Below the pieces are notes generated by a model that saw nothing but the letters and a program-made list of their open reading frames with translations, ran no database searches and was not told the origin of the DNA. Below, in pieces: positions 1 through 64,000 of a stretch of DNA of 64,000 bases. A program made the translations under genes and the position numbers. This DNA is from Calditrichia bacterium (GTDB lineage: Bacteria; Calditrichota; Calditrichia; JAJRVZ01): assembly GCA_963777955.1 (NCBI GenBank), contig CAVZSQ010000022.1:224001-288000 (forward strand), given 5' to 3'. The stretch's first letter is position 1; each line of letters begins with the position of its first letter.

Positions 1-1608
1 GAATATTGTGAATTTAAAGCGAATACAAGTGCATTTGCTGCAGCATTATGCATTTGGTATTCATCAACAGCTCAAATACGCAATAATCACTTCCATAATA
101 ATAACGGACACGGGACTATAAACATTGGAGACGGATCCGCTCCACTACTTCTGAATAATTTAATAGATAATAACTATTCTACTATACATGGGCATATACA
201 TTTTAGTAATAGTTGTGGAAGGGCGGCACTGCTTAATAATACGATTGTTAACAATAGCTGTGCCGCAGGGGGCGCCATATATGTAAATGATGCTTCTGCG
301 CCCCTGTTTATCAATAACATCATTTATGGTAATGATCCTGCACAAGTCTATCTTGAAAATATTACAGGGCTTGACTTTATTAATTGCCTGATTGAAGGCG
401 GCCGGGAAGGATTTACCGAAGCAATTGCCGGAAATTTCACCGGCACTTATCAGAATTGTATTGATGCAGATCCGATATTCGGAAGCTCAAATGATTTTCA
501 TTTACAGAATAGTTCTCCGTGTATTGGTACAGGGGCATCTTCATATTCCGTTTACAATGCCCCAAATTTTGATTTTGAAGGGAATCCACGACCTGCAACA
601 GCCGATCCCCTGGTAGATATTGGCGCCTATGAATCTGACTTTGACGCTCCGGCTTTCCCCTTAGCCTTTACCCTGAACCCTAATTTTATATTCCTCGGTT
701 CCGGAACTATTCATTTTACCTCTGAAATTTTTAATTATCATAATCAGGATATTCAGGTATTCAGCAAGATTTATAGCAGTAACGGCAGCAGCCAGGATTC
801 GGTTGAACTATTTGACGATGGCCAGCATGGAGATGGTTCCAGCCTGGGATGGATTATATGCGGCAGGTTATCAGAGCGGTGTCGAAGACATTTTCGTTCC
901 CAGTCTGATAGTTTATAATAATAGTATCAGATTTAACTACGGTAGCAATCAAAAATTCACTACGATTGGTCCTTTGGTTTATAAAGGTTACACCATAACG
1001 ACTCCTGGGGACAAGACTATTGATCCGGGCGAAACCCATCGCATCAAATTAGAATTGCAAAATTTAAGTCAAAATGTAACGACCGCAAATATCACTGCCC
1101 GGATGACATGCCTTAGACACCTTTGCTACGTAATAAGCAATAATTTTGAATTTGGTAATATCACTGCCGGTCTGAGTAAACTTAGCACTTTATCCCGGCA
1201 GATAAAATTCTCACAGAATTTTCCGGGACCCATTGATACAGTCCGTTTTGCATTGAGATCAGCAGTGATGGTTATATCTTCTGGCGGGATTCAACATTCA
1301 AGTTGTTGTGGAGGTATAGAGTCTGAGCAATCGATTATTCCCCTAAACTTACTGGCTGGAGCCAAAATTATCCCAATCCCTTTAATCCGACCACGACGAT
1401 CAGTTTTTGTATTCCTTTTCAGGAACAGGTACAACTACATGTTTTTGATTGCCTGGGCAGGAAGGTCAGTACTTTAGTCGATGCGGAATTACCAGCCGGG
1501 CAGCATCAGGTTATCTTCGATGCTGCCGGATTAGCCAGTGGAGTATATTTTTACAAATTACAGACAACTTATTTTGATCAATATAAGAAATGTTTAATTG
1601 TAAAATAA
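1..1608 (+). CDS. Secreted right-handed beta-helix (pectin-lyase-like) protein with T9SS-type C-terminal domain; 5'-partial, several frameshifts
   Basis: Frame 1 is open from base 1 to about 918 with beta-helix repeats (NNLIDNN, NNTIVNN, NNIIYGN), DFHLQNSSPCIGTG...DIGAYE and ELFDDGQHGDG. It continues in ORF 803-1477 (AWDGLYAA). QNYPNPFNP...ASGVYFYKL...KKCLIVK* ends at 1608. Confidence 0.75.
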
Positions 1609-1622
1609 GGATGGAGGTTTAA

Positions 1623-1883
1623 ATGAAAGTATTTCTGGCGCTGATGCTGTTTACTTTGAGTCTTATTGCAGGCTGTAGCCCAAGCAGTGGCGATACAGTT
1701 AATGGCACATGGAACGAACCGTCTGCCAGGGAGATGAGAATCGTAGTAACATATTCTGACAATCAAAATTTTATGCCCACGGGATGGGTATATTCTGCCA
1801 ACTATTCAATAAAGGACAAGATACTGACGTTGGATTATACCAGCACTTCAGTGCCTTATGTGGAAAAGTATGAAAGGATTTGA
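1623..1883 (+). CDS. Small putative lipoprotein, possibly truncated
   Basis: GGAGG RBS; signal peptide ending in lipobox LIAGC. Confidence 0.6.
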   Translation: MKVFLALMLFTLSLIAGCSPSSGDTVNGTWNEPSAREMRIVVTYSDNQNFMPTGWVYSANYSIKDKILTLDYTSTSVPYVEKYERI

Positions 1884-1976
1884 TGAATTACAAAATGTCT
1901 GCTGGTGAAATGAACGTATAAAAATAAATATAGATTTTACCTGCCTTTTGTATTACTTTTTTAGATTATTATATCC

Positions 1977-2570
1977 TTGGTCTTTACGCGACAGGTGTTT
2001 AACACGGGTACCATGTCAGCAGAAATAAATAATAGAAATAACCACCAACTTATTGATGCCTATTATGAACGGTATACCAAGGAATATTATGTGGTTTTGC
2101 TTCTGGACAGTGAAGTGCATTACGAAGCGCTGATTCATCATCTTAGCGGGTATCTGGAAAAAAAGCCGGATAATGCCATCGCTTTTCACAACCGCGGCCT
2201 TGCTTACCTTGAACTGGGAATGGAAGAGGGTCTGGCTGATATGGACCGCAGCATTGCCATTGATAATTCGAAACCACAACCTCACCGGGTTCTGGCGATG
2301 TTCTGGGAAACTAACAACGATTTAAAACTTGCCTTGCAGCACTACGCAAAGGCCTTAGCTTTGGATATTAAGGATTTCAGTCTGTATATATCGCGTTCGG
2401 GTATCTATGAAAAAATGGGCGAATATGATATGGCTATCGAAGATTTATCCCGGGCGATCCTGCTGAATCCATCATTTAAAAACTTCTTTTTACACCGGAG
2501 TGAATTATACCGGAAGATCGGAGAAGTTGCTAAAGCAATTAAGGATGAAGAGACAGCGGAAAGATTATAA
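1977..2570 (+). CDS. Tetratricopeptide repeat protein (start may be ATG 2013)
   Basis: TPR consensus: AFHNRGLAYLELG, YISRSGIYEKMGEYDMAIEDLSRAILLNP. Confidence 0.85.
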   Translation: MVFTRQVFNTGTMSAEINNRNNHQLIDAYYERYTKEYYVVLLLDSEVHYEALIHHLSGYLEKKPDNAIAFHNRGLAYLELGMEEGLADMDRSIAIDNSKPQPHRVLAMFWETNNDLKLALQHYAKALALDIKDFSLYISRSGIYEKMGEYDMAIEDLSRAILLNPSFKNFFLHRSELYRKIGEVAKAIKDEETAERL

Positions 2571-2613
2571 TATACAACACAGGACTAGATTTCAGGTAAC
2601 AGGGAGTTAATAA

Positions 2614-3483
2614 ATGAAAAAGGACATTTTTGGGAAGGGCGAGGCCGTTTTAATAGACCGCATCATGGAGAAATTACCCCTGGATAAAAACAAAGCGGTG
2701 CAGTCCAAAACAAAAAACATGGAGATCCTGGCCTTATCGAATAAAGAGTATTTTTATATTCTCCGTAAAATATTTCACACCTTCATGTTTGATATGAAAG
2801 AATTTGCCATAGATACATATGATCTGTCGGTTGAAGAATATATTAATGCCCTGACCTGGCTTACTTATGTACATTCCATAATCTATAAATTAGATTTAAA
2901 CATAGAAAAACAGGCCAGCCATATTCTGCCTGAGGCCGACATCGATTTTGAATCCGTGCGCACTGAAATAAATCTCTTTCTGCAGGAGCATAATCTGCTG
3001 GATGCCGTGATAGAAAAATGTGTTGAGCGGGTGATCAGGTACCTGGCCTTTGAGCAGCAACAACTCCGTCAGAACAATCGTCTCAGCGCCGCGGAAATCT
3101 TCCGGATCCTGGAATTGAAATCGGCAGACCTGGAAGTACTGCGCAGAATCATATTGAAAGTGGGAAAAATTGATATACCGCAACAGGAAATGGAATTTTT
3201 CAATTTGCTGGATAAAATCCGCGAGATATTCGATGATATCAGGGATTATCAGGAAGATTTGACCCTGAAAAATTTCAATACTTTTATTTACCTGAATAAA
3301 GATTGTCAATCATCCGAACAGGCAATAGAGGTCCTGGAAAAATACATCGAACAGGAATCCGCCAGGTGCCTGTCGCTGATCGACCGCATCGAACATAATA
3401 AACAAAAAAAATTCCTGACCATTTGCGCGAGGTTGAAACAGGAAAAAAAGTACTATCTTGACCGGTTACATCAGATTCCATGA
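2614..3483 (+). CDS. Class I isoprenoid/terpene synthase-fold protein (putative)
   Basis: Helical-looking sequence. EIFDDIRDYQED...NFN matches the second DDxxD motif, LKSA sits at the KT-motif position, and the first Asp-rich motif is degenerate (HSIIYKLDLNIE). Confidence 0.55.
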   Translation: MKKDIFGKGEAVLIDRIMEKLPLDKNKAVQSKTKNMEILALSNKEYFYILRKIFHTFMFDMKEFAIDTYDLSVEEYINALTWLTYVHSIIYKLDLNIEKQASHILPEADIDFESVRTEINLFLQEHNLLDAVIEKCVERVIRYLAFEQQQLRQNNRLSAAEIFRILELKSADLEVLRRIILKVGKIDIPQQEMEFFNLLDKIREIFDDIRDYQEDLTLKNFNTFIYLNKDCQSSEQAIEVLEKYIEQESARCLSLIDRIEHNKQKKFLTICARLKQEKKYYLDRLHQIP

Positions 3484-4568
3484 TCAAAATCCGCCCACAG
3501 TTATCCGCTTTTCTGAAACAATTTAAAAGTGAACAAATACCCCGTCGGGCAATTGATACCAGTCTTTTATCTTCTTTTGAGATTTTACCGGGACTTCTGC
3601 GAGGCAGCGTGGTACAAAGGGTGGTGCTGGCCATACCCGGCCAGGGCTGCTCTTTATTCCGCCGGCCGCAGGGGGGCTGTCTGCACTGCGGCTTATTCAG
3701 TGATGGGATAATCAGCCCCGAAACTGATCAGGAGCAGGTGATCTCCGCCTTCGCTGATAATTTAAACCGCCATGATTTTTCCAAAACACCGGTTCTTTGT
3801 ATCTACGTTCCCGGTTCTTTCCTGGATGATCAGGAGATCGATCCGGAGAGCCGCCGGGCAATTATCTCGCTGGTGGCTCAAAAGACAAAGATTAAGAAAG
3901 TCATTTTTGAATCATTGCCGCAATTTATTACTGCAGCCGGGATTGGCGAATTAAAATCCGTTCTGGCCGATAAAGAGATCGAGATTGCTATCGGCCTGGA
4001 TTCCAGTGATGATCAGATCAGGGATTTATGCATCAATAAAAGTTTTTCTTTACGGACATTCGAGCATGCTTGTGCGCTGCTGCAACGGCTGCAAATACGG
4101 TTTAGCGCTTTCGCTTTGTTAAAACCGCCGTTCCTGACCGAACAGGAATCAATCAGCGATACCATACGCACGGTTCAATATGCATTCAATAAAGGTGCCG
4201 CGGCGGTGTCCATCGAACCGAACACGGTGCAGGAAAATACATTTGTCTGGAAATTATTCCGGAAGAATATGTACCGTCCACCATGGCTCTGGAGCATTCT
4301 CGAAGTGATCAGACAACTTCCGCCGGGAAAAGAGTTGCGGATTGGTGGAATAGTTGTTTATCCCCGGGCGGTTAAAAGCGCGCATAATTGCGAGCTGTGC
4401 ACCGCCGGAATATGGCAGAAAATTCAGGAGTATAATTTAAAACAGGATAAAGATATATTTACCGGTCTGGATTGTAACTGCAAAAACCAATGGTATAAAG
4501 AATTACATATTGATAGTCTGCCTTTAGCTGAACGAATCGAGAATGTTTTACACGAATTGAGCAGATGA
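3480..4568 (+). CDS. Radical SAM protein, RaSEA/TIGR01210-like family
   Basis: Cx9Cx2C (GCSLFRRPQGGCLHC), GSFLDDQEI, FESLPQF, IAIGLDS, INKSF, LLKPPFLTE, YRPPWLWS and C-terminal HNCELC...CNC. ATGA overlap with the upstream gene. Confidence 0.85.
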   Translation: MIKIRPQLSAFLKQFKSEQIPRRAIDTSLLSSFEILPGLLRGSVVQRVVLAIPGQGCSLFRRPQGGCLHCGLFSDGIISPETDQEQVISAFADNLNRHDFSKTPVLCIYVPGSFLDDQEIDPESRRAIISLVAQKTKIKKVIFESLPQFITAAGIGELKSVLADKEIEIAIGLDSSDDQIRDLCINKSFSLRTFEHACALLQRLQIRFSAFALLKPPFLTEQESISDTIRTVQYAFNKGAAAVSIEPNTVQENTFVWKLFRKNMYRPPWLWSILEVIRQLPPGKELRIGGIVVYPRAVKSAHNCELCTAGIWQKIQEYNLKQDKDIFTGLDCNCKNQWYKELHIDSLPLAERIENVLHELSR

Positions 4569-4878
4569 TTAAATACATAGATTAACTTATCTTTTCAGCC
4601 TGACTGCTATCCTCTTGTTTTCTATAAGTTTCCCGGATATTCGCTTCAGAATCAGTATTATTTCTGATCAGAGTTCCTAATATTCTTAAAATTAACCACT
4701 TATATGTCGATAAAATTAATAAAGACTTTGATTGTCGGATATATCACAACCCGAATGGTTGGATTTAGTTTATTTTAAATGGAAAAAGTTTTTATATTTG
4801 TATGCTATGGCTAAAATTGAGTGATTTTTTTTTAGATACTTAATTTAAATCATATCTTGATATTGAAGGATTAAAAAT

Positions 4879-7800
4879 ATGATACGAAATTCAAGCAAGT
4901 CGCTATTGTTTATACTGTTATTCTTAGGCGTAAGCCAGGCTCAGAATGCAGTAATCAATGAACTCATGCCGGCCAATTTTCAGACCATTGCCGACGAGGA
5001 TAGCGAATATACCGATTGGCTGGAGATATATAATCCTGCCGCCGAGACTGTTGATCTCAGCGGGTACGGACTTTCTGACGATCGGGATAGTTTAAATAAA
5101 TGGATTTTCCCTCAAGTGATCCTGCCGCCGGACCAGTTTGTGGTAATCTATGCTTCGGATAAGGACAGAAGATTATGGATTAATCACTGGGAAACGGTCA
5201 TTGATCAGGGCGATAGTTGTTATTACCGCGTAAATGATTCGGCCACTCCGGCAAATTGGCAGCAAGCGGGTTATGATGATAGCGGTTGGTCCAGAGGTCC
5301 CAGTGGTTTCGGTTATGGCGATGATGATGATGCCACAATCGTGCCGGCAGTTATGTCGGTATCAGTACGCCAGAAATTCAATATTCCCGATCTGAATAAT
5401 ATTGTGACAGCCATGCTGCATGTGGATTATGATGACGGTTTTGTAGCTTATTTAAATGGCGTTGAGATTGCCCGCCGAAATTTAGGTACCGCGGGAATAG
5501 TTCCTGCCTATGATTTGCCGGCAGATACCTGGATAGAGGCATTGATGTATCAGGGCGGCCGGCCGGAAATCTTCGATTCACCGGAAATATATAGCCTGCT
5601 GCAATCCGGAGAAAATATACTGGCTCTGGAAGTGCACAATTCGAGCAGTACTTCATCCGACCTGACCCTTATTCCTTTTTTCACGCTGGGAATGATGTCT
5701 TTACCGGAAGATCCCCGCGGAATTTCAGAGTCATTGCAGTTCTCCATGCCGCGGTTGCATGCCAATTTTAAATTAAGCGTTTCTGGCGAGTATATTTACC
5801 TCTCCGACACCGGCGGGATTATCGTGGATTCTGTTTTTACCGGATCCATTCCCCAGGATATCTCGCTGGGCCGGCAACCTGACGGCAGTAATAACTGGTA
5901 TTTATTTCCAGCAGCCACGCCGGGACAACCAAATGTAACGCCGGGATATACTGAAATCACCGTTGATCCGGTCTTTTCTTTGCCCGCGGGATTTTATGCG
6001 GCTGCCCAATCATTGACTTTATCCGACAGTGTACCTGATACCACGGTGATCCGTTATACTACGGATGGATCGGTACCGGATAGCAATTCAACCGGCTTTA
6101 GCGTACCGCTGGCCCTGACCGCAACTACCGTCGTACGGGCGCGGGCTTTCGAAAGCGGTAAACTGCCCAGCACCGTTTTAACTAATACCTATTTTATCAA
6201 CGAAAATATCAGTTTACCGGTCGTATCCCTTTCCACCAATCCGGAAAATTTCTGGGATGAGGACAGCGGTATCTATGTATTGGGCAAATATGCCGAGCCG
6301 GATAATCCATATTTCGGAGCAAATTTCTGGCAGGATTGGGAGAAACCGATTCACGTGGAATTCTTTGAAGCAGATGGCCAGTTTGGATTCAGTGTTGATG
6401 CCGGTGTTCAGATTAGCGGTGCCTGGAGCCGGGCTCATCCCCAGAAATCACTGGCAATTTTTGCCCGTAAAAAGTATGGTGCTGATTGTATTGCTTATCA
6501 ACTTTTCCCGGATAAACCCATTGCCGAATTCGAGGCGTTTGTCTTGCGTAATTCGGGAAATGACTGGAATTATGCCTTCATGCGGGATGCCCTGATCACC
6601 ACTTTAATCAGCGGCCGGGGCATCGATGTGCAGGCCTACCGGCCGGTTGTGGTTTTTCTTAACGGCGAATACTGGGGCATTCATGATCTACGCGAAAAAG
6701 TAAACGAACATTTTCTGGCTGCAAACCATGAGGTGGACTCCGATAATATAGATTTGTTGCAGAATAACAGCGATGTCGTACATGGCGATGCCGAGCATTA
6801 TCAGAATATGATCTCATTTCTGGAAACAAATAATATCAATGATTCATTAAATTATATATCGCTGCAGCAGATGATGGACGTGGACAATTTCCTGAATTAT
6901 GAGATCACCCAGATCTATTGTGATAATACCGATTGGCCGGGTAATAATATTAAATACTGGCGGGAAAGAAGCAGTGCCGGAAAGTGGCGCTGGATCATGT
7001 ATGATACCGATTTCGGATTCGGGATTTACGACCGTAATCCGTCCAAGAATACCCTGGAATTTGCCACGGCGGCTGACGGTCCGGATTGGCCCAATCCGCC
7101 CTGGTCGACTTTTTTGTTGCGTAAACTGCTGGAGAATGAAATCTTTAAAACGGAATTTATAAACCGCACAGCCGACCTGCTTAATGCAGAACTCAGCCTG
7201 GCCGGCATAACCCGCTGCATTGATAGTCTGAAAGCGCCGCTGCTGCCGGAAATGGAGCGGCATGTAAACCGCTGGGGATTGTCCTATAGCAACTGGGAGT
7301 CTAATGTCGATTATCTGTACACTTTTGCTCAAGCCCGGGTCGCACCCATGCGTCAGCATGTGATCAGTAAATTTGGTCTGACCGGGACGGCCCAGATTCA
7401 GTTAAATGCATCGGCGGGCGGGAAGATAAGAATCAATTCGTTGACTATTGACGGATTTCCCAGGCAAACTGCCTGGGCGGGGACTTATTTCAGGGGAGTT
7501 CCGATAAAAATAGCCGCCGAACCGGAGCCGGGCTATGCCTTCGCCGGCTGGCAGGGTTCACAGATCAGCAGCGAGGCACAACTGGTTTATACACCGCAAA
7601 GCAATGCCAGTTTCCGTGCTTTTTTTGCGGAAGAGGGTATGCCGGTGGTCTTGAATGAGATAAATTATAACTCCTCAATCGATTTTGACGTTGAAGACTG
7701 GGTTGAGTTCTATAATCGCAGTTCGGCAACGGTCGATCTCAGTTCCTGGCAATTCAGAGATTCCGACGATATACATAATTTTATTTTTCCGGCAGGAACC

Positions 7801-8419
7801 CTTTTAAATCCGGATTCGTATCTGGTAGTATGTCATGATTCGGTTATGTTCAAACAGGGTTTTCCGGAAGTTTCTTTTTTCCCGGTAACTTTAACCTTTG
7901 GTTTGAGCGGCGGCGGGGAATCGCTCTATCTTATAGATGATCAGGGTATTGTGATTGATTCTCTGACCTACGATGACACTGTACCCTGGCCACCTGAAGC
8001 GGATGGCAGGGGGCCGACCCTGGCGCTCAAACATCCGGATCTGGATAATAGTTTACCGGAAAATTGGGCTGCCTCGGCTAATCATGGAACTCCAGGGCAG
8101 CAAAATGACGTCTATTCCGACATAAGATCAGTAAAGCCGGGTATCCCGGATCGATTCAGTCTGGAGCAGAATTATCCGAATCCGTTTAATCCGCGAACCA
8201 CGATCAATTTTCAACTTCCACTCGGCGGGATGGTCCGGCTTGCAAATTTTTGACATCCAGGGCCGGTTGGTGGACAGGATAATTGACAGTCACTTGCCAG
8301 CCGGTGATCACCGGGTAGCCTGGCAGCCTGATTTTAAACTGGCTTCCGGCGTCTATTTTTACCACCTGGAAGTAAAAGACCGTTTTCAGGCTACCAAAAA
8401 AATGATTTTGTTAAGGTAA
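4879..8419 (+). CDS. Secreted CotH kinase-family protein with lamin-tail domains and T9SS-type CTD (+1 frameshift near 8240)
   Basis: Lamin-tail motifs VINELM..DWLEIYN and VLNEINY..DWVEFYN. CotH motifs LRNSGNDW, NGEYWGIHDLRE, DWPGNNIKYW and WRWIMYDTDFGF. QNYPNPFNP is followed in the +1 frame by the rest of the CTD, ending KKMILLR* at 8419. Confidence 0.88.
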
Positions 8420-8655
8420 TTAAGGAGTCACCGGATTTATAAGGGAAACGCGAGGTATAACCAGATTTATCATTTGATCGGTAATTATCTAGATGAGAAT
8501 CAATAAGTTATTTAAATATATTCTGCCGGATTCTGCTCATCTAATTAAATAATTCACTCAAATCAGACGAGAATAGCTTAAGTTATACTAATGTAAATAT
8601 TGAACATTTGAATTTGTTGTTTTGATCTTTTTGTGGATAGTAGGTAAATTAACTG

Positions 8656-9720
8656 ATGCAAAAGAAAATTAATACCAGAACCATCTTAATCGGTGCTGGA
8701 ATCATCCTGCTGCTGATTTTACTGCTGCCTGTTCACCTTCCTTACAGTCTGGTAGTGCAGGGTAAGGTATTACCGGGACAGGTCTGGCTTTTACAACGGC
8801 AAACAGATGGAAGCATGCTGGTAACCTTAAGGGATCATCGGCAAAATATAGTTTCCAGTTATACCGCTTATCAGGTGGAACGCGGAGATGTGTTAAGTTT
8901 TAATCTGTCACCCCGTCTGCAGTCGGACGGTCGGGTAACCAGGGGGGATACCATTGGCTATATCCATTCCAATGTGATCAATGGGGAAATGGCCAATCTG
9001 AGGGGCGCTCTGGATGTAGCCAGGTCCATGTTGTATGTTAATAACACCGGTGAAAAGCAGTCACTGGTTGAAGCAGCCCGGAATCAGTTATCACTCAGCC
9101 GGGAGCAGGCTTTGCTGCAAAACAGGATTCTGGAACGCCAGAAAGATCTGTACGACAGTAATCTGGTCTCGCGGGAAATGTACGAGATTACCCAGGGGAC
9201 ATCAAAAATATACGATTTACAGGCGCTGGTAGCCGAGGCGCAGTTGAAAGCACTGGAAACCGGTTCAAAACCGGAACAGGTACAGTTATCTCTTTCGGAA
9301 ATCAATTCGCTGGAAAGTGAAATTAAAGTACTGGAACAGCGTTTAGATCAGTTTGTGTTGATTTCACCGCTGGCGGGAGAACTTTTTACGCCTTTCTCTG
9401 CAGAAAGTCTGATGTTTATAGCCGATACATCCCGCCTGGTCTATATGCCGGTCGGTCTTCGTGACCTGGCTGAAGTGAAAGTCGCCCAGATTTTTCAGGT
9501 TCGCACTCCTGTCGGCGCAGAAGTGATTAGAGGGAAGATTGTCAAAGTCGACCAGATGATTCAACGTTTGAATGATCAGCAGGTATTTTTTGTGATCGGC
9601 TTGCTGGAAAAAAGACATGCACTGTTGCCGCTGAATCAGATTGTTCCCTGTACTATTAAGGGTCAGAGCAAAACGCCGTGGAAATATCTGGGTAAAATAA
9701 TTCAATCCATGTTCAACTGA
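8656..9720 (+). CDS. HlyD-like membrane fusion/periplasmic adaptor protein
   Basis: N-terminal TM anchor, VTRGDTIG half-lipoyl motif, long coiled coil, LISPLAG second half-motif. Confidence 0.7.
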   Translation: MQKKINTRTILIGAGIILLLILLLPVHLPYSLVVQGKVLPGQVWLLQRQTDGSMLVTLRDHRQNIVSSYTAYQVERGDVLSFNLSPRLQSDGRVTRGDTIGYIHSNVINGEMANLRGALDVARSMLYVNNTGEKQSLVEAARNQLSLSREQALLQNRILERQKDLYDSNLVSREMYEITQGTSKIYDLQALVAEAQLKALETGSKPEQVQLSLSEINSLESEIKVLEQRLDQFVLISPLAGELFTPFSAESLMFIADTSRLVYMPVGLRDLAEVKVAQIFQVRTPVGAEVIRGKIVKVDQMIQRLNDQQVFFVIGLLEKRHALLPLNQIVPCTIKGQSKTPWKYLGKIIQSMFN

Positions 9721-9724
9721 GATT

Positions 9725-10525
9725 ATGGCCCGACTCGAATATAAATATTTATTAGCACAAGAGCAGGTTGCGGCATTTCGCCGGGAGATTGCCCCTTTTG
9801 TCGAACTGGATTCATATTCTGCCAGGGCTGCAGAAAAAAAATATACCGTTCGTAGTATATATTTTGATACCCCTTTACTGGATTTCTATCGTGACAAAGT
9901 TATCGGTCTTAAGAAAAGAAAAAAGATCCGTATTCGCGGGTACAATCATCACAGTGAAAATGATATTACCTTTCTGGAATTAAAAGCTAAAAGTGGTTCA
10001 ACTATCGTAAAATACCGCGCGCCGGTGTTGTACAAAAATCTGGCTGCCCTGCTGCATACGCAGGATATCGGTCAATATATCCTTTGTAATAATGGATTCA
10101 TAAATGTACATGAACAAGCCCAGAGATTTTTATCTGAAGTTTTAAAACGAAACCTGACACCGATCATAAAAATCATGTATGAGCGGGAGGCCTATTTTTA
10201 TAAATTCAATCACCAGGTACGTATTACCCTGGATACTAGTTTACGCAGTAGTGCTACAGTTGCTTTGGATAAATTATATGAAGAGGAAAATCCGGTTTAT
10301 TCATTAATCGGCCAGGCCATTCTGGAAGTAAAAGTCTCTGGTGAAATTCCATCCTGGTTACGTCAGGTAATTGGACGCTTCGATTTACAATTGCAGGCGG
10401 TTTCCAAATATATAATCTGTCTGGAAGATCACAGTAATTATCATCAGCGCCTGGAAAAATCATTGCGGGGATTATCCAAGTATCATCAGTTTAGAAATTT
10501 TATGATCATAGAAAATATGGATTAG
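9725..10525 (+). CDS. VTC-domain (polyphosphate polymerase, CYTH-like) protein
   Basis: RLEYKY, YTVRSIYFDT, RKKIRIRGY, FLELKAK, YEREAY, VRITLD, ILEVK, SKY. Confidence 0.88.
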   Translation: MARLEYKYLLAQEQVAAFRREIAPFVELDSYSARAAEKKYTVRSIYFDTPLLDFYRDKVIGLKKRKKIRIRGYNHHSENDITFLELKAKSGSTIVKYRAPVLYKNLAALLHTQDIGQYILCNNGFINVHEQAQRFLSEVLKRNLTPIIKIMYEREAYFYKFNHQVRITLDTSLRSSATVALDKLYEEENPVYSLIGQAILEVKVSGEIPSWLRQVIGRFDLQLQAVSKYIICLEDHSNYHQRLEKSLRGLSKYHQFRNFMIIENMD

Positions 10526-10529
10526 AAAA

Positions 10530-11199
10530 ATGCTGGAAGGTTTTCAAAGCAATCTGATTAATGTTGTTGAATTCAACACTTTTTTTGTCAATTTAGTGAT
10601 AGCATTAATCTGTGGTTTTATTATTTCGATTTTTTACCGGGTTAGTTACCGGGGACCGCATTATTCAACTTCTTTCGTGCAGGCCATGGTGATACTATCC
10701 ATGGTTACCGCCCTGGTAATCATGGTTATCGGTAATAATCTGGCCCGGGCTTTTGGACTGGTAGGAGCCATGTCGATTATCCGCTTTCGTACGGCGATCA
10801 AGGATACGCAGGATATCGTGTTCATATTCTTTGCCCTGGCTGCGGGTATGGCTGCCGGTGTCGGTTTAAACATTATTGCTATTGCCGGATCACTGTTCAT
10901 CGGGGTGATCCTGCTGGGCTTAAGCAAGTCTGAGTATGCCAAACCGCATAAACGGGATTTTTTACTGCAGTTTCAATGCAAATTAAATGATGCTAATAAT
11001 CCCTACATCACAGTGCTGGAGCAAATTTTGCAAACGGAACAAACTTATCAATATGCAATCCCTCGGCGCTGAAGACCTGTATGAATTTTCCTTTTATGTG
11101 CAATTGAAAGATAAGGAACAGCGCACTGAACTGGTCCGGGAATTAAACCGGTTAGCCGAAATTACTCAGGTACGACTGTTTGTAGATGAGGAAATATAA
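10530..11199 (+). CDS. DUF4956-family membrane protein (+1 frameshift near 11025)
   Basis: IGNNLARAFGLVGAMSIIRFRTAIKDTQDIVFIFFALAAGMAAGVG signature. The soluble C-terminal part continues in ORF 10987-11199. Confidence 0.85.
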
Positions 11200-11366
11200 A
11201 GCACATATATCCTGCCGGATTTAATACAAATCTTATTCTTGAAATATAGTCTTCAATTTCAAATAGGCGAATTATTTTCTTGTATTTTTGACAGAAAATC
11301 GCAATAATATAACCATTCTTTATTATTTTCATATCCTGCTTAATAAATATTAAGGGAGATGACACT

Positions 11367-14241
11367 ATGTCAAAGTTTACTAGCATTGTTATCCTGCTGC
11401 TGGTTTTCAGTTTTCATTTGTGGGCAGGTGTTTCGGGTAAGGTTGCGGGGGTGGTGCTGGATTCCCGGACCAGAGAACCCTTACTCGGTGTCAATGTCAT
11501 CATTGCAGGAACTATGATAGGCGCTTCGACGGATGTCGACGGTTTCTACAGTATATTGAACGTACCGCCGGGAACTTACAAACTCGAAGCCAGCTATATC
11601 GGTTACAGCAAGGTTGAAGTGCTCCAGGTGAAAGTCTTCGTTGATCTGACCACCACTATCAATCTTGAAATGGGTGAAACAACCCTGCAGTTGAATGAAA
11701 CGATTACCGTTGTAGCGGAGCGGCCCTTAATAAGGGTGGATGAAGTTACCACACGGCAATATGTTTCGACCGAAGAAATTGAGATACGGCCGGTGGACAG
11801 TTTTCAGGAAATTGCCCAGCAACAGGCCGGGGTGGTGGGAGATAACTTCCGGGGAGGACGAAGTAATGAAGTGCTGGTAATGGTGGATGGCATTGTCCTG
11901 AAAGATCCAGCGTCAACTTATTCAGGTGATATGGGCGGATTCACCTCCGATGTGGTTGAACTGGGCATTCAGGAGATGGAAGTTACCATGGGCGGTTTCA
12001 GTGCGGAATACGGCAATGTACAATCGGGTATATTAAACCTGGCCTTGCAGGAAGGACGTTCAAATTATTCCGGCCGGTTGCGCTTTACCTCTAATAATTT
12101 CGGTAATCTGAATGCTAATATTTATACTACGCAGAATTCCTATCAAATGATGGATTCAACTGATAATATCCACTGGCAGAAAAAAAACCGTCTGATAAAT
12201 TATATCTATGAATTCAACCTGAACGGTCCGGAACCATTGACTTCAGTCATACTGCCGCGGCTGGGACTGACCCTGCCCGGGGCCATGACTTTTTCACTCT
12301 CCAGCGAAATAACCGATACCCGTCACGGTTATTTCATCAATCAAAACTCGTTTGACCAGACCTATCAGGGCAAGTTAACTTATCGTATCTCGCCGGAATT
12401 CAAAATTTCCTATGGGACTATTTATAATAATAATGAATATGACTCCTACTATTACCCGGCTTCCAAGTATGGACCGGCGCCGGATTATCCGGTCAATGAT
12501 CTGAAGTTCATTTTAGCCAATACGGACACGCTGGCGCATTATGTCTATGTACAGGATCCCAGCCCCTGGCATGGTCTGCCGGATATAACCACTCTGGCCC
12601 AGACCGATACGTTTCAGGGCTCCCCTTACAACGCCATCAAAACCTATTATATGGCCGGAATGCAGGAATATCTCTGGGATACTGAGCAAAAAAGCAACAC
12701 TAACTATATAATCTGGACCCATACGTTGAGTCCCAAAATGTATTATGAAGTCAGACTGAATTATTTTTATACTAACTATCATTATGCCGGCCGCGATGTG
12801 GAAGACCGTAATTTCAACGGCGATACAGATGAGGAACTGGTTTGGAATCCGGCTCTGGCCGGTTCGCATCCAATATATCTTGAACAGGAAAATAATTACT
12901 GGTGGTACCGGGGGGATGACGAAGGTTTTCGCGATGAGAAATCGTGGACCTACAGCGCCAAAGGGGACCTGGTCAATCAGCTGACCTCCAAACACCTGTT
13001 AAAGGGCGGGTTCGAATTATATGCTCATCGAACCAAAGTGGAAAATGTCAGCTGGACGCTGGGTTATGGACAATTCCGCAAGGATATCTGGGATAAACGC
13101 AGTCTGGATTTTGGAGCCTACATTCAGGATAAGATGGAATTCACCGGACTCATCGGATTAATCGGATTGCGTTTTGATGTCTTCGACCCGGGGAGAGTGC
13201 CTTATCCCGCTAATTATGAAAATCCCTATTCCAGCAAGGACAGTCTGGGTATTCCCATTATCAATGATCCTAAATATACAAAAATACAGTATCAGTTCAG
13301 TCCGCGTATCGGTTTCTCTCATCCGATATCAGCTACCGATGTGCTCCATTTTGCTTATGGACATTACTTTCAGCGACCCGATGGATATTTCTTATACCGC
13401 AATTACCTGATGAACAGTCTGACCAAAGTCGGCAATTACATTGGTAATCCCGGTTTGAAGCCGGAGAAGACGGTATCTTACGAGCTGGGGGTTGAACATC
13501 TTTTTACTGATGATATCAAAGCTGACGGTTACCGGTTATTATAAGGATGTAAGTAATCTGATGAACTGGCGGAAATACGTTGGACGCAGTATACAGAATA
13601 TCGAATTGAATGTTTACACCAATGCGGACTACGGCAATATTAAAGGTCTGGAGTTTACCGTGGTCAAACGACCGGGTAGATTCTGGGGTGCTTCAGCCAA
13701 TTATACCTTCTCGGTAGCCAAAGGGCGCAGTTCCACTTACTCCAGCGGTTCCGGAGGATTCACGGATGTAAAACGCATGAATATCCTCGACTTCGATCAA
13801 ACCCATACAATAAATGCCAATGTTACCCTGCAAACTCCGCAGGCCTTCGGTCCGGGTATCGGCTCGTTCAAACCCTTTGAAATGTGGGTGGCCAATATTC
13901 AATTCAGCTATGGCAGCGGCTTACCGTATTCATCCTACGGCAGCGGATTGATCAATGATAAACGAATGCCGTTTACCGCCATGACCGATCTTAAATTGAT
14001 TCGCAGTTTTAATATTAAACCGGTTACCTTTGACTTGTTTATCGATATTTTTAATCTTTTCAATGACAACAATGTAAATTTTATCGGTAACACTGAATTA
14101 TATGAAGAATATTACCGGCAAACGGGGAAGCGTGATCCGTCCATAGTTGATACGGACGGTATAACCGGCGATTATATACGTCATCCGCAAACCTACAGTG
14201 TCGACCGCCAGCTTCGCTTCGGTCTGATCGTTAAATTTTAA
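11367..14241 (+). CDS. TonB-dependent receptor with N-terminal carboxypeptidase-regulatory-like domain (+1 frameshift near 13520)
   Basis: GKVAGVVLDS..GVNVII..GASTDVDGFYSILNVPPGTY, plug motifs RGGRSNEV and GGFSAEYGN, barrel motifs FSPRIGFSHPI and GNPGLKPEKT, C-terminal F. ORFs 11367-13544 and 13492-14241. Confidence 0.9.
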
Positions 14242-14267
14242 TCCGGGCATTTTAAGGGAGAAGAACC

Positions 14268-16253
14268 ATGCAGGTATATAGCAGTTTTAAAAAATTGATC
14301 TGCCTGTTATGTCTGATACTGATATCGGCCACAACAATCAGGGCGGCTGATCCAGCTGATAAAAAACCAGGACAGTTGTCCAGGGGCATACTAGCCGGAC
14401 CGGTCGTTGCAGATGATTGGGCTTTTCATCAGATCGGTACTGTCTGGCAGCGCGTAACCAATTTCGGTTTTGCCGGTGATGATGCCTATGAAAACAGGAC
14501 ACCATCATGCGATTGGCCGGGAGGATCGGGCAACTCATATCTGTATCGTGGTACATTCTGGTTGACCGCACGCATCGATGGTGTGATACATTCTTCACAG
14601 GGCGATGACCATGAATTTGCTTCCATCGATTCGGTACATGTTTTAACCGGGAATAACGCGGTGCGTTCAGAACAGGATACTTACACGCATTATTACGATG
14701 TACAGGCTCCCCTGGCTGAAGGCCATACACCTTTAGGTCTTGAGGTTACGGAACGAACCTATGCCTGGAGTGAAAGTTTCAGGGATGATTTTATTATTTA
14801 TGAATATACCATTAAGAATGTAGGCATCGATTCGGATGCTGATGGCTATCCGGATACAGCGCAAGATCTGCAGGAATTTTACTTCACTTACCGTCTGGAT
14901 GCTGATGTTTCGAAACGGGCCGACTGGGCCGCAGAAATGAAGTTCTCCAATCAGGACGACCTGGGTGCCTGCAATGCTTTTTGGGGCTGGATCGAACAAT
15001 ATTTTCCTGCCTGGTGGGCCGAATCTAACGGTTTCTTTACAGCAGAAAAAGCAGACAGCAGTATGATGTTCATGTGGGATGCGAATAATCCCGACTATCC
15101 TGCCGACAATGGTCAGGAGGACGATACCGGTAATCCGGGTGCAGACGGAACATTGCAATCTCCGGGTTTTATCTGTTTTAAAGTCATGAAGACTGATCCT
15201 CCTGAATTCAGGGTGAGTTCGTTCCATCAGAACCATATTTATAATGATCCGGCCACCGATCAGGAAGCATATGACCGGATGATGGCACCGCGGGTATTCG
15301 AAGGTCCGGTGGTCCTCAGGGGTGTACCATATCCCTACGATTACCGGGCAATATTGACGCTGGGCCCTTTGGATCAACTGGCTTATGGCGATTCGGTGGT
15401 GATCACTGCAGCCATTGGCGTGGGAGCGGATGCGGACAGCGGCGGCGTTTACAGCCTGATCGAACTGGTTAAGATAATGGATGTGGCACAACTCATTGTG
15501 GATAACGATTATAATATCGGAGCCCTGGCTGCGCAGGCTCCCGGTCTGAATATCACTTATTCAATTCAAAATGGAAGTCTCAATGGTTTGAATATCATCT
15601 GGGACAATACTCCGGAAAGCAATTCCAGATTCCGGGGCTATAAGGTATGGAAAAGCAGTAAGAAAACAGAATTGGGTGCATTCGACTGGAAACCGCTGGG
15701 TGATGGATATTATGTTATTGGACAGAATAATCCCCCTGCCGGCGATGATGCCGGGACGTACAAAATTTTTGATACGGATATTATCCGGGGATTTGATTAT
15801 GCTTATGCGGTGCAATCGGTCAGTTACGATTCAATATTTCAATTTATGGAATCAAATATTAACGCCAATTTGAAAGTTGTTACTCCAGCCAATCCGGCAA
15901 CCAACAGCCTGGACCGGGTTAAAGTAGTACCCAACCCATATATCGGCAGCGCAATCTGGAATAATTCCTTACCCAGCGATTCCGAACCCTGGGAACACCG
16001 TCTGCAATTCATCAATCTCCCCGCTGATGCCAGCATAAAAATATTTACTCTGGATGGAGATCTGGTTGAAGAAATTCGTGCCGGTCAGGGTGTACGCAGA
16101 AGTACTTCGTTTATCGGTGAAACCGGCGCCGGTGTGGCCGAATGGGATCTGATTACCCGTAATAACCAGGAAGCGGCACCGGGTATTTATCTGTATGTAG
16201 TACAATCTCCCAGCTGTGGGGAAAAAGTCGGAAAATTTGTCATTGTGCGTTAA
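14268..16253 (+). CDS. Large secreted TBDR-partner protein with FN3-like segment and atypical 'VVPNPY' CTD
   Basis: Sec signal without lipobox; FRGYKVWKS..YAYAVQS; C-terminus LDRVKVVPNPY..FINLP..IKIFTLDG..WDL..APGIYLYVV..GKFVIVR. Confidence 0.8.
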   Translation: MQVYSSFKKLICLLCLILISATTIRAADPADKKPGQLSRGILAGPVVADDWAFHQIGTVWQRVTNFGFAGDDAYENRTPSCDWPGGSGNSYLYRGTFWLTARIDGVIHSSQGDDHEFASIDSVHVLTGNNAVRSEQDTYTHYYDVQAPLAEGHTPLGLEVTERTYAWSESFRDDFIIYEYTIKNVGIDSDADGYPDTAQDLQEFYFTYRLDADVSKRADWAAEMKFSNQDDLGACNAFWGWIEQYFPAWWAESNGFFTAEKADSSMMFMWDANNPDYPADNGQEDDTGNPGADGTLQSPGFICFKVMKTDPPEFRVSSFHQNHIYNDPATDQEAYDRMMAPRVFEGPVVLRGVPYPYDYRAILTLGPLDQLAYGDSVVITAAIGVGADADSGGVYSLIELVKIMDVAQLIVDNDYNIGALAAQAPGLNITYSIQNGSLNGLNIIWDNTPESNSRFRGYKVWKSSKKTELGAFDWKPLGDGYYVIGQNNPPAGDDAGTYKIFDTDIIRGFDYAYAVQSVSYDSIFQFMESNINANLKVVTPANPATNSLDRVKVVPNPYIGSAIWNNSLPSDSEPWEHRLQFINLPADASIKIFTLDGDLVEEIRAGQGVRRSTSFIGETGAGVAEWDLITRNNQEAAPGIYLYVVQSPSCGEKVGKFVIVR

Positions 16254-16281
16254 CTATAGAATAAAGTTTGAGGTAACTGCG

Positions 16282-17277
16282 ATGTATAAAAAAATATATA
16301 TTTGGCTGATCATGGTTGCCCTGGCCTTCAGTAACCCGGTTTCAGCGCAGCAATTTGCCCCGGTAGGTACGGCGGTGGCACAATTCCTGGAAGTCGGGAT
16401 CGGTGCCCGGGGTGTGGGCATGGGAGAAGCATTTACTGCCCTGACCAATGATGTAAATTCTGTTTTCTGGAATCCGGCCGGTCTGGCCAATATACAGGAT
16501 AAGCAACTTGTTCTGAATTATAACCGCTGGCCTGCGGAGATCTCCATCGGAGGTATGGCTTTTGGTATGAACTTTGACCGGATCGGTGTCTTTACCCTGA
16601 GCGCGGTTTATCTGGCCACCGGAAAAATGGACGTGACTACAGTCTATGATCCGGAGGGCACCAGCGGTCAAACCTTTAATATCACCAACTATGCGCTGGG
16701 ACTTTCCTATTCACGATATATGACCGAACGGTTGGCCGTGGGAATTACGCTGAAGTTGGTCAGTGAGAAGTATTGGACTTACGGTTATACTACCGCTGCA
16801 ATCGATCTGGGTACTTGTTACCATACGGGATATCATGGCCTGAATATAGCCATGTCCATTTTACATTTTGGTCCCGAAGTGAAATTTTCCGGCAGGTACA
16901 TTGATAACAGCGATCCTCTGTCGGTGAACCTGAATAAGACAAAGTCATTCGAGACCTATTCGCTGCCGATCAATTTCCGTTTTGGTCTCAGCATGGATAT
17001 TCTGGAAGATAGCGAGAACCATCTGGTCGGTGCTGCCGACATGATCCATCCGAATAACAATCTGGAACAGTATAATCTGGGCCTGGAATATGGTTATTAC
17101 CGGTTGTTTTTCCTGCGCGGCGGCTATAAGTTTACTGCCGATGATGGCGGATTGAATCTGGGTCTGGGATTCAGGTATGTACTGACCGAAAAAATTTCGT
17201 TGGATCTTGATTATGCCTATTCGGCCATGGGCGTTCTTACGGATATACACCGCCTGGGTCTGGGATTTGCCTTCTAA
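16282..17277 (+). CDS. PorV/PorQ-family outer-membrane beta-barrel
   Basis: AQFLEVGIGARGVGMGEAFTA..SVFWNPAGLA, GLEY..FFLRGGY, LDYAY, terminal F. ATG at 16282 follows GAGG. Confidence 0.88.
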   Translation: MYKKIYIWLIMVALAFSNPVSAQQFAPVGTAVAQFLEVGIGARGVGMGEAFTALTNDVNSVFWNPAGLANIQDKQLVLNYNRWPAEISIGGMAFGMNFDRIGVFTLSAVYLATGKMDVTTVYDPEGTSGQTFNITNYALGLSYSRYMTERLAVGITLKLVSEKYWTYGYTTAAIDLGTCYHTGYHGLNIAMSILHFGPEVKFSGRYIDNSDPLSVNLNKTKSFETYSLPINFRFGLSMDILEDSENHLVGAADMIHPNNNLEQYNLGLEYGYYRLFFLRGGYKFTADDGGLNLGLGFRYVLTEKISLDLDYAYSAMGVLTDIHRLGLGFAF

Positions 17278-17293
17278 CAGGGACGCAAAATTT

Positions 17294-18604
17294 TTGAAGT
17301 TCTTACTGATTTTATTAATCAGCATTAGTTTGTCTGCTCAACTTGATGCTCAGACATATTTAGATATTCCCGCTTTAAGTGATTCGGTCAATCTGGATCG
17401 TTTAAAGGGTACGATAGATTCGCTGACCTGGGCGGGGGGATATCAGAATCGTGTCGCCTACAGCGCAGGAAGTTATTATTCTGCCGGTTATCTGGCCCGT
17501 TCCTTTGCTGCTTTGCCCGGAATCTCCACTGTCCAGCTGGATACGTTTTACTATACACCTGCGCAGGATCCGTATAGCCATTACCCGCTGATAAATGTGG
17601 TTGCCACCATGGAGGGTAGCAGCACTGAAACGATCATTATTGGTGCTCATTATGATGCCTCGGGCAACCGCGAAAATGAACAGGACTGGCTGAATAACTG
17701 GAGTACTCTGAAAGTTCAGGGCGCCGATGATAATGCCAGTGGTGTCGCAGCTGTTATAGAAATTGCCAGGGTGCTAAGTGATCCGGCGCAGCAGTTTGAT
17801 AATCAGTCGACTCTGCAGTTCATCGCTTTTGCCGCTGAAGAGACCCATCCCATGACAGATAGTCATCATTTGGGCAGTTTGTACGATGCCTACTGGCATT
17901 CACAACGGGGCACGAATATTAAAGCGGTGCTGGTGCTGGATATGATCGCATATAATTCTATTATGGATTATATGGAGATCATCTCTGATCCGGCATCGGT
18001 CTGGCTGGCGGATAGCATTCGGCAGCTGGCCATGATTTACCTGCCCGATCTTACCGTCAACAGTGCGCCCTATCCCAATGTAACTTACAGTGACCATCAA
18101 TCATACTGGAACTATGGTTTTCCTGCTATCCTGCTGATGGAGAACGACAGCCCCTGGAATAATGATTTGCCCTATTATAGCAACAATCCGTATTATCACA
18201 AGGTTTCTGATCTCGCTGCCACACTGAATTTTTCCTTACTGCATAAAACTACTAAACTGGCCCTGACCGCCCTGGCAGCACTGGCCTATAACTCTACGCC
18301 CAGCGGCTGGCCTGTGGAAAAAACCGCGGAGCGCAGAAGTCAGGTTGTCCCGATATCCGTTTTGCCGAATCCGTTTAACAGCACTGCAAATATAAAATTT
18401 TCGCTGCGGCAGGGTACGCCTGTAAATTTTGACGTTTATGATATAAGCGGAGGCAAGGTCGAAACGGTTATTAAGAATTTGTATTTTACTTCCGGATCCC
18501 ATACGATTCAGTGGCAGCCGGCAGGACTGGCCAGCGGAGTATATATCGGTATTCTTGATGCGGCCGGTTTTAGACAAAGTGTTAAATTAGTCTTGTTAAA
18601 ATAA
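17294..18604 (+). CDS. Secreted M28-family peptidase with T9SS-type CTD
   Basis: IGAHYD, GADDNASG, FAAEE, LDMIAY, SDHQSYW, YYH; PNPFN..ASGVY CTD. TTG start at 17294 gives a signal peptide (the ORF track starts it at 17207). Confidence 0.88.
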   Translation: MKFLLILLISISLSAQLDAQTYLDIPALSDSVNLDRLKGTIDSLTWAGGYQNRVAYSAGSYYSAGYLARSFAALPGISTVQLDTFYYTPAQDPYSHYPLINVVATMEGSSTETIIIGAHYDASGNRENEQDWLNNWSTLKVQGADDNASGVAAVIEIARVLSDPAQQFDNQSTLQFIAFAAEETHPMTDSHHLGSLYDAYWHSQRGTNIKAVLVLDMIAYNSIMDYMEIISDPASVWLADSIRQLAMIYLPDLTVNSAPYPNVTYSDHQSYWNYGFPAILLMENDSPWNNDLPYYSNNPYYHKVSDLAATLNFSLLHKTTKLALTALAALAYNSTPSGWPVEKTAERRSQVVPISVLPNPFNSTANIKFSLRQGTPVNFDVYDISGGKVETVIKNLYFTSGSHTIQWQPAGLASGVYIGILDAAGFRQSVKLVLLK

Positions 18605-18707
18605 AAGAAAATTGAGATTTTACCACGCTAAGTAGAATTAAAGCAGAAATAGTCAACTTTTTTAATTTAATTCGTTTGACATTTAATAATCAATCAGAGG
18701 AGGTCCT

Positions 18708-20372
18708 ATGAAGTCAAGTTTTATTACTATGTTATTTTGTTTAGTCATCGGGGTATTTTTAATTAATTCGCCGGTATTTGCTCAGGGTTTTACGCGTGGT
18801 ACCGAAATTGCGGTTCCGGAAACCGAACTGAATACCGGTGGTACCGGCGCCATGGTGGCCGGCGTCGATCTGGATAATGACGGCCTGACCGAGATCTATC
18901 TGGTTAACGACAACTGGAATGACACGCCGTCCGAATTAATTCCGCGTATTTATAAACTGGAGAGAAACCAGGGCGGCGTTTGGGAAGTAGTCTGGAAAGC
19001 GGTCGCACCGGTAAAACTCCAGAATACCTGGCCGCCGCTGGTAGTAGGCGACCTGGATAAGGATGGTAAAAAGGAGTTAATCTGGGGTGTGGTAAATTTT
19101 ATAACTGACTCCACTATGAATCCGTATCGTATTCTGGTTTACGAAGTAAAAGGGGATGGCAGTGATGTGCTGGGCATTTCATCCGGGGATAATTATTTGC
19201 CTAATGCTAAAACGACGATTGTAAGTGAGGATGATAAAAATATACGCCCATCCCAGTTTGTGCTGGCTGATGTAAATGAAGATACTAACGACGAGATTAT
19301 CTTTTCCGATCGTGGCGGCGAGAGCGGAGATAGCGTATTCTTTGGCGTTATTTCCGTTTCCAATATCCCCGACAACGGCGATGGCAGCGAGACCTGGACT
19401 CTGTTGACCAGTGCTTTAGATTTTGAGACCGGCGAGATTTACAACAAATGGGATGCAGCGGTGCTGGGCAAGAATTGCTACTTTTTCTGTGAAGCGCAGA
19501 TCAGCAAATTATACTGGGAAGCACAGGCCTGGCATTTTGAAGCCCTGACTCCGCTGGCGGGTGGAGCCGCCTGGCTTACTTCTCAAACTGTTGATCTGAA
19601 CAAGGATCAAACCAAGGAAATATTGACCGTGGCCTACGATTACGCAGATGACACTCATAAGGCTGTAGTGTTGCTGCAGGAAGACGGTGATTCGCTTAAA
19701 CAGACTGAATTATTCAATCTGGCCAGTTACTGGCCCACCGGAAGTCGTGGCGGAGTCGGCAGTGCGGTCGGTGATATCGATGGTGACAACTACCTGGATT
19801 ACATTTTTGGTTCCCGCGGCGGTGCAACCAATGCTTTCATTTTCCGCCTGGCTTACCGCGGGGGTGACATTACCAATCCGGCCAGTTATGAATTGACCGT
19901 CATCGATCAGGAATATGCTGTGGGCGGTGTCTGGAATGTCATCAGTTTAGCCGATGTCGATGCTGAAGCGGGATTGGAAGTATTATATACCTCCAGTATT
20001 GACGCCGGTGAGTTCCCCGATCTGGGTACCAAACCCATCATCGTTTTGAAGTACAGTGCTTCGGCAATTGGCGAGCGGGATGTCAATGTTATCAGCGAAT
20101 ATAGTTTGACACAGAATTATCCCAATCCGTTCAATCCGTGGACTGAATTCGAATTTACATTGCCCCGGGCTGCTGAAGTGAAAATTTCTATATATGATAT
20201 CAACGGCCGTCTGATTAATACACTGGTTAATGCTGGTTATCCGGCCGGACGTTATCTGGTTAAGTGGAATGGCACAGATGCCGCAGGACTAAAAGTTTCC
20301 AGCGGTACGTATTTTTATACCATGGAAGCCGATCAGGTAACTATAGCCAGGAAGATGATGCTGGTAAAATAG
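18708..20372 (+). CDS. Secreted FG-GAP/VCBS-repeat protein with FlgD-like T9SS CTD
   Basis: GAGGAGG RBS; repeats DLDNDGLTEI, GDLDKDGKKEL, DVNEDTNDEI, GDIDGDNYLD; QNYPNPFNP..KMMLVK. Confidence 0.85.
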   Translation: MKSSFITMLFCLVIGVFLINSPVFAQGFTRGTEIAVPETELNTGGTGAMVAGVDLDNDGLTEIYLVNDNWNDTPSELIPRIYKLERNQGGVWEVVWKAVAPVKLQNTWPPLVVGDLDKDGKKELIWGVVNFITDSTMNPYRILVYEVKGDGSDVLGISSGDNYLPNAKTTIVSEDDKNIRPSQFVLADVNEDTNDEIIFSDRGGESGDSVFFGVISVSNIPDNGDGSETWTLLTSALDFETGEIYNKWDAAVLGKNCYFFCEAQISKLYWEAQAWHFEALTPLAGGAAWLTSQTVDLNKDQTKEILTVAYDYADDTHKAVVLLQEDGDSLKQTELFNLASYWPTGSRGGVGSAVGDIDGDNYLDYIFGSRGGATNAFIFRLAYRGGDITNPASYELTVIDQEYAVGGVWNVISLADVDAEAGLEVLYTSSIDAGEFPDLGTKPIIVLKYSASAIGERDVNVISEYSLTQNYPNPFNPWTEFEFTLPRAAEVKISIYDINGRLINTLVNAGYPAGRYLVKWNGTDAAGLKVSSGTYFYTMEADQVTIARKMMLVK

Positions 20373-20393
20373 CATCACCTGATTCTGAAAATC

Positions 20394-20436
20394 ACTCATC
20401 CCGCAGAAACTCTTGTTTTCTGCGGGATGAGTTTTT
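20394..20436 (+). terminator. Rho-independent terminator between convergent genes
   Basis: 16-bp perfect stem ACTCATCCCGCAGAAA / TTTCTGCGGGATGAGT followed by a T run. Confidence 0.85.
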
Positions 20437-20491
20437 AGTATCTCCAGGCCAGACTGTCCGGTATAAGAATAATGTCCTATAACTAAATCGG

Positions 20492-21520
20492 TTATAAATT
20501 TTCATTAATTTTAAATAAGACCTTGGTGTATTTTCCGGATCGCGCAGCAGCTAATCCTTTTTTATAATCGGCAAGCGGCAGGATTATGACTCCCAGATCG
20601 GATAATGGTTTATTTAGCGAGGGAATAATCTGCAGAGCTCTGGCGAAGGTAAAAGGATTAATTACAGATCCATAAAGAGTCCATTCTTTTTGGAATATCT
20701 GAAACGGATTTACTGAGACGGTACTGTGTTGTGGACATACACCGAAGAACAAAAATTTGCCCAGGGGATTAAGCCGGTTCAGAGCCTGTTCAATGGCTGC
20801 GGGATTCCCGCTGCAATCGATAATGACATCGAAGCCGGTTTGATCGGCGGAGTTTTGTTTATAAATCTGATCGGGTTTAAGACAGTTCAGTTGTAAATTC
20901 TGAGCGGCTTTACAGCGGTTAGCCACGGGTTCACTGATTGTAAGGTTGGTTACTCCGGATCGCTGTAGAATAAAACTCCACAACAAACCGATTAATCCGG
21001 CTCCCAGAATCAGAATTCGCTGCTGGAGTAAAACCGGTTGAATCCGATCCCAGCCGTGCAGAATACAAGAGAGGGGTTCGGCCAGCGCGGCCCAGGCCAG
21101 ATCGATGCCTGTCGGAACCGGGTGGACCAGTGCTGACGGTACGGCACAATATTCAGCCCAGCCGCCATTACGGAAAACACCTATTGGTTTATTATTGAGA
21201 CAAAAATGTACTTCTCCCCGGCGGCAAAATTCACAGGCAGTGCAATAATTGTTAGGATCGACCGCCACCAGGTCCCCCTTTTTAAAATTATGTACGGCGG
21301 CACCACAGGCCGCTATCTTTCCTGAAAACTCATGGCCGGGAATTACCCGGTCAGCGGCAGGTGATTCTTCTTTTAAGATATGCAGATCTGTGCCACAGAC
21401 TCCGCTGTAGGCTACCTGGACAATCACTTCATGCGGTTGGGGTGCGGGTGTGGGCAGATCGACCAGTAAAATTTTACCCGGACGATTATAGTACAAAGCT
21501 TGCATTGTATTCCTATCCAT
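20492..21520 (-). CDS. Zinc-dependent alcohol/polyol dehydrogenase (MDR family)
   Basis: GVCGTDLH, GHEFSG, structural-Zn CxxCxxCx7C, AEPLSC, GAGLIG. Confidence 0.9.
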   Translation of the reverse strand: MDRNTMQALYYNRPGKILLVDLPTPAPQPHEVIVQVAYSGVCGTDLHILKEESPAADRVIPGHEFSGKIAACGAAVHNFKKGDLVAVDPNNYCTACEFCRRGEVHFCLNNKPIGVFRNGGWAEYCAVPSALVHPVPTGIDLAWAALAEPLSCILHGWDRIQPVLLQQRILILGAGLIGLLWSFILQRSGVTNLTISEPVANRCKAAQNLQLNCLKPDQIYKQNSADQTGFDVIIDCSGNPAAIEQALNRLNPLGKFLFFGVCPQHSTVSVNPFQIFQKEWTLYGSVINPFTFARALQIIPSLNKPLSDLGVIILPLADYKKGLAAARSGKYTKVLFKINENL

Positions 21521-21590
21521 CTCTATTTTTATGAAATTAAATAAGAGGCAGTATTAATTGCAAGTGGTTAAATAGAGCGGGAAAAACGGT

Positions 21591-23047
21591 ATGAAGTTCT
21601 TTTTATATAAATATACAGGCCTGGCAGTTGTATTGATATTATTGCCTTCCTGTACCAGCAGGCAGGGGCAGCAGGAAATTGTGGGTAAGGTAAATGATCG
21701 TCAAATTACCCTGCAGGAATTCCGTACTTTTTATGAATTGGATCCGAATTTTGCTGTTGATTCTACAGGACCCGGGGCATTGGTCGATGAGTTGAATAAG
21801 TACATCGATCAGATCCTGGCCTATGACCGTGCTGTGAAAATGGATTTAATAAATGATCCTGGCTTTATCAAAGGACGTGATTGGGAAATGCGCCAGGCCA
21901 TGCTGCGGGAATTGTACCGCCAGCAGGTTCAAGGACAGATACAAGTGGATGATCAGGAACTGCGCGAAGAATTTTTAAAAGGGATGTCACAGGTGCATGT
22001 ACGCCAGTTATTCAGCAGGGATATAAATCAGGCTGCACAATGGTATACTCAACTTGGCGAAGGGGTTTCATTCCAGGAACTGGCCAGGGAGGCCTTCCAC
22101 GACTCGGTTCTGGCTGCCAATGGAGGCGATCTGGGTTGGGTATCGCTGAATTCTCTGGATGATGATTTCGGTAAGGCGATTCTTAATTTAAAACAGTATG
22201 AGATATCAAAACCGGTACAAACCCGCTGGGGTTATCATATTATTCAGTTGCTGGACCGGCGTGATCAGGTGATACTTGCGGAGACAGAATTTCAACGTCA
22301 GCGGCCATTGCTGGAAAAGAAAATCAGGCAAAGACAGAGTCGGCAATTGTCCAGTCAATTTATTGCGGACTATATTGGTAAATATAATCCACAACCTGAT
22401 CCCGCCATGTTCAGGTTTCTATGGCAGCAGGTGGTTCCTTTATCGCAGCAGGAAAATAAAATTCTGCCAATGGCCGTTGAACTCAACGATGATTTGATCC
22501 GCCGTATCCAGCAAAATTACAGTGATTATCTGAACAAAAAGCTGATTAACTATAACGATGGCAGTTTCTCGCTTGCTGCATACTTTGCCGCTGTCCGGCA
22601 GATGCCCTACGGGAACCGGCCCCGCTTTACTTCGGCCGGGCAATTAGCAAATCAGACTGGGTAACTGGGTTCGTGATGAATTATTGCTAGGACGAAGCAA
22701 AAAAACGGAATCTTGACCGTAATCCACGGGTGCTGGCGGAAGTACGGTCGATCCTGGAGCAACAGTTTTACGATCTGTTTGTGGAGCAGGAGATCATGAG
22801 TATGCTGATCCCGGATTCCATACAGGCGTATTTTAAGTTCAGCAGCCGGGCTCGCAACGGAATGCAAAAAACCTTTTCCCGTTTTCATACTCTGCAGGAA
22901 TGGTGCCGGGTGGCAGCGGAAAAAAACCTTCAAAATACCTTACGCACCCGGCAAACCCGGGTGTGGATCGATCGTGACAAAATATGGCAGGAAGCAGGCA
23001 ACATTAACTGGGATCGTCATATCCGCATGTTTATGGTCCGGCGTTAG
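21591..23047 (+). CDS. Parvulin (PpiC)-type peptidyl-prolyl isomerase lipoprotein, PrsA/SurA-like (two frameshifts at 22650-22700)
   Basis: Lipobox LPSC; SFQELARE..NGGDLGW..EISKPVQTRWGYHII; C-terminus continues in ORF 22730-23047. Confidence 0.8.
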
Positions 23048-23066
23048 AAATGAATTAATAAATCGC

Positions 23067-23095
23067 TTGACATTCAGCGAATAAGATCATATATT
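23067..23095 (+). promoter_or_regulatory. Sigma70-type promoter of the lacI-family gene
   Basis: TTGACA (23067-72), 17-bp spacer, TATATT (23090-95). Confidence 0.8.
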
Positions 23096-23108
23096 TTTTC
23101 ACATTCCA

Positions 23109-23122
23109 GTTAAACGTTTAAC
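23109..23122. promoter_or_regulatory. Candidate LacI-family operator O1
   Basis: Perfect palindrome GTTAAACGTTTAAC with central CG, between the promoter and the regulator start codon. Confidence 0.8.
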
Positions 23123-23137
23123 CTAAATCAGGCCTTC

Positions 23138-24193
23138 ATGCCCTTAACTATCAAAGATGTTGCTAAAAAAGCCCGTGTATCGATTGCCACTGTCTCGCTG
23201 GTCCTGCAAAACAATCAACGGATCTCGCCAGCCACGCGACAACGGGTATTGCGGATAGTCGAAAAATTGAATTACCGGCCTTCGCGTATGGCCCGCAGCC
23301 TGGTGATGCAGCAGTCGCATAATATCGGTTTTGTACTAACCGATGATCATTTCCTGCGTACCGAGCCATTCTACACCCATATTTTCCTGGGATGTGAGTT
23401 TGAATCACGCGAGCATGAATATTATATATTATTGCACACCATCCCGCGTAAATATGAAAAAAGTAAGGATTTGCCCCGGTTCATCCAGGAACATAATGTT
23501 GATGGTGTAATCATCGCCGGGAAAGTACCCCAGGAGATAATTGACTATATCGGACTAAATAAATTGCCAATTGTTTTTGTCGACTATTGTCCGACCAAAG
23601 GAGAGTATTCTGCCGTTTTAATTGATAATATTGAAGGGGGTATGGAAGCCACGGCCTATCTGATTGAGCACGGTCACCAAAAAATTGCCTTTATCGGCGG
23701 GGATTTACAGCACCCCAGTATACAGGGCCGGTTTCAGGGGTATAAATTAGCCCTCGAACAAAATAAAGTCAGTTTTAATCAAAAATATGTTGTAACCAGT
23801 GAGGCTGATACCACGCGGGAAACGGGTTATAATGCCACCCGCTCGCTCCTGAGCCATAGCAGTCAGATATCTGCTATTTTTTCCTGTAATGATGCCATGG
23901 CCATCGGGGCAATGCAGTATATTGAGGATCAGGGATTACGCGTACCCGAAGATATCTCGATAATAGGTTTTGATAATGTCGATGCGGCAGTTTATACCGA
24001 TCCGCCTCTGACCACCATACAGGTGCCAAAGGAGGAATTGGGAATTGAAGCCATGCGCTTAATGGTAGACATATTAAACAAGCGTATTAAATCCACCAAG
24101 AAAATTCTGGTGCCGGTGGAGATTATTAAACGCGAATCAGTTAAGATGCTCAGAAAGAATAGTAATATGTTTAAACGATTAACCCAAAATTAA
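23138..24193 (+). CDS. LacI-family transcriptional regulator
   Basis: TIKDVAKKARVSIATVS HTH, YRPSRMARSL hinge, NDAMAIG, VPEDISIIGFD, PPLTT. Confidence 0.95.
   Translation: MPLTIKDVAKKARVSIATVSLVLQNNQRISPATRQRVLRIVEKLNYRPSRMARSLVMQQSHNIGFVLTDDHFLRTEPFYTHIFLGCEFESREHEYYILLHTIPRKYEKSKDLPRFIQEHNVDGVIIAGKVPQEIIDYIGLNKLPIVFVDYCPTKGEYSAVLIDNIEGGMEATAYLIEHGHQKIAFIGGDLQHPSIQGRFQGYKLALEQNKVSFNQKYVVTSEADTTRETGYNATRSLLSHSSQISAIFSCNDAMAIGAMQYIEDQGLRVPEDISIIGFDNVDAAVYTDPPLTTIQVPKEELGIEAMRLMVDILNKRIKSTKKILVPVEIIKRESVKMLRKNSNMFKRLTQN
24170..24183. promoter_or_regulatory. Candidate LacI operator O2, inside the 3' end of lacI
   Basis: TTTAAACGATTAAC, 12/14 match to O1, about 60 bp upstream of the next gene. 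Confidence 0.65.
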
Positions 24194-24243
24194 ATTAATA
24201 CAGTTAAAAAAATTAACACTATCAAACAAATCAAGGAGGAAGT

Positions 24244-26779
24244 ATGATGAAGAATTACGGGCATTTACTTTTATTAATTATTTTAACATTTACTTTGACT
24301 GCCCTGTTGCCGGCACAGACGAATTTATTAACCAACGGTGATTTTGAGACGCAGACGGTCAATTTTTGGAACAAGTTGAATGATGGCTTGGGCGGAGCGG
24401 CTTTGACCTGGACAACGGACGAGGCGGCGAACAGTCCGTGGGGAATTAATCAGAAGAGTTTACGTTCGCTGAAGGTTGAGAAGGGGAGCGCCACGGCAGA
24501 TATGGTTGGCTGGCTGAGCGTGAACAATGCGGATTTGTACTGGAACAATGCCGGCGGTGGTGATTTATACAATCTAACCTTTGCGGCCAAGACACAGGGG
24601 GTTAATACCAGTCCGGCCACGGATGATGCCAAGATTGGAGTATGGTATAAATATTATGCGGGTGGTATCCTGATCAGTGAGCAGTTTGTGGAAGTGGATC
24701 AGACCACAGCGGATAAGGATTGGACGAATTACACGGGTGGAGTGACGGTAAGTACAGAGCCGGATAGTGTGCTAGTGATAGCGGTGATGGGCAAGGATGC
24801 GACGGGGACGGTATGGTTTGACAATCTTGATTGCAACACGAATTCGACCTGGACGATGGGCGTATTTGGTGGTGATGCGGAAGCGCCGGTAAGTTGGATG
24901 TTCTGGAAGGAATCGGGTCACTGGAATTACTGCGATCTGACCGCGGATACAGGTGCGTACAGCGGCAGTTATGATATTTTGTTATATGAGCCGGACAACA
25001 ATAGTGATGAGATGGTATATTACAGTGAGCCGGTAGCGGCCAAACCGGACACCTGGTACAAGTTAGGGGTCTGGGTGCAGACGGACAGTGTGGATACCAA
25101 CAGTCAGTGGATCGCGTCGAATGCTGTCCCGAATTATGTAGATGATCGTGCTGGTGTATGTTTCTTTTTCCACAAGGCCCCGATTTACGGGAACTGGGAT
25201 TTGACCGGCGGGGATCAATTTTTCTATATCGATCAACGTGATGTACAGACGGGTTGGACGCATTATACGGTAGTGGCCTTGGCGCCGAGTGATGCGGCAG
25301 GATTGAGTGTCCGGGCCCGTTTCAATTCGTTTACAACCGGTTATGCCTGGTATGATGACTTCACCGTCGAAGAAATAGATCCCAATGATAATATTTTAGC
25401 CAACGGTGATTTTGAGACGCAGACGGTCAATTTTTGGAACAAGTTGAATGATGGCTTGGGCGGAGCGGCTTTGACCTGGACAACGGACGAGGCGGCGAAC
25501 AGTCCGTGGGGAATTAATCAGAAGAGTTTACGTTCGCTGAAGGTTGAGAAGGGGAGCGCCACGGCAGATATGGTTGGCTGGCTGAGCGTGAACAATGCGG
25601 ATTTGTACTGGAACAATGCCGGCGGTGGTGATTTATACAATCTGACCTTTGCAGCCAAGACACAGGGGGTTAATACCAGTCCGGCCACGGATGATGCCAA
25701 GATCGGAGTATGGTATAAATATTATGCGGGTGGTATCCTGATCAGTGAGCAGTTTGTGGAAGTGGATCAGACCACAGCGGATAAGGATTGGACGAATTAC
25801 ACGGGTGGAGTGACGGTAAGTACAGAGCCGGATAGTGTGCTAGTGATAGCGGTGATGGGCAAGGATGCGACGGGGACGGTATGGTTTGACAATCTTGATT
25901 GCAACACGAATTCGACTTGGACGATGGGCGTATTTGGTGGTGATGCGGAAGCGCCGGTAAGTTGGATGTTCTGGAAGGAATCGGGTCACTGGAATTACTG
26001 CGATCTGACCATGGATGAAACGGCCCATAGCGGCAGTTATGATATTTTGTTATATGAGCCGGACAACAATAGTGATGAGATGGTATATTACAGTGAGCCG
26101 GTAGCGGCCAAACCGGACACCTGGTACAAGTTAGGGGTCTGGGTGCAGACGGACAGTGTGGATACCAACAGTCAGTGGATCGCGTCGAATGCTGTCCCGA
26201 ATTATGTAGATGATCGTGCTGGTGTATGTTTCTTTTTCCACAAGGCCCCGATTTACGGGAACTGGGATTTGACCGGCGGGGATCAATTTTTCTATATCGA
26301 TCAACGTGATGTACAGACGGGTTGGACGCATTATACGGTAGTGGCCTTGGCGCCGAGTGATGCGGCAGGATTGAGTGTCCGGGCCCGTTTCAATTCGTTT
26401 ACAACCGGTTATGCCTGGTATGATGACTTCACCGTCGAGGAAATTGAAATGGTCGTCACCAGTATCGAAGATCATCCTACACCAACGGCGATAATCAGCA
26501 CCGATTTTCAATTAGCTGAATAATTATCCCAATCCCTTTAATCCACAAACGATAATTGAATTCAAGGTTCCACAAACCGGTTCAGTAATCCTGAACATCT
26601 ACAATTCACTAGGCCAGAGGATTCGTACGCTGGTTAACGAGATTAAACCGGTCGGAACCTATCAGGTTCTCTGGGATGGACGTGATGATTTTGGCCAGGT
26701 GGTCGCTTCCGGTATTTATCTGTATCAACTACGCGGCGAAAATGCTTTAATCACGAAAAAAATGACTTTTCTTAAGTAA
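24244..26779 (+). CDS. Secreted non-catalytic carbohydrate-binding-module-like repeat protein with T9SS CTD (+1 frameshift near 26518)
   Basis: AAGGAGG RBS and signal peptide. Four beta-sandwich-like units (NLLTNGDFE..WFDNL and GGDAE..WYDDF, each twice). NYPNPFNP..KKMTFLK* continues in the +1 frame to 26779. Confidence 0.8.
24332..26438 (+). repeat. Intragenic tandem duplication, period 1068 bp (356 aa)
   Basis: 24332-25370 and 25400-26438 are nearly identical. I saw four synonymous changes and one divergent patch (TADTGAYS vs TMDETAHS). Confidence 0.97.
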
Positions 26780-26798
26780 ATACTGTTAATTTGTACTG

Positions 26799-26840
26799 TA
26801 TGGGTAGAGAGAAAATCTCTACCCATATATTTAATTTATT
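26799..26840 (+). terminator. Stem-loop or terminator after the CBM-repeat gene
   Basis: TATGGGTAGAGA-GAAAA-TCTCTACCCATA followed by an AT-rich tract. Confidence 0.7.
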
Positions 26841-26971
26841 TATACCATTTCGTATTACTTGTACCTGGTCACGCTCGATGGTAAATCACCATTGTCGGGT
26901 AAAGTAGTTAAAATTGAAAGACTGAAAAGATTTAAAGTACTATTTCTTGTAAAACTGCCGGAGGTCGCAGC

Positions 26972-29668
26972 ATGGTTTCCTCAGTCAGTATTAAAATAAT
27001 CAGTTTATTACTTCTCCTGTTCTTACCATTAGCCCTGAATGCAGGGACAACCGGAAAGATCGCCGGTAAAGTGGTGGATGCTAAAACCGCTGAATCCATA
27101 CCCGGAGTCAACGTATTTATTGAAAATACAGTCATGGGAGCGGCCACCGACGTCGAGGGGAATTATTTTATCATCGGTATCCCGCCTGGTGAATATACTC
27201 TTGTTGCCGGTTATATCGGATACCGCGACCATAAAATCAACAAGGTCGGTGTTAATGTGGATAAAACCACCACAATAAATATTGAAATGCAATCCACGAC
27301 ACTGGAGTTAGGGGAATCGATCGAAATTACTGCTGAACGTCCTCTGGTACGAAAAGATCTGACCTCAACCGAATCGACGGTTGACCGCGAATTGCTGGAA
27401 ATGTTACCGGTCGAATCACTGAGTGGCGTGGTCAATTTGCAGGCGGGGGTAGTGGAAGGGCATTTCCGGGGCGGTCGGTTTGATGAAGTACTGTATATGG
27501 TCAATGGAGTGTCAGTAAATGATGTCTACAACGGTACCAGTGCTATAGAAATTGAGAATAACTCGATCCAGGAAGTAAATGTAATCAGCGGTACTTTTAA
27601 TGCCGAATATGGCCAGGCTATGTCGGGAGTGGTCAATGTGGTAACCCGGGATGGCGGTGAAAAATATGAAGGCAGCTTATCTGCCTATGCCGGTAATTAT
27701 TTTACCGGCCATGATGAAATCTTCTGGAATCCTGCAGGTATCAATCCCGATATGAATGTTCAGGGTACGCTGAGCGGACCAGTACCATTTCTTGGTCCGA
27801 AGTTCGCCTTCTTTGCCAGCGGCCGAATGGTATTTGCTAACGGTTATATTTACGGTAAAGATGTTTTTGAACCAAGCGATCATACCACCGATTTTTTGCT
27901 GGTCGATAATCCGCAAGACAGACAGTTTATGAGCCATGGTCAGATGTACTCCTACAGTGATTCACTGGCTCAAAAGATGATTGACCAGGCCGATGCCGTT
28001 TCCATGAACAGTTCGGAACACTATACCGTCGATCTGAGAGTAACCTATAAACCTTTCCCCCGGGATAAAATTAATCTTGAAAGTATCTATCAAAATCAAA
28101 ACTGGAATTCTTACGAGCATGAATTCCGGTTAAATCCGGCCGGTACCTACAATTATCACCAGTGGGGGACAACTGATATTCTAAGTTGGAATCATGTTTA
28201 TTCAGCCAGCACCTTTAGTGATGTGAATCTATCCTATTTTTACACCGACTTTAAACAGTATGTTTATAAAGATCTGTATGATAGCCATTATGTACTCAAG
28301 ACCCGTTTACAGGATACCGGGGCTAATGCCTTCAACAGCGGCGGACAGAACATGTGGCAATTCCGCAGGAACACTACTACTTATCTGGGTAAAGGAGACC
28401 TGACCAGTCAGATTACCCGTAATCATCAAATCAAGATAGGACTGGAGGGACGACAGCATCGGTTGCGAATGACCGAGTTTGAAGTCATTCCGGAGAGCGT
28501 GGAACGGATCGCCCCGTTGTCCAGTGTACAAAATAATACCTATGAACATCAACCGCTGGAGTTGTCAGGCTACATCCAGGATAAAATGGAGTTTGAAGAT
28601 CTGGTTATCAATGCCGGAATACGTATGGACTATTTTAATCCGGATGGAGAAGTTCCAATTGATTTTTCACGACCCGGCCAATCGTTACGGCATAAGGCTA
28701 ACAGCAGCAAACAACTGAGTCCTCGCCTGGGTCTGGCGTATCCGATATCGGCCACCGGGGTTGTACATGCTTCTTATGGTCATTTTTTTCAAACCCCTTC
28801 ATTTTTCTATCTGTATGCAAATCCTGAATTTGATATCGATCCTTTACAGAGTTCCGTTTCACCGCCGCCGCAATCGGTGCGGAACACTATCGGCAATGCG
28901 GAACTCAAACCACAGCGAACCACTATCTACGAATTAGGATTACAGCAGCAGATAAGCATGCTGTATGGTTTATCACTTACGGTATTTTTTAAAGATATAA
29001 GAAATCTGCTGGGAACCGAGGTTCACCGAACCCTGGAAGGAATCCGCTACGGCCGTTATATCAACCGGGATTACGGCTATATCCGCGGGATCACCCTGGA
29101 ATTTGAACGAAGATATTCCGGGGGTATCGCTGCTTCCATTGACTATACTTTTCAGGTAGCCAAGGGAAATGCTTCCGATCCTAATAATGCATTTCTGGAT
29201 GCGGAAGGAGACCGCGAGACGGAAAAACAGGTGGTGCCGCTGGACTGGGACCGGCGCCATCAGATTAATGCTTCGTTCAATCTGGGGCGTCCGCAGAATT
29301 ACCTGTGCAGCGTGGTGATGAGATACGGTACCGGTTTTCCCTATACTCCGTCTTCACGGGTGGTACAACCACTGCTGGAAAATGGTGGCCGTAAACCTGC
29401 TATCTTGACTATTGATCTCTATCTGACCAAAGATCTTCGCCTGTTCCAGCAATACGTTACGTTATTTGTACGAGCCTACAACATATTAGATCGGCTGAAT
29501 GAGCGTGATGTCTTCTCCGATACAGGTCGCTCCGGCTATTCAACCGAACCATTGTACTTTGGCGGCGAACAACCCAGGGGTATCAACAGTGTCGAACAAT
29601 TCTATCTGCGGCCTGATTTTTATTATGAACCGCGACTCATTCAACTTGGCTTTGAATTAAAATTTTAA
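26972..29668 (+). CDS. TonB-dependent receptor with carboxypeptidase-regulatory-like domain
   Basis: GTTGKIAGKVVDAKT, HFRGGRFDEV, GTFNAEYGQAMSG, LSPRLGLAYPI, GNAELKPQRT, terminal F. Confidence 0.92.
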   Translation: MVSSVSIKIISLLLLLFLPLALNAGTTGKIAGKVVDAKTAESIPGVNVFIENTVMGAATDVEGNYFIIGIPPGEYTLVAGYIGYRDHKINKVGVNVDKTTTINIEMQSTTLELGESIEITAERPLVRKDLTSTESTVDRELLEMLPVESLSGVVNLQAGVVEGHFRGGRFDEVLYMVNGVSVNDVYNGTSAIEIENNSIQEVNVISGTFNAEYGQAMSGVVNVVTRDGGEKYEGSLSAYAGNYFTGHDEIFWNPAGINPDMNVQGTLSGPVPFLGPKFAFFASGRMVFANGYIYGKDVFEPSDHTTDFLLVDNPQDRQFMSHGQMYSYSDSLAQKMIDQADAVSMNSSEHYTVDLRVTYKPFPRDKINLESIYQNQNWNSYEHEFRLNPAGTYNYHQWGTTDILSWNHVYSASTFSDVNLSYFYTDFKQYVYKDLYDSHYVLKTRLQDTGANAFNSGGQNMWQFRRNTTTYLGKGDLTSQITRNHQIKIGLEGRQHRLRMTEFEVIPESVERIAPLSSVQNNTYEHQPLELSGYIQDKMEFEDLVINAGIRMDYFNPDGEVPIDFSRPGQSLRHKANSSKQLSPRLGLAYPISATGVVHASYGHFFQTPSFFYLYANPEFDIDPLQSSVSPPPQSVRNTIGNAELKPQRTTIYELGLQQQISMLYGLSLTVFFKDIRNLLGTEVHRTLEGIRYGRYINRDYGYIRGITLEFERRYSGGIAASIDYTFQVAKGNASDPNNAFLDAEGDRETEKQVVPLDWDRRHQINASFNLGRPQNYLCSVVMRYGTGFPYTPSSRVVQPLLENGGRKPAILTIDLYLTKDLRLFQQYVTLFVRAYNILDRLNERDVFSDTGRSGYSTEPLYFGGEQPRGINSVEQFYLRPDFYYEPRLIQLGFELKF

Positions 29669-29681
29669 GAATAGATGCACT

Positions 29682-32600
29682 ATGAAAAAATCAGTCATTA
29701 TCCAGTTAACGTTTTGTCTCCTTTGGACGGTTTTGACCCCGGCTTTCGCTCAACGACAGCCGGATCCGAATGTGGGCAATGAGAAATTACGCCGGCAAGG
29801 AACCATGGATGGAAACCTGGTGCGAACGGTGTTTATCAACTGGGGTGAGATTGCCCACTGGCCTGATTCACCATCCGGTGAATGGCCGAAGGGTACCGGC
29901 CACCAATACGTGGACGGCGTAGCCCTGGTGGTGCAGGCCCGGACCCGGGATACATCCGGGAATCCAATATATCCTCTGGAAACTCAGTACCGTGAATTTG
30001 TTGATCGCGGTCCACAGGATCAATTGTGGGGCTGGGCTCCCCTACCGGGTTATTTTAATCCGCAGGGTGATAAACCGGCAATTACCACTGATCCCACATC
30101 CTGGCCTGATCACTGGCCGGATAAAGCAGATGGTTGGATCAATCCCAATGAAATCCGCAATGATTTCGATGATGATGGCAACGGCCTGATCGATGATGTG
30201 GTATACTGGAACGGTTTTTTTGGCAAAGGTGTTTTCAATGCCGATGTGGAAACCTATTTCGTCTTTGATGATGATCCGGATGAAGAATGGGCCTTCTATC
30301 CCGATCCGTTTGACTCTACCCGCCGCGGTCTGGGTTTGGAAGTAGCCTCCCGTCTGTTTCAATGGTCTCAGGTTCTGGCTGAGGATGTCATCTTCTCCGT
30401 TTATTTCATCACCAATGAAGGTAAAACAGATTACGACAGCACTTATTATTGTTTCTATATTGATTGGGGAGTTGGAGGTACTGACGATTCTTCGGATGAC
30501 ACGGGAGATTACAACACACTGCTTGATATTGCCTGGGCCTGGGATTATGATGGATATGGTACCCCTGGTAACTGGAACCCGGTTGGTGTGGCCGGATTCG
30601 CCTTTTTGGAAAGCCCGGGTATCTATGATGATCTGGCTGATAATGATACTGATGGCCTGATTGATGAAACGAGAACCTCTGCAGGCCCCGGTGCATTTCT
30701 GGATACCGAACCATATGGTGTCGATGATAGAACGGATTTTGTCAATTATTATCATCGTGAACCTGCAGCCCATTGGGAATCTGATGAGGATGGTGACTGG
30801 CAGGGATATACCGATGTTGATCTGAATAATCAGTGGGATGAAGGTGAACCGTTGAATGATGATGTCGGTGAGGACGGTCTTAATCCTAACGATTTTGGAT
30901 ATCCGGGACCAGACCTGGGTGAAGGTGATGGGATGCCTACTGCCGGCGAACCTAATTATGATTTTCTGGATAAGGATGAAGCCGATCAGATCGGTTTAAC
31001 CGGTTTCCGGATTTTCCCGGTACATACCTACGAATTATGGAATGAAGAGCAGAACTGGGGCGTTTTTCGCTCGGCTCCGCCGCCGCACAGCCAGCAGGTA
31101 ACGGCTAATCTGGGTATGTTCTTTTCATCCGGACCATTTCCGTTAAAAGCAGGCGATACCCAGAATTACTCGATGGCTTTATTGTTCGGGGAAGATGAAA
31201 ATGATCTGGTGCTGACGAAGAATACGATCCAGCAGATTTACAATGCCGATTACCGCTTTGCCAAGCCTCCGGATAAACCCCGTTTATTATCGGTGCTGCC
31301 CGGAGATGGGCAGGTAACCCTGGTCTGGGATGCCCGGGCTGAAAAATCCTGGGATCCGTTTTTACAGGAATACGATTTTGAGGGGTACCGCCTTTATCGC
31401 AGTACCGAACCGGAGTTTCTGGATACCCGTCTGATCACCGATGCCTATGGCCGGCTGGTTTTCCGCAAACCGTTGGTGGAATTTGATCTGAAGAACGGGA
31501 TTCAGGGTCTTCATCCTGTCGATCTGCAGGGTGCTAATTTTGACATGGGCACCGATAACGGATTGCAACATCACTATGTGGATAAAAATGTCAAGAACGG
31601 ACAGACCTATTACTATGCGATCGTGAGTTATGATCACGGTTTGGTCGATACCAGTGCCACCGGCGGTCTGAGCGGTATTCCACCCAGCGAATGTACGAGT
31701 AAGATTGAACAGGATCTGGCCGGCAATATACTGACTGATATTAATACTACCAGGGTAATCCCGGCAGCACCAGCTGCTGGATTCGTTGGTCCTGAATATA
31801 ATGACTACAAACGGGAAACAATAGGAACGGGGGATGTCCAGATTGAATTTTTATTCCCCGATTCGGTGCTGAACGGTCATACTTATGCCATCGAATTTGG
31901 TGATACCACCTATTTACACCATACTGGGAATCCGTATTATCTCATTTATGATATCACGGGTGATCCGAAAATTGCCAGAACCGATACGATCTGGATTGCT
32001 GAGCTTTCACAATCACCGCTGGTCGATGGTTTTTTGGTCAAGATCGAAAATAACCAATCTGAATTTGTACTGGAAGAAAGTGGCTGGGTGATAGGGAACA
32101 GCACCTACCGCTGGCGGGTCAATCTGGATAAGGATTTTGCCGGTACGCTGAATCTTAATATCAACTATCCGGCTGATTTTGAATTTTATTTTGCAGAGAC
32201 CATTGTCGATACAGCGGAAAATAAACTGGCTTACCCACCACGGGTTGCCACTAAATTCAGGGTTCAGAATATTACTGAAAATATTAATGCTCATTTTCAA
32301 TTCAAGGAATTTTACACAGTCGATTCGACTCTGAGTCCTTATCTGCCCTGGCAGAATCCGGATTCTATCGAAGCAGCACTTATCTGGGTAGATGATCCGG
32401 ATCCCCAAAATCCATTAAAGTTACGTACCACCTGGCGGCTCTATTTTGAAGCAGATGGCACCGCAGGTCAGATTCCGCCAGCCGCGGGCGATATTTTTCG
32501 TATTGCAACCCGCAAACCATTTCGTACGGGTGATCGGGTCACCTTCACTGTCAGTGGCAAAAGATTTGACCTGCAGAAGGCCAAGGTGGATCTGGATAAA

Positions 32601-32906
32601 ATCGCCGTAGTGCCCAATCCCTATGTTGCAGCAGCAGCATGGGAACCAAGTTCACCCTTCCGAACGGGTCGCGGTGAACGACGAATCTATTTCACCAATT
32701 TACCACCGGCATGCACCATACGCATCTATACCATCAGCGGATATCTGGTCGATACAATTGAACATAAAGAGACGATCGAGAATGGATCTGAATCCTGGAA
32801 TTTACTTTCCAGGGACGGACAGGATATTGCTTATGGGATATATCTTTATCATGTGCAGGCGCCGGGTATAGGTGAAAAGATTGGTAAATTCGCTTTGATC
32901 AAATAA
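29682..32906 (+). CDS. Large secreted TBDR-partner protein with Asp-rich Ca-binding-like motifs, FN3-like segment and 'VVPNPY' CTD
   Basis: Sec signal; DDDGNGLIDD and DNDTDGLIDE; FEGYRLYRS..YYYAIVSYD; DKIAVVPNPY..FTNLP..IRIYTISG..WNL..AYGIYLYHV..GKFALIK. Confidence 0.82.
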   Translation: MKKSVIIQLTFCLLWTVLTPAFAQRQPDPNVGNEKLRRQGTMDGNLVRTVFINWGEIAHWPDSPSGEWPKGTGHQYVDGVALVVQARTRDTSGNPIYPLETQYREFVDRGPQDQLWGWAPLPGYFNPQGDKPAITTDPTSWPDHWPDKADGWINPNEIRNDFDDDGNGLIDDVVYWNGFFGKGVFNADVETYFVFDDDPDEEWAFYPDPFDSTRRGLGLEVASRLFQWSQVLAEDVIFSVYFITNEGKTDYDSTYYCFYIDWGVGGTDDSSDDTGDYNTLLDIAWAWDYDGYGTPGNWNPVGVAGFAFLESPGIYDDLADNDTDGLIDETRTSAGPGAFLDTEPYGVDDRTDFVNYYHREPAAHWESDEDGDWQGYTDVDLNNQWDEGEPLNDDVGEDGLNPNDFGYPGPDLGEGDGMPTAGEPNYDFLDKDEADQIGLTGFRIFPVHTYELWNEEQNWGVFRSAPPPHSQQVTANLGMFFSSGPFPLKAGDTQNYSMALLFGEDENDLVLTKNTIQQIYNADYRFAKPPDKPRLLSVLPGDGQVTLVWDARAEKSWDPFLQEYDFEGYRLYRSTEPEFLDTRLITDAYGRLVFRKPLVEFDLKNGIQGLHPVDLQGANFDMGTDNGLQHHYVDKNVKNGQTYYYAIVSYDHGLVDTSATGGLSGIPPSECTSKIEQDLAGNILTDINTTRVIPAAPAAGFVGPEYNDYKRETIGTGDVQIEFLFPDSVLNGHTYAIEFGDTTYLHHTGNPYYLIYDITGDPKIARTDTIWIAELSQSPLVDGFLVKIENNQSEFVLEESGWVIGNSTYRWRVNLDKDFAGTLNLNINYPADFEFYFAETIVDTAENKLAYPPRVATKFRVQNITENINAHFQFKEFYTVDSTLSPYLPWQNPDSIEAALIWVDDPDPQNPLKLRTTWRLYFEADGTAGQIPPAAGDIFRIATRKPFRTGDRVTFTVSGKRFDLQKAKVDLDKIAVVPNPYVAAAAWEPSSPFRTGRGERRIYFTNLPPACTIRIYTISGYLVDTIEHKETIENGSESWNLLSRDGQDIAYGIYLYHVQAPGIGEKIGKFALIK

Positions 32907-32937
32907 GAAATAAGTTCAAACAGGCAGGATACAGGCC

Positions 32938-33962
32938 ATGATGAAAAGCAGATATTTATTTATTTTTTTGATTGCGGCCGATTTGCTTTTGGCCCAATAT
33001 AAGAGTAACGTGTCTAATGTGGCGACTACGGCAGCACCGTTCTTGCAGATCGGTGTGGGTTCACGGGCAATCGGTATGGGCGGAGCATTTGTGGCCACGG
33101 CAAACGATGCCAGTGCCATGTACTGGAATCCGGCCGGATTGGGTAAATTAAATTCAGCCGAATTGATTTTTGTACATACCAACTGGCTGGCTGACATTAC
33201 TTTTGACTATGCCGGAGTTATTCTGCCGCTCGGTAAGATCGGAACACTCGGAGCTGGCATCACTCATACTGAACATGGGTGAAATGGAAGTCCGCACAGA
33301 AGATATGCAGGATGGTACAGGCGAATTTTTTAATGCCAGTGACCTGGCTTTGACCGTATCTTATGGATTCAGTTTAACCGACCGTTTTGCTTTGGGATTA
33401 AATGTGAAATACCTGCTGCAACGGATCTGGAAAGAGAGTGCTCAGGGATTTGCCATTGATATCGGTACTATTTACCAGACCGGCATCACCGGTTTACGTA
33501 TCGGAGCAGCACTCACCAATTTTGGTACCGATATGCGAATGGAAGGTGATGACCTGTTGGTCTATCATGATATTGATCCCTATCAATCGGGTAATAACGA
33601 TCGTATTTTTGCAGAGTTGCAAACCCAAAGTCTGGCCATTACCACTGAATTTTCAACTCGGTCTGGCCATGGACATCATTCAGAGTCCAGCACATCGTTT
33701 AACCCTGGCCAGCGATGCTATCCATCCGATTGATAATAAAGAAAGTATCCACCTGGGTGGCGAGTATGCGTTGCTGGAAAGATATTTTTTACGTCTGGGT
33801 TACCGGAGTCTGTTTCTAAATAACAGCGAGGAAGGCCTGACGGTCGGTGGCGGTATAAGCATGCCGCTGTTGGGTAATTTCAGGATTAATGTCGATTATG
33901 CCTATGCAGACTTTGGCCGTCTGCAGAATGCACAACGCTTTTCAATTAATTTAAGGTTTTAA
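32938..33962 (+). CDS. PorV/PorQ-family outer-membrane beta-barrel (+1 frameshifts near 33265 and 33630)
   Basis: APFLQIGVGSRAIGMGGAFVA..MYWNPAGL, GGEY..LRLGY, VDYAY, terminal F. The three ORF fragments are in successive +1 frames. Confidence 0.85.
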
Positions 33963-33964
33963 TT

Positions 33965-34005
33965 TTCCGTGTAGCATTGCTTAAAGGTTATGCTACATCA
34001 CGGAA
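33965..34005 (+). terminator. Bulged stem-loop between the porV-like gene and the ABC genes
   Basis: TTCCGTGTAGCAT...ATGCTAC(ATC)ACGGAA; no U-tract follows. Confidence 0.45.
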
Positions 34006-34016
34006 GGTGATAAAGA

Positions 34017-35360
34017 TTGTGGTACCTCAATCACAGTATGCCGGTATATTATGGGCGAAGATATACTACCAGCAGCATCCGCACCTTTGAAAAACTCTTT
34101 CTAATCTTCATTTATTTTTGTGTCTCATGCGACCACAAAAATCCAGGGCAGAATGAAACACTGCTCTACTGGTCGGCCAATAATCCCTATGAGACTGAAT
34201 TTGCTCAGGCAGTAGTGACTGAGTGGAATATGCTTTTTCCGGAGACACCGGTTCATTTTCAACCAGTTCCCGAAGGCCGCTCCAGTGAAGAAGTAATTCT
34301 GGCAGCGGTGGTAGGTAAAACGACACCCGATATTTATTCCAACATGTGGCAGGGGGATGTTGAATATTTTGCACAGGCAGGTGTACTGGTTCCTCTTGAC
34401 ACTCTGGCCGGTTTTATCGATTCGCTGTACCAGCGCTGTGACAGTTCGGTGGTTAGCGAGATCACTTCGCAGGATGGTCACATCTATCAGGTACCCTGGA
34501 AGATCAATCCGATCATGTTGCTCTACAATCAGAATCTGTTCAGGGAAATTGGTTTTAACCAACCACCGCAGACTTATTCGCAATTTTTTAAGGCGGCTGA
34601 AAAAATGAAAGCGGATCTGAATGGAGATGGATATGTAGATCGCTGGATTGGTTATTCTGAAGTATTGGTTACCTGGTGGCAACGGTTTTTCGATTTTTAT
34701 CCGCTTTATCTGGCGGCCTCCAACGGCGGCATGCTGATCGAGAACAAGCAGGTGGTATTCGATAATGTTTATGCTGTTGAAGTCTTTGAATTTTTAAAAA
34801 CCTTGTACGATCAGAATTATTTTTCCAGGGAATTTTTATCTGCCCGCCAGGATGTATTTTTATCCGGGATTATTGCCAGTCGCTTTGCTGGTCCATGGGA
34901 AATCATACATGCTGAAAAGTTCAAAGCGCAGGGATTTAATTATTCGTTCAGCCCTTTACCGGCTCCGGACGGACATGAAGGGGCTATTTATACTTACGGT
35001 GATCCCAAGAATATAATTATATTTAATACTTGTCAGCAACCACGACAAGCCATGCGTTTTATCTTATTTTTAATAAACAGAAAAAATGATTTACGATTAT
35101 TACAGATAACCACGCAATTGCCCAGACGAAAAGAATTATTTGCCGATCAACAGTATGCCGAATATTTTCAGCAAAATCCCCAAATGATTCCATTCGCTCT
35201 TCAGGCCCAACACGTCCGCGGGACCGACAACTGTCCACAATTGAAAGAAATTTTCGATATCATTTCACAGGAATATGAAGCCTGTGTCATCTATGGAGTA
35301 AAATCACCAGCTCAGGCGGTTCATGATGCTGCCCGGGCAGCACAGGTGTTGTTAGAATAG
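34017..35360 (+). CDS. Sugar ABC transporter solute-binding protein (start uncertain)
   Basis: Lipobox-like FCVSC; GKTTPDI, DGHIYQVPW, LLYNQNLFREIG..PPQTY, GPW. Confidence 0.9.
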   Translation: MWYLNHSMPVYYGRRYTTSSIRTFEKLFLIFIYFCVSCDHKNPGQNETLLYWSANNPYETEFAQAVVTEWNMLFPETPVHFQPVPEGRSSEEVILAAVVGKTTPDIYSNMWQGDVEYFAQAGVLVPLDTLAGFIDSLYQRCDSSVVSEITSQDGHIYQVPWKINPIMLLYNQNLFREIGFNQPPQTYSQFFKAAEKMKADLNGDGYVDRWIGYSEVLVTWWQRFFDFYPLYLAASNGGMLIENKQVVFDNVYAVEVFEFLKTLYDQNYFSREFLSARQDVFLSGIIASRFAGPWEIIHAEKFKAQGFNYSFSPLPAPDGHEGAIYTYGDPKNIIIFNTCQQPRQAMRFILFLINRKNDLRLLQITTQLPRRKELFADQQYAEYFQQNPQMIPFALQAQHVRGTDNCPQLKEIFDIISQEYEACVIYGVKSPAQAVHDAARAAQVLLE

Positions 35361-35391
35361 AAGATTAAAGATATAAGATAATTACAAAAAC

Positions 35392-36255
35392 ATGATACAA
35401 GGCAATAAGACAAAAACTATTCCTTATCTGATGGTCTCGCCCTATTTGTTGCACTTGCTTGTCTTTGTGCTTTTTCCGGTAGTATTCTCTTTATACCTGA
35501 TGTTTTTCCGGTGGAATATTATATCACCAATGGAATATATCGGTCTGCAGAATTTTTATAAATTATTCCAGGATAGGCTGTTTTTCAGGTCGTTGGGCAA
35601 TACCCTGATTTTTCTGGTGATTCACATCCCGTTGCAGATCATAATCGCTTTATTGCTGGCCGAGTTGCTTAATCAAAAAATAAAATTCAGATCGTTTCTA
35701 AGGGCATCCTACTTTCTGCCGGTTATCATCTCCGGGGTGGTTGTAACTATCGTCTGGTGGCAACTTTATGGCTATGATACCGGTCTGCTCAACCGGATTT
35801 TAATAAAACTTAATCTACCGAAAATGGGCTGGTTGATCAGTCCCGCCATGGCGATGCCTTCCATTGCCCTGATGGCTACCTGGAAAAATGTGGGGCTTTA
35901 TGTGGTATTGTTTCTGGTCGGTTTACAGAGTGTGCCTCACCACTATTATGAAGCAGCTGAAATTGATGGGGCTTCCCATTGGCAACAATTCAGATACATC
36001 ACACTACCGGCAATCAATCCAACGATTTTTATGGTGGTGGTCCTCTCAACTATCGGCGGGTTTTCGTTATTTATCGAACCTTATATAATGACTGGTGGCG
36101 GCCCGCTCAACAGTACTATGTCGGCAGTTTTATATATTTATAAACAGGCTTTTACTTATTATCACATGGGATATGCTGCGGCACTTGGATTCTTCTTCGC
36201 GGCTCTAATCATGCTGGTGGTAATAATTCAAAGAAAACTGATCGAGAAAGATTGA
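35392..36255 (+). CDS. Carbohydrate ABC transporter permease (MalF-like)
   Basis: YEAAEIDGAS EAA loop, FLPVIISGVV, MTGGGP. Confidence 0.95.
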   Translation: MIQGNKTKTIPYLMVSPYLLHLLVFVLFPVVFSLYLMFFRWNIISPMEYIGLQNFYKLFQDRLFFRSLGNTLIFLVIHIPLQIIIALLLAELLNQKIKFRSFLRASYFLPVIISGVVVTIVWWQLYGYDTGLLNRILIKLNLPKMGWLISPAMAMPSIALMATWKNVGLYVVLFLVGLQSVPHHYYEAAEIDGASHWQQFRYITLPAINPTIFMVVVLSTIGGFSLFIEPYIMTGGGPLNSTMSAVLYIYKQAFTYYHMGYAAALGFFFAALIMLVVIIQRKLIEKD

Positions 36256-36256
36256 G

Positions 36257-37075
36257 TTGGACGTGCTGAAAAAAATATTGCTCTACTCGGTGCTACTGGC
36301 CGGGGCTCTGATGTTCCTCTATCCCTTCATCTGGATGCTCAGCGCTTCTCTGGCCCCGGAGAATGAGTTGAGTGATCTGGTCCTTTTACCCAGCCACTTC
36401 ACCCTGAGCAGTTATGTCCAGATGCTGGCCAAGATTCCTGTCGGACGGGCTCTGTTCAACAGTTTATTTGTTTCTATTTCAGTAACCGCCGGCGTGCTGA
36501 TCTTTAGTTCAATGGTCGGTTATGCCCTGTCACGTCTTCAATTTCGCGGTCGCGAGGTGATCTTTTACATTATCATATTTACCATGACCTTACCTTTTCA
36601 AATCACCTTAATCCCGCAATATATACTGATCGTTAAATTTGGCTGGGTTGATACTTACTTGGCTTTGATCGTACCCTACTTCATGAATGCCCTGGGGATT
36701 CTCATTTTTCGGCAGCATTTCAAAACGATCCCACAGGATTTGATCGATGCCGCCCGTATTGATGGTTGCGGAGAATTCCATATTTTGTTTAAGATATTAT
36801 GGCCTATCTCCATCCCAGCCCTGGTCACAGTCGCAATCTTAACCTTTTTAGGTACCTGGAATGAGGTATTGTGGCCCTTGATTGTCATCCGCACTGAAGA
36901 ACTTATGACCATGCCGCAGATGGTGACTCTTTTTGCAGTGGGTGGACGGGCCGAAGCACAATTGGGCGTCAAACTGGCTGCCGCCACCATGCTGGCTCTA
37001 CCCATCCTGATAGCTTATACATTTTTCCAGAGATATTTTATTCAGAGCATGGCTTCAACTGGATTAAAGGAATAA
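36257..37075 (+). CDS. Carbohydrate ABC transporter permease (MalG-like)
   Basis: IPQDLIDAARIDGC, WNEVLWP, FFQRYF. Confidence 0.95.
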   Translation: MDVLKKILLYSVLLAGALMFLYPFIWMLSASLAPENELSDLVLLPSHFTLSSYVQMLAKIPVGRALFNSLFVSISVTAGVLIFSSMVGYALSRLQFRGREVIFYIIIFTMTLPFQITLIPQYILIVKFGWVDTYLALIVPYFMNALGILIFRQHFKTIPQDLIDAARIDGCGEFHILFKILWPISIPALVTVAILTFLGTWNEVLWPLIVIRTEELMTMPQMVTLFAVGGRAEAQLGVKLAAATMLALPILIAYTFFQRYFIQSMASTGLKE

Positions 37076-37077
37076 TT

Positions 37078-38350
37078 ATGACTTGGCAGAGTAATTTAAT
37101 AAAAAAACAGCGACTGATTCTTAAACCAGACTCTCAAAGAGTGGTGGGACAATTTTTTGATCCGGGCAATGCTGAGCGGATGCATAAAATCGCCCGGCGG
37201 ATAGCGGGATTGACCGACCAGCAAGTCCAGGAGTTACTCCACCTGGTCAACCGGGAATTTGGTAAGCGACATCGTGATTTTAAGAATATGATCACGGAGC
37301 ATTTTTCCAAAATCGTCCGGATTTTTCCGGAATATGATTTGATTACGGCTGATCGAAAAATGCTGATCGGGGCCTACTTTAGCAAAGAGTATTCTTTTGA
37401 ATCCAGCGCCCTGATGAATCCTTCCATGGTCTTCTTTAATCACGGTCATCAAGAGAGCCGAACCATGGTACCTTTTATCATGAGTTTAAGGGCGGTTGGT
37501 GAAGGGCATGTTTCTTCGGTGACCTTCCGCAGCGGTTATCTGCGAACCGATGGTAACATTGTAATGGATAAAAAGTCAAAATGGGCTACATTGCCCGATG
37601 TGATTATCCATCCCTTTGAACCGGAAGCACCCGTGCAGATACAGTTTGCCCAGAATATTCCACCCGCAGAAAGAGTTTTGTATCCTCTTACCGTTGATGA
37701 ATGTAACGGGATCGAAGATGTACGGCTGGTACGTTTTATCAACGATGACGGATCGGTGATTTATTATGCAACCTATACAGTCTTATGATGGAAAAACCAT
37801 CAGTATAAAATTGCTGGAAACGGCCGATTTTGAATCTTTCAAAATATATCGCCTGCAGGGAACGGCAGTTCAGAATAAAGGATTTGCTCTTTTTCCTCAA
37901 AAAATCTCCGGTAAGTTTGCCATGATCTCCAGGCAGGATGGAGAAAATATATATATTATGTACAGCGAACACCTGTTGCACTGGGACCAGGCCGATGTAT
38001 TATTAGTACCGGAATTTCCCTGGGAATTTGTACAGAACGGTAACTGCGGATCACCGCTTAAAACAGATGAAGGTTGGTTGCTGCTTACGCATGGTGTAGG
38101 TCCATTCCGAAAATATGTGCTAAGTGCCCTGTTATTGGATCTGGAGAATCCGGCCCGTATCAAAGCACGTTTGCAGGAACCCTTACTCTGTGCCGATGAA
38201 AATGAAAGACATGGATATGTGCCTAATGTCGTGTATTCCTGCGGAGGACTAATCTGGCGTAAACGCCTGATTCTGCCATATGCCGTTTCGGATTATGCAA
38301 CACGAATTGCTACCATTGAATTAAAAGCATTATATAATAGAATGAGTTAA
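37078..38350 (+). CDS. Glycoside hydrolase family 130 protein, long form with N-terminal extension (+1 frameshift near 37785)
   Basis: EYSFESSALMNPS, SLRAVGEGHVSS, NGIEDVR, NKGFALFP, GNCGSP, LTHGVG, GYVPNVVYSCG. Confidence 0.85.
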
Positions 38351-38396
38351 TATGGGTACGCTGAAAGTACATACTTTAAAGAAAGGGTATAATACT

Positions 38397-39299
38397 ATGC
38401 CGGTGCAACGATTTGAGAAGAATCCGATTATAACAGCAGGGGATATTCCCTTTCAGGTTAACAGTATTTTCAATGCCGGTGCAGTCAAAATGAAAGACCG
38501 CTATATATTACTTTGCCGTGTGGAAATGCCGAATGGACGATCTGCTTTCGTGCGGGCGATCAGTACAGATGGCATTCATTTCCAAGTCGATTCTAAACCG
38601 TGTTTAACACCTGCTCAACATAGCGAATGGTCGACTTATGTCCAATGGGGAATTGAGGATGCCCGTATCACCGCGTTAGAAGGGAAATTCTATATACTAT
38701 ATACCGGTTATTCGTCTCATATGCCCCTGGTTATGCTGGCCCAGACTGATGATTTTCAGCAGTATAAAATATTAGGACCAATCACGGAACCATCAAATAA
38801 AGATGCAGTGCTGTTCCCTGAAAAAATAAATGGGTTCTATTGGAGATTAGATCGTCCCACAGCTGAAGACCGGCGGGAGATCTGGATTAGCCGAAGCCCG
38901 GATCTATTACACTGGGGCTGGTATCACTTTCTGCTGCAGGGAGAATCGGGGACCTGGGAGAATGATAAAATCGGAGCCTCATCACCACCTGTGCGTACCA
39001 GAGAAGGCTGGTTGTTGTTGTATCATGGTGTCCGCGGATTTGGGCTCAGTTCGATTTACCGCTTGGGTGTGGTTTTACTCGATCTTGAAAGTCCATGGAA
39101 AATCAAAGGAAAGAGCAGCGTACCCATACTCAGCCCGGAAATGGATTATGAACGGCTGGGAGATGTTCCCAATGTTATTTTCTCGACCGGCTGGATTGTG
39201 GAAGATAATCAGGAAGTGAAAATATATTACTCCGGTGCCGACACGAATGTATGTCTGGCTACGACCACCATTGATTATCTATTATCATTGTGCAGGTAA
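38397..39299 (+). CDS. GH130 beta-mannoside phosphorylase-like protein
   Basis: IFNAGAV, GIEDARIT, NKDAVLFPEKING, LDRP, LYHGV, GDVPNVIF. The ORF track starts it at 38352. Confidence 0.9.
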   Translation: MPVQRFEKNPIITAGDIPFQVNSIFNAGAVKMKDRYILLCRVEMPNGRSAFVRAISTDGIHFQVDSKPCLTPAQHSEWSTYVQWGIEDARITALEGKFYILYTGYSSHMPLVMLAQTDDFQQYKILGPITEPSNKDAVLFPEKINGFYWRLDRPTAEDRREIWISRSPDLLHWGWYHFLLQGESGTWENDKIGASSPPVRTREGWLLLYHGVRGFGLSSIYRLGVVLLDLESPWKIKGKSSVPILSPEMDYERLGDVPNVIFSTGWIVEDNQEVKIYYSGADTNVCLATTTIDYLLSLCR

Positions 39300-39317
39300 A
39301 GGTGCGGGTCACTAATA

Positions 39318-40608
39318 ATGAAAAATTATTGGACACTGGTTTTACTCTCTCTGCTGCTGACATTTAATTGCTCCAGGAGAATGGATCTGTCGACCTCCAC
39401 CCTGGTTAATACAGCACATCTAGATCATTTGTACGAAGATATCACCGTCGATAGTATACCTATGGCCATTATCCATATCTATAGTAACTTTCCCGATTAC
39501 CAATGGATTGATGCTGAAGGCGAAGGGATTACCTGTGTAGATGATGTAGCCCGTGCGATAATTTTCTATCTTGAACAGTACAAAGTAAGTGGTGATATAG
39601 AGTACCGCAAGAAAGTAAAGAAACTGGTCAGTTTTCTTCAGTACATGCAGGCAGCGAATGGCTGGTTTTATAATTTTATGAAATCTGATTATAGCATAAA
39701 TACCACTTATAAAACCAGCGTAGCCCTGCCGACCTGGTGGACCTGGCGTGCCCTCTGGGCTATATCGGAAACCGCCTTGCAACTGACCGGCCAGGACGGC
39801 CCGGATAAAAAGCAGCTGCAAGCATGTATGACTAAATCTGTACAACAATTACTTCTTCAGCAACCGGACACTTCCAGTTTTAAAAAAATAGCGGGGTTGG
39901 AACTTCCAACCTGGCTGCCTTATGAAACAGGTGCCGATCAGGCAGCAGTACTGATCTTGTTCCTGCTTAACTATTATAAATTAACGGGTACACCTGAAGT
40001 GCTGCCCTATATCAAAGAATTATGTTCGGGAATTATACTTATGCAACAGGGGGATAAAAGAAATTTTCCTCATTATGCCTTGCTGAGCTGGGAAAACAAC
40101 TGGCATGGCTGGGGTAATTCCCAGTCTTATGCTTTATTACAGGCTTATGCAGTTATACCCGATCCGGCTTTACTCACCACAGCTTTGAACGAGATTGATA
40201 ATTTTTATAATTACCTGTACCAGCAGAAATATTTAAACAGTTTTTCCATAAAAAAAGTGGCTGATCGCTTACAGGTTATTTCAAAACAACAATTTTCGCA
40301 AATAGCCTATGGGCTGCGACCAATGATCTGGGCCTGTTTACAGGCCGGGGTGATTACCGGAGATGCCCGCTATGATAAACAGGCAGGGCAATTAGTCCGG
40401 ATGGTTTTTCGGCGATAATGCGGCAGAAAAACGAATGTATGATCCCCACACCGGCCGGTGTTTTGATGGTATAAATAGTACGGATAAGATAAATGAAAAT
40501 TCGGGAGCAGAATCGACCATCGAAGCACTATTGACCCTGATCCGGATTGAGCAAAATCCTACAGCCAGACTGAATTTATTCGAGTATATGAACACCAGAT
40601 CAGAATGA
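39318..40608 (+). CDS. Lipoprotein with putative (alpha/alpha)-toroid glycoside-active domain, family unassigned (+1 frameshift near 40400)
   Basis: Lipobox TFNC; EGITCVDDVARA, WWTWRALWA; +1 frame tail WFFGDN..TGRCFDGIN..NSGAESTIEALL ends at 40608. Confidence 0.7.
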
Positions 40609-40638
40609 GAGATGGTTTAAATGATCGTTTATAATCGT

Positions 40639-40652
40639 ATTAATCGTTTAAA
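40639..40652. promoter_or_regulatory. Candidate LacI operator O3
   Basis: ATTAATCGTTTAAA; its reverse complement TTTAAACGATTAAT matches O2 at 13/14. It lies upstream of the probable ATG at 40702. Confidence 0.55.
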
Positions 40653-40701
40653 TTATTTGTTATCTGCAGGATCAGCAGAAATCCGTACAAAAAAGATAAT
40701 A

Positions 40702-43700
40702 ATGATAGCTACTTTTATATTCTGCAATCTGGTTATTTCTTCACCCGCACAGCAGATTGACATCACCCGTATCGAGCAGATGCCCAATTTACCCGAGCCT
40801 TATGAAATGCGTGACTGGAAACAGGTTGCACTTGGTTATGATTCGCTGGTTTTTGATTTCGATCTCAGTGGCCAGTACCTGCCCCTGGTCTGGATGGATA
40901 ACGACGGTGTAAATTATCCCGGCCATAGTCGTTTTGGATTACATACGGTTGTTGGCACCCCCTATCCTGGTTCAGCAGAAGGGATTAATTTACTACCGGC
41001 AGTGATAAGTGCAACGCTGGCAGGGATCGACAAAAGCAATCAGCATGGCTTGAATTGGGTACTGATGTGTGAAGAGTTCTTTAACCGCCGTCCTCAGGAA
41101 AATGTATATTTAAATGCACCGGTTTACAACAGCGGACAGGATTGGTGGTATGATACCATGCCCAATATTTTTTTCTATCAGTTATACAATTTTTATCCGC
41201 ATACCGGGGATTTTGATTTTCAGTTTTCCATGATTGCCGACCGCTGGTTGAAAGCGGTTCAAATCATGGGGGGCAGTGACACCCCCTGGCATGTACCTGC
41301 CATGAATTACCGGGGCTGGTATCTGGAAACGATGACCGGTAATATCGATAATTTTCCCTATTATGAACCAGAAGCGGCCGGTGCAATAGGCTGGTTATTA
41401 TATCAGGCTTTTGTTTACACTGGCCAGCAAAAGTACCGAATCGGCGCAGAATGGTGTCTGGAATTTTTAAGCGGGCGATCGGCCTCGGCCAATCCTGCCT
41501 ATGAATTGCAATTACCTTATGGTGCTTATGCAGGTGCCCGCATGAATGCTGAATTGGGCACCAGTTATGATATCAGTAAAATAGTTAACTGGTGTTTTAC
41601 TACCGATGGGAATGTACGCGACTGGGGTGCCACCCTGGGTAACTGGGGCGGTTATGATTGTTATGGCTTGATTGGAGAGGCAAAATATACGGGCAGTGGA
41701 TATGCTTTTGCCATGAATACATTTGAACAGACCGGTGCACTGGTGTCAATGGTCCGTTATGATGACCGCTTTGCCCGGGCTATTGGTAAGTGGGTGTTGA
41801 ATGCAGCAAATGCATCCCGGTTATTCTACTCCAATTATCTGCCGGATTCCAATCAGGATAGTGAATTGTGGGCACAGCAGTACGATCCCAATTCCTGCAT
41901 CGCCTACGAAGCCCTGCGTGAAACAGGCTGGGATGGCTTGACCAAGCCATTTGCTACCGGAGATGCCATTCGCGGCGGTTGGGGCGCAACTAATCTGACT
42001 CTGTATGGTTCATCCCATGTCGGGATCTTTGGTGCGATCATCGATACTACCAACATCAGCAGAATCCTGAAACTGGATGTGCTTAAAACCGATTATTATC
42101 GTTCCACCGCTTACCCTACTTACCTCTATTTTAATCCCTATGCTCAGGATACCATGGTCAGCATCGATGTTGGAAATACGAGTTGTGATTTGTATGACGC
42201 GGTGAATAATACATTTTTAGATCAAAATGTCATTGGTCTGACTTCGTTTCCCATCGCTGCAGATGCCGCGGTCTTAGTGGTACTTACTCCGGCAGGAGGT
42301 ACAGAAACCTATAGATCTGGATAAAATGTTAATCAATGGCGTGGTGGTGGATTATCGGTCAGGCCAGCCGGTTACCAATTATCCGCCGCGGATCAAAAGT
42401 CTGGCCGCCGGCACAGATCTGGCTATGATCAATGAACCGGTAAAACTGTATTGTACCTGCAGCGATAAAGACGGGGATCTGCTTACTTATTATTGGCTGG
42501 CCGATTCAGGATCATTCTCGGGTAGTGGTAATAGTGTGGACTGGCTGACCCCCTCCACCCGCGGACAGTACCTGATTAAGTGCACCGTTATTGATAATCA
42601 GGGGGGAGAGGCTGCAGACAGTGTGGTAATCAATGTAACGGATAATCGTAATCCGAGTATTATTGAATTAAAGGCCAATCCTGCCGAGATCGATTCCCTG
42701 GAAATTACCGAACTGAGTTGTACAGCAGAGGATCCGGATGGTGACTCGTTGCAGTATCATTGGACTGTAATGGGTGGAGTGTTGAATGATTCACTGCAAA
42801 AGTATGTTATCTGGACAGCACCGCGACAATTTGGATTGTACTGGCTGGTGTGCAAAGTAACCGATAACCGGGGCGGTGAAGTTACCGATAGCCTGGGAGT
42901 CAGTGTGGGTCACCTGGTTGCTTATTATACTTTGGATAATAACACGGAAGATTTTAGTGGATTTGATCACAATGGTCTGGCTTCGGGAGTGACTGCGGTT
43001 GAAGACCGGCAGGGTATTCCAGATAAGGCATTATATTTTGATGGGCTAAATGATTATATCAGGATTGCCAATAGTCCGGCTCTCAATAATCAAAAAGCCA
43101 TCACGATCAGTTTATGGATTAACATTTCTCCTTACGATTCAACTCAGGAAGCTTATCCTATTTCACATGGTAACTGGGAAAACCGCTGGAAAATATCGAT
43201 CACCGCTAAGAAAATTCGCTGGACCATTAAAACGGATACCACAATTAATTCAGGAGTAAAAGATCTCGATTCGCAAAGCCAGTTGAAATGGGATACCTGG
43301 TATATGGTCAGCGCAACGTATGGAGATGGGAAAATAGAAATTTATATCAATGGTGTTTTAAATTCTGCTTCCACCTGGAATGGTTTATTACTGACCACGC
43401 CGATCGACCTGGTACTGGGTCAGCATTTACCGGGTAGTAACGGATATAATTTTAAGGGAGCGTTAGATGATGTGCGGATTTTTAATCAAATACTAAGTGC
43501 AGCGGATATACTGGAAATCTATAATCAAAGTACTGGTGGTTTTGAGAGTGTTACTGATGCGGGACCGGTTACTTTTCAATTGTATCAGAATTATCCTAAT
43601 CCTTTTAATCCGGTTACCAGTATCATGTTCTCGCTGCCCACAGCAGGGCAGGTACAATTAATCATTTATGATCAATTGGGTAGAATTGTAAGTCGATTAT

Positions 43701-43831
43701 TAAATGAAAAAAGAAATGCTGGCCTGCACCGGTTAATCTGGCACGGCGGGACCTGCGCTTCAGGAATTTACTATTTGCGACTGACTGCAGCCGGTCACTC
43801 TGAAACCAAAAAAATGGTATTATTACGTTAA
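40702..43831 (+). CDS. Large secreted multidomain protein: unassigned N-terminal domain, two PKD/Ig-like domains, LamG domain and T9SS CTD (+1 frameshift near 42315)
   Basis: ORFs 40621-42324 and 42326-43831 join as TETY-DLDKMLING. DKDGDLLTYYW and DPDGDSLQYHW Ig-like units, ALYFDG..FKGALDDVRIFN LamG, QNYPNPFNP..KKMVLLR. Confidence 0.8.
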
Positions 43832-43866
43832 CCATTTCTTTATAATCTGGGTGGTAGTCAGACAAA

Positions 43867-46357
43867 ATGAAATACCGTTCTTCTTTTCAATTATTCTGTT
43901 TTTGTGTTCTCTTGTTAAGTGGTTGTAAACCGGAGAAATTTTCAGAATCAAAATTAATTCAACATTTTAATGGCCGATATGGTCAACTCGAAATAGGCGG
44001 AAAATACGCCGGGCTTGAATTTCATCATAGCCGGCCGCTGCCTGCGCGGATCAGTTTTTACTATCCGGTAGCCAACAGTATCGATTTGAGTACAGACTAC
44101 TGGCAGCGTGACCGCTCTTTACCATATACCCTGCTGATTCACTGTAAGGATAAAACCGACAGTATTGCCGCGCTATCCTGTGATTATTCCTATACTCCCT
44201 ATCAGGCACAATTTGAAATTTTGGATGCTGATTACCGCTTGCGCATCACATATGATTTTTGTGATGATCTGCCCATTGTGGCGGTCCAGTTTAAGTTGCA
44301 GAATATAACCAACCAAAATACAAAATATTCATTAAGCCTCGATCTGAAAACTATTTTACGAACCTGCCATAGCTACGCTACACGCTTTCCTGCCGGTATC
44401 GAATATGGGGCAAATTGTCAATATGCCATAGCAAGTTTTGAAAGCAGTGATACCGATTCCTGCTTGTTGTTCGTGATAAATCAGTTCGGAATAAATGGCA
44501 ATGCTAATGTCCTGGAAAAAATATCTGCGATTGATTCTATTCCAGCGGTTCGATTCCGTTATACACAGGAACTTGCTCCGAACCAGGAATTAACATTCAA
44601 CCAATTAATCGGTTCCTGTAAGCGGACGGAAAAGGATTCTTTACTTCCGCTTATCCACAAACGTTACCAAAGCAGTATCAAACAGAACCATGACCAAATA
44701 GCATCATATATTTATGACCAGTCTAATCTCGACCTGCAGGATTCGACACTGTTGGAAACTTATTTGTGGTCAAAAGCAGTCATGGCCGTCAACCGCCATT
44801 ATCTGAATGGTTCTGTGGTGCCCATGCCTTGCCCGGCAGAATACAATTTTTTCTTTACCCATGATGCTTTACTTACCGATCTGGCAGCTGTTAATTTTGA
44901 TTTAGACCGTGTCCGGCGCGATCTGCTCTATCTGCTCAGTCTGAGCAAAGCCGATTCCATTTTACCCCATGCCTATTATTTCAAAGATGGTCTATATCAA
45001 ACCGAGTATTGCAGCAGTGATAATTGGAATCATCTCTGGTTCCTGATCCTGGCCGGCAGCTGATTATCAGCACAGTGCCGACCTGACCACCATACGACAA
45101 ATCTACCCGCTGCTTAAAAAAAGCGTGGAACTGATGCTGCAGAATAAAAGAACAGATCAATTGATGTATGCTTTTCGACCGGACTGGTGGGATATCGGAC
45201 ATATCTATGGCGCCCGCAGTTATCTGACTATTTTGATGATCCAGGCTTTACGCTCATATGTACAGGTGAGTCTGATCCTGGAGCAGAACCCTGACCGGTT
45301 ATTGCATTATTTACAACTTGCTGATCAGATGAAAGAATCATTATCTGCCCGATTGTGGAATGAACCACGTGGATTTTTATTTAATATGCTGGATACCGTT
45401 GCTGTGGATACACATTATTATGCGGGATCATTGCTATCTGCCGTATTTAACATCCTTGATGATAGCAGCAATAGACGTTTATTGCAGACGGCCGGAGAAA
45501 AACTGCTTGACCCGAATATCGGAATTCGTATCGCCATGCCGGCGGATTTCCATCAATTGATCGATTTATACCGATTTAATGATCTGGAAATGGGTAAGCC
45601 CTATCTGTACTTAAACGGCGGTTGCTGGCCGCATGGAACGGCATGGTACATTCTGGGCCTGATTCAGACCGGACAGATTGAGGAAGCACACCAGGCCCTT
45701 AAAAAATATTTAACGCTGGATGGTATTACCCGCAGTCCAAGAGGTCAACCCTCCTTCTATGAATATCGTAATACTGATCGCGGATCGCAGCAGTATGGTG
45801 AGATTGATAAACCTACATTTTTATGGGCAGGGGGCTGGTATCTGTATACACTTTACAGGCTTTTAGGTTTGCGGGAAGATCCGGAAAATGTTTATTTTCA
45901 TCCGGGCATACCCGTCGCAGTTGGTGAGCAAATAGAATATGATCTGAACGTTTTTGGTTCACGGGCTCGGGTCCACTGGCAGGGAAGTGGAAAATATTTT
46001 GAACGGATACTTTTTGACGATCAACAGGTTCCGACCAGTGTGCTTTTTAAACCGGTACGGGACATAAAACTGGTACGCGGTAAACCTCAGCGACCGTATT
46101 TATGTAAAGCGAATGTCATGATCGGTTTAATTTCCTTTGATCAGGATTCAAAAGTGTTAAAGATGACTTTAAATGGTGTCGCCGGACAAAGAGCGCAGTT
46201 AGAAATAGTTTCACCACAGGATCTGGATTCTGTGATGCTTAATCAACTACAGTTTAAGGATGGTATTTCTATCCGCAGTGATAATGATATCCAAATCTAT
46301 AAAATCGTTTTTATTTTAGCAAAGCAGCAGACAGTATTAGAATGTATGTTTCGATAG
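43867..46357 (+). CDS. Lipoprotein, putative six-hairpin glycosidase (GH63/GH94/GH116-like fold) (+1 frameshift near 45060)
   Basis: Lipobox LSGC; FFTHDALL, IYPLLKK, YLNGGCWP, FYEYRN, FLWAGG..LYRLLGL. ORFs 43867-45063 and 45125-46357. Confidence 0.7.
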
Positions 46358-46388
46358 AAACAGATCCACAGGAGAATAAAATCACACA

Positions 46389-48830
46389 ATGCGCAAATCC
46401 TGTCCATTGCAGCAAAACTGGCAGTTCAGATATATAACAGCAAAAAATAAGACCGGTCAACCCCGGCTGAAAAAGAAAGGCTGGCAACCGGCAACTGTTC
46501 CGGGTACCGTTCATACCGATTTACTTACTGGCAAACAAATTCCTGATCCGTTTTATGCTGATAATGAAGTTACCCTGGACTGGATCTGTAAAAACAACTG
46601 GCAGTACCGGAATCAATTTAATCTGCCGCCGGACTTTGAGGTCAGTAAACCGCTGTATATAATATTTGACGGAATTGATACCTTTGCCGAAATATCTCTG
46701 AACGGCCATGTTCTCGGTAATACTGAAAATATGTTCCGCACCTACCGCTGGGAGATCTCCCGGTATGTCAGCAGGAAGAAAAATATATTGCTGGTTACAT
46801 TTACCAATCCTTTTGAAATCTATCAAAATATACGACGGGATAAAGGGGCTGATTTCGATCCCTCCTGGGAACAACGGGTTTATTTACGTAAAGCACAATA
46901 TTCTTTCGGCTGGGACTGGGGTCCGGCCTTGCCTACTATGGGTATCTGGCGTCAGGTCCGCCTGGAACAGGACGACAAAATTAGAATCAAAGCGCTGCGC
47001 TTTACCACTCAGGAGGTTAAAAATAACCGGGCCCGTATAAAAGTCATGGTAGACTGTGAGGGGCAAGGCGAGCGGATCTCTGTGGTAAGAGTCAGACTTG
47101 CCGGTCAAAGATCGCACTACGAGACATTCCTGGCGCCCTCATCCGCATCCAAAGGACAATTACACTATATCTTCGACTGGGAAATAGCGGATCCGCTATT
47201 ATGGTGGCCTAATGGCATGGGTAAAGCCAACCTGTACGATCTGGAAGCAGCGGTTTTGGATCATCATGGGAAAGTTATTGATTCCTGGTTGAAGAAAGTA
47301 GGAATTCGCACCGTAGAATTGAGACAAAACGAAGCGGGGAAACCGGTTTTTCGCTTTCTGATTAACGGAGAACCTCTGTATATCAAGGGCGGCAACTGGA
47401 TTCCCGCTGATTCTTTTTTACCACGGGTAACTTATCAACGATACCGGCAGTTGCTGAACGATGCCTGCCAGGCTCATCTGAATATGATCAGAGTATGGGG
47501 CGGAGGAGTTTATGAAGATGATATATTTTATCAATTATGCGATGAGTCAGGTTTACTGGTTTGGCAGGACTTTATGTTTGCCTGTTCGGCTTATCCGGAA
47601 TATCCCGAATTCCTGCAAAATATACAGGAGGAGTTGAAACAGAACATTCTGCGTTTGCAGCATCATCCCGCTCTGGCTGTCTGGTGTGGCAACAACGAGA
47701 ATGAATGGATCTGGCAACGCCGGGGAAACCCGCATCTTGAAACTATGCCCGGTTTCCAAATCTATCATCAACTCATCCCAGCAATACTTAAGGAATTAGA
47801 TCCGGATCGACCTTACCGGCCCAGTTCGCCCTATGGTGCTGATCCCGATCCGAACAGCGTGACCAGCGGCAACCGCCACCAGTGGGATATCTGGAGTTTT
47901 TGGCAGGATTATACGCAGGTGAAAGATGATATAAGTCTGTTTGTGACCGAATTCGGATTTCAGGCTCCGGCAAACCGGCAAACCCTGGAGGCGGTGATTC
48001 CGCCGCCGATGCGATACATACAAAGCAGATTATTTGAATGGCATAATAAGCAGATTGAAGGCAACGAGCGCCTGATTCGTTTCCTGGCCGGACATTTGCC
48101 GGTCTGTCCGCAATGGCCGGATTATATCTACCTGACACAACTCAACCAGGGCTTTGCTTTAAAAACATGCCTGGAACATTGGCGCCGGCACTGGCCGGAA
48201 ACCAGCGGCAGTATCATCTGGCAGATCAACGATTGCTGGCCGGTAAGCAGCTGGTCCTTAATTGATTCCGGCCTGCATCCTAAACTCAGTTATTTTTTTG
48301 TGGTCAAAGCCTTTTCGCCCTGTTTTATATCCCTGGAAAAAGAAGAAGATTATTTGCAGGTCAGTTTATGCTGTGATCAAAACCAGACTGGAATACTGAA
48401 TCTTGTTGTTTACCGGCTTTCCTCAGGTAAAAAAATTACCGGCCAGCGAATTGAGGTTGATCTGCAAAAACACGAGTGCCGGAACTGGAATGTTCCTGTA
48501 TCCAAACTGACGGTACAAGAAGATTGGATTGCCATCGCCACGGTTTACGATAAAGAAGGAGAAGTTCTTAATCGGAATTATTTTATCCCGGGCCGCTGGA
48601 AACATCAGCGGATCGCCGATGCAAAAATTAGAATTCAGAGAAAAAACAAAAATCTTAAAATTACCTGCAGAAAACCAGCTTATTTTGTCGATCTCTATCA
48701 TCCCCGGTATCATTTTGAAGACAGGGCCTTTATTTTGTTACCAGGTGAGGAAAAGAAATTCTCAATCCCCGACGGAATATCTTTAAAAGATATCCGGATT
48801 TTTATATTGAATTCCTATCTTAAGCATTAA
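46389..48830 (+). CDS. GH2 beta-mannosidase
   Basis: ATVPGTVHTDL, RKAQYSFGWDWGP, KGGNWIP, NMIRVWGGG, WQDFMFAC, WCGNNE, TEFGFQ, WQINDCWP; no signal peptide. Confidence 0.93.
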   Translation: MRKSCPLQQNWQFRYITAKNKTGQPRLKKKGWQPATVPGTVHTDLLTGKQIPDPFYADNEVTLDWICKNNWQYRNQFNLPPDFEVSKPLYIIFDGIDTFAEISLNGHVLGNTENMFRTYRWEISRYVSRKKNILLVTFTNPFEIYQNIRRDKGADFDPSWEQRVYLRKAQYSFGWDWGPALPTMGIWRQVRLEQDDKIRIKALRFTTQEVKNNRARIKVMVDCEGQGERISVVRVRLAGQRSHYETFLAPSSASKGQLHYIFDWEIADPLLWWPNGMGKANLYDLEAAVLDHHGKVIDSWLKKVGIRTVELRQNEAGKPVFRFLINGEPLYIKGGNWIPADSFLPRVTYQRYRQLLNDACQAHLNMIRVWGGGVYEDDIFYQLCDESGLLVWQDFMFACSAYPEYPEFLQNIQEELKQNILRLQHHPALAVWCGNNENEWIWQRRGNPHLETMPGFQIYHQLIPAILKELDPDRPYRPSSPYGADPDPNSVTSGNRHQWDIWSFWQDYTQVKDDISLFVTEFGFQAPANRQTLEAVIPPPMRYIQSRLFEWHNKQIEGNERLIRFLAGHLPVCPQWPDYIYLTQLNQGFALKTCLEHWRRHWPETSGSIIWQINDCWPVSSWSLIDSGLHPKLSYFFVVKAFSPCFISLEKEEDYLQVSLCCDQNQTGILNLVVYRLSSGKKITGQRIEVDLQKHECRNWNVPVSKLTVQEDWIAIATVYDKEGEVLNRNYFIPGRWKHQRIADAKIRIQRKNKNLKITCRKPAYFVDLYHPRYHFEDRAFILLPGEEKKFSIPDGISLKDIRIFILNSYLKH

Positions 48831-48934
48831 TTAATATTCAGTTGCGGGAAATGATTGGCATACTTTTTTCTGCTTATTCTTCCGAACGGAATTAATTCTA
48901 AATTCAACCATAGAACATCATTCCGGATAAAATA

Positions 48935-48974
48935 AGTTAAAGTTAATATAAGCAATGAAAATTAACTTTTAACT
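48935..48974. terminator. AT-rich inverted repeat between convergent genes
   Basis: AGTTAAAGTTAAT...ATTAACTTTTAACT. Confidence 0.35.
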
Positions 48975-49063
48975 CAGCGGATTTAATGGCATAGTTGTTA
49001 TCTTCAGGGCCGGGCGGCTATGAAAATATTTCGGCAAACTACAACTGATACGCTGATAAAGGA

Positions 49064-51151
49064 TTATTTAATCAAATTCATTTTCCCGGCCAGCAAGGCA
49101 TCACCAAAATCAACGATATACAGATAAGTGCCTGAAGCAGCGCTGAGTCCGTTGGCATAGGTGCCATTCCAATGTACCTGATATACTCCCGGGCCATTGA
49201 TGGTAACCATGAGGGTGCATACCAACCTTCCCAGGGTATCGTAAATCCTGACTACGACCATACCATACAGGTCGGTGTTAATCTGAAACGAAATAGTAGT
49301 GCCCGGATTAAACGGATTGGGATAATTACCCAGTAATGTATATTTTTCTGGATAATGTCCGCTGGTTTTAATGCTCTCATCGCTTTCTACAGAAATCGGA
49401 TCGCCGCCGCTCAAACTGGTAAATGGACTCAACACGGCATAACTCAGGCTAATATCGATTATCAAATTCTTAATAGATTGCGCTTCGGCAGATTCAGGAT
49501 TCAGCGAGTAATATTGTATCAGCAGGTTTTCTATTTTTGTTTTAGCCCATACTTTGGTTAAAAATTGATATTTGTCAATAATCGAATCCTGTAAAACCAG
49601 GTCGTAATGATATGTTACCGGTTGCCCGAAGGCCTCCCCGGAAAGAGTGATCGATACTGGCAGGGCTTCCTGATAGCGGCCGGCCACCAGCATCTGCTGA
49701 CCTTTATATAAATTTGGCAACGGGGATGGATAGGTTTCAGAAATGGTTGGCGATGAAAAGGTCATCTGCGTATTCAGTAATACCGGATTCCTGATCTGCA
49801 TATAAAATTCGGTAATGCGCACCTCCAGTTCCGCGCTGCCCAGAAATTCGGCCAGACCGTCATTCTGCACGGCCAGTAATGTCAATAACTGCTGATTGAC
49901 GTCAGTGCCGACGCCAAAAGTAAAAATCATTACTTTAGTTTCGGTTTGCTGTATCCTGGTACTGACACCGTTTAGGATGCCACCGGTATCGGTAGTCCCG
50001 GTAGTAGCCTGACCGTCGGTGAAGAAAATAATAATATTTGCCGTGCTGTCGGTAGCAGCGCCGAACTGGCCGATGGCCAGATCAAAGGCTCCGGAAATAT
50101 TAGTCAAACCATTCGCCTGTAAGGTGGAAATATAGGCTAAGGCATCCGTTTTATTTTGCTCGGTAAAATCGACATGCGCCGGTCGGAAACTGCTGATTGC
50201 AGTACTAAAATCAATGATATTGAATTTATCACCTGGATTTAAATTCTCAGTGATAAAAGTAGCTGCGTTTTTAGCTTGCGTCATTTTTGCACCGGTCGCC
50301 ATACTGCCGGAACGGTCGATGATCAGAGTAAAAACCTTTTTTATTACATCGGCACCGGCACCCGGGTCCGGTTCAGCTATGAAAACAAAGAAACCGTTGC
50401 CATGCTCATCGGGCACAAGCGTATCAGCGATAGTTGTGCTCAGACTGAATAAGCCCAGTTCCGCAGAATTAAGCGTATACTGTAATCTGTAATTAGCATT
50501 GGCGGAGAATTCATATAGACCGGTACTTACATGAGCAGTATGCCCATCATTTGTAAAATCGGAAGCAGTATGGCTCAGCAGTTGAATGTTATCAATGGTC
50601 CTCTCGGAATACAGATTAAAATCAAGTTCCTGTAGATTCAAAGCAGTTGATTGTAACAGACTGTAATCATTGGGATATTCAAATTCCACTTTTCCGAAAC
50701 TGTAAGGCAGAAGTTGCACATAACTCAATTGGACAATCAACAGGGAATCGACTTTCAACTTTTGTTCGATATTAAAGTAGAGAGGAGTGGCTCCCAGATA
50801 GGTCTCGAGATTCGGATGCATTTCTCCGCCCGGACCGGGTTGGGAGGTATCCTGGGGCGTAGGGGCAAAATTGGCCTGATACCAGATATTGTTTATATTC
50901 CAGAGTAATTCCGTCGCGCTGGCATTTTCGGGCAGGGGAAAACCATATTTGACTAATTGTTGTGCACCGGTTTGATTCATAAATGTCTGGGTGGTGGTTA
51001 CCAGGGCAACCTGATTTTCAACGGTCACCTGCACCTGGCTGGAAAGCAGGGTTAAATAGACCCCGTTCTTGGCATCAATAATACACACACCATTAGCAAA
51101 ACTGCCGGTACAAAGCAGGGATAATAATAGTACTAATACCAAGTACTTCAT
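49064..51151 (-). CDS. Secreted VIT + von Willebrand A domain protein with T9SS CTD
   Basis: Signal MKYLVLVLLL; VIT FPLPENA; MIDAS IIDRSGSM, FFTDG, FTFGVG; NYPNPFNP..KMNLIK. Confidence 0.9.
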   Translation of the reverse strand: MKYLVLVLLLSLLCTGSFANGVCIIDAKNGVYLTLLSSQVQVTVENQVALVTTTQTFMNQTGAQQLVKYGFPLPENASATELLWNINNIWYQANFAPTPQDTSQPGPGGEMHPNLETYLGATPLYFNIEQKLKVDSLLIVQLSYVQLLPYSFGKVEFEYPNDYSLLQSTALNLQELDFNLYSERTIDNIQLLSHTASDFTNDGHTAHVSTGLYEFSANANYRLQYTLNSAELGLFSLSTTIADTLVPDEHGNGFFVFIAEPDPGAGADVIKKVFTLIIDRSGSMATGAKMTQAKNAATFITENLNPGDKFNIIDFSTAISSFRPAHVDFTEQNKTDALAYISTLQANGLTNISGAFDLAIGQFGAATDSTANIIIFFTDGQATTGTTDTGGILNGVSTRIQQTETKVMIFTFGVGTDVNQQLLTLLAVQNDGLAEFLGSAELEVRITEFYMQIRNPVLLNTQMTFSSPTISETYPSPLPNLYKGQQMLVAGRYQEALPVSITLSGEAFGQPVTYHYDLVLQDSIIDKYQFLTKVWAKTKIENLLIQYYSLNPESAEAQSIKNLIIDISLSYAVLSPFTSLSGGDPISVESDESIKTSGHYPEKYTLLGNYPNPFNPGTTISFQINTDLYGMVVVRIYDTLGRLVCTLMVTINGPGVYQVHWNGTYANGLSAASGTYLYIVDFGDALLAGKMNLIK

Positions 51152-51419
51152 AATGTCTTTTCTCCTACAACTTGACAAAATGACTGAATAAATGTCTTTA
51201 AACCAGAGAATATTTAGTTCTAATTTATTGCCAGTATATCAGTACAGCCGGTATAAAGATTATTAGCTGTGTACGCAAAAACAAATAATGAATCATTGCA
51301 ATTTGCCTAACGTCAATTCTAAAACTTTTGTTCATGAATGTAAATGAGAATCCGTCTGCAATAAATATATGAATAAATGTGGAAATACAAGGGGGGGTAT
51401 ATTGGTAAATGTTATTTAG

Positions 51420-51479
51420 GTAAGGACAAAGGATAAAGGGTAAAGGCTTAAGGGTAAAAATAGGCACTATGGTACTAAA
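51420..51479. repeat. Degenerate 7-bp tandem repeat (NNAAAGG, about 6 copies) plus inverted copies of the 8-bp unit
   Basis: GTAAGG ACAAAGG ATAAAGG GTAAAGG CTTAAGG GTAAAAA, then AGGCACTATGGTACTAA. Confidence 0.65.
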
Positions 51480-51515
51480 TCTTAAGCCTAGTGCGGTGCT
51501 CAGTACTTTCATGTA

Positions 51516-52556
51516 CTACAGTATAAATATGTTATTCTCCCGGCATTGTTTGATGACATCCTCCGGCCAGACGCTGCTCTGGATTTCTCCGATATGGGCT
51601 TTACGCAGGTAAAACATGCACAAGCGCGATTGTCCGATTCCCCCGCCGATAGACAACGGAAACTCTCCCTGCAATAAGCGCCGGTGATATAGCAGATCTT
51701 TTTTTCTCATTTCATTCTTTAATTTCAGTTGTCGCAATAATGCTTCGGGATCGACGCGAATGCCCATTGAGGATAATTCATAAACACAATCCAGTACCGG
51801 GTAATGGACCAGGATATCCCCATTCAGTCCTTTATGCTTACTGCTGGTGGGGCTGGACCAATCGTCGTAATCAGCGGCCCGGTTATCATGAGGTTTACCG
51901 TTGCTCAGGGTAGAACCGATGCCGATGACAAACACCGCACCATATTCCCGGCAGATCATTATCTCCCGTTGCTGTGGGGTCAGGTCCGGGTATTCTTCTG
52001 CCAGATCTTCGCTATGTTTGAATACAATGTTCTCGGGCAGGATCGGCTTGATTTTGGGATAAAGATGAAAAATATACTTCTCGGTGCGTTTGATCACTTC
52101 ATAGATGATGGTAACCACACTTTTTAAATAGTGCAGATTATGCTGATCAGCAGTGATCACTTTCTCCCAATCCCATTGGTCGACATAGATGGAGTGCAGG
52201 TTATCCAGACGCTCATCCGGACGGATAGCATTCATATCCGTATAGATTCCTTCACCGGTTTTAATCTTATAATCGGCCAGGGTTATTCGTTTCCATTTGG
52301 CCAGGGATTGCACAATTTCCACCCAGGTTTGACCCATATCCTTGACATTGAAAGCTACCGGTTTTTCGACCCCTGATAATTCATCATTGATGCCGGTGTT
52401 GGCCTTCACGAAAAGCGGGGCAGTGGTTCGTATCAAGTTCAGCTCGAAGGATAAATTTGTCTGAAAGAACTCCTTGATCAGGCGGATCGCTTTTTCGGTT
52501 TCCTTCACATCCAGCGGGGAATGGTATTTCTGGGGAATAAACAAACTTGATTTCAA
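51516..52556 (-). CDS. asnA: Aspartate--ammonia ligase (asparagine synthetase A)
   Basis: EIVQSLAKWKR, GIYTDMNAIRPDE, HSIYVDQWDWE, RAADYDDW, ELSSMGIRVD, SIGGGIGQSRLCM; AAGGAG RBS before TTG. Confidence 0.96.
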   Translation of the reverse strand: MKSSLFIPQKYHSPLDVKETEKAIRLIKEFFQTNLSFELNLIRTTAPLFVKANTGINDELSGVEKPVAFNVKDMGQTWVEIVQSLAKWKRITLADYKIKTGEGIYTDMNAIRPDERLDNLHSIYVDQWDWEKVITADQHNLHYLKSVVTIIYEVIKRTEKYIFHLYPKIKPILPENIVFKHSEDLAEEYPDLTPQQREIMICREYGAVFVIGIGSTLSNGKPHDNRAADYDDWSSPTSSKHKGLNGDILVHYPVLDCVYELSSMGIRVDPEALLRQLKLKNEMRKKDLLYHRRLLQGEFPLSIGGGIGQSRLCMFYLRKAHIGEIQSSVWPEDVIKQCRENNIFIL

Positions 52557-52575
52557 TATGGGTCTCCTTCTATTG

Positions 52576-52685
52576 AGGCACTTAGAGAAAAGTACCTTAG
52601 TACCTTAGTCCCTGAGTTCCTTAGTGCCTTAGTAATTGATAAATTACTAAGATATATAAATCATCATACTCAGGTACTCAGGTAC
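52576..52685. repeat. 8-bp tandem repeats (AGTACCTT consensus) in direct and inverted orientation upstream of asnA
   Basis: AGTACCTT AGTACCTT AGTCCCTG AGTTCCTT AGTGCCTT AGTA at 52591-52634; hairpin CTTAGTAATT-GATA-AATTACTAAG; inverted TACTCAGGTACTCAGGTAC at 52667-52685. Confidence 0.75.
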
Positions 52686-52841
52686 ATCAATGATTGATAA
52701 TTTTTTAATTTAAAAAAGTATAATAATAAAAAAAATAGCTGATAAACAGATAATTTATATCTGAGAAAAAATTAGATGTTTAATAGCTGCCGGAAGCCTG
52801 TTTATCTATAAGGCGCTATCTCCGGATCAAAAGCGGTGTTA

Positions 52842-54164
52842 TTATACTCCTGATACTACTACATCGGTAAATACCAGACTGGGCATGCGTCGTGAAGAAT
52901 ATATCCAGGGATCGTTGGCGACTTCTGTCAGTTTATGCCAGAACTTCAGGTGATTATCGGCGATGTTCATTTCGGAGACCGGTTGAACCAATTCGCCCTT
53001 TTCGAAAAGAGTGCCGCTGATGCCCATAGATGTATCACCGGTAGTAGAATTGGAATTGCCGCCGAGAAAACCGGTGATCAGAATACCACGACCGAGGTCT
53101 TTCATAATTTTTTCAACAGAACGTTTTCCAGGAGGAATAAACAGGTTAGATGGATTGCCGCTGGTCGGTTCCCAACCAAGTTTACGGCTATAATACCAAT
53201 CGATGTAAAAATCTTTCAGCACGCCGTCCTCGACCATGATCCGCTTCTTAGCGGCAAATCCGTCATCGTCAAATAAACGGCTGCCTAAACCGGATTTAAA
53301 CAGGGGATGGTCGATCAAAGTGAATTTATCGCTGCCGATTTTCTTTCCTTTTTGATCGGCCAGGAATGATCGTTTCTGCTGTATATTTCTGGCATACATA
53401 CCGGCCAGGAAACCATTGAGCAGGCTGGATGCTACCCGGTTCTCCACGATGATGGGTAAGGTTTCAGTTTTGATTTTTTTCGCACCCAGCAGGGCCAGCG
53501 TGCGTTGAGCAGCAACTGTCCCGATTTTCTCTGCACTGGGGAAATCCTTTTTTGATATGGCTACAACATAATTATAACCGTTTGGCCGGCGGTTGCCTTT
53601 ATCCTGAATCGTCATTTGGGCACCAGCCCAGTAACTGGTACTTTCGATCGCACCTTCAAATCCATTGCTGGTCAGTACAACTGACTCGGAATGACTGTCA
53701 TTTTGCGTGGCGGTAACCGAGATTACTTTATCGCCGCCTTTGTCCAGAGCTGATTCTTCAATCGTTTTTACCAGAGCATGCCTGTCATGTGGAGTAGTCT
53801 TTATGTAATCGGAATCCAGAATATTGAGGTCCAGGGCAGAACGGCCCTGATAATATTTTGGATCGGGCAGGGTGCGATATGCATCTTCGGCCAGAAGTCT
53901 GGTGGTAGCCACAGCATTGTGAATAAAACTCTTCAAAGCCTCCTGGCGCAGATCGGAAGTACTTTGACCGGAGTAACGCTGGTTCACAAATACTTCAATG
54001 TAAAGTTCCCGCGTTGAAGCTTCTTTAATATTTTCCGGTTTACGATCGCGATAACTGATCTCGATGAAGCGTTCACTGTTTATACTTACACGGCACCCGG
54101 CGGCCCCTTCGGCTTTTGCAGTTTGCAGCGACCAGCTGGCTATATCTTTTAGTTCTTGATTCAT
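52842..54164 (-). CDS. pmbA: PmbA/TldE-family protein
   Basis: SFLADQKG, SRLFDDDG, GNSNSTTGDTSMG, PVSEMNIA; lacks HExxGH; adjacent to tldD. Confidence 0.88.
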   Translation of the reverse strand: MNQELKDIASWSLQTAKAEGAAGCRVSINSERFIEISYRDRKPENIKEASTRELYIEVFVNQRYSGQSTSDLRQEALKSFIHNAVATTRLLAEDAYRTLPDPKYYQGRSALDLNILDSDYIKTTPHDRHALVKTIEESALDKGGDKVISVTATQNDSHSESVVLTSNGFEGAIESTSYWAGAQMTIQDKGNRRPNGYNYVVAISKKDFPSAEKIGTVAAQRTLALLGAKKIKTETLPIIVENRVASSLLNGFLAGMYARNIQQKRSFLADQKGKKIGSDKFTLIDHPLFKSGLGSRLFDDDGFAAKKRIMVEDGVLKDFYIDWYYSRKLGWEPTSGNPSNLFIPPGKRSVEKIMKDLGRGILITGFLGGNSNSTTGDTSMGISGTLFEKGELVQPVSEMNIADNHLKFWHKLTEVANDPWIYSSRRMPSLVFTDVVVSGV

Positions 54165-54179
54165 GATTTGCTCCTTGTC

Positions 54180-55712
54180 TTATGCTTTTACGCCACCGAC
54201 GGTCATTGATTTTACCAGTACCGTCGGCAATCCAAAACCAACCGGAACAGCCTGTCCGCCTTTGCCGCAGGCACCGCCTCCGCCCTGGTGCATTTGTAAA
54301 TCGTTGGCAGACATCGTGATGTTTTGCAGCATCTTAGGACCATTACCCATGATATTGATATCCTTGATGGGGGCGGTGAGTTTACCGTTTTCAATCATCC
54401 TTCCTTGCGAGACATAAAAAGCAAAATCCCCTTCACCAATTTTTACCTGACCGTTACTGACATCCTGAACATAGATTCCTTTAGCGACACTACTGATTAT
54501 ATCTGTTGGGGAAGACTCTCCGCTCAACATATAGGTGTTGCGCATGCGCGGTTGTATATAATGCTGATAACTCTCACGGCGGCCATTACCGGTAGGGGTT
54601 ACGTGATAATGGCGGGCTGAAATTTTATCATGCATGTAACTGGTCAAAATTCCCTTGTCAACCAAAATCGTTTTTTGTCCCGGTATACCCTCGTCATCCA
54701 CATTGAGGGAACCGAGCAGATCGGGTATGGTGCCGTCATCAATGATGGTGATAAAGGGTTCGGCAACCTGCTTGCCGATCATGGTAGCGTAAGTGGATAT
54801 TTTTTTACGGTTAAAATCCGCCTCCATACCATGCCCGATCGCTTCATGCAGCAGGATACCGGTAACTCCCGGGCCCAGTACCACAGGCATTTCACCTGCA
54901 GGCGGCTGCACTGCTTCGAATAATACCAAAACCCGGTCAATCGCGGTTTTAGCGATGATATCGACAACATCAGCGTTATAAAAGGAAAAATTCCGCCGCC
55001 CGCCCATATTCCAACCGGCTCTTTCGCGGCGCCCATCTTTTTCTGCTACCACATTTACCATAAGATAATTTCTGGGTTGTAAATCTTCGGCTTTAGTTCC
55101 GTCACTGGTGATAATCATGATCCGCTTCTGCTGATCATGAAATTGGGCATTTACTTTTACCACCAGCGGAGACATGGCAAAACACTTGTCATTGACAGTC
55201 TGTACCAAAGGCAGTTTGGATTCTAAGGGAACATCTGTTAGCAGGGTTGCCAGCGGGTAAAAATTTTGAATGTTTAATGCGACAAACTCACCGGCTGGTT
55301 GATTAGGATTAGCAGATGCAATTGTTGCCGCTGTCGCTGCTGCCGCCAGCATGGATTTTTCATTTAATTCCTGGGTAAAACCATAACCTACCTGTTCACC
55401 TTTCACGGTACGAATACCGACACCCAGGGAGATGGAACCATAAGCTTGATTGACCTGGCCGTCTTCGAGTATTAACCAGTTACTAATGGTATGCTCAAAA
55501 TATAAATCAGCAAAATCACCGCCGCGGTATAGCGCCTGAGCTAATACTTTACGGCATAACTCGGCGGTTATACCAAACTCTTGTTCAAAGTAGCCTGTCA
55601 TCTGAACATTGGAAAAGTTGAACCATCCTTTCCTCCAGGCAGGCAACATTGTCAAAGCGGCCGCGGCTGTTGAACCTGTCTTTAGAAAAGAACGCCTGGT
55701 TATAGGATTCAT
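54180..55712 (-). CDS. tldD: TldD-family metalloprotease with N-terminal twin-arginine signal
   Basis: GGDFADLYFE, LLHEAIGHGMEADFNRK, GNGRRESY..PRMRNTY, CGKGGQ; N-terminus TRRSFLK. Confidence 0.93.
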   Translation of the reverse strand: MNPITRRSFLKTGSTAAAALTMLPAWRKGWFNFSNVQMTGYFEQEFGITAELCRKVLAQALYRGGDFADLYFEHTISNWLILEDGQVNQAYGSISLGVGIRTVKGEQVGYGFTQELNEKSMLAAAATAATIASANPNQPAGEFVALNIQNFYPLATLLTDVPLESKLPLVQTVNDKCFAMSPLVVKVNAQFHDQQKRIMIITSDGTKAEDLQPRNYLMVNVVAEKDGRRERAGWNMGGRRNFSFYNADVVDIIAKTAIDRVLVLFEAVQPPAGEMPVVLGPGVTGILLHEAIGHGMEADFNRKKISTYATMIGKQVAEPFITIIDDGTIPDLLGSLNVDDEGIPGQKTILVDKGILTSYMHDKISARHYHVTPTGNGRRESYQHYIQPRMRNTYMLSGESSPTDIISSVAKGIYVQDVSNGQVKIGEGDFAFYVSQGRMIENGKLTAPIKDINIMGNGPKMLQNITMSANDLQMHQGGGGACGKGGQAVPVGFGLPTVLVKSMTVGGVKA

Positions 55713-56055
55713 TTGCTCCTCCGATTTATCATAAAACTATATATGCACAGAGAATCGAATTTAAAATCACTTTCTCAATTTGGTTTTTATAAAATAGAAT
55801 TGACTGGAAAAAATCATTTTTATTGATCGTCAAAGCTCGATTAATTTCCGAGAGTTATCATCTAATACGTATTGTCACGCGCGGAGGTTGCATAGGAATT
55901 TGAAATTGATCAACGTCACTGCTTAAAAATATTATTTATGGTATTATTAATTTATAAATGAAAGCCGAATATTGATGAATATAGGATTAAGTAGTAACTC
56001 TTTCAGGAACAATAACCTGAATGCTTTCCGTCAGTTAAAGAAAAAGGAGGTTATT

Positions 56056-57459
56056 ATGTATAAACTTGCATTTTTGCTGGCATGTCTGTTCAGTATCTTT
56101 GTGCTGAGTAGTTGTGAGAAAGATACAAGTCCCCAGGAACAGACTCTGGAAGTAGATGCCGTGATGACCGAGCAATCTACTTTTGGCTGGGAACTGAATG
56201 ATCTGGTTAAAAGCGGGGATGATATTTCCGGTTTGACCCAGAGTTCAGAATTTTTAGGGCAGGGGAATGATGATTTTCTCGGTATGGAGAAAATGAAACA
56301 GCAAGCGATACAGATGGGCCGGGAGGCCGGAGCCATTCTAAGCGCACGGTCATTTCTGGCCAAAACTCTGACCGATTCCCTGATCTATTTTGAGGAGGAT
56401 ACGCTGAAGGGTACCCGTGCGGCCATGTATTATGATGCCGAAACGGGTCTGGCTACATATTATTCCGTGAAATACATATTTATGGCCTTGCGTCCGCTGG
56501 TGTATGATTCTGCCGTTGCGGTTATCGATATGAATTTTACTTTTGAAAATAGTACAGATGATCTGATCAAAGAGTTATACCAGCAGCGCCTTTTTAAAGA
56601 AACCTTCTTCATCCAGAAAATTGTCGGGGAAGTGACAGTCACAGATTATAACGGTGCTGAAATCAGCGGACTGGAAGCCGCCCAAAATACCTACTATCGC
56701 CAGGACCGCTTCCTGCAACAGTTGACACAAACCGTGGATTTAAATCCCGATCAATCGGGAACCGTGCGTGAAGATTTTAAATTCCAGGATAATACAACTG
56801 TCTATCGAGAAATCACTTTCTATGCTAATCATACCGGTGAATTCAGTAAACAACTGCGTGACGGTACCATGGTCAGCGGAACTTTTAATTGCGTCGAAGA
56901 TGATCTGCAGGGGTGGTATAATGAATTGATAGATTTTCCGGCAGGCCGCTACCTGGATAAGATCATGAAATCAGCCGAAGTCGCTATCGATACGCTGTAC
57001 GACACGTTTAGCGCCCAATTTGTCGAACATATCTTTTTCAGTTCCGGTAAGATCGATACAATTGCCATAGCACTGGTGAGTTATCAGGACGGTGAGATGC
57101 GTCATACGGGTCTGGAGATTCAGAAGGCCAATGGCGCTCACGGATCATTTACTCTTGAGCAGAGCGGAGATGAAGGAGATCTGAGCGGGACCTGGACCAC
57201 CTGGAACGATTATTTTATAATAATCGCAGCTGAATATTATGCCGACGGCAGTGCGCATCTCTATTACGAAGTATATGCTCCACCGTATTCTGAAGGGGAC
57301 GATCCGATCCTGATCGCGGATTATGATATTAGTCCCGACGGCTCGGGTACGGGAACCATTACTTATAACGGTGAAGTGTATCAGGTCAGTTTTGACGGTA
57401 TAACTCAGGCTGAGATAACCAAAGGCGGCAAGAAGGCGATTGTGAACCTGTTTAAATAA
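56056..57459 (+). CDS. Uncharacterised beta-rich acidic lipoprotein
   Basis: AAGGAGG RBS before ATG 56056; lipobox LSSC. The ORF track starts it at 55972. Confidence 0.8.
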   Translation: MYKLAFLLACLFSIFVLSSCEKDTSPQEQTLEVDAVMTEQSTFGWELNDLVKSGDDISGLTQSSEFLGQGNDDFLGMEKMKQQAIQMGREAGAILSARSFLAKTLTDSLIYFEEDTLKGTRAAMYYDAETGLATYYSVKYIFMALRPLVYDSAVAVIDMNFTFENSTDDLIKELYQQRLFKETFFIQKIVGEVTVTDYNGAEISGLEAAQNTYYRQDRFLQQLTQTVDLNPDQSGTVREDFKFQDNTTVYREITFYANHTGEFSKQLRDGTMVSGTFNCVEDDLQGWYNELIDFPAGRYLDKIMKSAEVAIDTLYDTFSAQFVEHIFFSSGKIDTIAIALVSYQDGEMRHTGLEIQKANGAHGSFTLEQSGDEGDLSGTWTTWNDYFIIIAAEYYADGSAHLYYEVYAPPYSEGDDPILIADYDISPDGSGTGTITYNGEVYQVSFDGITQAEITKGGKKAIVNLFK

Positions 57460-57461
57460 AT

Positions 57462-57588
57462 GGGTAAAGGGTAAAGATAACCCACCCCAAATCCCCTCCC
57501 TTTCAGTCAGGAGACTGAAAGGGAGGGGCCGGGGGTGGGTCATAAAGGCATTAAGTTTTTCCTTTCCCCTTTACCCTTTTTCCTTATA
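57462..57588. repeat. GC-rich REP-like hairpin flanked by inverted 7-bp repeats; probable bidirectional terminator
   Basis: Stem CCCCTCCCTTTCAGTC-AGGA-GACTGAAAGGGAGGGG (57493-57528) with outer ACCCACCCC/GGGGTGGGT; GGGTAAA x2 on the left and CCTTTCC CCTTTAC CCTTTTT on the right. Confidence 0.75.
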
Positions 57589-58053
57589 ACTATACCAGAA
57601 AAGTCGGCGTTGTCGCCAGAGATAGGCGATAGCCCATATGGCTATAAGAGTAAAAGGAAGAAAAAGAATTCCACCCGGCGAGAATTCTCCGTATATATCC
57701 CGGGTCCAGATTACGGTCATGGAGAAAATCCACAGGGCGTTGACCATCTGGGCCGCGGTCCAGCCCCAGGAACGCATACTCCATAAACCGATCGTCGCTA
57801 TCATCAATAATGGTACAGAATAGAGTAAGTCGGCAATCAGGAAACCGCGGGTTGTAGCGGCGTTGACCCGCTCGGCAAATACGGTAAGATCACCGGGAGA
57901 CGGTACCAGATTTGAAAACAGAATCGATAACCAGAATAATAACGTAATCATACACCCCAGGGCATTGATAATAACCAGGAAAGTAACACCGGCCGGGCGA
58001 GAGGGTAATTTATTTTTTGAATTATCAGGCATATATTCCTTCCATTTTCTCAT
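57571..58053 (-). CDS. Small four-TM membrane protein
   Basis: RPAGVT motif followed by four hydrophobic segments. Confidence 0.75.
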   Translation of the reverse strand: MRKWKEYMPDNSKNKLPSRPAGVTFLVIINALGCMITLLFWLSILFSNLVPSPGDLTVFAERVNAATTRGFLIADLLYSVPLLMIATIGLWSMRSWGWTAAQMVNALWIFSMTVIWTRDIYGEFSPGGILFLPFTLIAIWAIAYLWRQRRLFWYSYKEKG

Positions 58054-58062
58054 TGTCCCTAT

Positions 58063-59472
58063 TTATAATTTTAATATCCACGCTGCAATATCTATAATTA
58101 CCTGCTCTGCCACATGGCCGGCTACTCCATATTCTGCCGGTGTGCTTTTACCTGCGCCTGTTATAAATAAATGATTGAGATCAGGATACAATTTAAATTG
58201 CACATTGGAATGCGCGGCCAGGGTTGATTTCCAGCCATCGAGATCTACGCGGGTGACCTGATAGTCGCGTCCACCCTGCAGGATTAACGTAGGCTGTTTT
58301 AGTTTCCTGGCAGTTTCAGCAGGTTTATAATCCCGCAGGTCAAACCAGTAATTGACCGGCATCCCCAGGGGAAGAGCAGAAGCAGGCGTACTGGGAGACA
58401 GATTTGGATCTTTAAGACGGGCTACCTGTACACTCAAAGTATCCAGAAATATTTTCTCCTGACTGGAAATTGTACTGTCCAGAGCGCTGATGTACCTGAA
58501 CTGATCCAGGGCAAGATCTTCCAGCGGTCGGGTGGGACCAGCCATAATAATTAATCCGCTGATCTTTGGATCTGCTGCTGCCATCCTGGGTAAAAGCATT
58601 CCTCCTAAACTGTGTCCCAGCACAAATATTCCGGCAGGATCGATTCCCGGGGTTTGGCGCAACAGTGCCACAGCTGCCAGTGCATCATCGATGGTTTCTT
58701 CCTTAACGGTCAGTTTTGCTATAATCTCCGGAGTATACCTGGCGGCATGGTACTTGGTACGTTTCTCATAACGTAATACGGCAATACCCTTAGAAGCCAG
58801 TCCCCAGGCCAGATCACGGAAAGGTTTGTTGGGACCGATAGTCTCATCCCGGTCATTGGGACCAGATCCATGGATTAAAACCACTGCCGGGAATGGACCA
58901 CTTCCCGCGGGAGTGGTCAACGTCCCGGGTAAGGCCCATTCATCAGAACCGATGGTTATTTCCCGCTCCTGATAGGAATTTGGTTTTACATAAGCAGGTG
59001 CCACATAAGCAACTCCTGATTGAGCCGGTACAAAAAACATTCCGGCAATCTGGCCGGATGGATTAATAATCAGTTTAAAATCAATGGTCATTGCTGCAAA
59101 TTGCCAGGTGACGTAGATGACATCAAATTGCTGGTATTTTTCTGCCCGGATACCCAACTGTTTCTGAAAAGCACCCAGACGTTGATCCAGGGATTCCCTG
59201 GCTTGCTGAAGTTTATCCAGAGGAAGGGCTTCTTTCATGGTGGCATCAAATTTTTCCATAAAAGCAGTATAATCTTTTTGCAGAAATTTGTCGGCTAAAA
59301 TTTGAGCTGCGGCAATCCGCTGCGGAGAAACAACAGTACTGTCCGGCTGGGCTGAGATAACTGATTTCAAACTCTCTGCAGAAACTGGATAATCAGACGG
59401 TGATGGATAACTGCCGGCGTTTATTATGCCTGCTGTGATTAGTAATGTGCTTATCCGGAGGATTATTTTCAT
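58063..59472 (-). CDS. Secreted alpha/beta hydrolase with DUF3887-like N-terminal domain
   Basis: LIHGSGPNDRDET, GHSLGG nucleophile elbow, QGGRDYQV, LNHLF. Confidence 0.9.
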   Translation of the reverse strand: MKIILRISTLLITAGIINAGSYPSPSDYPVSAESLKSVISAQPDSTVVSPQRIAAAQILADKFLQKDYTAFMEKFDATMKEALPLDKLQQARESLDQRLGAFQKQLGIRAEKYQQFDVIYVTWQFAAMTIDFKLIINPSGQIAGMFFVPAQSGVAYVAPAYVKPNSYQEREITIGSDEWALPGTLTTPAGSGPFPAVVLIHGSGPNDRDETIGPNKPFRDLAWGLASKGIAVLRYEKRTKYHAARYTPEIIAKLTVKEETIDDALAAVALLRQTPGIDPAGIFVLGHSLGGMLLPRMAAADPKISGLIIMAGPTRPLEDLALDQFRYISALDSTISSQEKIFLDTLSVQVARLKDPNLSPSTPASALPLGMPVNYWFDLRDYKPAETARKLKQPTLILQGGRDYQVTRVDLDGWKSTLAAHSNVQFKLYPDLNHLFITGAGKSTPAEYGVAGHVAEQVIIDIAAWILKL

Positions 59473-59544
59473 GTTTTTTACCTTTCTTGATATCTAATAT
59501 GATATACACAGCAGATTCTGAAATATTCAAACACTTCACATCAT

Positions 59545-61183
59545 TTACGATTTCCACTCCTGCATAATTTCGCGCAAAACATTCCAGTCCGCTGGGTATA
59601 ACGGCACCGTAGCCGTGACCGGGCCTGGTCCAGGCGCCGGCCAGGTATAGGTTTTTAATCGGCGTTTTATGCCCGAGCCGGCTCTGCCCGCTGTTATCCA
59701 GTGTCTGATCAAAGCCGTATACAGCACCGCGATAATTGCCGGTGTAACGCACGTTGGTCAGCGGTGTACCGATTTCAATTACTTCGATAGCAGCACGCAA
59801 TCCGGGCAATAAAGTTTTTTCAGCCTGATCGATTAGTATATCGGCCATACGTTTTTTCTCGGCCCGGTAGGTATCCTTTTTCCCCTCAAGATAGTCGGCT
59901 TCATAAGGCAACCAGTGCTCATACCCCTGCAGGGTCAGCAGGTTGATAATATTTTTTCCGGCCGGAGAATATCCTTTATATAGATTATCATACAGGGTAA
60001 CAGCATACCCGCCGTGCTCAACATTGGCCTGTACCATGGCCTGATAATCTGCTTCCAGATCGTAACCGGTGTTGTAAAAAATTTCGGTATCTTTAATACC
60101 CAGTTCACCGGCCAGGTCTTTTTTTAAGCCGAGAAAAATCTGGAAGGATGACAGGCTGACACTGTAAGAATCCAGTTTACTCAAATACTCGTTTAAATAA
60201 TCGTTTTCATTCATCATTTTCTTAAAAGTAACCGGTGCGCTGGCATTGGAAATCACAACTTTGGCTTTGAACTCTTCACCATTTTCCGTTCGGACACCGT
60301 AAGCAGCATGATCCCTGGTCAGTATCTCTTTCACCCGGGTTGACAACTTCACCTGACCGCCACGTTCTTCAATAAAAGTTTTAAAAGCAGTGCTGATCTG
60401 TTGCGATTTGCCGATGGGATAATAACCGCCTTCCTGCAGATAACCAAGGGTGGGCATGGCATAATAAAAGGGTGAAAGTTTTGATGGAGGCAGGCCGTAA
60501 TAGACCCACAATGAAGAGATGATTGCTTTCAGCTTGATATTATTAATACGCGAGTCGACCATTTGTCCCCAGCTTTTACCGAAGCTGTTTGCCAGAACCG
60601 GGAAATCCTGGGCAAAGCGGCTCATGTCAATCTGCCCCTGGGCCTGGTATAATTTTTGAATGTCATTCATCATTCCCTGCATATCTTCAAAAATACCCTC
60701 TATCCCAGTTTTTTCATCGGGGAAGTAAGCGATGAGTTTGTCGATATAACCGCGCAGGTTTTTCTGGGGAACGCGGATATCGTAGTCCGGATAGATTACC
60801 CGGTACAGGTCGGGATGGGGTACGAATTCGACCGAAGTGATTTCGGGAAATCCCGGTATCAGATTATGCAAACCGTTCCGTTCACCCACGCCAGTCGAGT
60901 GCAATGAAACATCGAAAATAAAATCTTTACGTTTAAAGGTAGTGGCATATCCTCCCGCTTTGCTGTGCTGTTCCAGCAGCAGCGGTTTGAAGCCCTGGCG
61001 GGCAAAAGCAGCGGCACAACTGAGTCCTCCCAGACCTGAACCGATGATGATGGCATCATATTCGTTGGTTTTATTCCCGGCCCTGGCAGCGGTGGAGAAA
61101 GCACTCCAGTCCAGCGCCGTGACTGAGAACCCGGCCAGTAATGATTTGATGAAATCCCTGCGCTTTAGTTCTGAGATTGCCAT
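59545..61183 (-). CDS. FAD-dependent oxidoreductase, phytoene desaturase/retinol saturase family, with Tat signal (+1 frameshift near 59575)
   Basis: KRRDFIK; DAIIIGSGLGGL, LEQH..GGY, TPLTNVRYT..GAVYG, TPIKNLYLAG. The ORF-track end (59393) overlaps the next gene; the shifted frame ends EIMQEWKS* at 59545. Confidence 0.88.
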
Positions 61184-61328
61184 AATTCTCTTCTCCCTAT
61201 CATTGATTTATGGATGTCCAAATTATATTAGCTCATCCAATCTGTATTATTACCGTACGTCTTTTCACCAGATTGACAATAGTTATTAGGGTAAGTCTAT
61301 CCCGCGTACTTATTAAAAATAGCGATTA

Positions 61329-62066
61329 TTAAAAGTAAATGATACATCCGATCAAAAAAGAACTGCTTGAAGACTGACTGAAGCCTAGATAAGCATATTC
61401 TGCCTGGAGTGTCATTATCGTATTTGCAGGATACAACAATCCTAATCCTAGATTATATCCACTGGCCTGCTCGGTAAATATACCACCGGCACTAAAACCG
61501 GTTGTAAGTGAACCTACACGCCCATCCGGATTGATTAATTCCCTATCTGTTGCTGGCAGATTATGAAGATTAAAATTTAATAATGCACTCTGGATTATGT
61601 GGGAACTTAGATTTGAATAATTGTAGCTTATTCCGATCGTAGTCGTATTACCTGAGATGAATCCAATTGATGCAGCGCAATTAAGGCCATTATTCAGCCT
61701 GTCAATATAGTCGATTCCCGCTATGGCACTAAATATTAAACTGCCTTTCAGACCATCAGGATTTATTAACTCGTTTAGATTTTCAATTGGTTCAGTAAAA
61801 ATGTTCAATCCGATCATTGCCAGAAATCCATTCTCTGATCCACTTCCACCTGTATAACCACCCGATGTTAGTAAGGTAAAATAATTTGAGACTGGCAATG
61901 AAACAGACAGAAGACCTTGATCGACATTAAAATTATTGGCTGCAGTATGTCCATAATATAAACCAACACCCGGCTGGAGATACCTCCCATCGGGATTGTA
62001 CCCGTTACTCCATCCTATGTTGACAATCAATAATAGAACTATTATGATTCCCTTCTGCATATTCAT
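61329..62066 (-). CDS. Putative outer-membrane beta-barrel with three internal repeats
   Basis: Signal peptide, alternating beta-strand pattern, NPDG at aa 24, 102 and 179, terminal YF. Confidence 0.65.
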   Translation of the reverse strand: MNMQKGIIIVLLLIVNIGWSNGYNPDGRYLQPGVGLYYGHTAANNFNVDQGLLSVSLPVSNYFTLLTSGGYTGGSGSENGFLAMIGLNIFTEPIENLNELINPDGLKGSLIFSAIAGIDYIDRLNNGLNCAASIGFISGNTTTIGISYNYSNLSSHIIQSALLNFNLHNLPATDRELINPDGRVGSLTTGFSAGGIFTEQASGYNLGLGLLYPANTIMTLQAEYAYLGFSQSSSSSFLIGCIIYF

Positions 62067-62096
62067 CTCCTTTATTATAGGATTGGCACTATTATT

Positions 62097-62531
62097 TTAT
62101 TCCAGATTTTCTCTGATTATAGATTCTAAACCCAACAAGATATTGCATAAGGCTGTATTTGTGACTTCGGTACTGTCGTGATCCCGTATCATATATATAA
62201 AAGCCCAGGTTCCGACTATATCCAGCGTATCCCGTTTGAAATCGCCAGTTATCTTGTATTTGCCCTTTAATGCATCCGTCAGTGCATCCAATATCTCCCC
62301 GTTCGCAGTATCTCTGATCAGGCTCAGGTTGATCAAAGTATCCTTAAAATTCAGCTTGCTGACATTTGCTGAGAAGATATCAGAAACTGTTGTCGGGTAT
62401 ACGTTGAACTCCAGATTACCACCACCGTAACGTTCGAAATACATATAATCATACCGGTCACCCGGTTGTGTCGATTTTTCTTCGCAGGCCGCCAGCGTGA
62501 ATAAAATCAGCCACATTATTTTGTACTGCAT
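62097..62531 (-). CDS. Hypothetical lipoprotein
   Basis: GGAGG RBS; lipobox LAAC. Confidence 0.75.
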   Translation of the reverse strand: MQYKIMWLILFTLAACEEKSTQPGDRYDYMYFERYGGGNLEFNVYPTTVSDIFSANVSKLNFKDTLINLSLIRDTANGEILDALTDALKGKYKITGDFKRDTLDIVGTWAFIYMIRDHDSTEVTNTALCNILLGLESIIRENLE

Positions 62532-62896
62532 GTCATGCCTCCCTTACAAAATAACTCAGAATTGAAAAAATACAAGTGTCATGCCCATGAAATTATCCCT
62601 GATTGAACTTCAGCAGATATAAAGGAGCACTTAGACTAACGAACAAAAACCTACCAGTTTTCGCTCATTATTAAATCTCTTAATTTCTATAAAAGTTTAA
62701 TATTTTGATCAGTGACAACGAAAGTCTATTAATTCGAAAGGCTAATACTGGATCCGGAATTGATAATGAAATTTAATGAATTATTCAGCAATCCGTATAT
62801 ATATTTTTTCCGGTCCTCTTTGACAGCTGCAGTTTGTACTTTCTTGTGGAAGTCGATATTTTGTCCAGCGCCACCAGGATCATTAAAAGGCAATAA

Positions 62897-63802
62897 TTAT
62901 ACTTTATTTAAAATGTACAATTCACTCTCGCCACGAATATTCAACCGTTCAGTGGCAAACCAGATTATGAAACATCCTACCCCCACCATCAACCATAAAA
63001 CACCGTAGAAGGCAATATTTTCCTGCCAGCCATTATACACCCCTTCGGGTACTTGCACAAAAAATAAAAAAGCATCATGCAAAAAGTGAAAGACAATCCC
63101 CGCCAGCAGCGCGCGTGTTTTGTATGCAGCATAAGTAAAGGCAATCGCAATGATCATAACTGAAACGACATCAACCAATACCAGCCAGTCAAAACCTTTG
63201 ATATGGGCCAGGCCGAAAATAACAATCTGCCAGATAAAGGCCTTGATCAGGTTCCTGGTTAAAGGCAGCAGAAGCATAACGATGATACCGCGATAGAATA
63301 TCTCCTCAAAAATTCCCGGATTCAGGCTGAAAATGATCTGTTTTAGATTTATAGTACTCCAGTTCAATTCATATCTGCCGCTGAGCAAGGATCCCAGCAA
63401 CATTCCCGAAAGTGTGCAAAGCGCCAGAATAATTCCCAGCATGATATGACGCCAAACACGGGGCGGAACATATAAACCGATTCGCTGCAGATACTCCTTA
63501 ATTGGGACCGCTCCGAATGGGGCACGATAGAGTACGGGGAAAAGGTAAAAGACTCCAAAACACCCTACTCCCAGATTGATAATTGATTTAACGATTTTGG
63601 ATATTTCGATTTTAAATATCATCTGTACTACCAGACAAAGAAAAAAGCCCATCATCGGCCAGGCCAGCGCTACCAGAATTGCCGCAATCGGATGAATTTT
63701 CATCTTTGTCCCGGCTTTGGCACCGGTCAGATCATCCGGCTTTTTACCGGGTATTTTTTCCTGCGCAGGTGATGAATTCTGCCGTACCATTGACTTCCTC
63801 AA
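62897..63802 (-). CDS. CPBP (CAAX/Abi) intramembrane glutamic endopeptidase (start uncertain)
   Basis: EEIFYRG, FGLAH, HFLHD motifs; multiple TM segments. Confidence 0.9.
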   Translation of the reverse strand: MRKSMVRQNSSPAQEKIPGKKPDDLTGAKAGTKMKIHPIAAILVALAWPMMGFFLCLVVQMIFKIEISKIVKSIINLGVGCFGVFYLFPVLYRAPFGAVPIKEYLQRIGLYVPPRVWRHIMLGIILALCTLSGMLLGSLLSGRYELNWSTINLKQIIFSLNPGIFEEIFYRGIIVMLLLPLTRNLIKAFIWQIVIFGLAHIKGFDWLVLVDVVSVMIIAIAFTYAAYKTRALLAGIVFHFLHDAFLFFVQVPEGVYNGWQENIAFYGVLWLMVGVGCFIIWFATERLNIRGESELYILNKV

Positions 63803-63818
63803 AGCTTAAGATTGTAAT

Positions 63819-64000
63819 TCAGTTAACTAGCATTTTAAATTCCTGGTCATTACTAAGATTTTTAAAGTTATTATCTACTTTGGCTCTTTGTTTCAGGTTG
63901 GCATCAAGCGTTATCGCTTTGGCCAGGAATATTAATGCTTTTTCTTTGCCGGTTCTATAATAATAGAAGATAGCCAGGTTATAATACGCATCCGCAAATT
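63819..64000 (-). CDS. C-terminal end of a TPR protein (5'-partial)
   Basis: Manual translation: FADAYYNLAIFYYY..KALIFLAKAITLDANLKQRAKVDNNFKNLSNDQEFKMLVN*. Confidence 0.75.
   Translation of the reverse strand, partial: FADAYYNLAIFYYYRTGKEKALIFLAKAITLDANLKQRAKVDNNFKNLSNDQEFKMLVN

Follow-up and report, generated by a model that had tools for sequence, protein, structure and literature searches.

A conserved adaptor–VTC–DUF4956 gene module with a candidate role in polyphosphate synthesis and export in Calditrichia

Analysis of a 64,000-nucleotide stretch of Calditrichia DNA (the window) reveals a conserved unit of three genes, encoding a periplasmic adaptor, a VTC-family tunnel enzyme and a DUF4956 membrane protein, which keep a fixed order and tight spacing and are linked far above chance. 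From sequence comparisons and structure models, we tentatively propose, at somewhat short of an even chance, that the unit is the core of a system that would couple polyphosphate synthesis to export through a borrowed TolC. An earlier note on this DNA had suggested polyphosphate synthesis and export feeding a secreted CotH kinase; that interpretation is partly supported, and the CotH link is its weakest step.

The four co-oriented genes described in that note are confirmed (Table 1), as is the close packing of the last three, with 4 bp between adaptor and VTC and 4 bp between VTC and DUF4956. The CotH gene is separated from the adaptor by 236 bp, with no tight coupling. Pfam assigns CotH (E 1.6e-57, together with two lamin-tail domains), VTC (1.4e-43) and DUF4956 (1.3e-16). 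In a hydropathy scan, VTC has no signal or transmembrane segment and DUF4956 has three broad hydrophobic stretches, which agrees with the earlier note. The export signals ascribed to CotH stood in part: its N-terminus is hydrophobic, but the sorting domain is present here only in pieces, neither of which matches Pfam, and is intact in orthologues (1.3e-10 to Por_Secre_tail in the same-family orthologue L025). The CotH and DUF4956 open reading frames stop early because each contains one extra base: the CotH frame breaks at 8239, ends at 8253 and stays open to 8419 in the shifted frame, and that of DUF4956 breaks at 11021/11022, ends at 11072 and stays open to 11199. Close relatives' contigs lack one base at both sites (4 of 4 comparisons), and the CotH tail is unbroken in a same-genus genome (G001). 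The extra bases are likely to be assembly errors.

Table 1. Features of the locus, in positions of the window
Feature	Coordinates	Strand	Basis or remarks
CotH-family atypical kinase	4879..8419	+	ORF, Pfam, hydropathy; loosely linked accessory gene
CotH domain order: N-terminal signal-like stretch, lamin-tail, Fn3-associated, kinase, second lamin-tail, T9SS-type C-terminal sorting domain			
CotH kinase domain, residues 510-821	6406..7341	+	Pfam range; conservation over 55 rows
CotH C-terminal sorting domain, in two frames because of extra base	8152..8419	+	Intact in relatives
Periplasmic adaptor (membrane fusion protein), 354 aa	8656..9720	+	Profile, predicted structure
Adaptor RLS motif (R161, L165, S172)	9136..9171	+	Row conservation; tip position from model
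Stand-alone VTC-family triphosphate tunnel enzyme, 266 aa	9725..10525	+	Pfam, alignment
DUF4956 membrane protein, MgtC-like helical domain then ACT-like domain	10530..11199	+	Pfam, orthologue model

The enzyme is probably a polymerase, judging from its residues. A single domain over its 266 aa, without the SPX regulatory domain, it scores 149.5 bits against PF09359 (cut-off 23), its profile reaches Vtc4 at E 1.1e-13, and its only sequence relatives in the PDB are Vtc4, Vtc3 and Vtc2. The enzyme retains the basic tunnel along with the catalytic set of Vtc4, with equivalents of Vtc4 R196, K200, R264, R266, K281, E426 and K428. R69, R71 and E201 do not vary in any of 89 rows; they are the counterparts of R264, R266 and E426, which Vtc4 activity requires according to the available portion of PMC9911596. 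K228 is invariant as well and probably matches Vtc4 K458, a match based on spacing beyond the printed alignment. R3 and K203, at positions of glutamates in the hydrolases, are basic, as are K96/R98. Position 5, in contrast, is acidic where Vtc4 has T198 and the hydrolases have a metal-binding glutamate, and it is E in 89 of 89 rows, while among more distant rows 57 of 58 have E or D; the acidic patch is mapped to that of AtTTM3 through the ExExK motif. The sequence comparison thus places VTC nearer to the Vtc4 polymerase than to a triphosphatase, as the earlier reading implied, with one hydrolase-type acidic residue kept. Most VTC-positive genomes (18 of 21) also have PPK1, and therefore VTC is no replacement for it.

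The proposal that VTC and DUF4956 form a split VTC complex needs correcting. Nearly all DUF4956 members (122 of 124) weakly match MgtC (PF02308) over nearly the whole MgtC model, with a best E among the 124 of 4.6e-6 and all scores below the curated cut-off (the first member scores 14.8 bits, the cut-off being 31.4); hhalign, with only 4 MgtC rows, gives a probability of 32% and E 5e-4. The model of the L025 orthologue has a membrane domain followed by a C-terminal ACT-like domain, which matches ACT folds at Z 8-10 and MgtC C-terminal domains at Z 8.5, level with many others. This architecture is shared with the MgtC/SapB family, from which DUF4956 differs in its sub-threshold scores, its constant position beside VTC and its own invariant motif, GNNLARAFGLVGAMxxIRFRTAxK, with invariant R73, R85, R87 and K91 (L025 numbering). 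No MgtC-family protein is known to pass a polymer. Homology to Vtc1 was considered and rejected in view of the MgtC-like matches and the lack of DUF202 or VTC-chain matches: DUF202 did not match DUF4956 and was found in none of five genomes, four of them holding DUF4956; it was not among 25 of the 29 families listed for the 124 members, which include MgtC; and a PDB profile search with DUF4956 to E 10 returned no VTC chain. Because DUF4956 is not homologous to Vtc1-type subunits, the split complex is an analogy. With the eukaryotic complex (yeast Vtc4/Vtc3/Vtc1; PDB 3G3Q, 7YTJ, 8I6V), the module shares the tunnel-enzyme family and its catalytic residues and, as proposed here, would likewise couple synthesis to a pore in the membrane bearing basic residues. 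It differs in lacking SPX, in encoding enzyme and membrane part as separate genes, in a membrane part that is MgtC-like with ACT rather than Vtc1/DUF202-like, in the acidic position 5, in the added periplasmic adaptor and in its proposed target, the cell exterior.

By profile and model, the adaptor is a true periplasmic adaptor of the MacA/EmrA type. Single-sequence matches to HlyD are weak (best 1.3e-7, under the cut-off), whereas the profile matches MacA at 4e-12, and the predicted model (pLDDT 93.9) matches MacA at E 1.5e-13 and EmrA at 2.5e-12 in Foldseek, with 61 matches at E <= 0.001 and every match listed being an adaptor. The model consists of an N-terminal membrane anchor, also seen as a hydrophobic stretch in the hydropathy scan, a beta-barrel, a lipoyl region with extra strands at about residues 42-84, a long alpha-hairpin and a C-terminal helix; the protein overall is not basic (median pI 6.4). 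At the predicted hairpin tip lies the motif RxxxLxxxxxxS, conserved at R161 (144 of 146 rows), L165 (132) and S172 (121), which corresponds to RLS, the TolC-binding motif of adaptors in the portion of PMC3391258 available. In fold, anchor and RLS motif, the adaptor resembles those of MacAB-TolC, EmrAB-TolC and HlyBD-TolC. In contrast to these pumps and to the machineries of type I secretion, the locus has no ABC, RND or MFS transporter and no TolC; the adaptor has the extra lipoyl-region strands, and at the inner membrane it is proposed to pair with a small MgtC-like protein accompanied by an enzyme. That no pump adjoins the adaptor, as noted before, holds: no ABC, RND or TolC gene was found in the window ORFs scanned (44 protein entries, most but not all of the long ORFs). 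Nor was a recurrent pump seen among module neighbours, and TolC occurs in 2 of 80 locus stretches, never adjacent. The genome encodes several ABC and RND pumps and has 9 TolC loci elsewhere, 8 of them inside their own pump operons, where the pumps adjoining TolC have their own adaptors. Because the adaptor alone cannot span the outer membrane, TolC would have to be borrowed. In one small clade, a MacAB operon, its own adaptor included, lies upstream of the module.

The expectation that the adaptor is conserved with the module was upheld. Of 41 related genomes, 21 have VTC, and 19 of these also have the adaptor subfamily; none of the 20 genomes without VTC has it. Each of its 20 copies sits immediately upstream of VTC. 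The further expectation that it is confined to diderms held in one direction. Anaerolineae have no outer membrane, and their loci lack the adaptor (0 of 9, one of the nine uninformative); in a second sample, 20 of 20 loci had neither adaptor nor DUF2490 barrel. The closest Anaerolineae VTCs form one clade and therefore count as one loss. Outside the Chloroflexota, 66 of 71 loci have the adaptor next to VTC, and it is present in 20 of 20 loci of one further class (that of G167). Within the sampled loci it is confined to diderms, but it is not universal there: Bacteroidia loci have a DUF2490 barrel in 18 of 20 cases and the adaptor in 1 of 20, never both. The accessory genes thus match the envelope type (adaptor, barrel or neither). 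The Bacteroidia set comprises the barrel, lipoproteins and a secreted repeat protein. One locus (L322) has DUF4956 and VTC on either side of a TolC and a different HlyD-type adaptor, and none of these four genes encodes a pump. Five diderm loci (L042, L249, L305, L323, L324) have neither adaptor nor barrel; their CotH proteins have an N-terminal anchor-like segment, and no sorting domain was seen in them. At L122, which has VTC and DUF4956, no adaptor, barrel or CotH was found nearby, and three lone VTC genes (L054, L060, L071) lack DUF4956.

CotH is the most recurrent neighbour of the module across unrelated phyla, occurring near it in 16 of 35 full-flank loci, in 14 of 20, 10 of 20 and 10 of 20 loci of other groups, and in a Bacillota plasmid record, at some loci between DUF4956 and VTC. 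Its membership of the module, as claimed previously, reduces to a loose link: besides the intergenic gap, 19 of 35 full-flank loci do not have it in their core, and it is found in 6 of 20 VTC-negative genomes as well as in 21 of 21 VTC-positive ones. Five of these six genomes are 95-100% complete and lack DUF4956; their CotHs start with a signal-like stretch and end in a sorting-type tail, and 4 of 8 keep the full D/N/D set. The genome has 7 CotH loci, the module neighbour included. Possible signs of a T9SS in the host are a PorV-like gene (16216-17277) and the recurrence of the sorting-tail motif in 130 ORFs.

The CotH domain scores 195.9 bits (cut-off 23.8). Residues are numbered by motif because phmmer matched no solved CotH structure; from motif and spacing, D685, N690 and D709 would correspond to PKA D166, N171 and D184, and H602 and Y708 would occupy the adenine-stacking positions, residue roles being taken from the accessible part of PMC12189002. 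Position 602 is Y in 43 of 55 rows (H here), and position 708 is W, Y or F in 53 of 55. Because these apparent stacking residues are kept, polyphosphate as the direct phosphoryl donor of CotH is doubtful. Compared with the Bacillus spore-coat kinase, as far as that source describes it, Pfam family, D/N/D set and both aromatic positions are alike, whereas the protein here has a signal-like N-terminus, lamin-tail and Fn3-associated domains and a T9SS-type tail, in a non-sporulating host.

These observations can be assembled into a model. On the cytoplasmic side of the inner membrane, VTC would turn ATP into polyphosphate; several copies of DUF4956 would form a pore in that membrane, possibly lined by the helix with R73, R85 and R87; and the adaptor would dock both on this pore and on a shared TolC encoded elsewhere in the genome, through which the polymer would cross both membranes. 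Least certain, the exported polymer might feed about seven secreted CotH kinases, either directly, which we hold to be unlikely, or once its phosphate has been passed to a nucleotide; the CotH next door would then be one client and no core part. An inner-membrane-made polymer is likewise led across the envelope by dedicated parts in alginate secretion, with its adaptor-like Alg44, although alginate is a polysaccharide from a GT2 synthase. The broadest reading, somewhat unlikely when all its parts are taken jointly, would be a PPK-independent, synthesis-coupled polyphosphate secretion in which a Vtc4-type polymerase and an MgtC-like pore combine with interchangeable parts reaching to the surface (adaptor and TolC, a DUF2490 barrel and lipoproteins, or no such part where there is a single membrane), while secreted CotH kinases draw their phosphate from the polymer.

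Several other explanations fit parts of these data. CotH might instead act as an ordinary ATP kinase, supplied by VTC, by way of DUF4956 and the adaptor, with ATP or a very short chain. The aromatic residues at both putative stacking positions, the presence of CotH in every VTC-positive genome and the ties of MgtC proteins to ATP and phosphate balance, reported in the available part of 10.1101/2024.04.20.589940, agree with this; we nonetheless consider it unlikely, given that the whole basic tunnel and invariant catalytic set exceed what handing over ATP needs and that CotH so often lies outside the core locus. That polyphosphate is exported for itself, as a surface polyanion, cation chelator or mineral seed, with CotH a co-inherited non-user, seems improbable. 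The distance to CotH, only one of the genome's 7 such loci, its persistence without the module in 6 genomes and the many sorting-tail ORFs, which make a secreted neighbour cheap, speak for it, against which stands the recurrence of CotH at the module in several groups, on the plasmid and in Gram-positive pel loci, sometimes even between DUF4956 and VTC.

Two readings dispense with export of a VTC product. In one, rather improbable in our estimate, VTC makes or trims cytoplasmic polyphosphate under DUF4956/ACT control and the adaptor serves a distant pump. The lone VTC genes, the MgtC architecture and the pumps in the genome are in line with it, and the S. intermedius authors, in the portion of 10.1101/2024.04.20.589940 at hand, suggest that the product stays cytoplasmic; yet the adaptor subfamily never occurs without VTC in the 41 genomes, two other envelope sets (DUF2490 with lipoproteins, other adaptor with TolC) take the same place, the pumps next to TolC genes come with adaptors of their own, and PPK1 is already present. 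In the other, VTC is a tripolyphosphatase of a module that takes up extracellular polyphosphate or organic triphosphates. The conserved acidic position 5 fits this, as does the resemblance of the Bacteroidia set to an uptake system, and phytase-like propellers, phosphoesterases, a PHO4 transporter and PPK2 are found near the module. RLS-motif adaptors, however, serve export; of the four positions with glutamate in hydrolases, two or more carry a basic residue here, as in Vtc4; and a secreted kinase fold requires a donor, not a sink. We hold this reading, too, to be improbable.

Among the closest described systems is a CotH/poly-phosphate polymerase/DUF4956 accessory trio of Gram-positive pel loci, to which the available parts of 10.1101/768473 and 10.1101/2024.04.20.589940 assign no function and for which they do not propose export. 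As far as described there, the families are the same (secreted CotH, cytoplasmic VTC-like enzyme, MgtC-like TM and ACT protein), whereas here there are no pel genes, an adaptor is added and the host is diderm. In the portion of 10.1101/2024.04.20.589940 available, the trio was not found outside pel operons, in contrast to its wide occurrence in our samples. When the three genes were deleted in S. intermedius, Pel and aggregation were hardly affected, a result that counts against the proposed model.

Our literature search found no description of an adaptor–VTC–DUF4956 route of polyphosphate export and no paper assigning the module a function. If the proposed core is real, it would be a second bacterial route to polyphosphate and the first mechanism that places it outside the cell; it would give an MgtC-like protein a role in transport and adaptor-TolC ducts a new kind of inner-membrane partner, and would make the energy-rich phosphate source of secreted bacterial kinases testable. 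Should the secretion and CotH-donor reading also hold, tripartite exporters would gain a new class, and it would be explained how kinases can function outside the cytoplasm. Bacteroides thetaiotaomicron offers a tractable host for the DUF2490-barrel variant. The module is common, VTC being present in 21 of 41, 50 of 101, 49 of 251, 25 of 121 and 15 of 61 genomes of the five groups sampled; among 14 control genomes it is present in 3, one of them an archaeon.

The conserved unit is the trio of genes encoding the adaptor (a periplasmic MacA/EmrA-type membrane fusion protein), VTC and DUF4956, with the atypical kinase CotH as a frequent accessory: the adaptor and DUF4956 are near-constant beside VTC, and CotH is found at 16 of 35 loci with full flanks. 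Profile searches detected VTC in 21 of 41 related genomes and the adaptor subfamily (cut-off E <= 1e-25) in 19, every one VTC-positive, with all 20 adaptor copies directly upstream of the VTC gene. Among 20 loci fetched from related genomes, DUF4956 follows VTC in 20/20, the adaptor precedes VTC in 19/20 and a CotH kinase domain lies within the stretch in 11/20. The collection-wide set consisted of the best 80 of 589 VTC loci; its genomes partly overlap the 41, and the counts are not summed. In this set, the adaptor adjoins VTC in 66/71 non-Chloroflexota loci, the five exceptions being three lone VTC genes, one locus at the edge of its contig and L122, where VTC is paired with DUF4956 alone, and CotH lies within the stretch in 25/71. 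Conservation of the adaptor with the module, on which the earlier note made its reading depend, is thus evident in 19/21 VTC-positive genomes and in 66/71 of these loci. The nearest VTC record bearing a name is labelled Calditrichota. Fisher tests on co-occurrence were set aside because kin are not independent and significance is overstated. A plasmid search returned only 2 records. Among control genomes, Bacteroides thetaiotaomicron, C. glutamicum and M. acetivorans have matches to both VTC and CotH, and B. subtilis to CotH; the CotH/VTC pairing extends to an archaeon (M. acetivorans).

In the source genome (4.24 Mb, 27 contigs), the adaptor/VTC and VTC/DUF4956 gaps are 4 bp each, confirming the tight spacing claimed earlier, and 236 bp separate the natural stop of CotH from the adaptor start. 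One extra base apiece breaks CotH and DUF4956. Because contigs of relatives have neither extra base in 4/4 runs, the CotH tail is uninterrupted in G001, a genome of the same genus, and other genes of the window are split likewise, we infer that both frameshifts are assembly errors; given that the runs come from relatives and not from the same strain, a recent real lesion may be the cause instead. Promoter and terminator scans of the window stayed at shuffle level (21 vs 16.3 +/- 3.8 and 6 vs 7.5 +/- 2.8, respectively).

Table. Module genes, neighbouring features and frame splits in the window
Feature	Position	Strand	Remarks
CotH-adaptor-VTC-DUF4956	4879-11199	+	four genes filling the interval
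CotH		+	kinase gene with two lamin-tail domains; natural stop 8419
Adaptor		+	354 aa
VTC domain protein		+	266 aa
DUF4956		+	
289-aa gene	2614-3483	+	no family match; DDIRDYQED motif; overlaps radical SAM gene by 4 bp
Radical SAM protein	3480-4568	+	above TIGR01210 cut-off (archaeosine biosynthesis RaSEA), 233 vs 212 bits
Receptor series	11367-20372	+	TonB-dependent receptor (frameshifted), family-less 661-aa secreted protein, PorV-like barrel; M28 peptidase and FG-GAP protein with sorting tails
Recurring series	26972-33962		receptor / large protein / PorV-like
Frame split, CotH	8239		extra base
Frame split, DUF4956	11022		extra base at 11021/11022
Frame split, TonB receptor	~13500		
Frame split, second PorV-like gene	~33450-33700		
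Frame split, GH130 (probably)	~37770		

The gene slot beside VTC varies with the envelope. Anaerolineae are not known to have an outer membrane, and the adaptor occurs in 0/9 of their loci among the best 80 of 589 (one of the nine uninformative); in five of those genomes the subfamily is absent altogether (best E 4e-23, partial). Since eight Anaerolineae VTCs form a single clade with support of 95 in the quick tree (L050 absent from the alignment), this absence counts as one event. A wider sample contained 26 VTC loci of several VTC types in 25/121 Anaerolineae genomes, with an adaptor within 1.5 kb of VTC in 0/26. Twenty loci refetched with ~6 kb flanks had neither a subfamily adaptor nor DUF2490; at one, two generic adaptors lie a few genes off.

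Among diderms, the slot contents are modular. The class of G167, sampled as the planned Gammaproteobacteria control, carries the adaptor in 20/20 fetched loci (best 20 of the 52 matches listed), which resemble Ignavibacteria/Bacteroidota loci of the collection-wide set; the groups sampled lie outside Proteobacteria. In the class of G166, taken as Bacteroidia from its named locus, 20 loci of 57 matches showed DUF2490 in 18/20, the adaptor in 1/20 and neither in 1/20, and DUF2490 is accompanied there by small lipoproteins and by a secreted protein with repeats. A recurrent operon of this class (L238-L256) comprises CotH, one or two lipoproteins of 135 aa, a 190-aa YD/RHS-like secreted protein, VTC, DUF4956 and DUF2490, the last being basic (pI 9.2-9.6 in three checked) and mutually exclusive with the adaptor. 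We take DUF2490 to be an outer-membrane barrel, an identity that fits its sequence. The phylum of G169 (14 fetched loci) gave ten loci with the adaptor, one cut by a contig end, two with neither and L322 (G526:C1:304000-317000), where the order is DUF4956, a different HlyD-type adaptor, TolC, VTC; this locus appears to be a complete envelope-spanning version of the module. The L322 adaptor is fused to a DUF6929/DUF6910-like domain. At five diderm loci with neither adaptor nor DUF2490, CotH has an anchor-like N-terminus with no sorting tail seen, and these CotHs may form one subfamily. As to whether the adaptor accompanies VTC and DUF4956 only in diderms, which the earlier note proposed to check, it is absent on the single-membrane side (0/20 refetched Anaerolineae loci) but not general among diderms, with 1/20 in Bacteroidia. 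Because three different outer-envelope kits occupy the same slot and none is found in single-membrane cells, we infer that a product of VTC-DUF4956 would cross the envelope, and the swapped kits are the best evidence for this.

The adaptor model (AlphaFold, pLDDT 93.9) and profile match MacA and EmrA, and the model shows a long hairpin, an anchor at the N-terminus and additional strands near residues 42-84. The hairpin tip bears R161, L165 and S172 (kept in 144/146, 132/146 and 121/146 rows), which constitute the RxxxLxxxxxxS motif, for which TolC binding has been demonstrated (PMC3391258). TolC was nevertheless found within only 2/80 stretches of the best 80 of 589 loci, never adjoining, by a profile built from the source genome that distant TolCs could escape. 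Of nine TolC loci in the source genome, eight belong to ABC or RND operons of their own and the ninth sits where a contig ends, ruling out a dedicated orphan TolC. With no adjoining TolC and the genomic copies mostly committed to their own pumps, the exit duct must presumably be borrowed. The module is not a standard tripartite pump.

By profile, the only PDB relatives of VTC are Vtc4, Vtc2 and Vtc3 (best 1.1e-13). Residues R3, E5, K7 and R69 align to Vtc4 R196, T198, K200 and R264, and R71, K87, E201 and K203 to R266, K281, E426 and K428; R264, R266 and E426 are reported to have been mutated jointly to inactivate the yeast complex (PMC9911596). Hydrolytic tunnel enzymes have four glutamates at sites that are basic in Vtc4, in which alone K458 is catalytic (PMC4641920). 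In the bacterial family R3, K96 and K203 are basic and K228 never varies, from which VTC is likely to be a polyphosphate polymerase; position 5, however, stays acidic (89/89 and 57/58 rows) like Glu-4 of the hydrolases. Replacement of PPK1 by VTC is ruled out, PPK1 coexisting in 18/21 VTC-positive genomes (9/20 VTC-negative). Phosphate-related neighbours include PPK2, which follows the module at four loci of Ignavibacteriales type (L051, L066, L084, L085), a PHO4 transporter in two (L062, L064), an H+-pyrophosphatase in three Anaerolineae loci (L076, L080, L090) and SdiA-regulated/phytase-like propellers in about ten (L097, L276 and relatives).

The split VTC complex proposed for VTC and DUF4956 stands as an analogy, not as homology. 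MgtC is matched by 122/124 DUF4956 members at E <= 0.1 (best 4.6e-6), its model covering positions 1-117 of 121 on one DUF4956 gene, and the DUF202 profile gave no match in five genomes, four of them with DUF4956; DUF4956 as a Vtc1 homologue is rejected, and the bacterial module is not a member of the yeast complex. A Streptococcus intermedius preprint likewise assigns its DUF4956 protein to MgtC (10.1101/2024.04.20.589940). The model of the intact orthologue from the same-family locus L025 (pLDDT 73) shows an ACT-like domain in addition to five helices; fold searches with the model returned ACT-like matches only, barely covering the membrane part, for which an Atlas search gave nothing above 0.77. 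Invariant R73, R85 and R87 lie on the third helix, with K91 after them. Because the yeast pore is described as lined with basic residues, one helix per subunit (PMC9911596), a DUF4956 ring could form a comparable basic pore by convergence. Complex prediction for VTC 1-245 with three DUF4956 copies (L025 orthologues), run without controls, scored 0.05 and 0.17, where the mark is 0.32, a result with no bearing either way on binding.

CotH retains the catalytic D685, N690 and D709, and its H602 and Y708, 106 residues apart, are probably the counterparts of Tyr142 and Trp245 that are reported to sandwich adenine in Bacillus CotH (PMC12189002); these positions would favour a nucleotide as the donor. 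A phmmer search of the CotH core against PDB matched no chain. CotH is present in 21/21 VTC-positive and 6/20 VTC-negative genomes; five of the latter six are 95-100% complete, one in a single contig, and also lack DUF4956, and all eight CotHs examined from them have export signals, with Asn in four and Ser in four at the N690 position. The source genome has seven CotH loci and one module. CotH, which the earlier note had as a part of the system, is loosely tied to it, being present at 16/35 full-flank loci (best 80 of 589) and also in VTC-negative genomes, and is plausibly a client of the module, not an obligate part. Cthe_2159 carbohydrate-binding proteins often follow DUF4956 (L024, L026, L104, L278-L281, other Anaerolineae loci) and glycosyltransferases surround several loci (L042, L101, L111, L121, L326), neighbours hinting at surface glycans as a possible CotH substrate.

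The module is real and conserved, with a putative role at the envelope, and by analogy it may work like the yeast VTC polymerase-translocase. In the most likely reading, VTC would sit at the cytoplasmic mouth of a DUF4956 ring and polymerise phosphate drawn from ATP, with the adaptor bridging the periplasm and a shared TolC letting the chain out, a scheme to which we give somewhat less than an even chance; secreted CotH kinases may use the exported polymer, directly or via a nucleotide. The putative adenine-stacking H602/Y708 would also suit export of a nucleotide or a short activated phosphate by the module, which we consider unlikely. Confinement of VTC and DUF4956 to a cytoplasmic role, with the adaptor serving an unrelated pump, appears distinctly improbable. 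Slightly less probable still is export of polyphosphate with CotH as a bystander, even with CotH in 6/20 VTC-negative genomes. Uptake and hydrolysis would accord with the acidic position 5 of VTC, but the basic R3, K96 and K203 speak against it, and we rate it the least probable of these readings.

Co-occurrence of CotH, VTC and DUF4956 elsewhere without a defined function, as asserted before, agrees with the literature: the trio adjoins Gram-positive pel genes, with no function given (10.1101/768473; 10.1101/2024.04.20.589940), and in S. intermedius deletion of each trio gene is reported to have kept Pel production and most aggregation (10.1101/2024.04.20.589940). VTC and CotH genes are also listed for NELoc-2 of C. 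perfringens (PMC11677781), and a B. thetaiotaomicron expression table lists DUF4956-DUF2490 (PMC10434189), the pair in that species being BT3498-99. The trio is thus already described; no paper was found that treats the form with the adaptor or an export role of the module (most subscription papers and bioRxiv supplements fell outside the search), and both are new relative to the literature found.

Upstream of the module, the radical SAM gene scores as an archaeosine enzyme in a bacterium; an ArcS-type DUF5591 was looked for in the source genome and none was found. The motif of the overlapping 289-aa gene presumably recalls isoprenoid-synthase folds, and the two genes are possibly a small biosynthetic pair.
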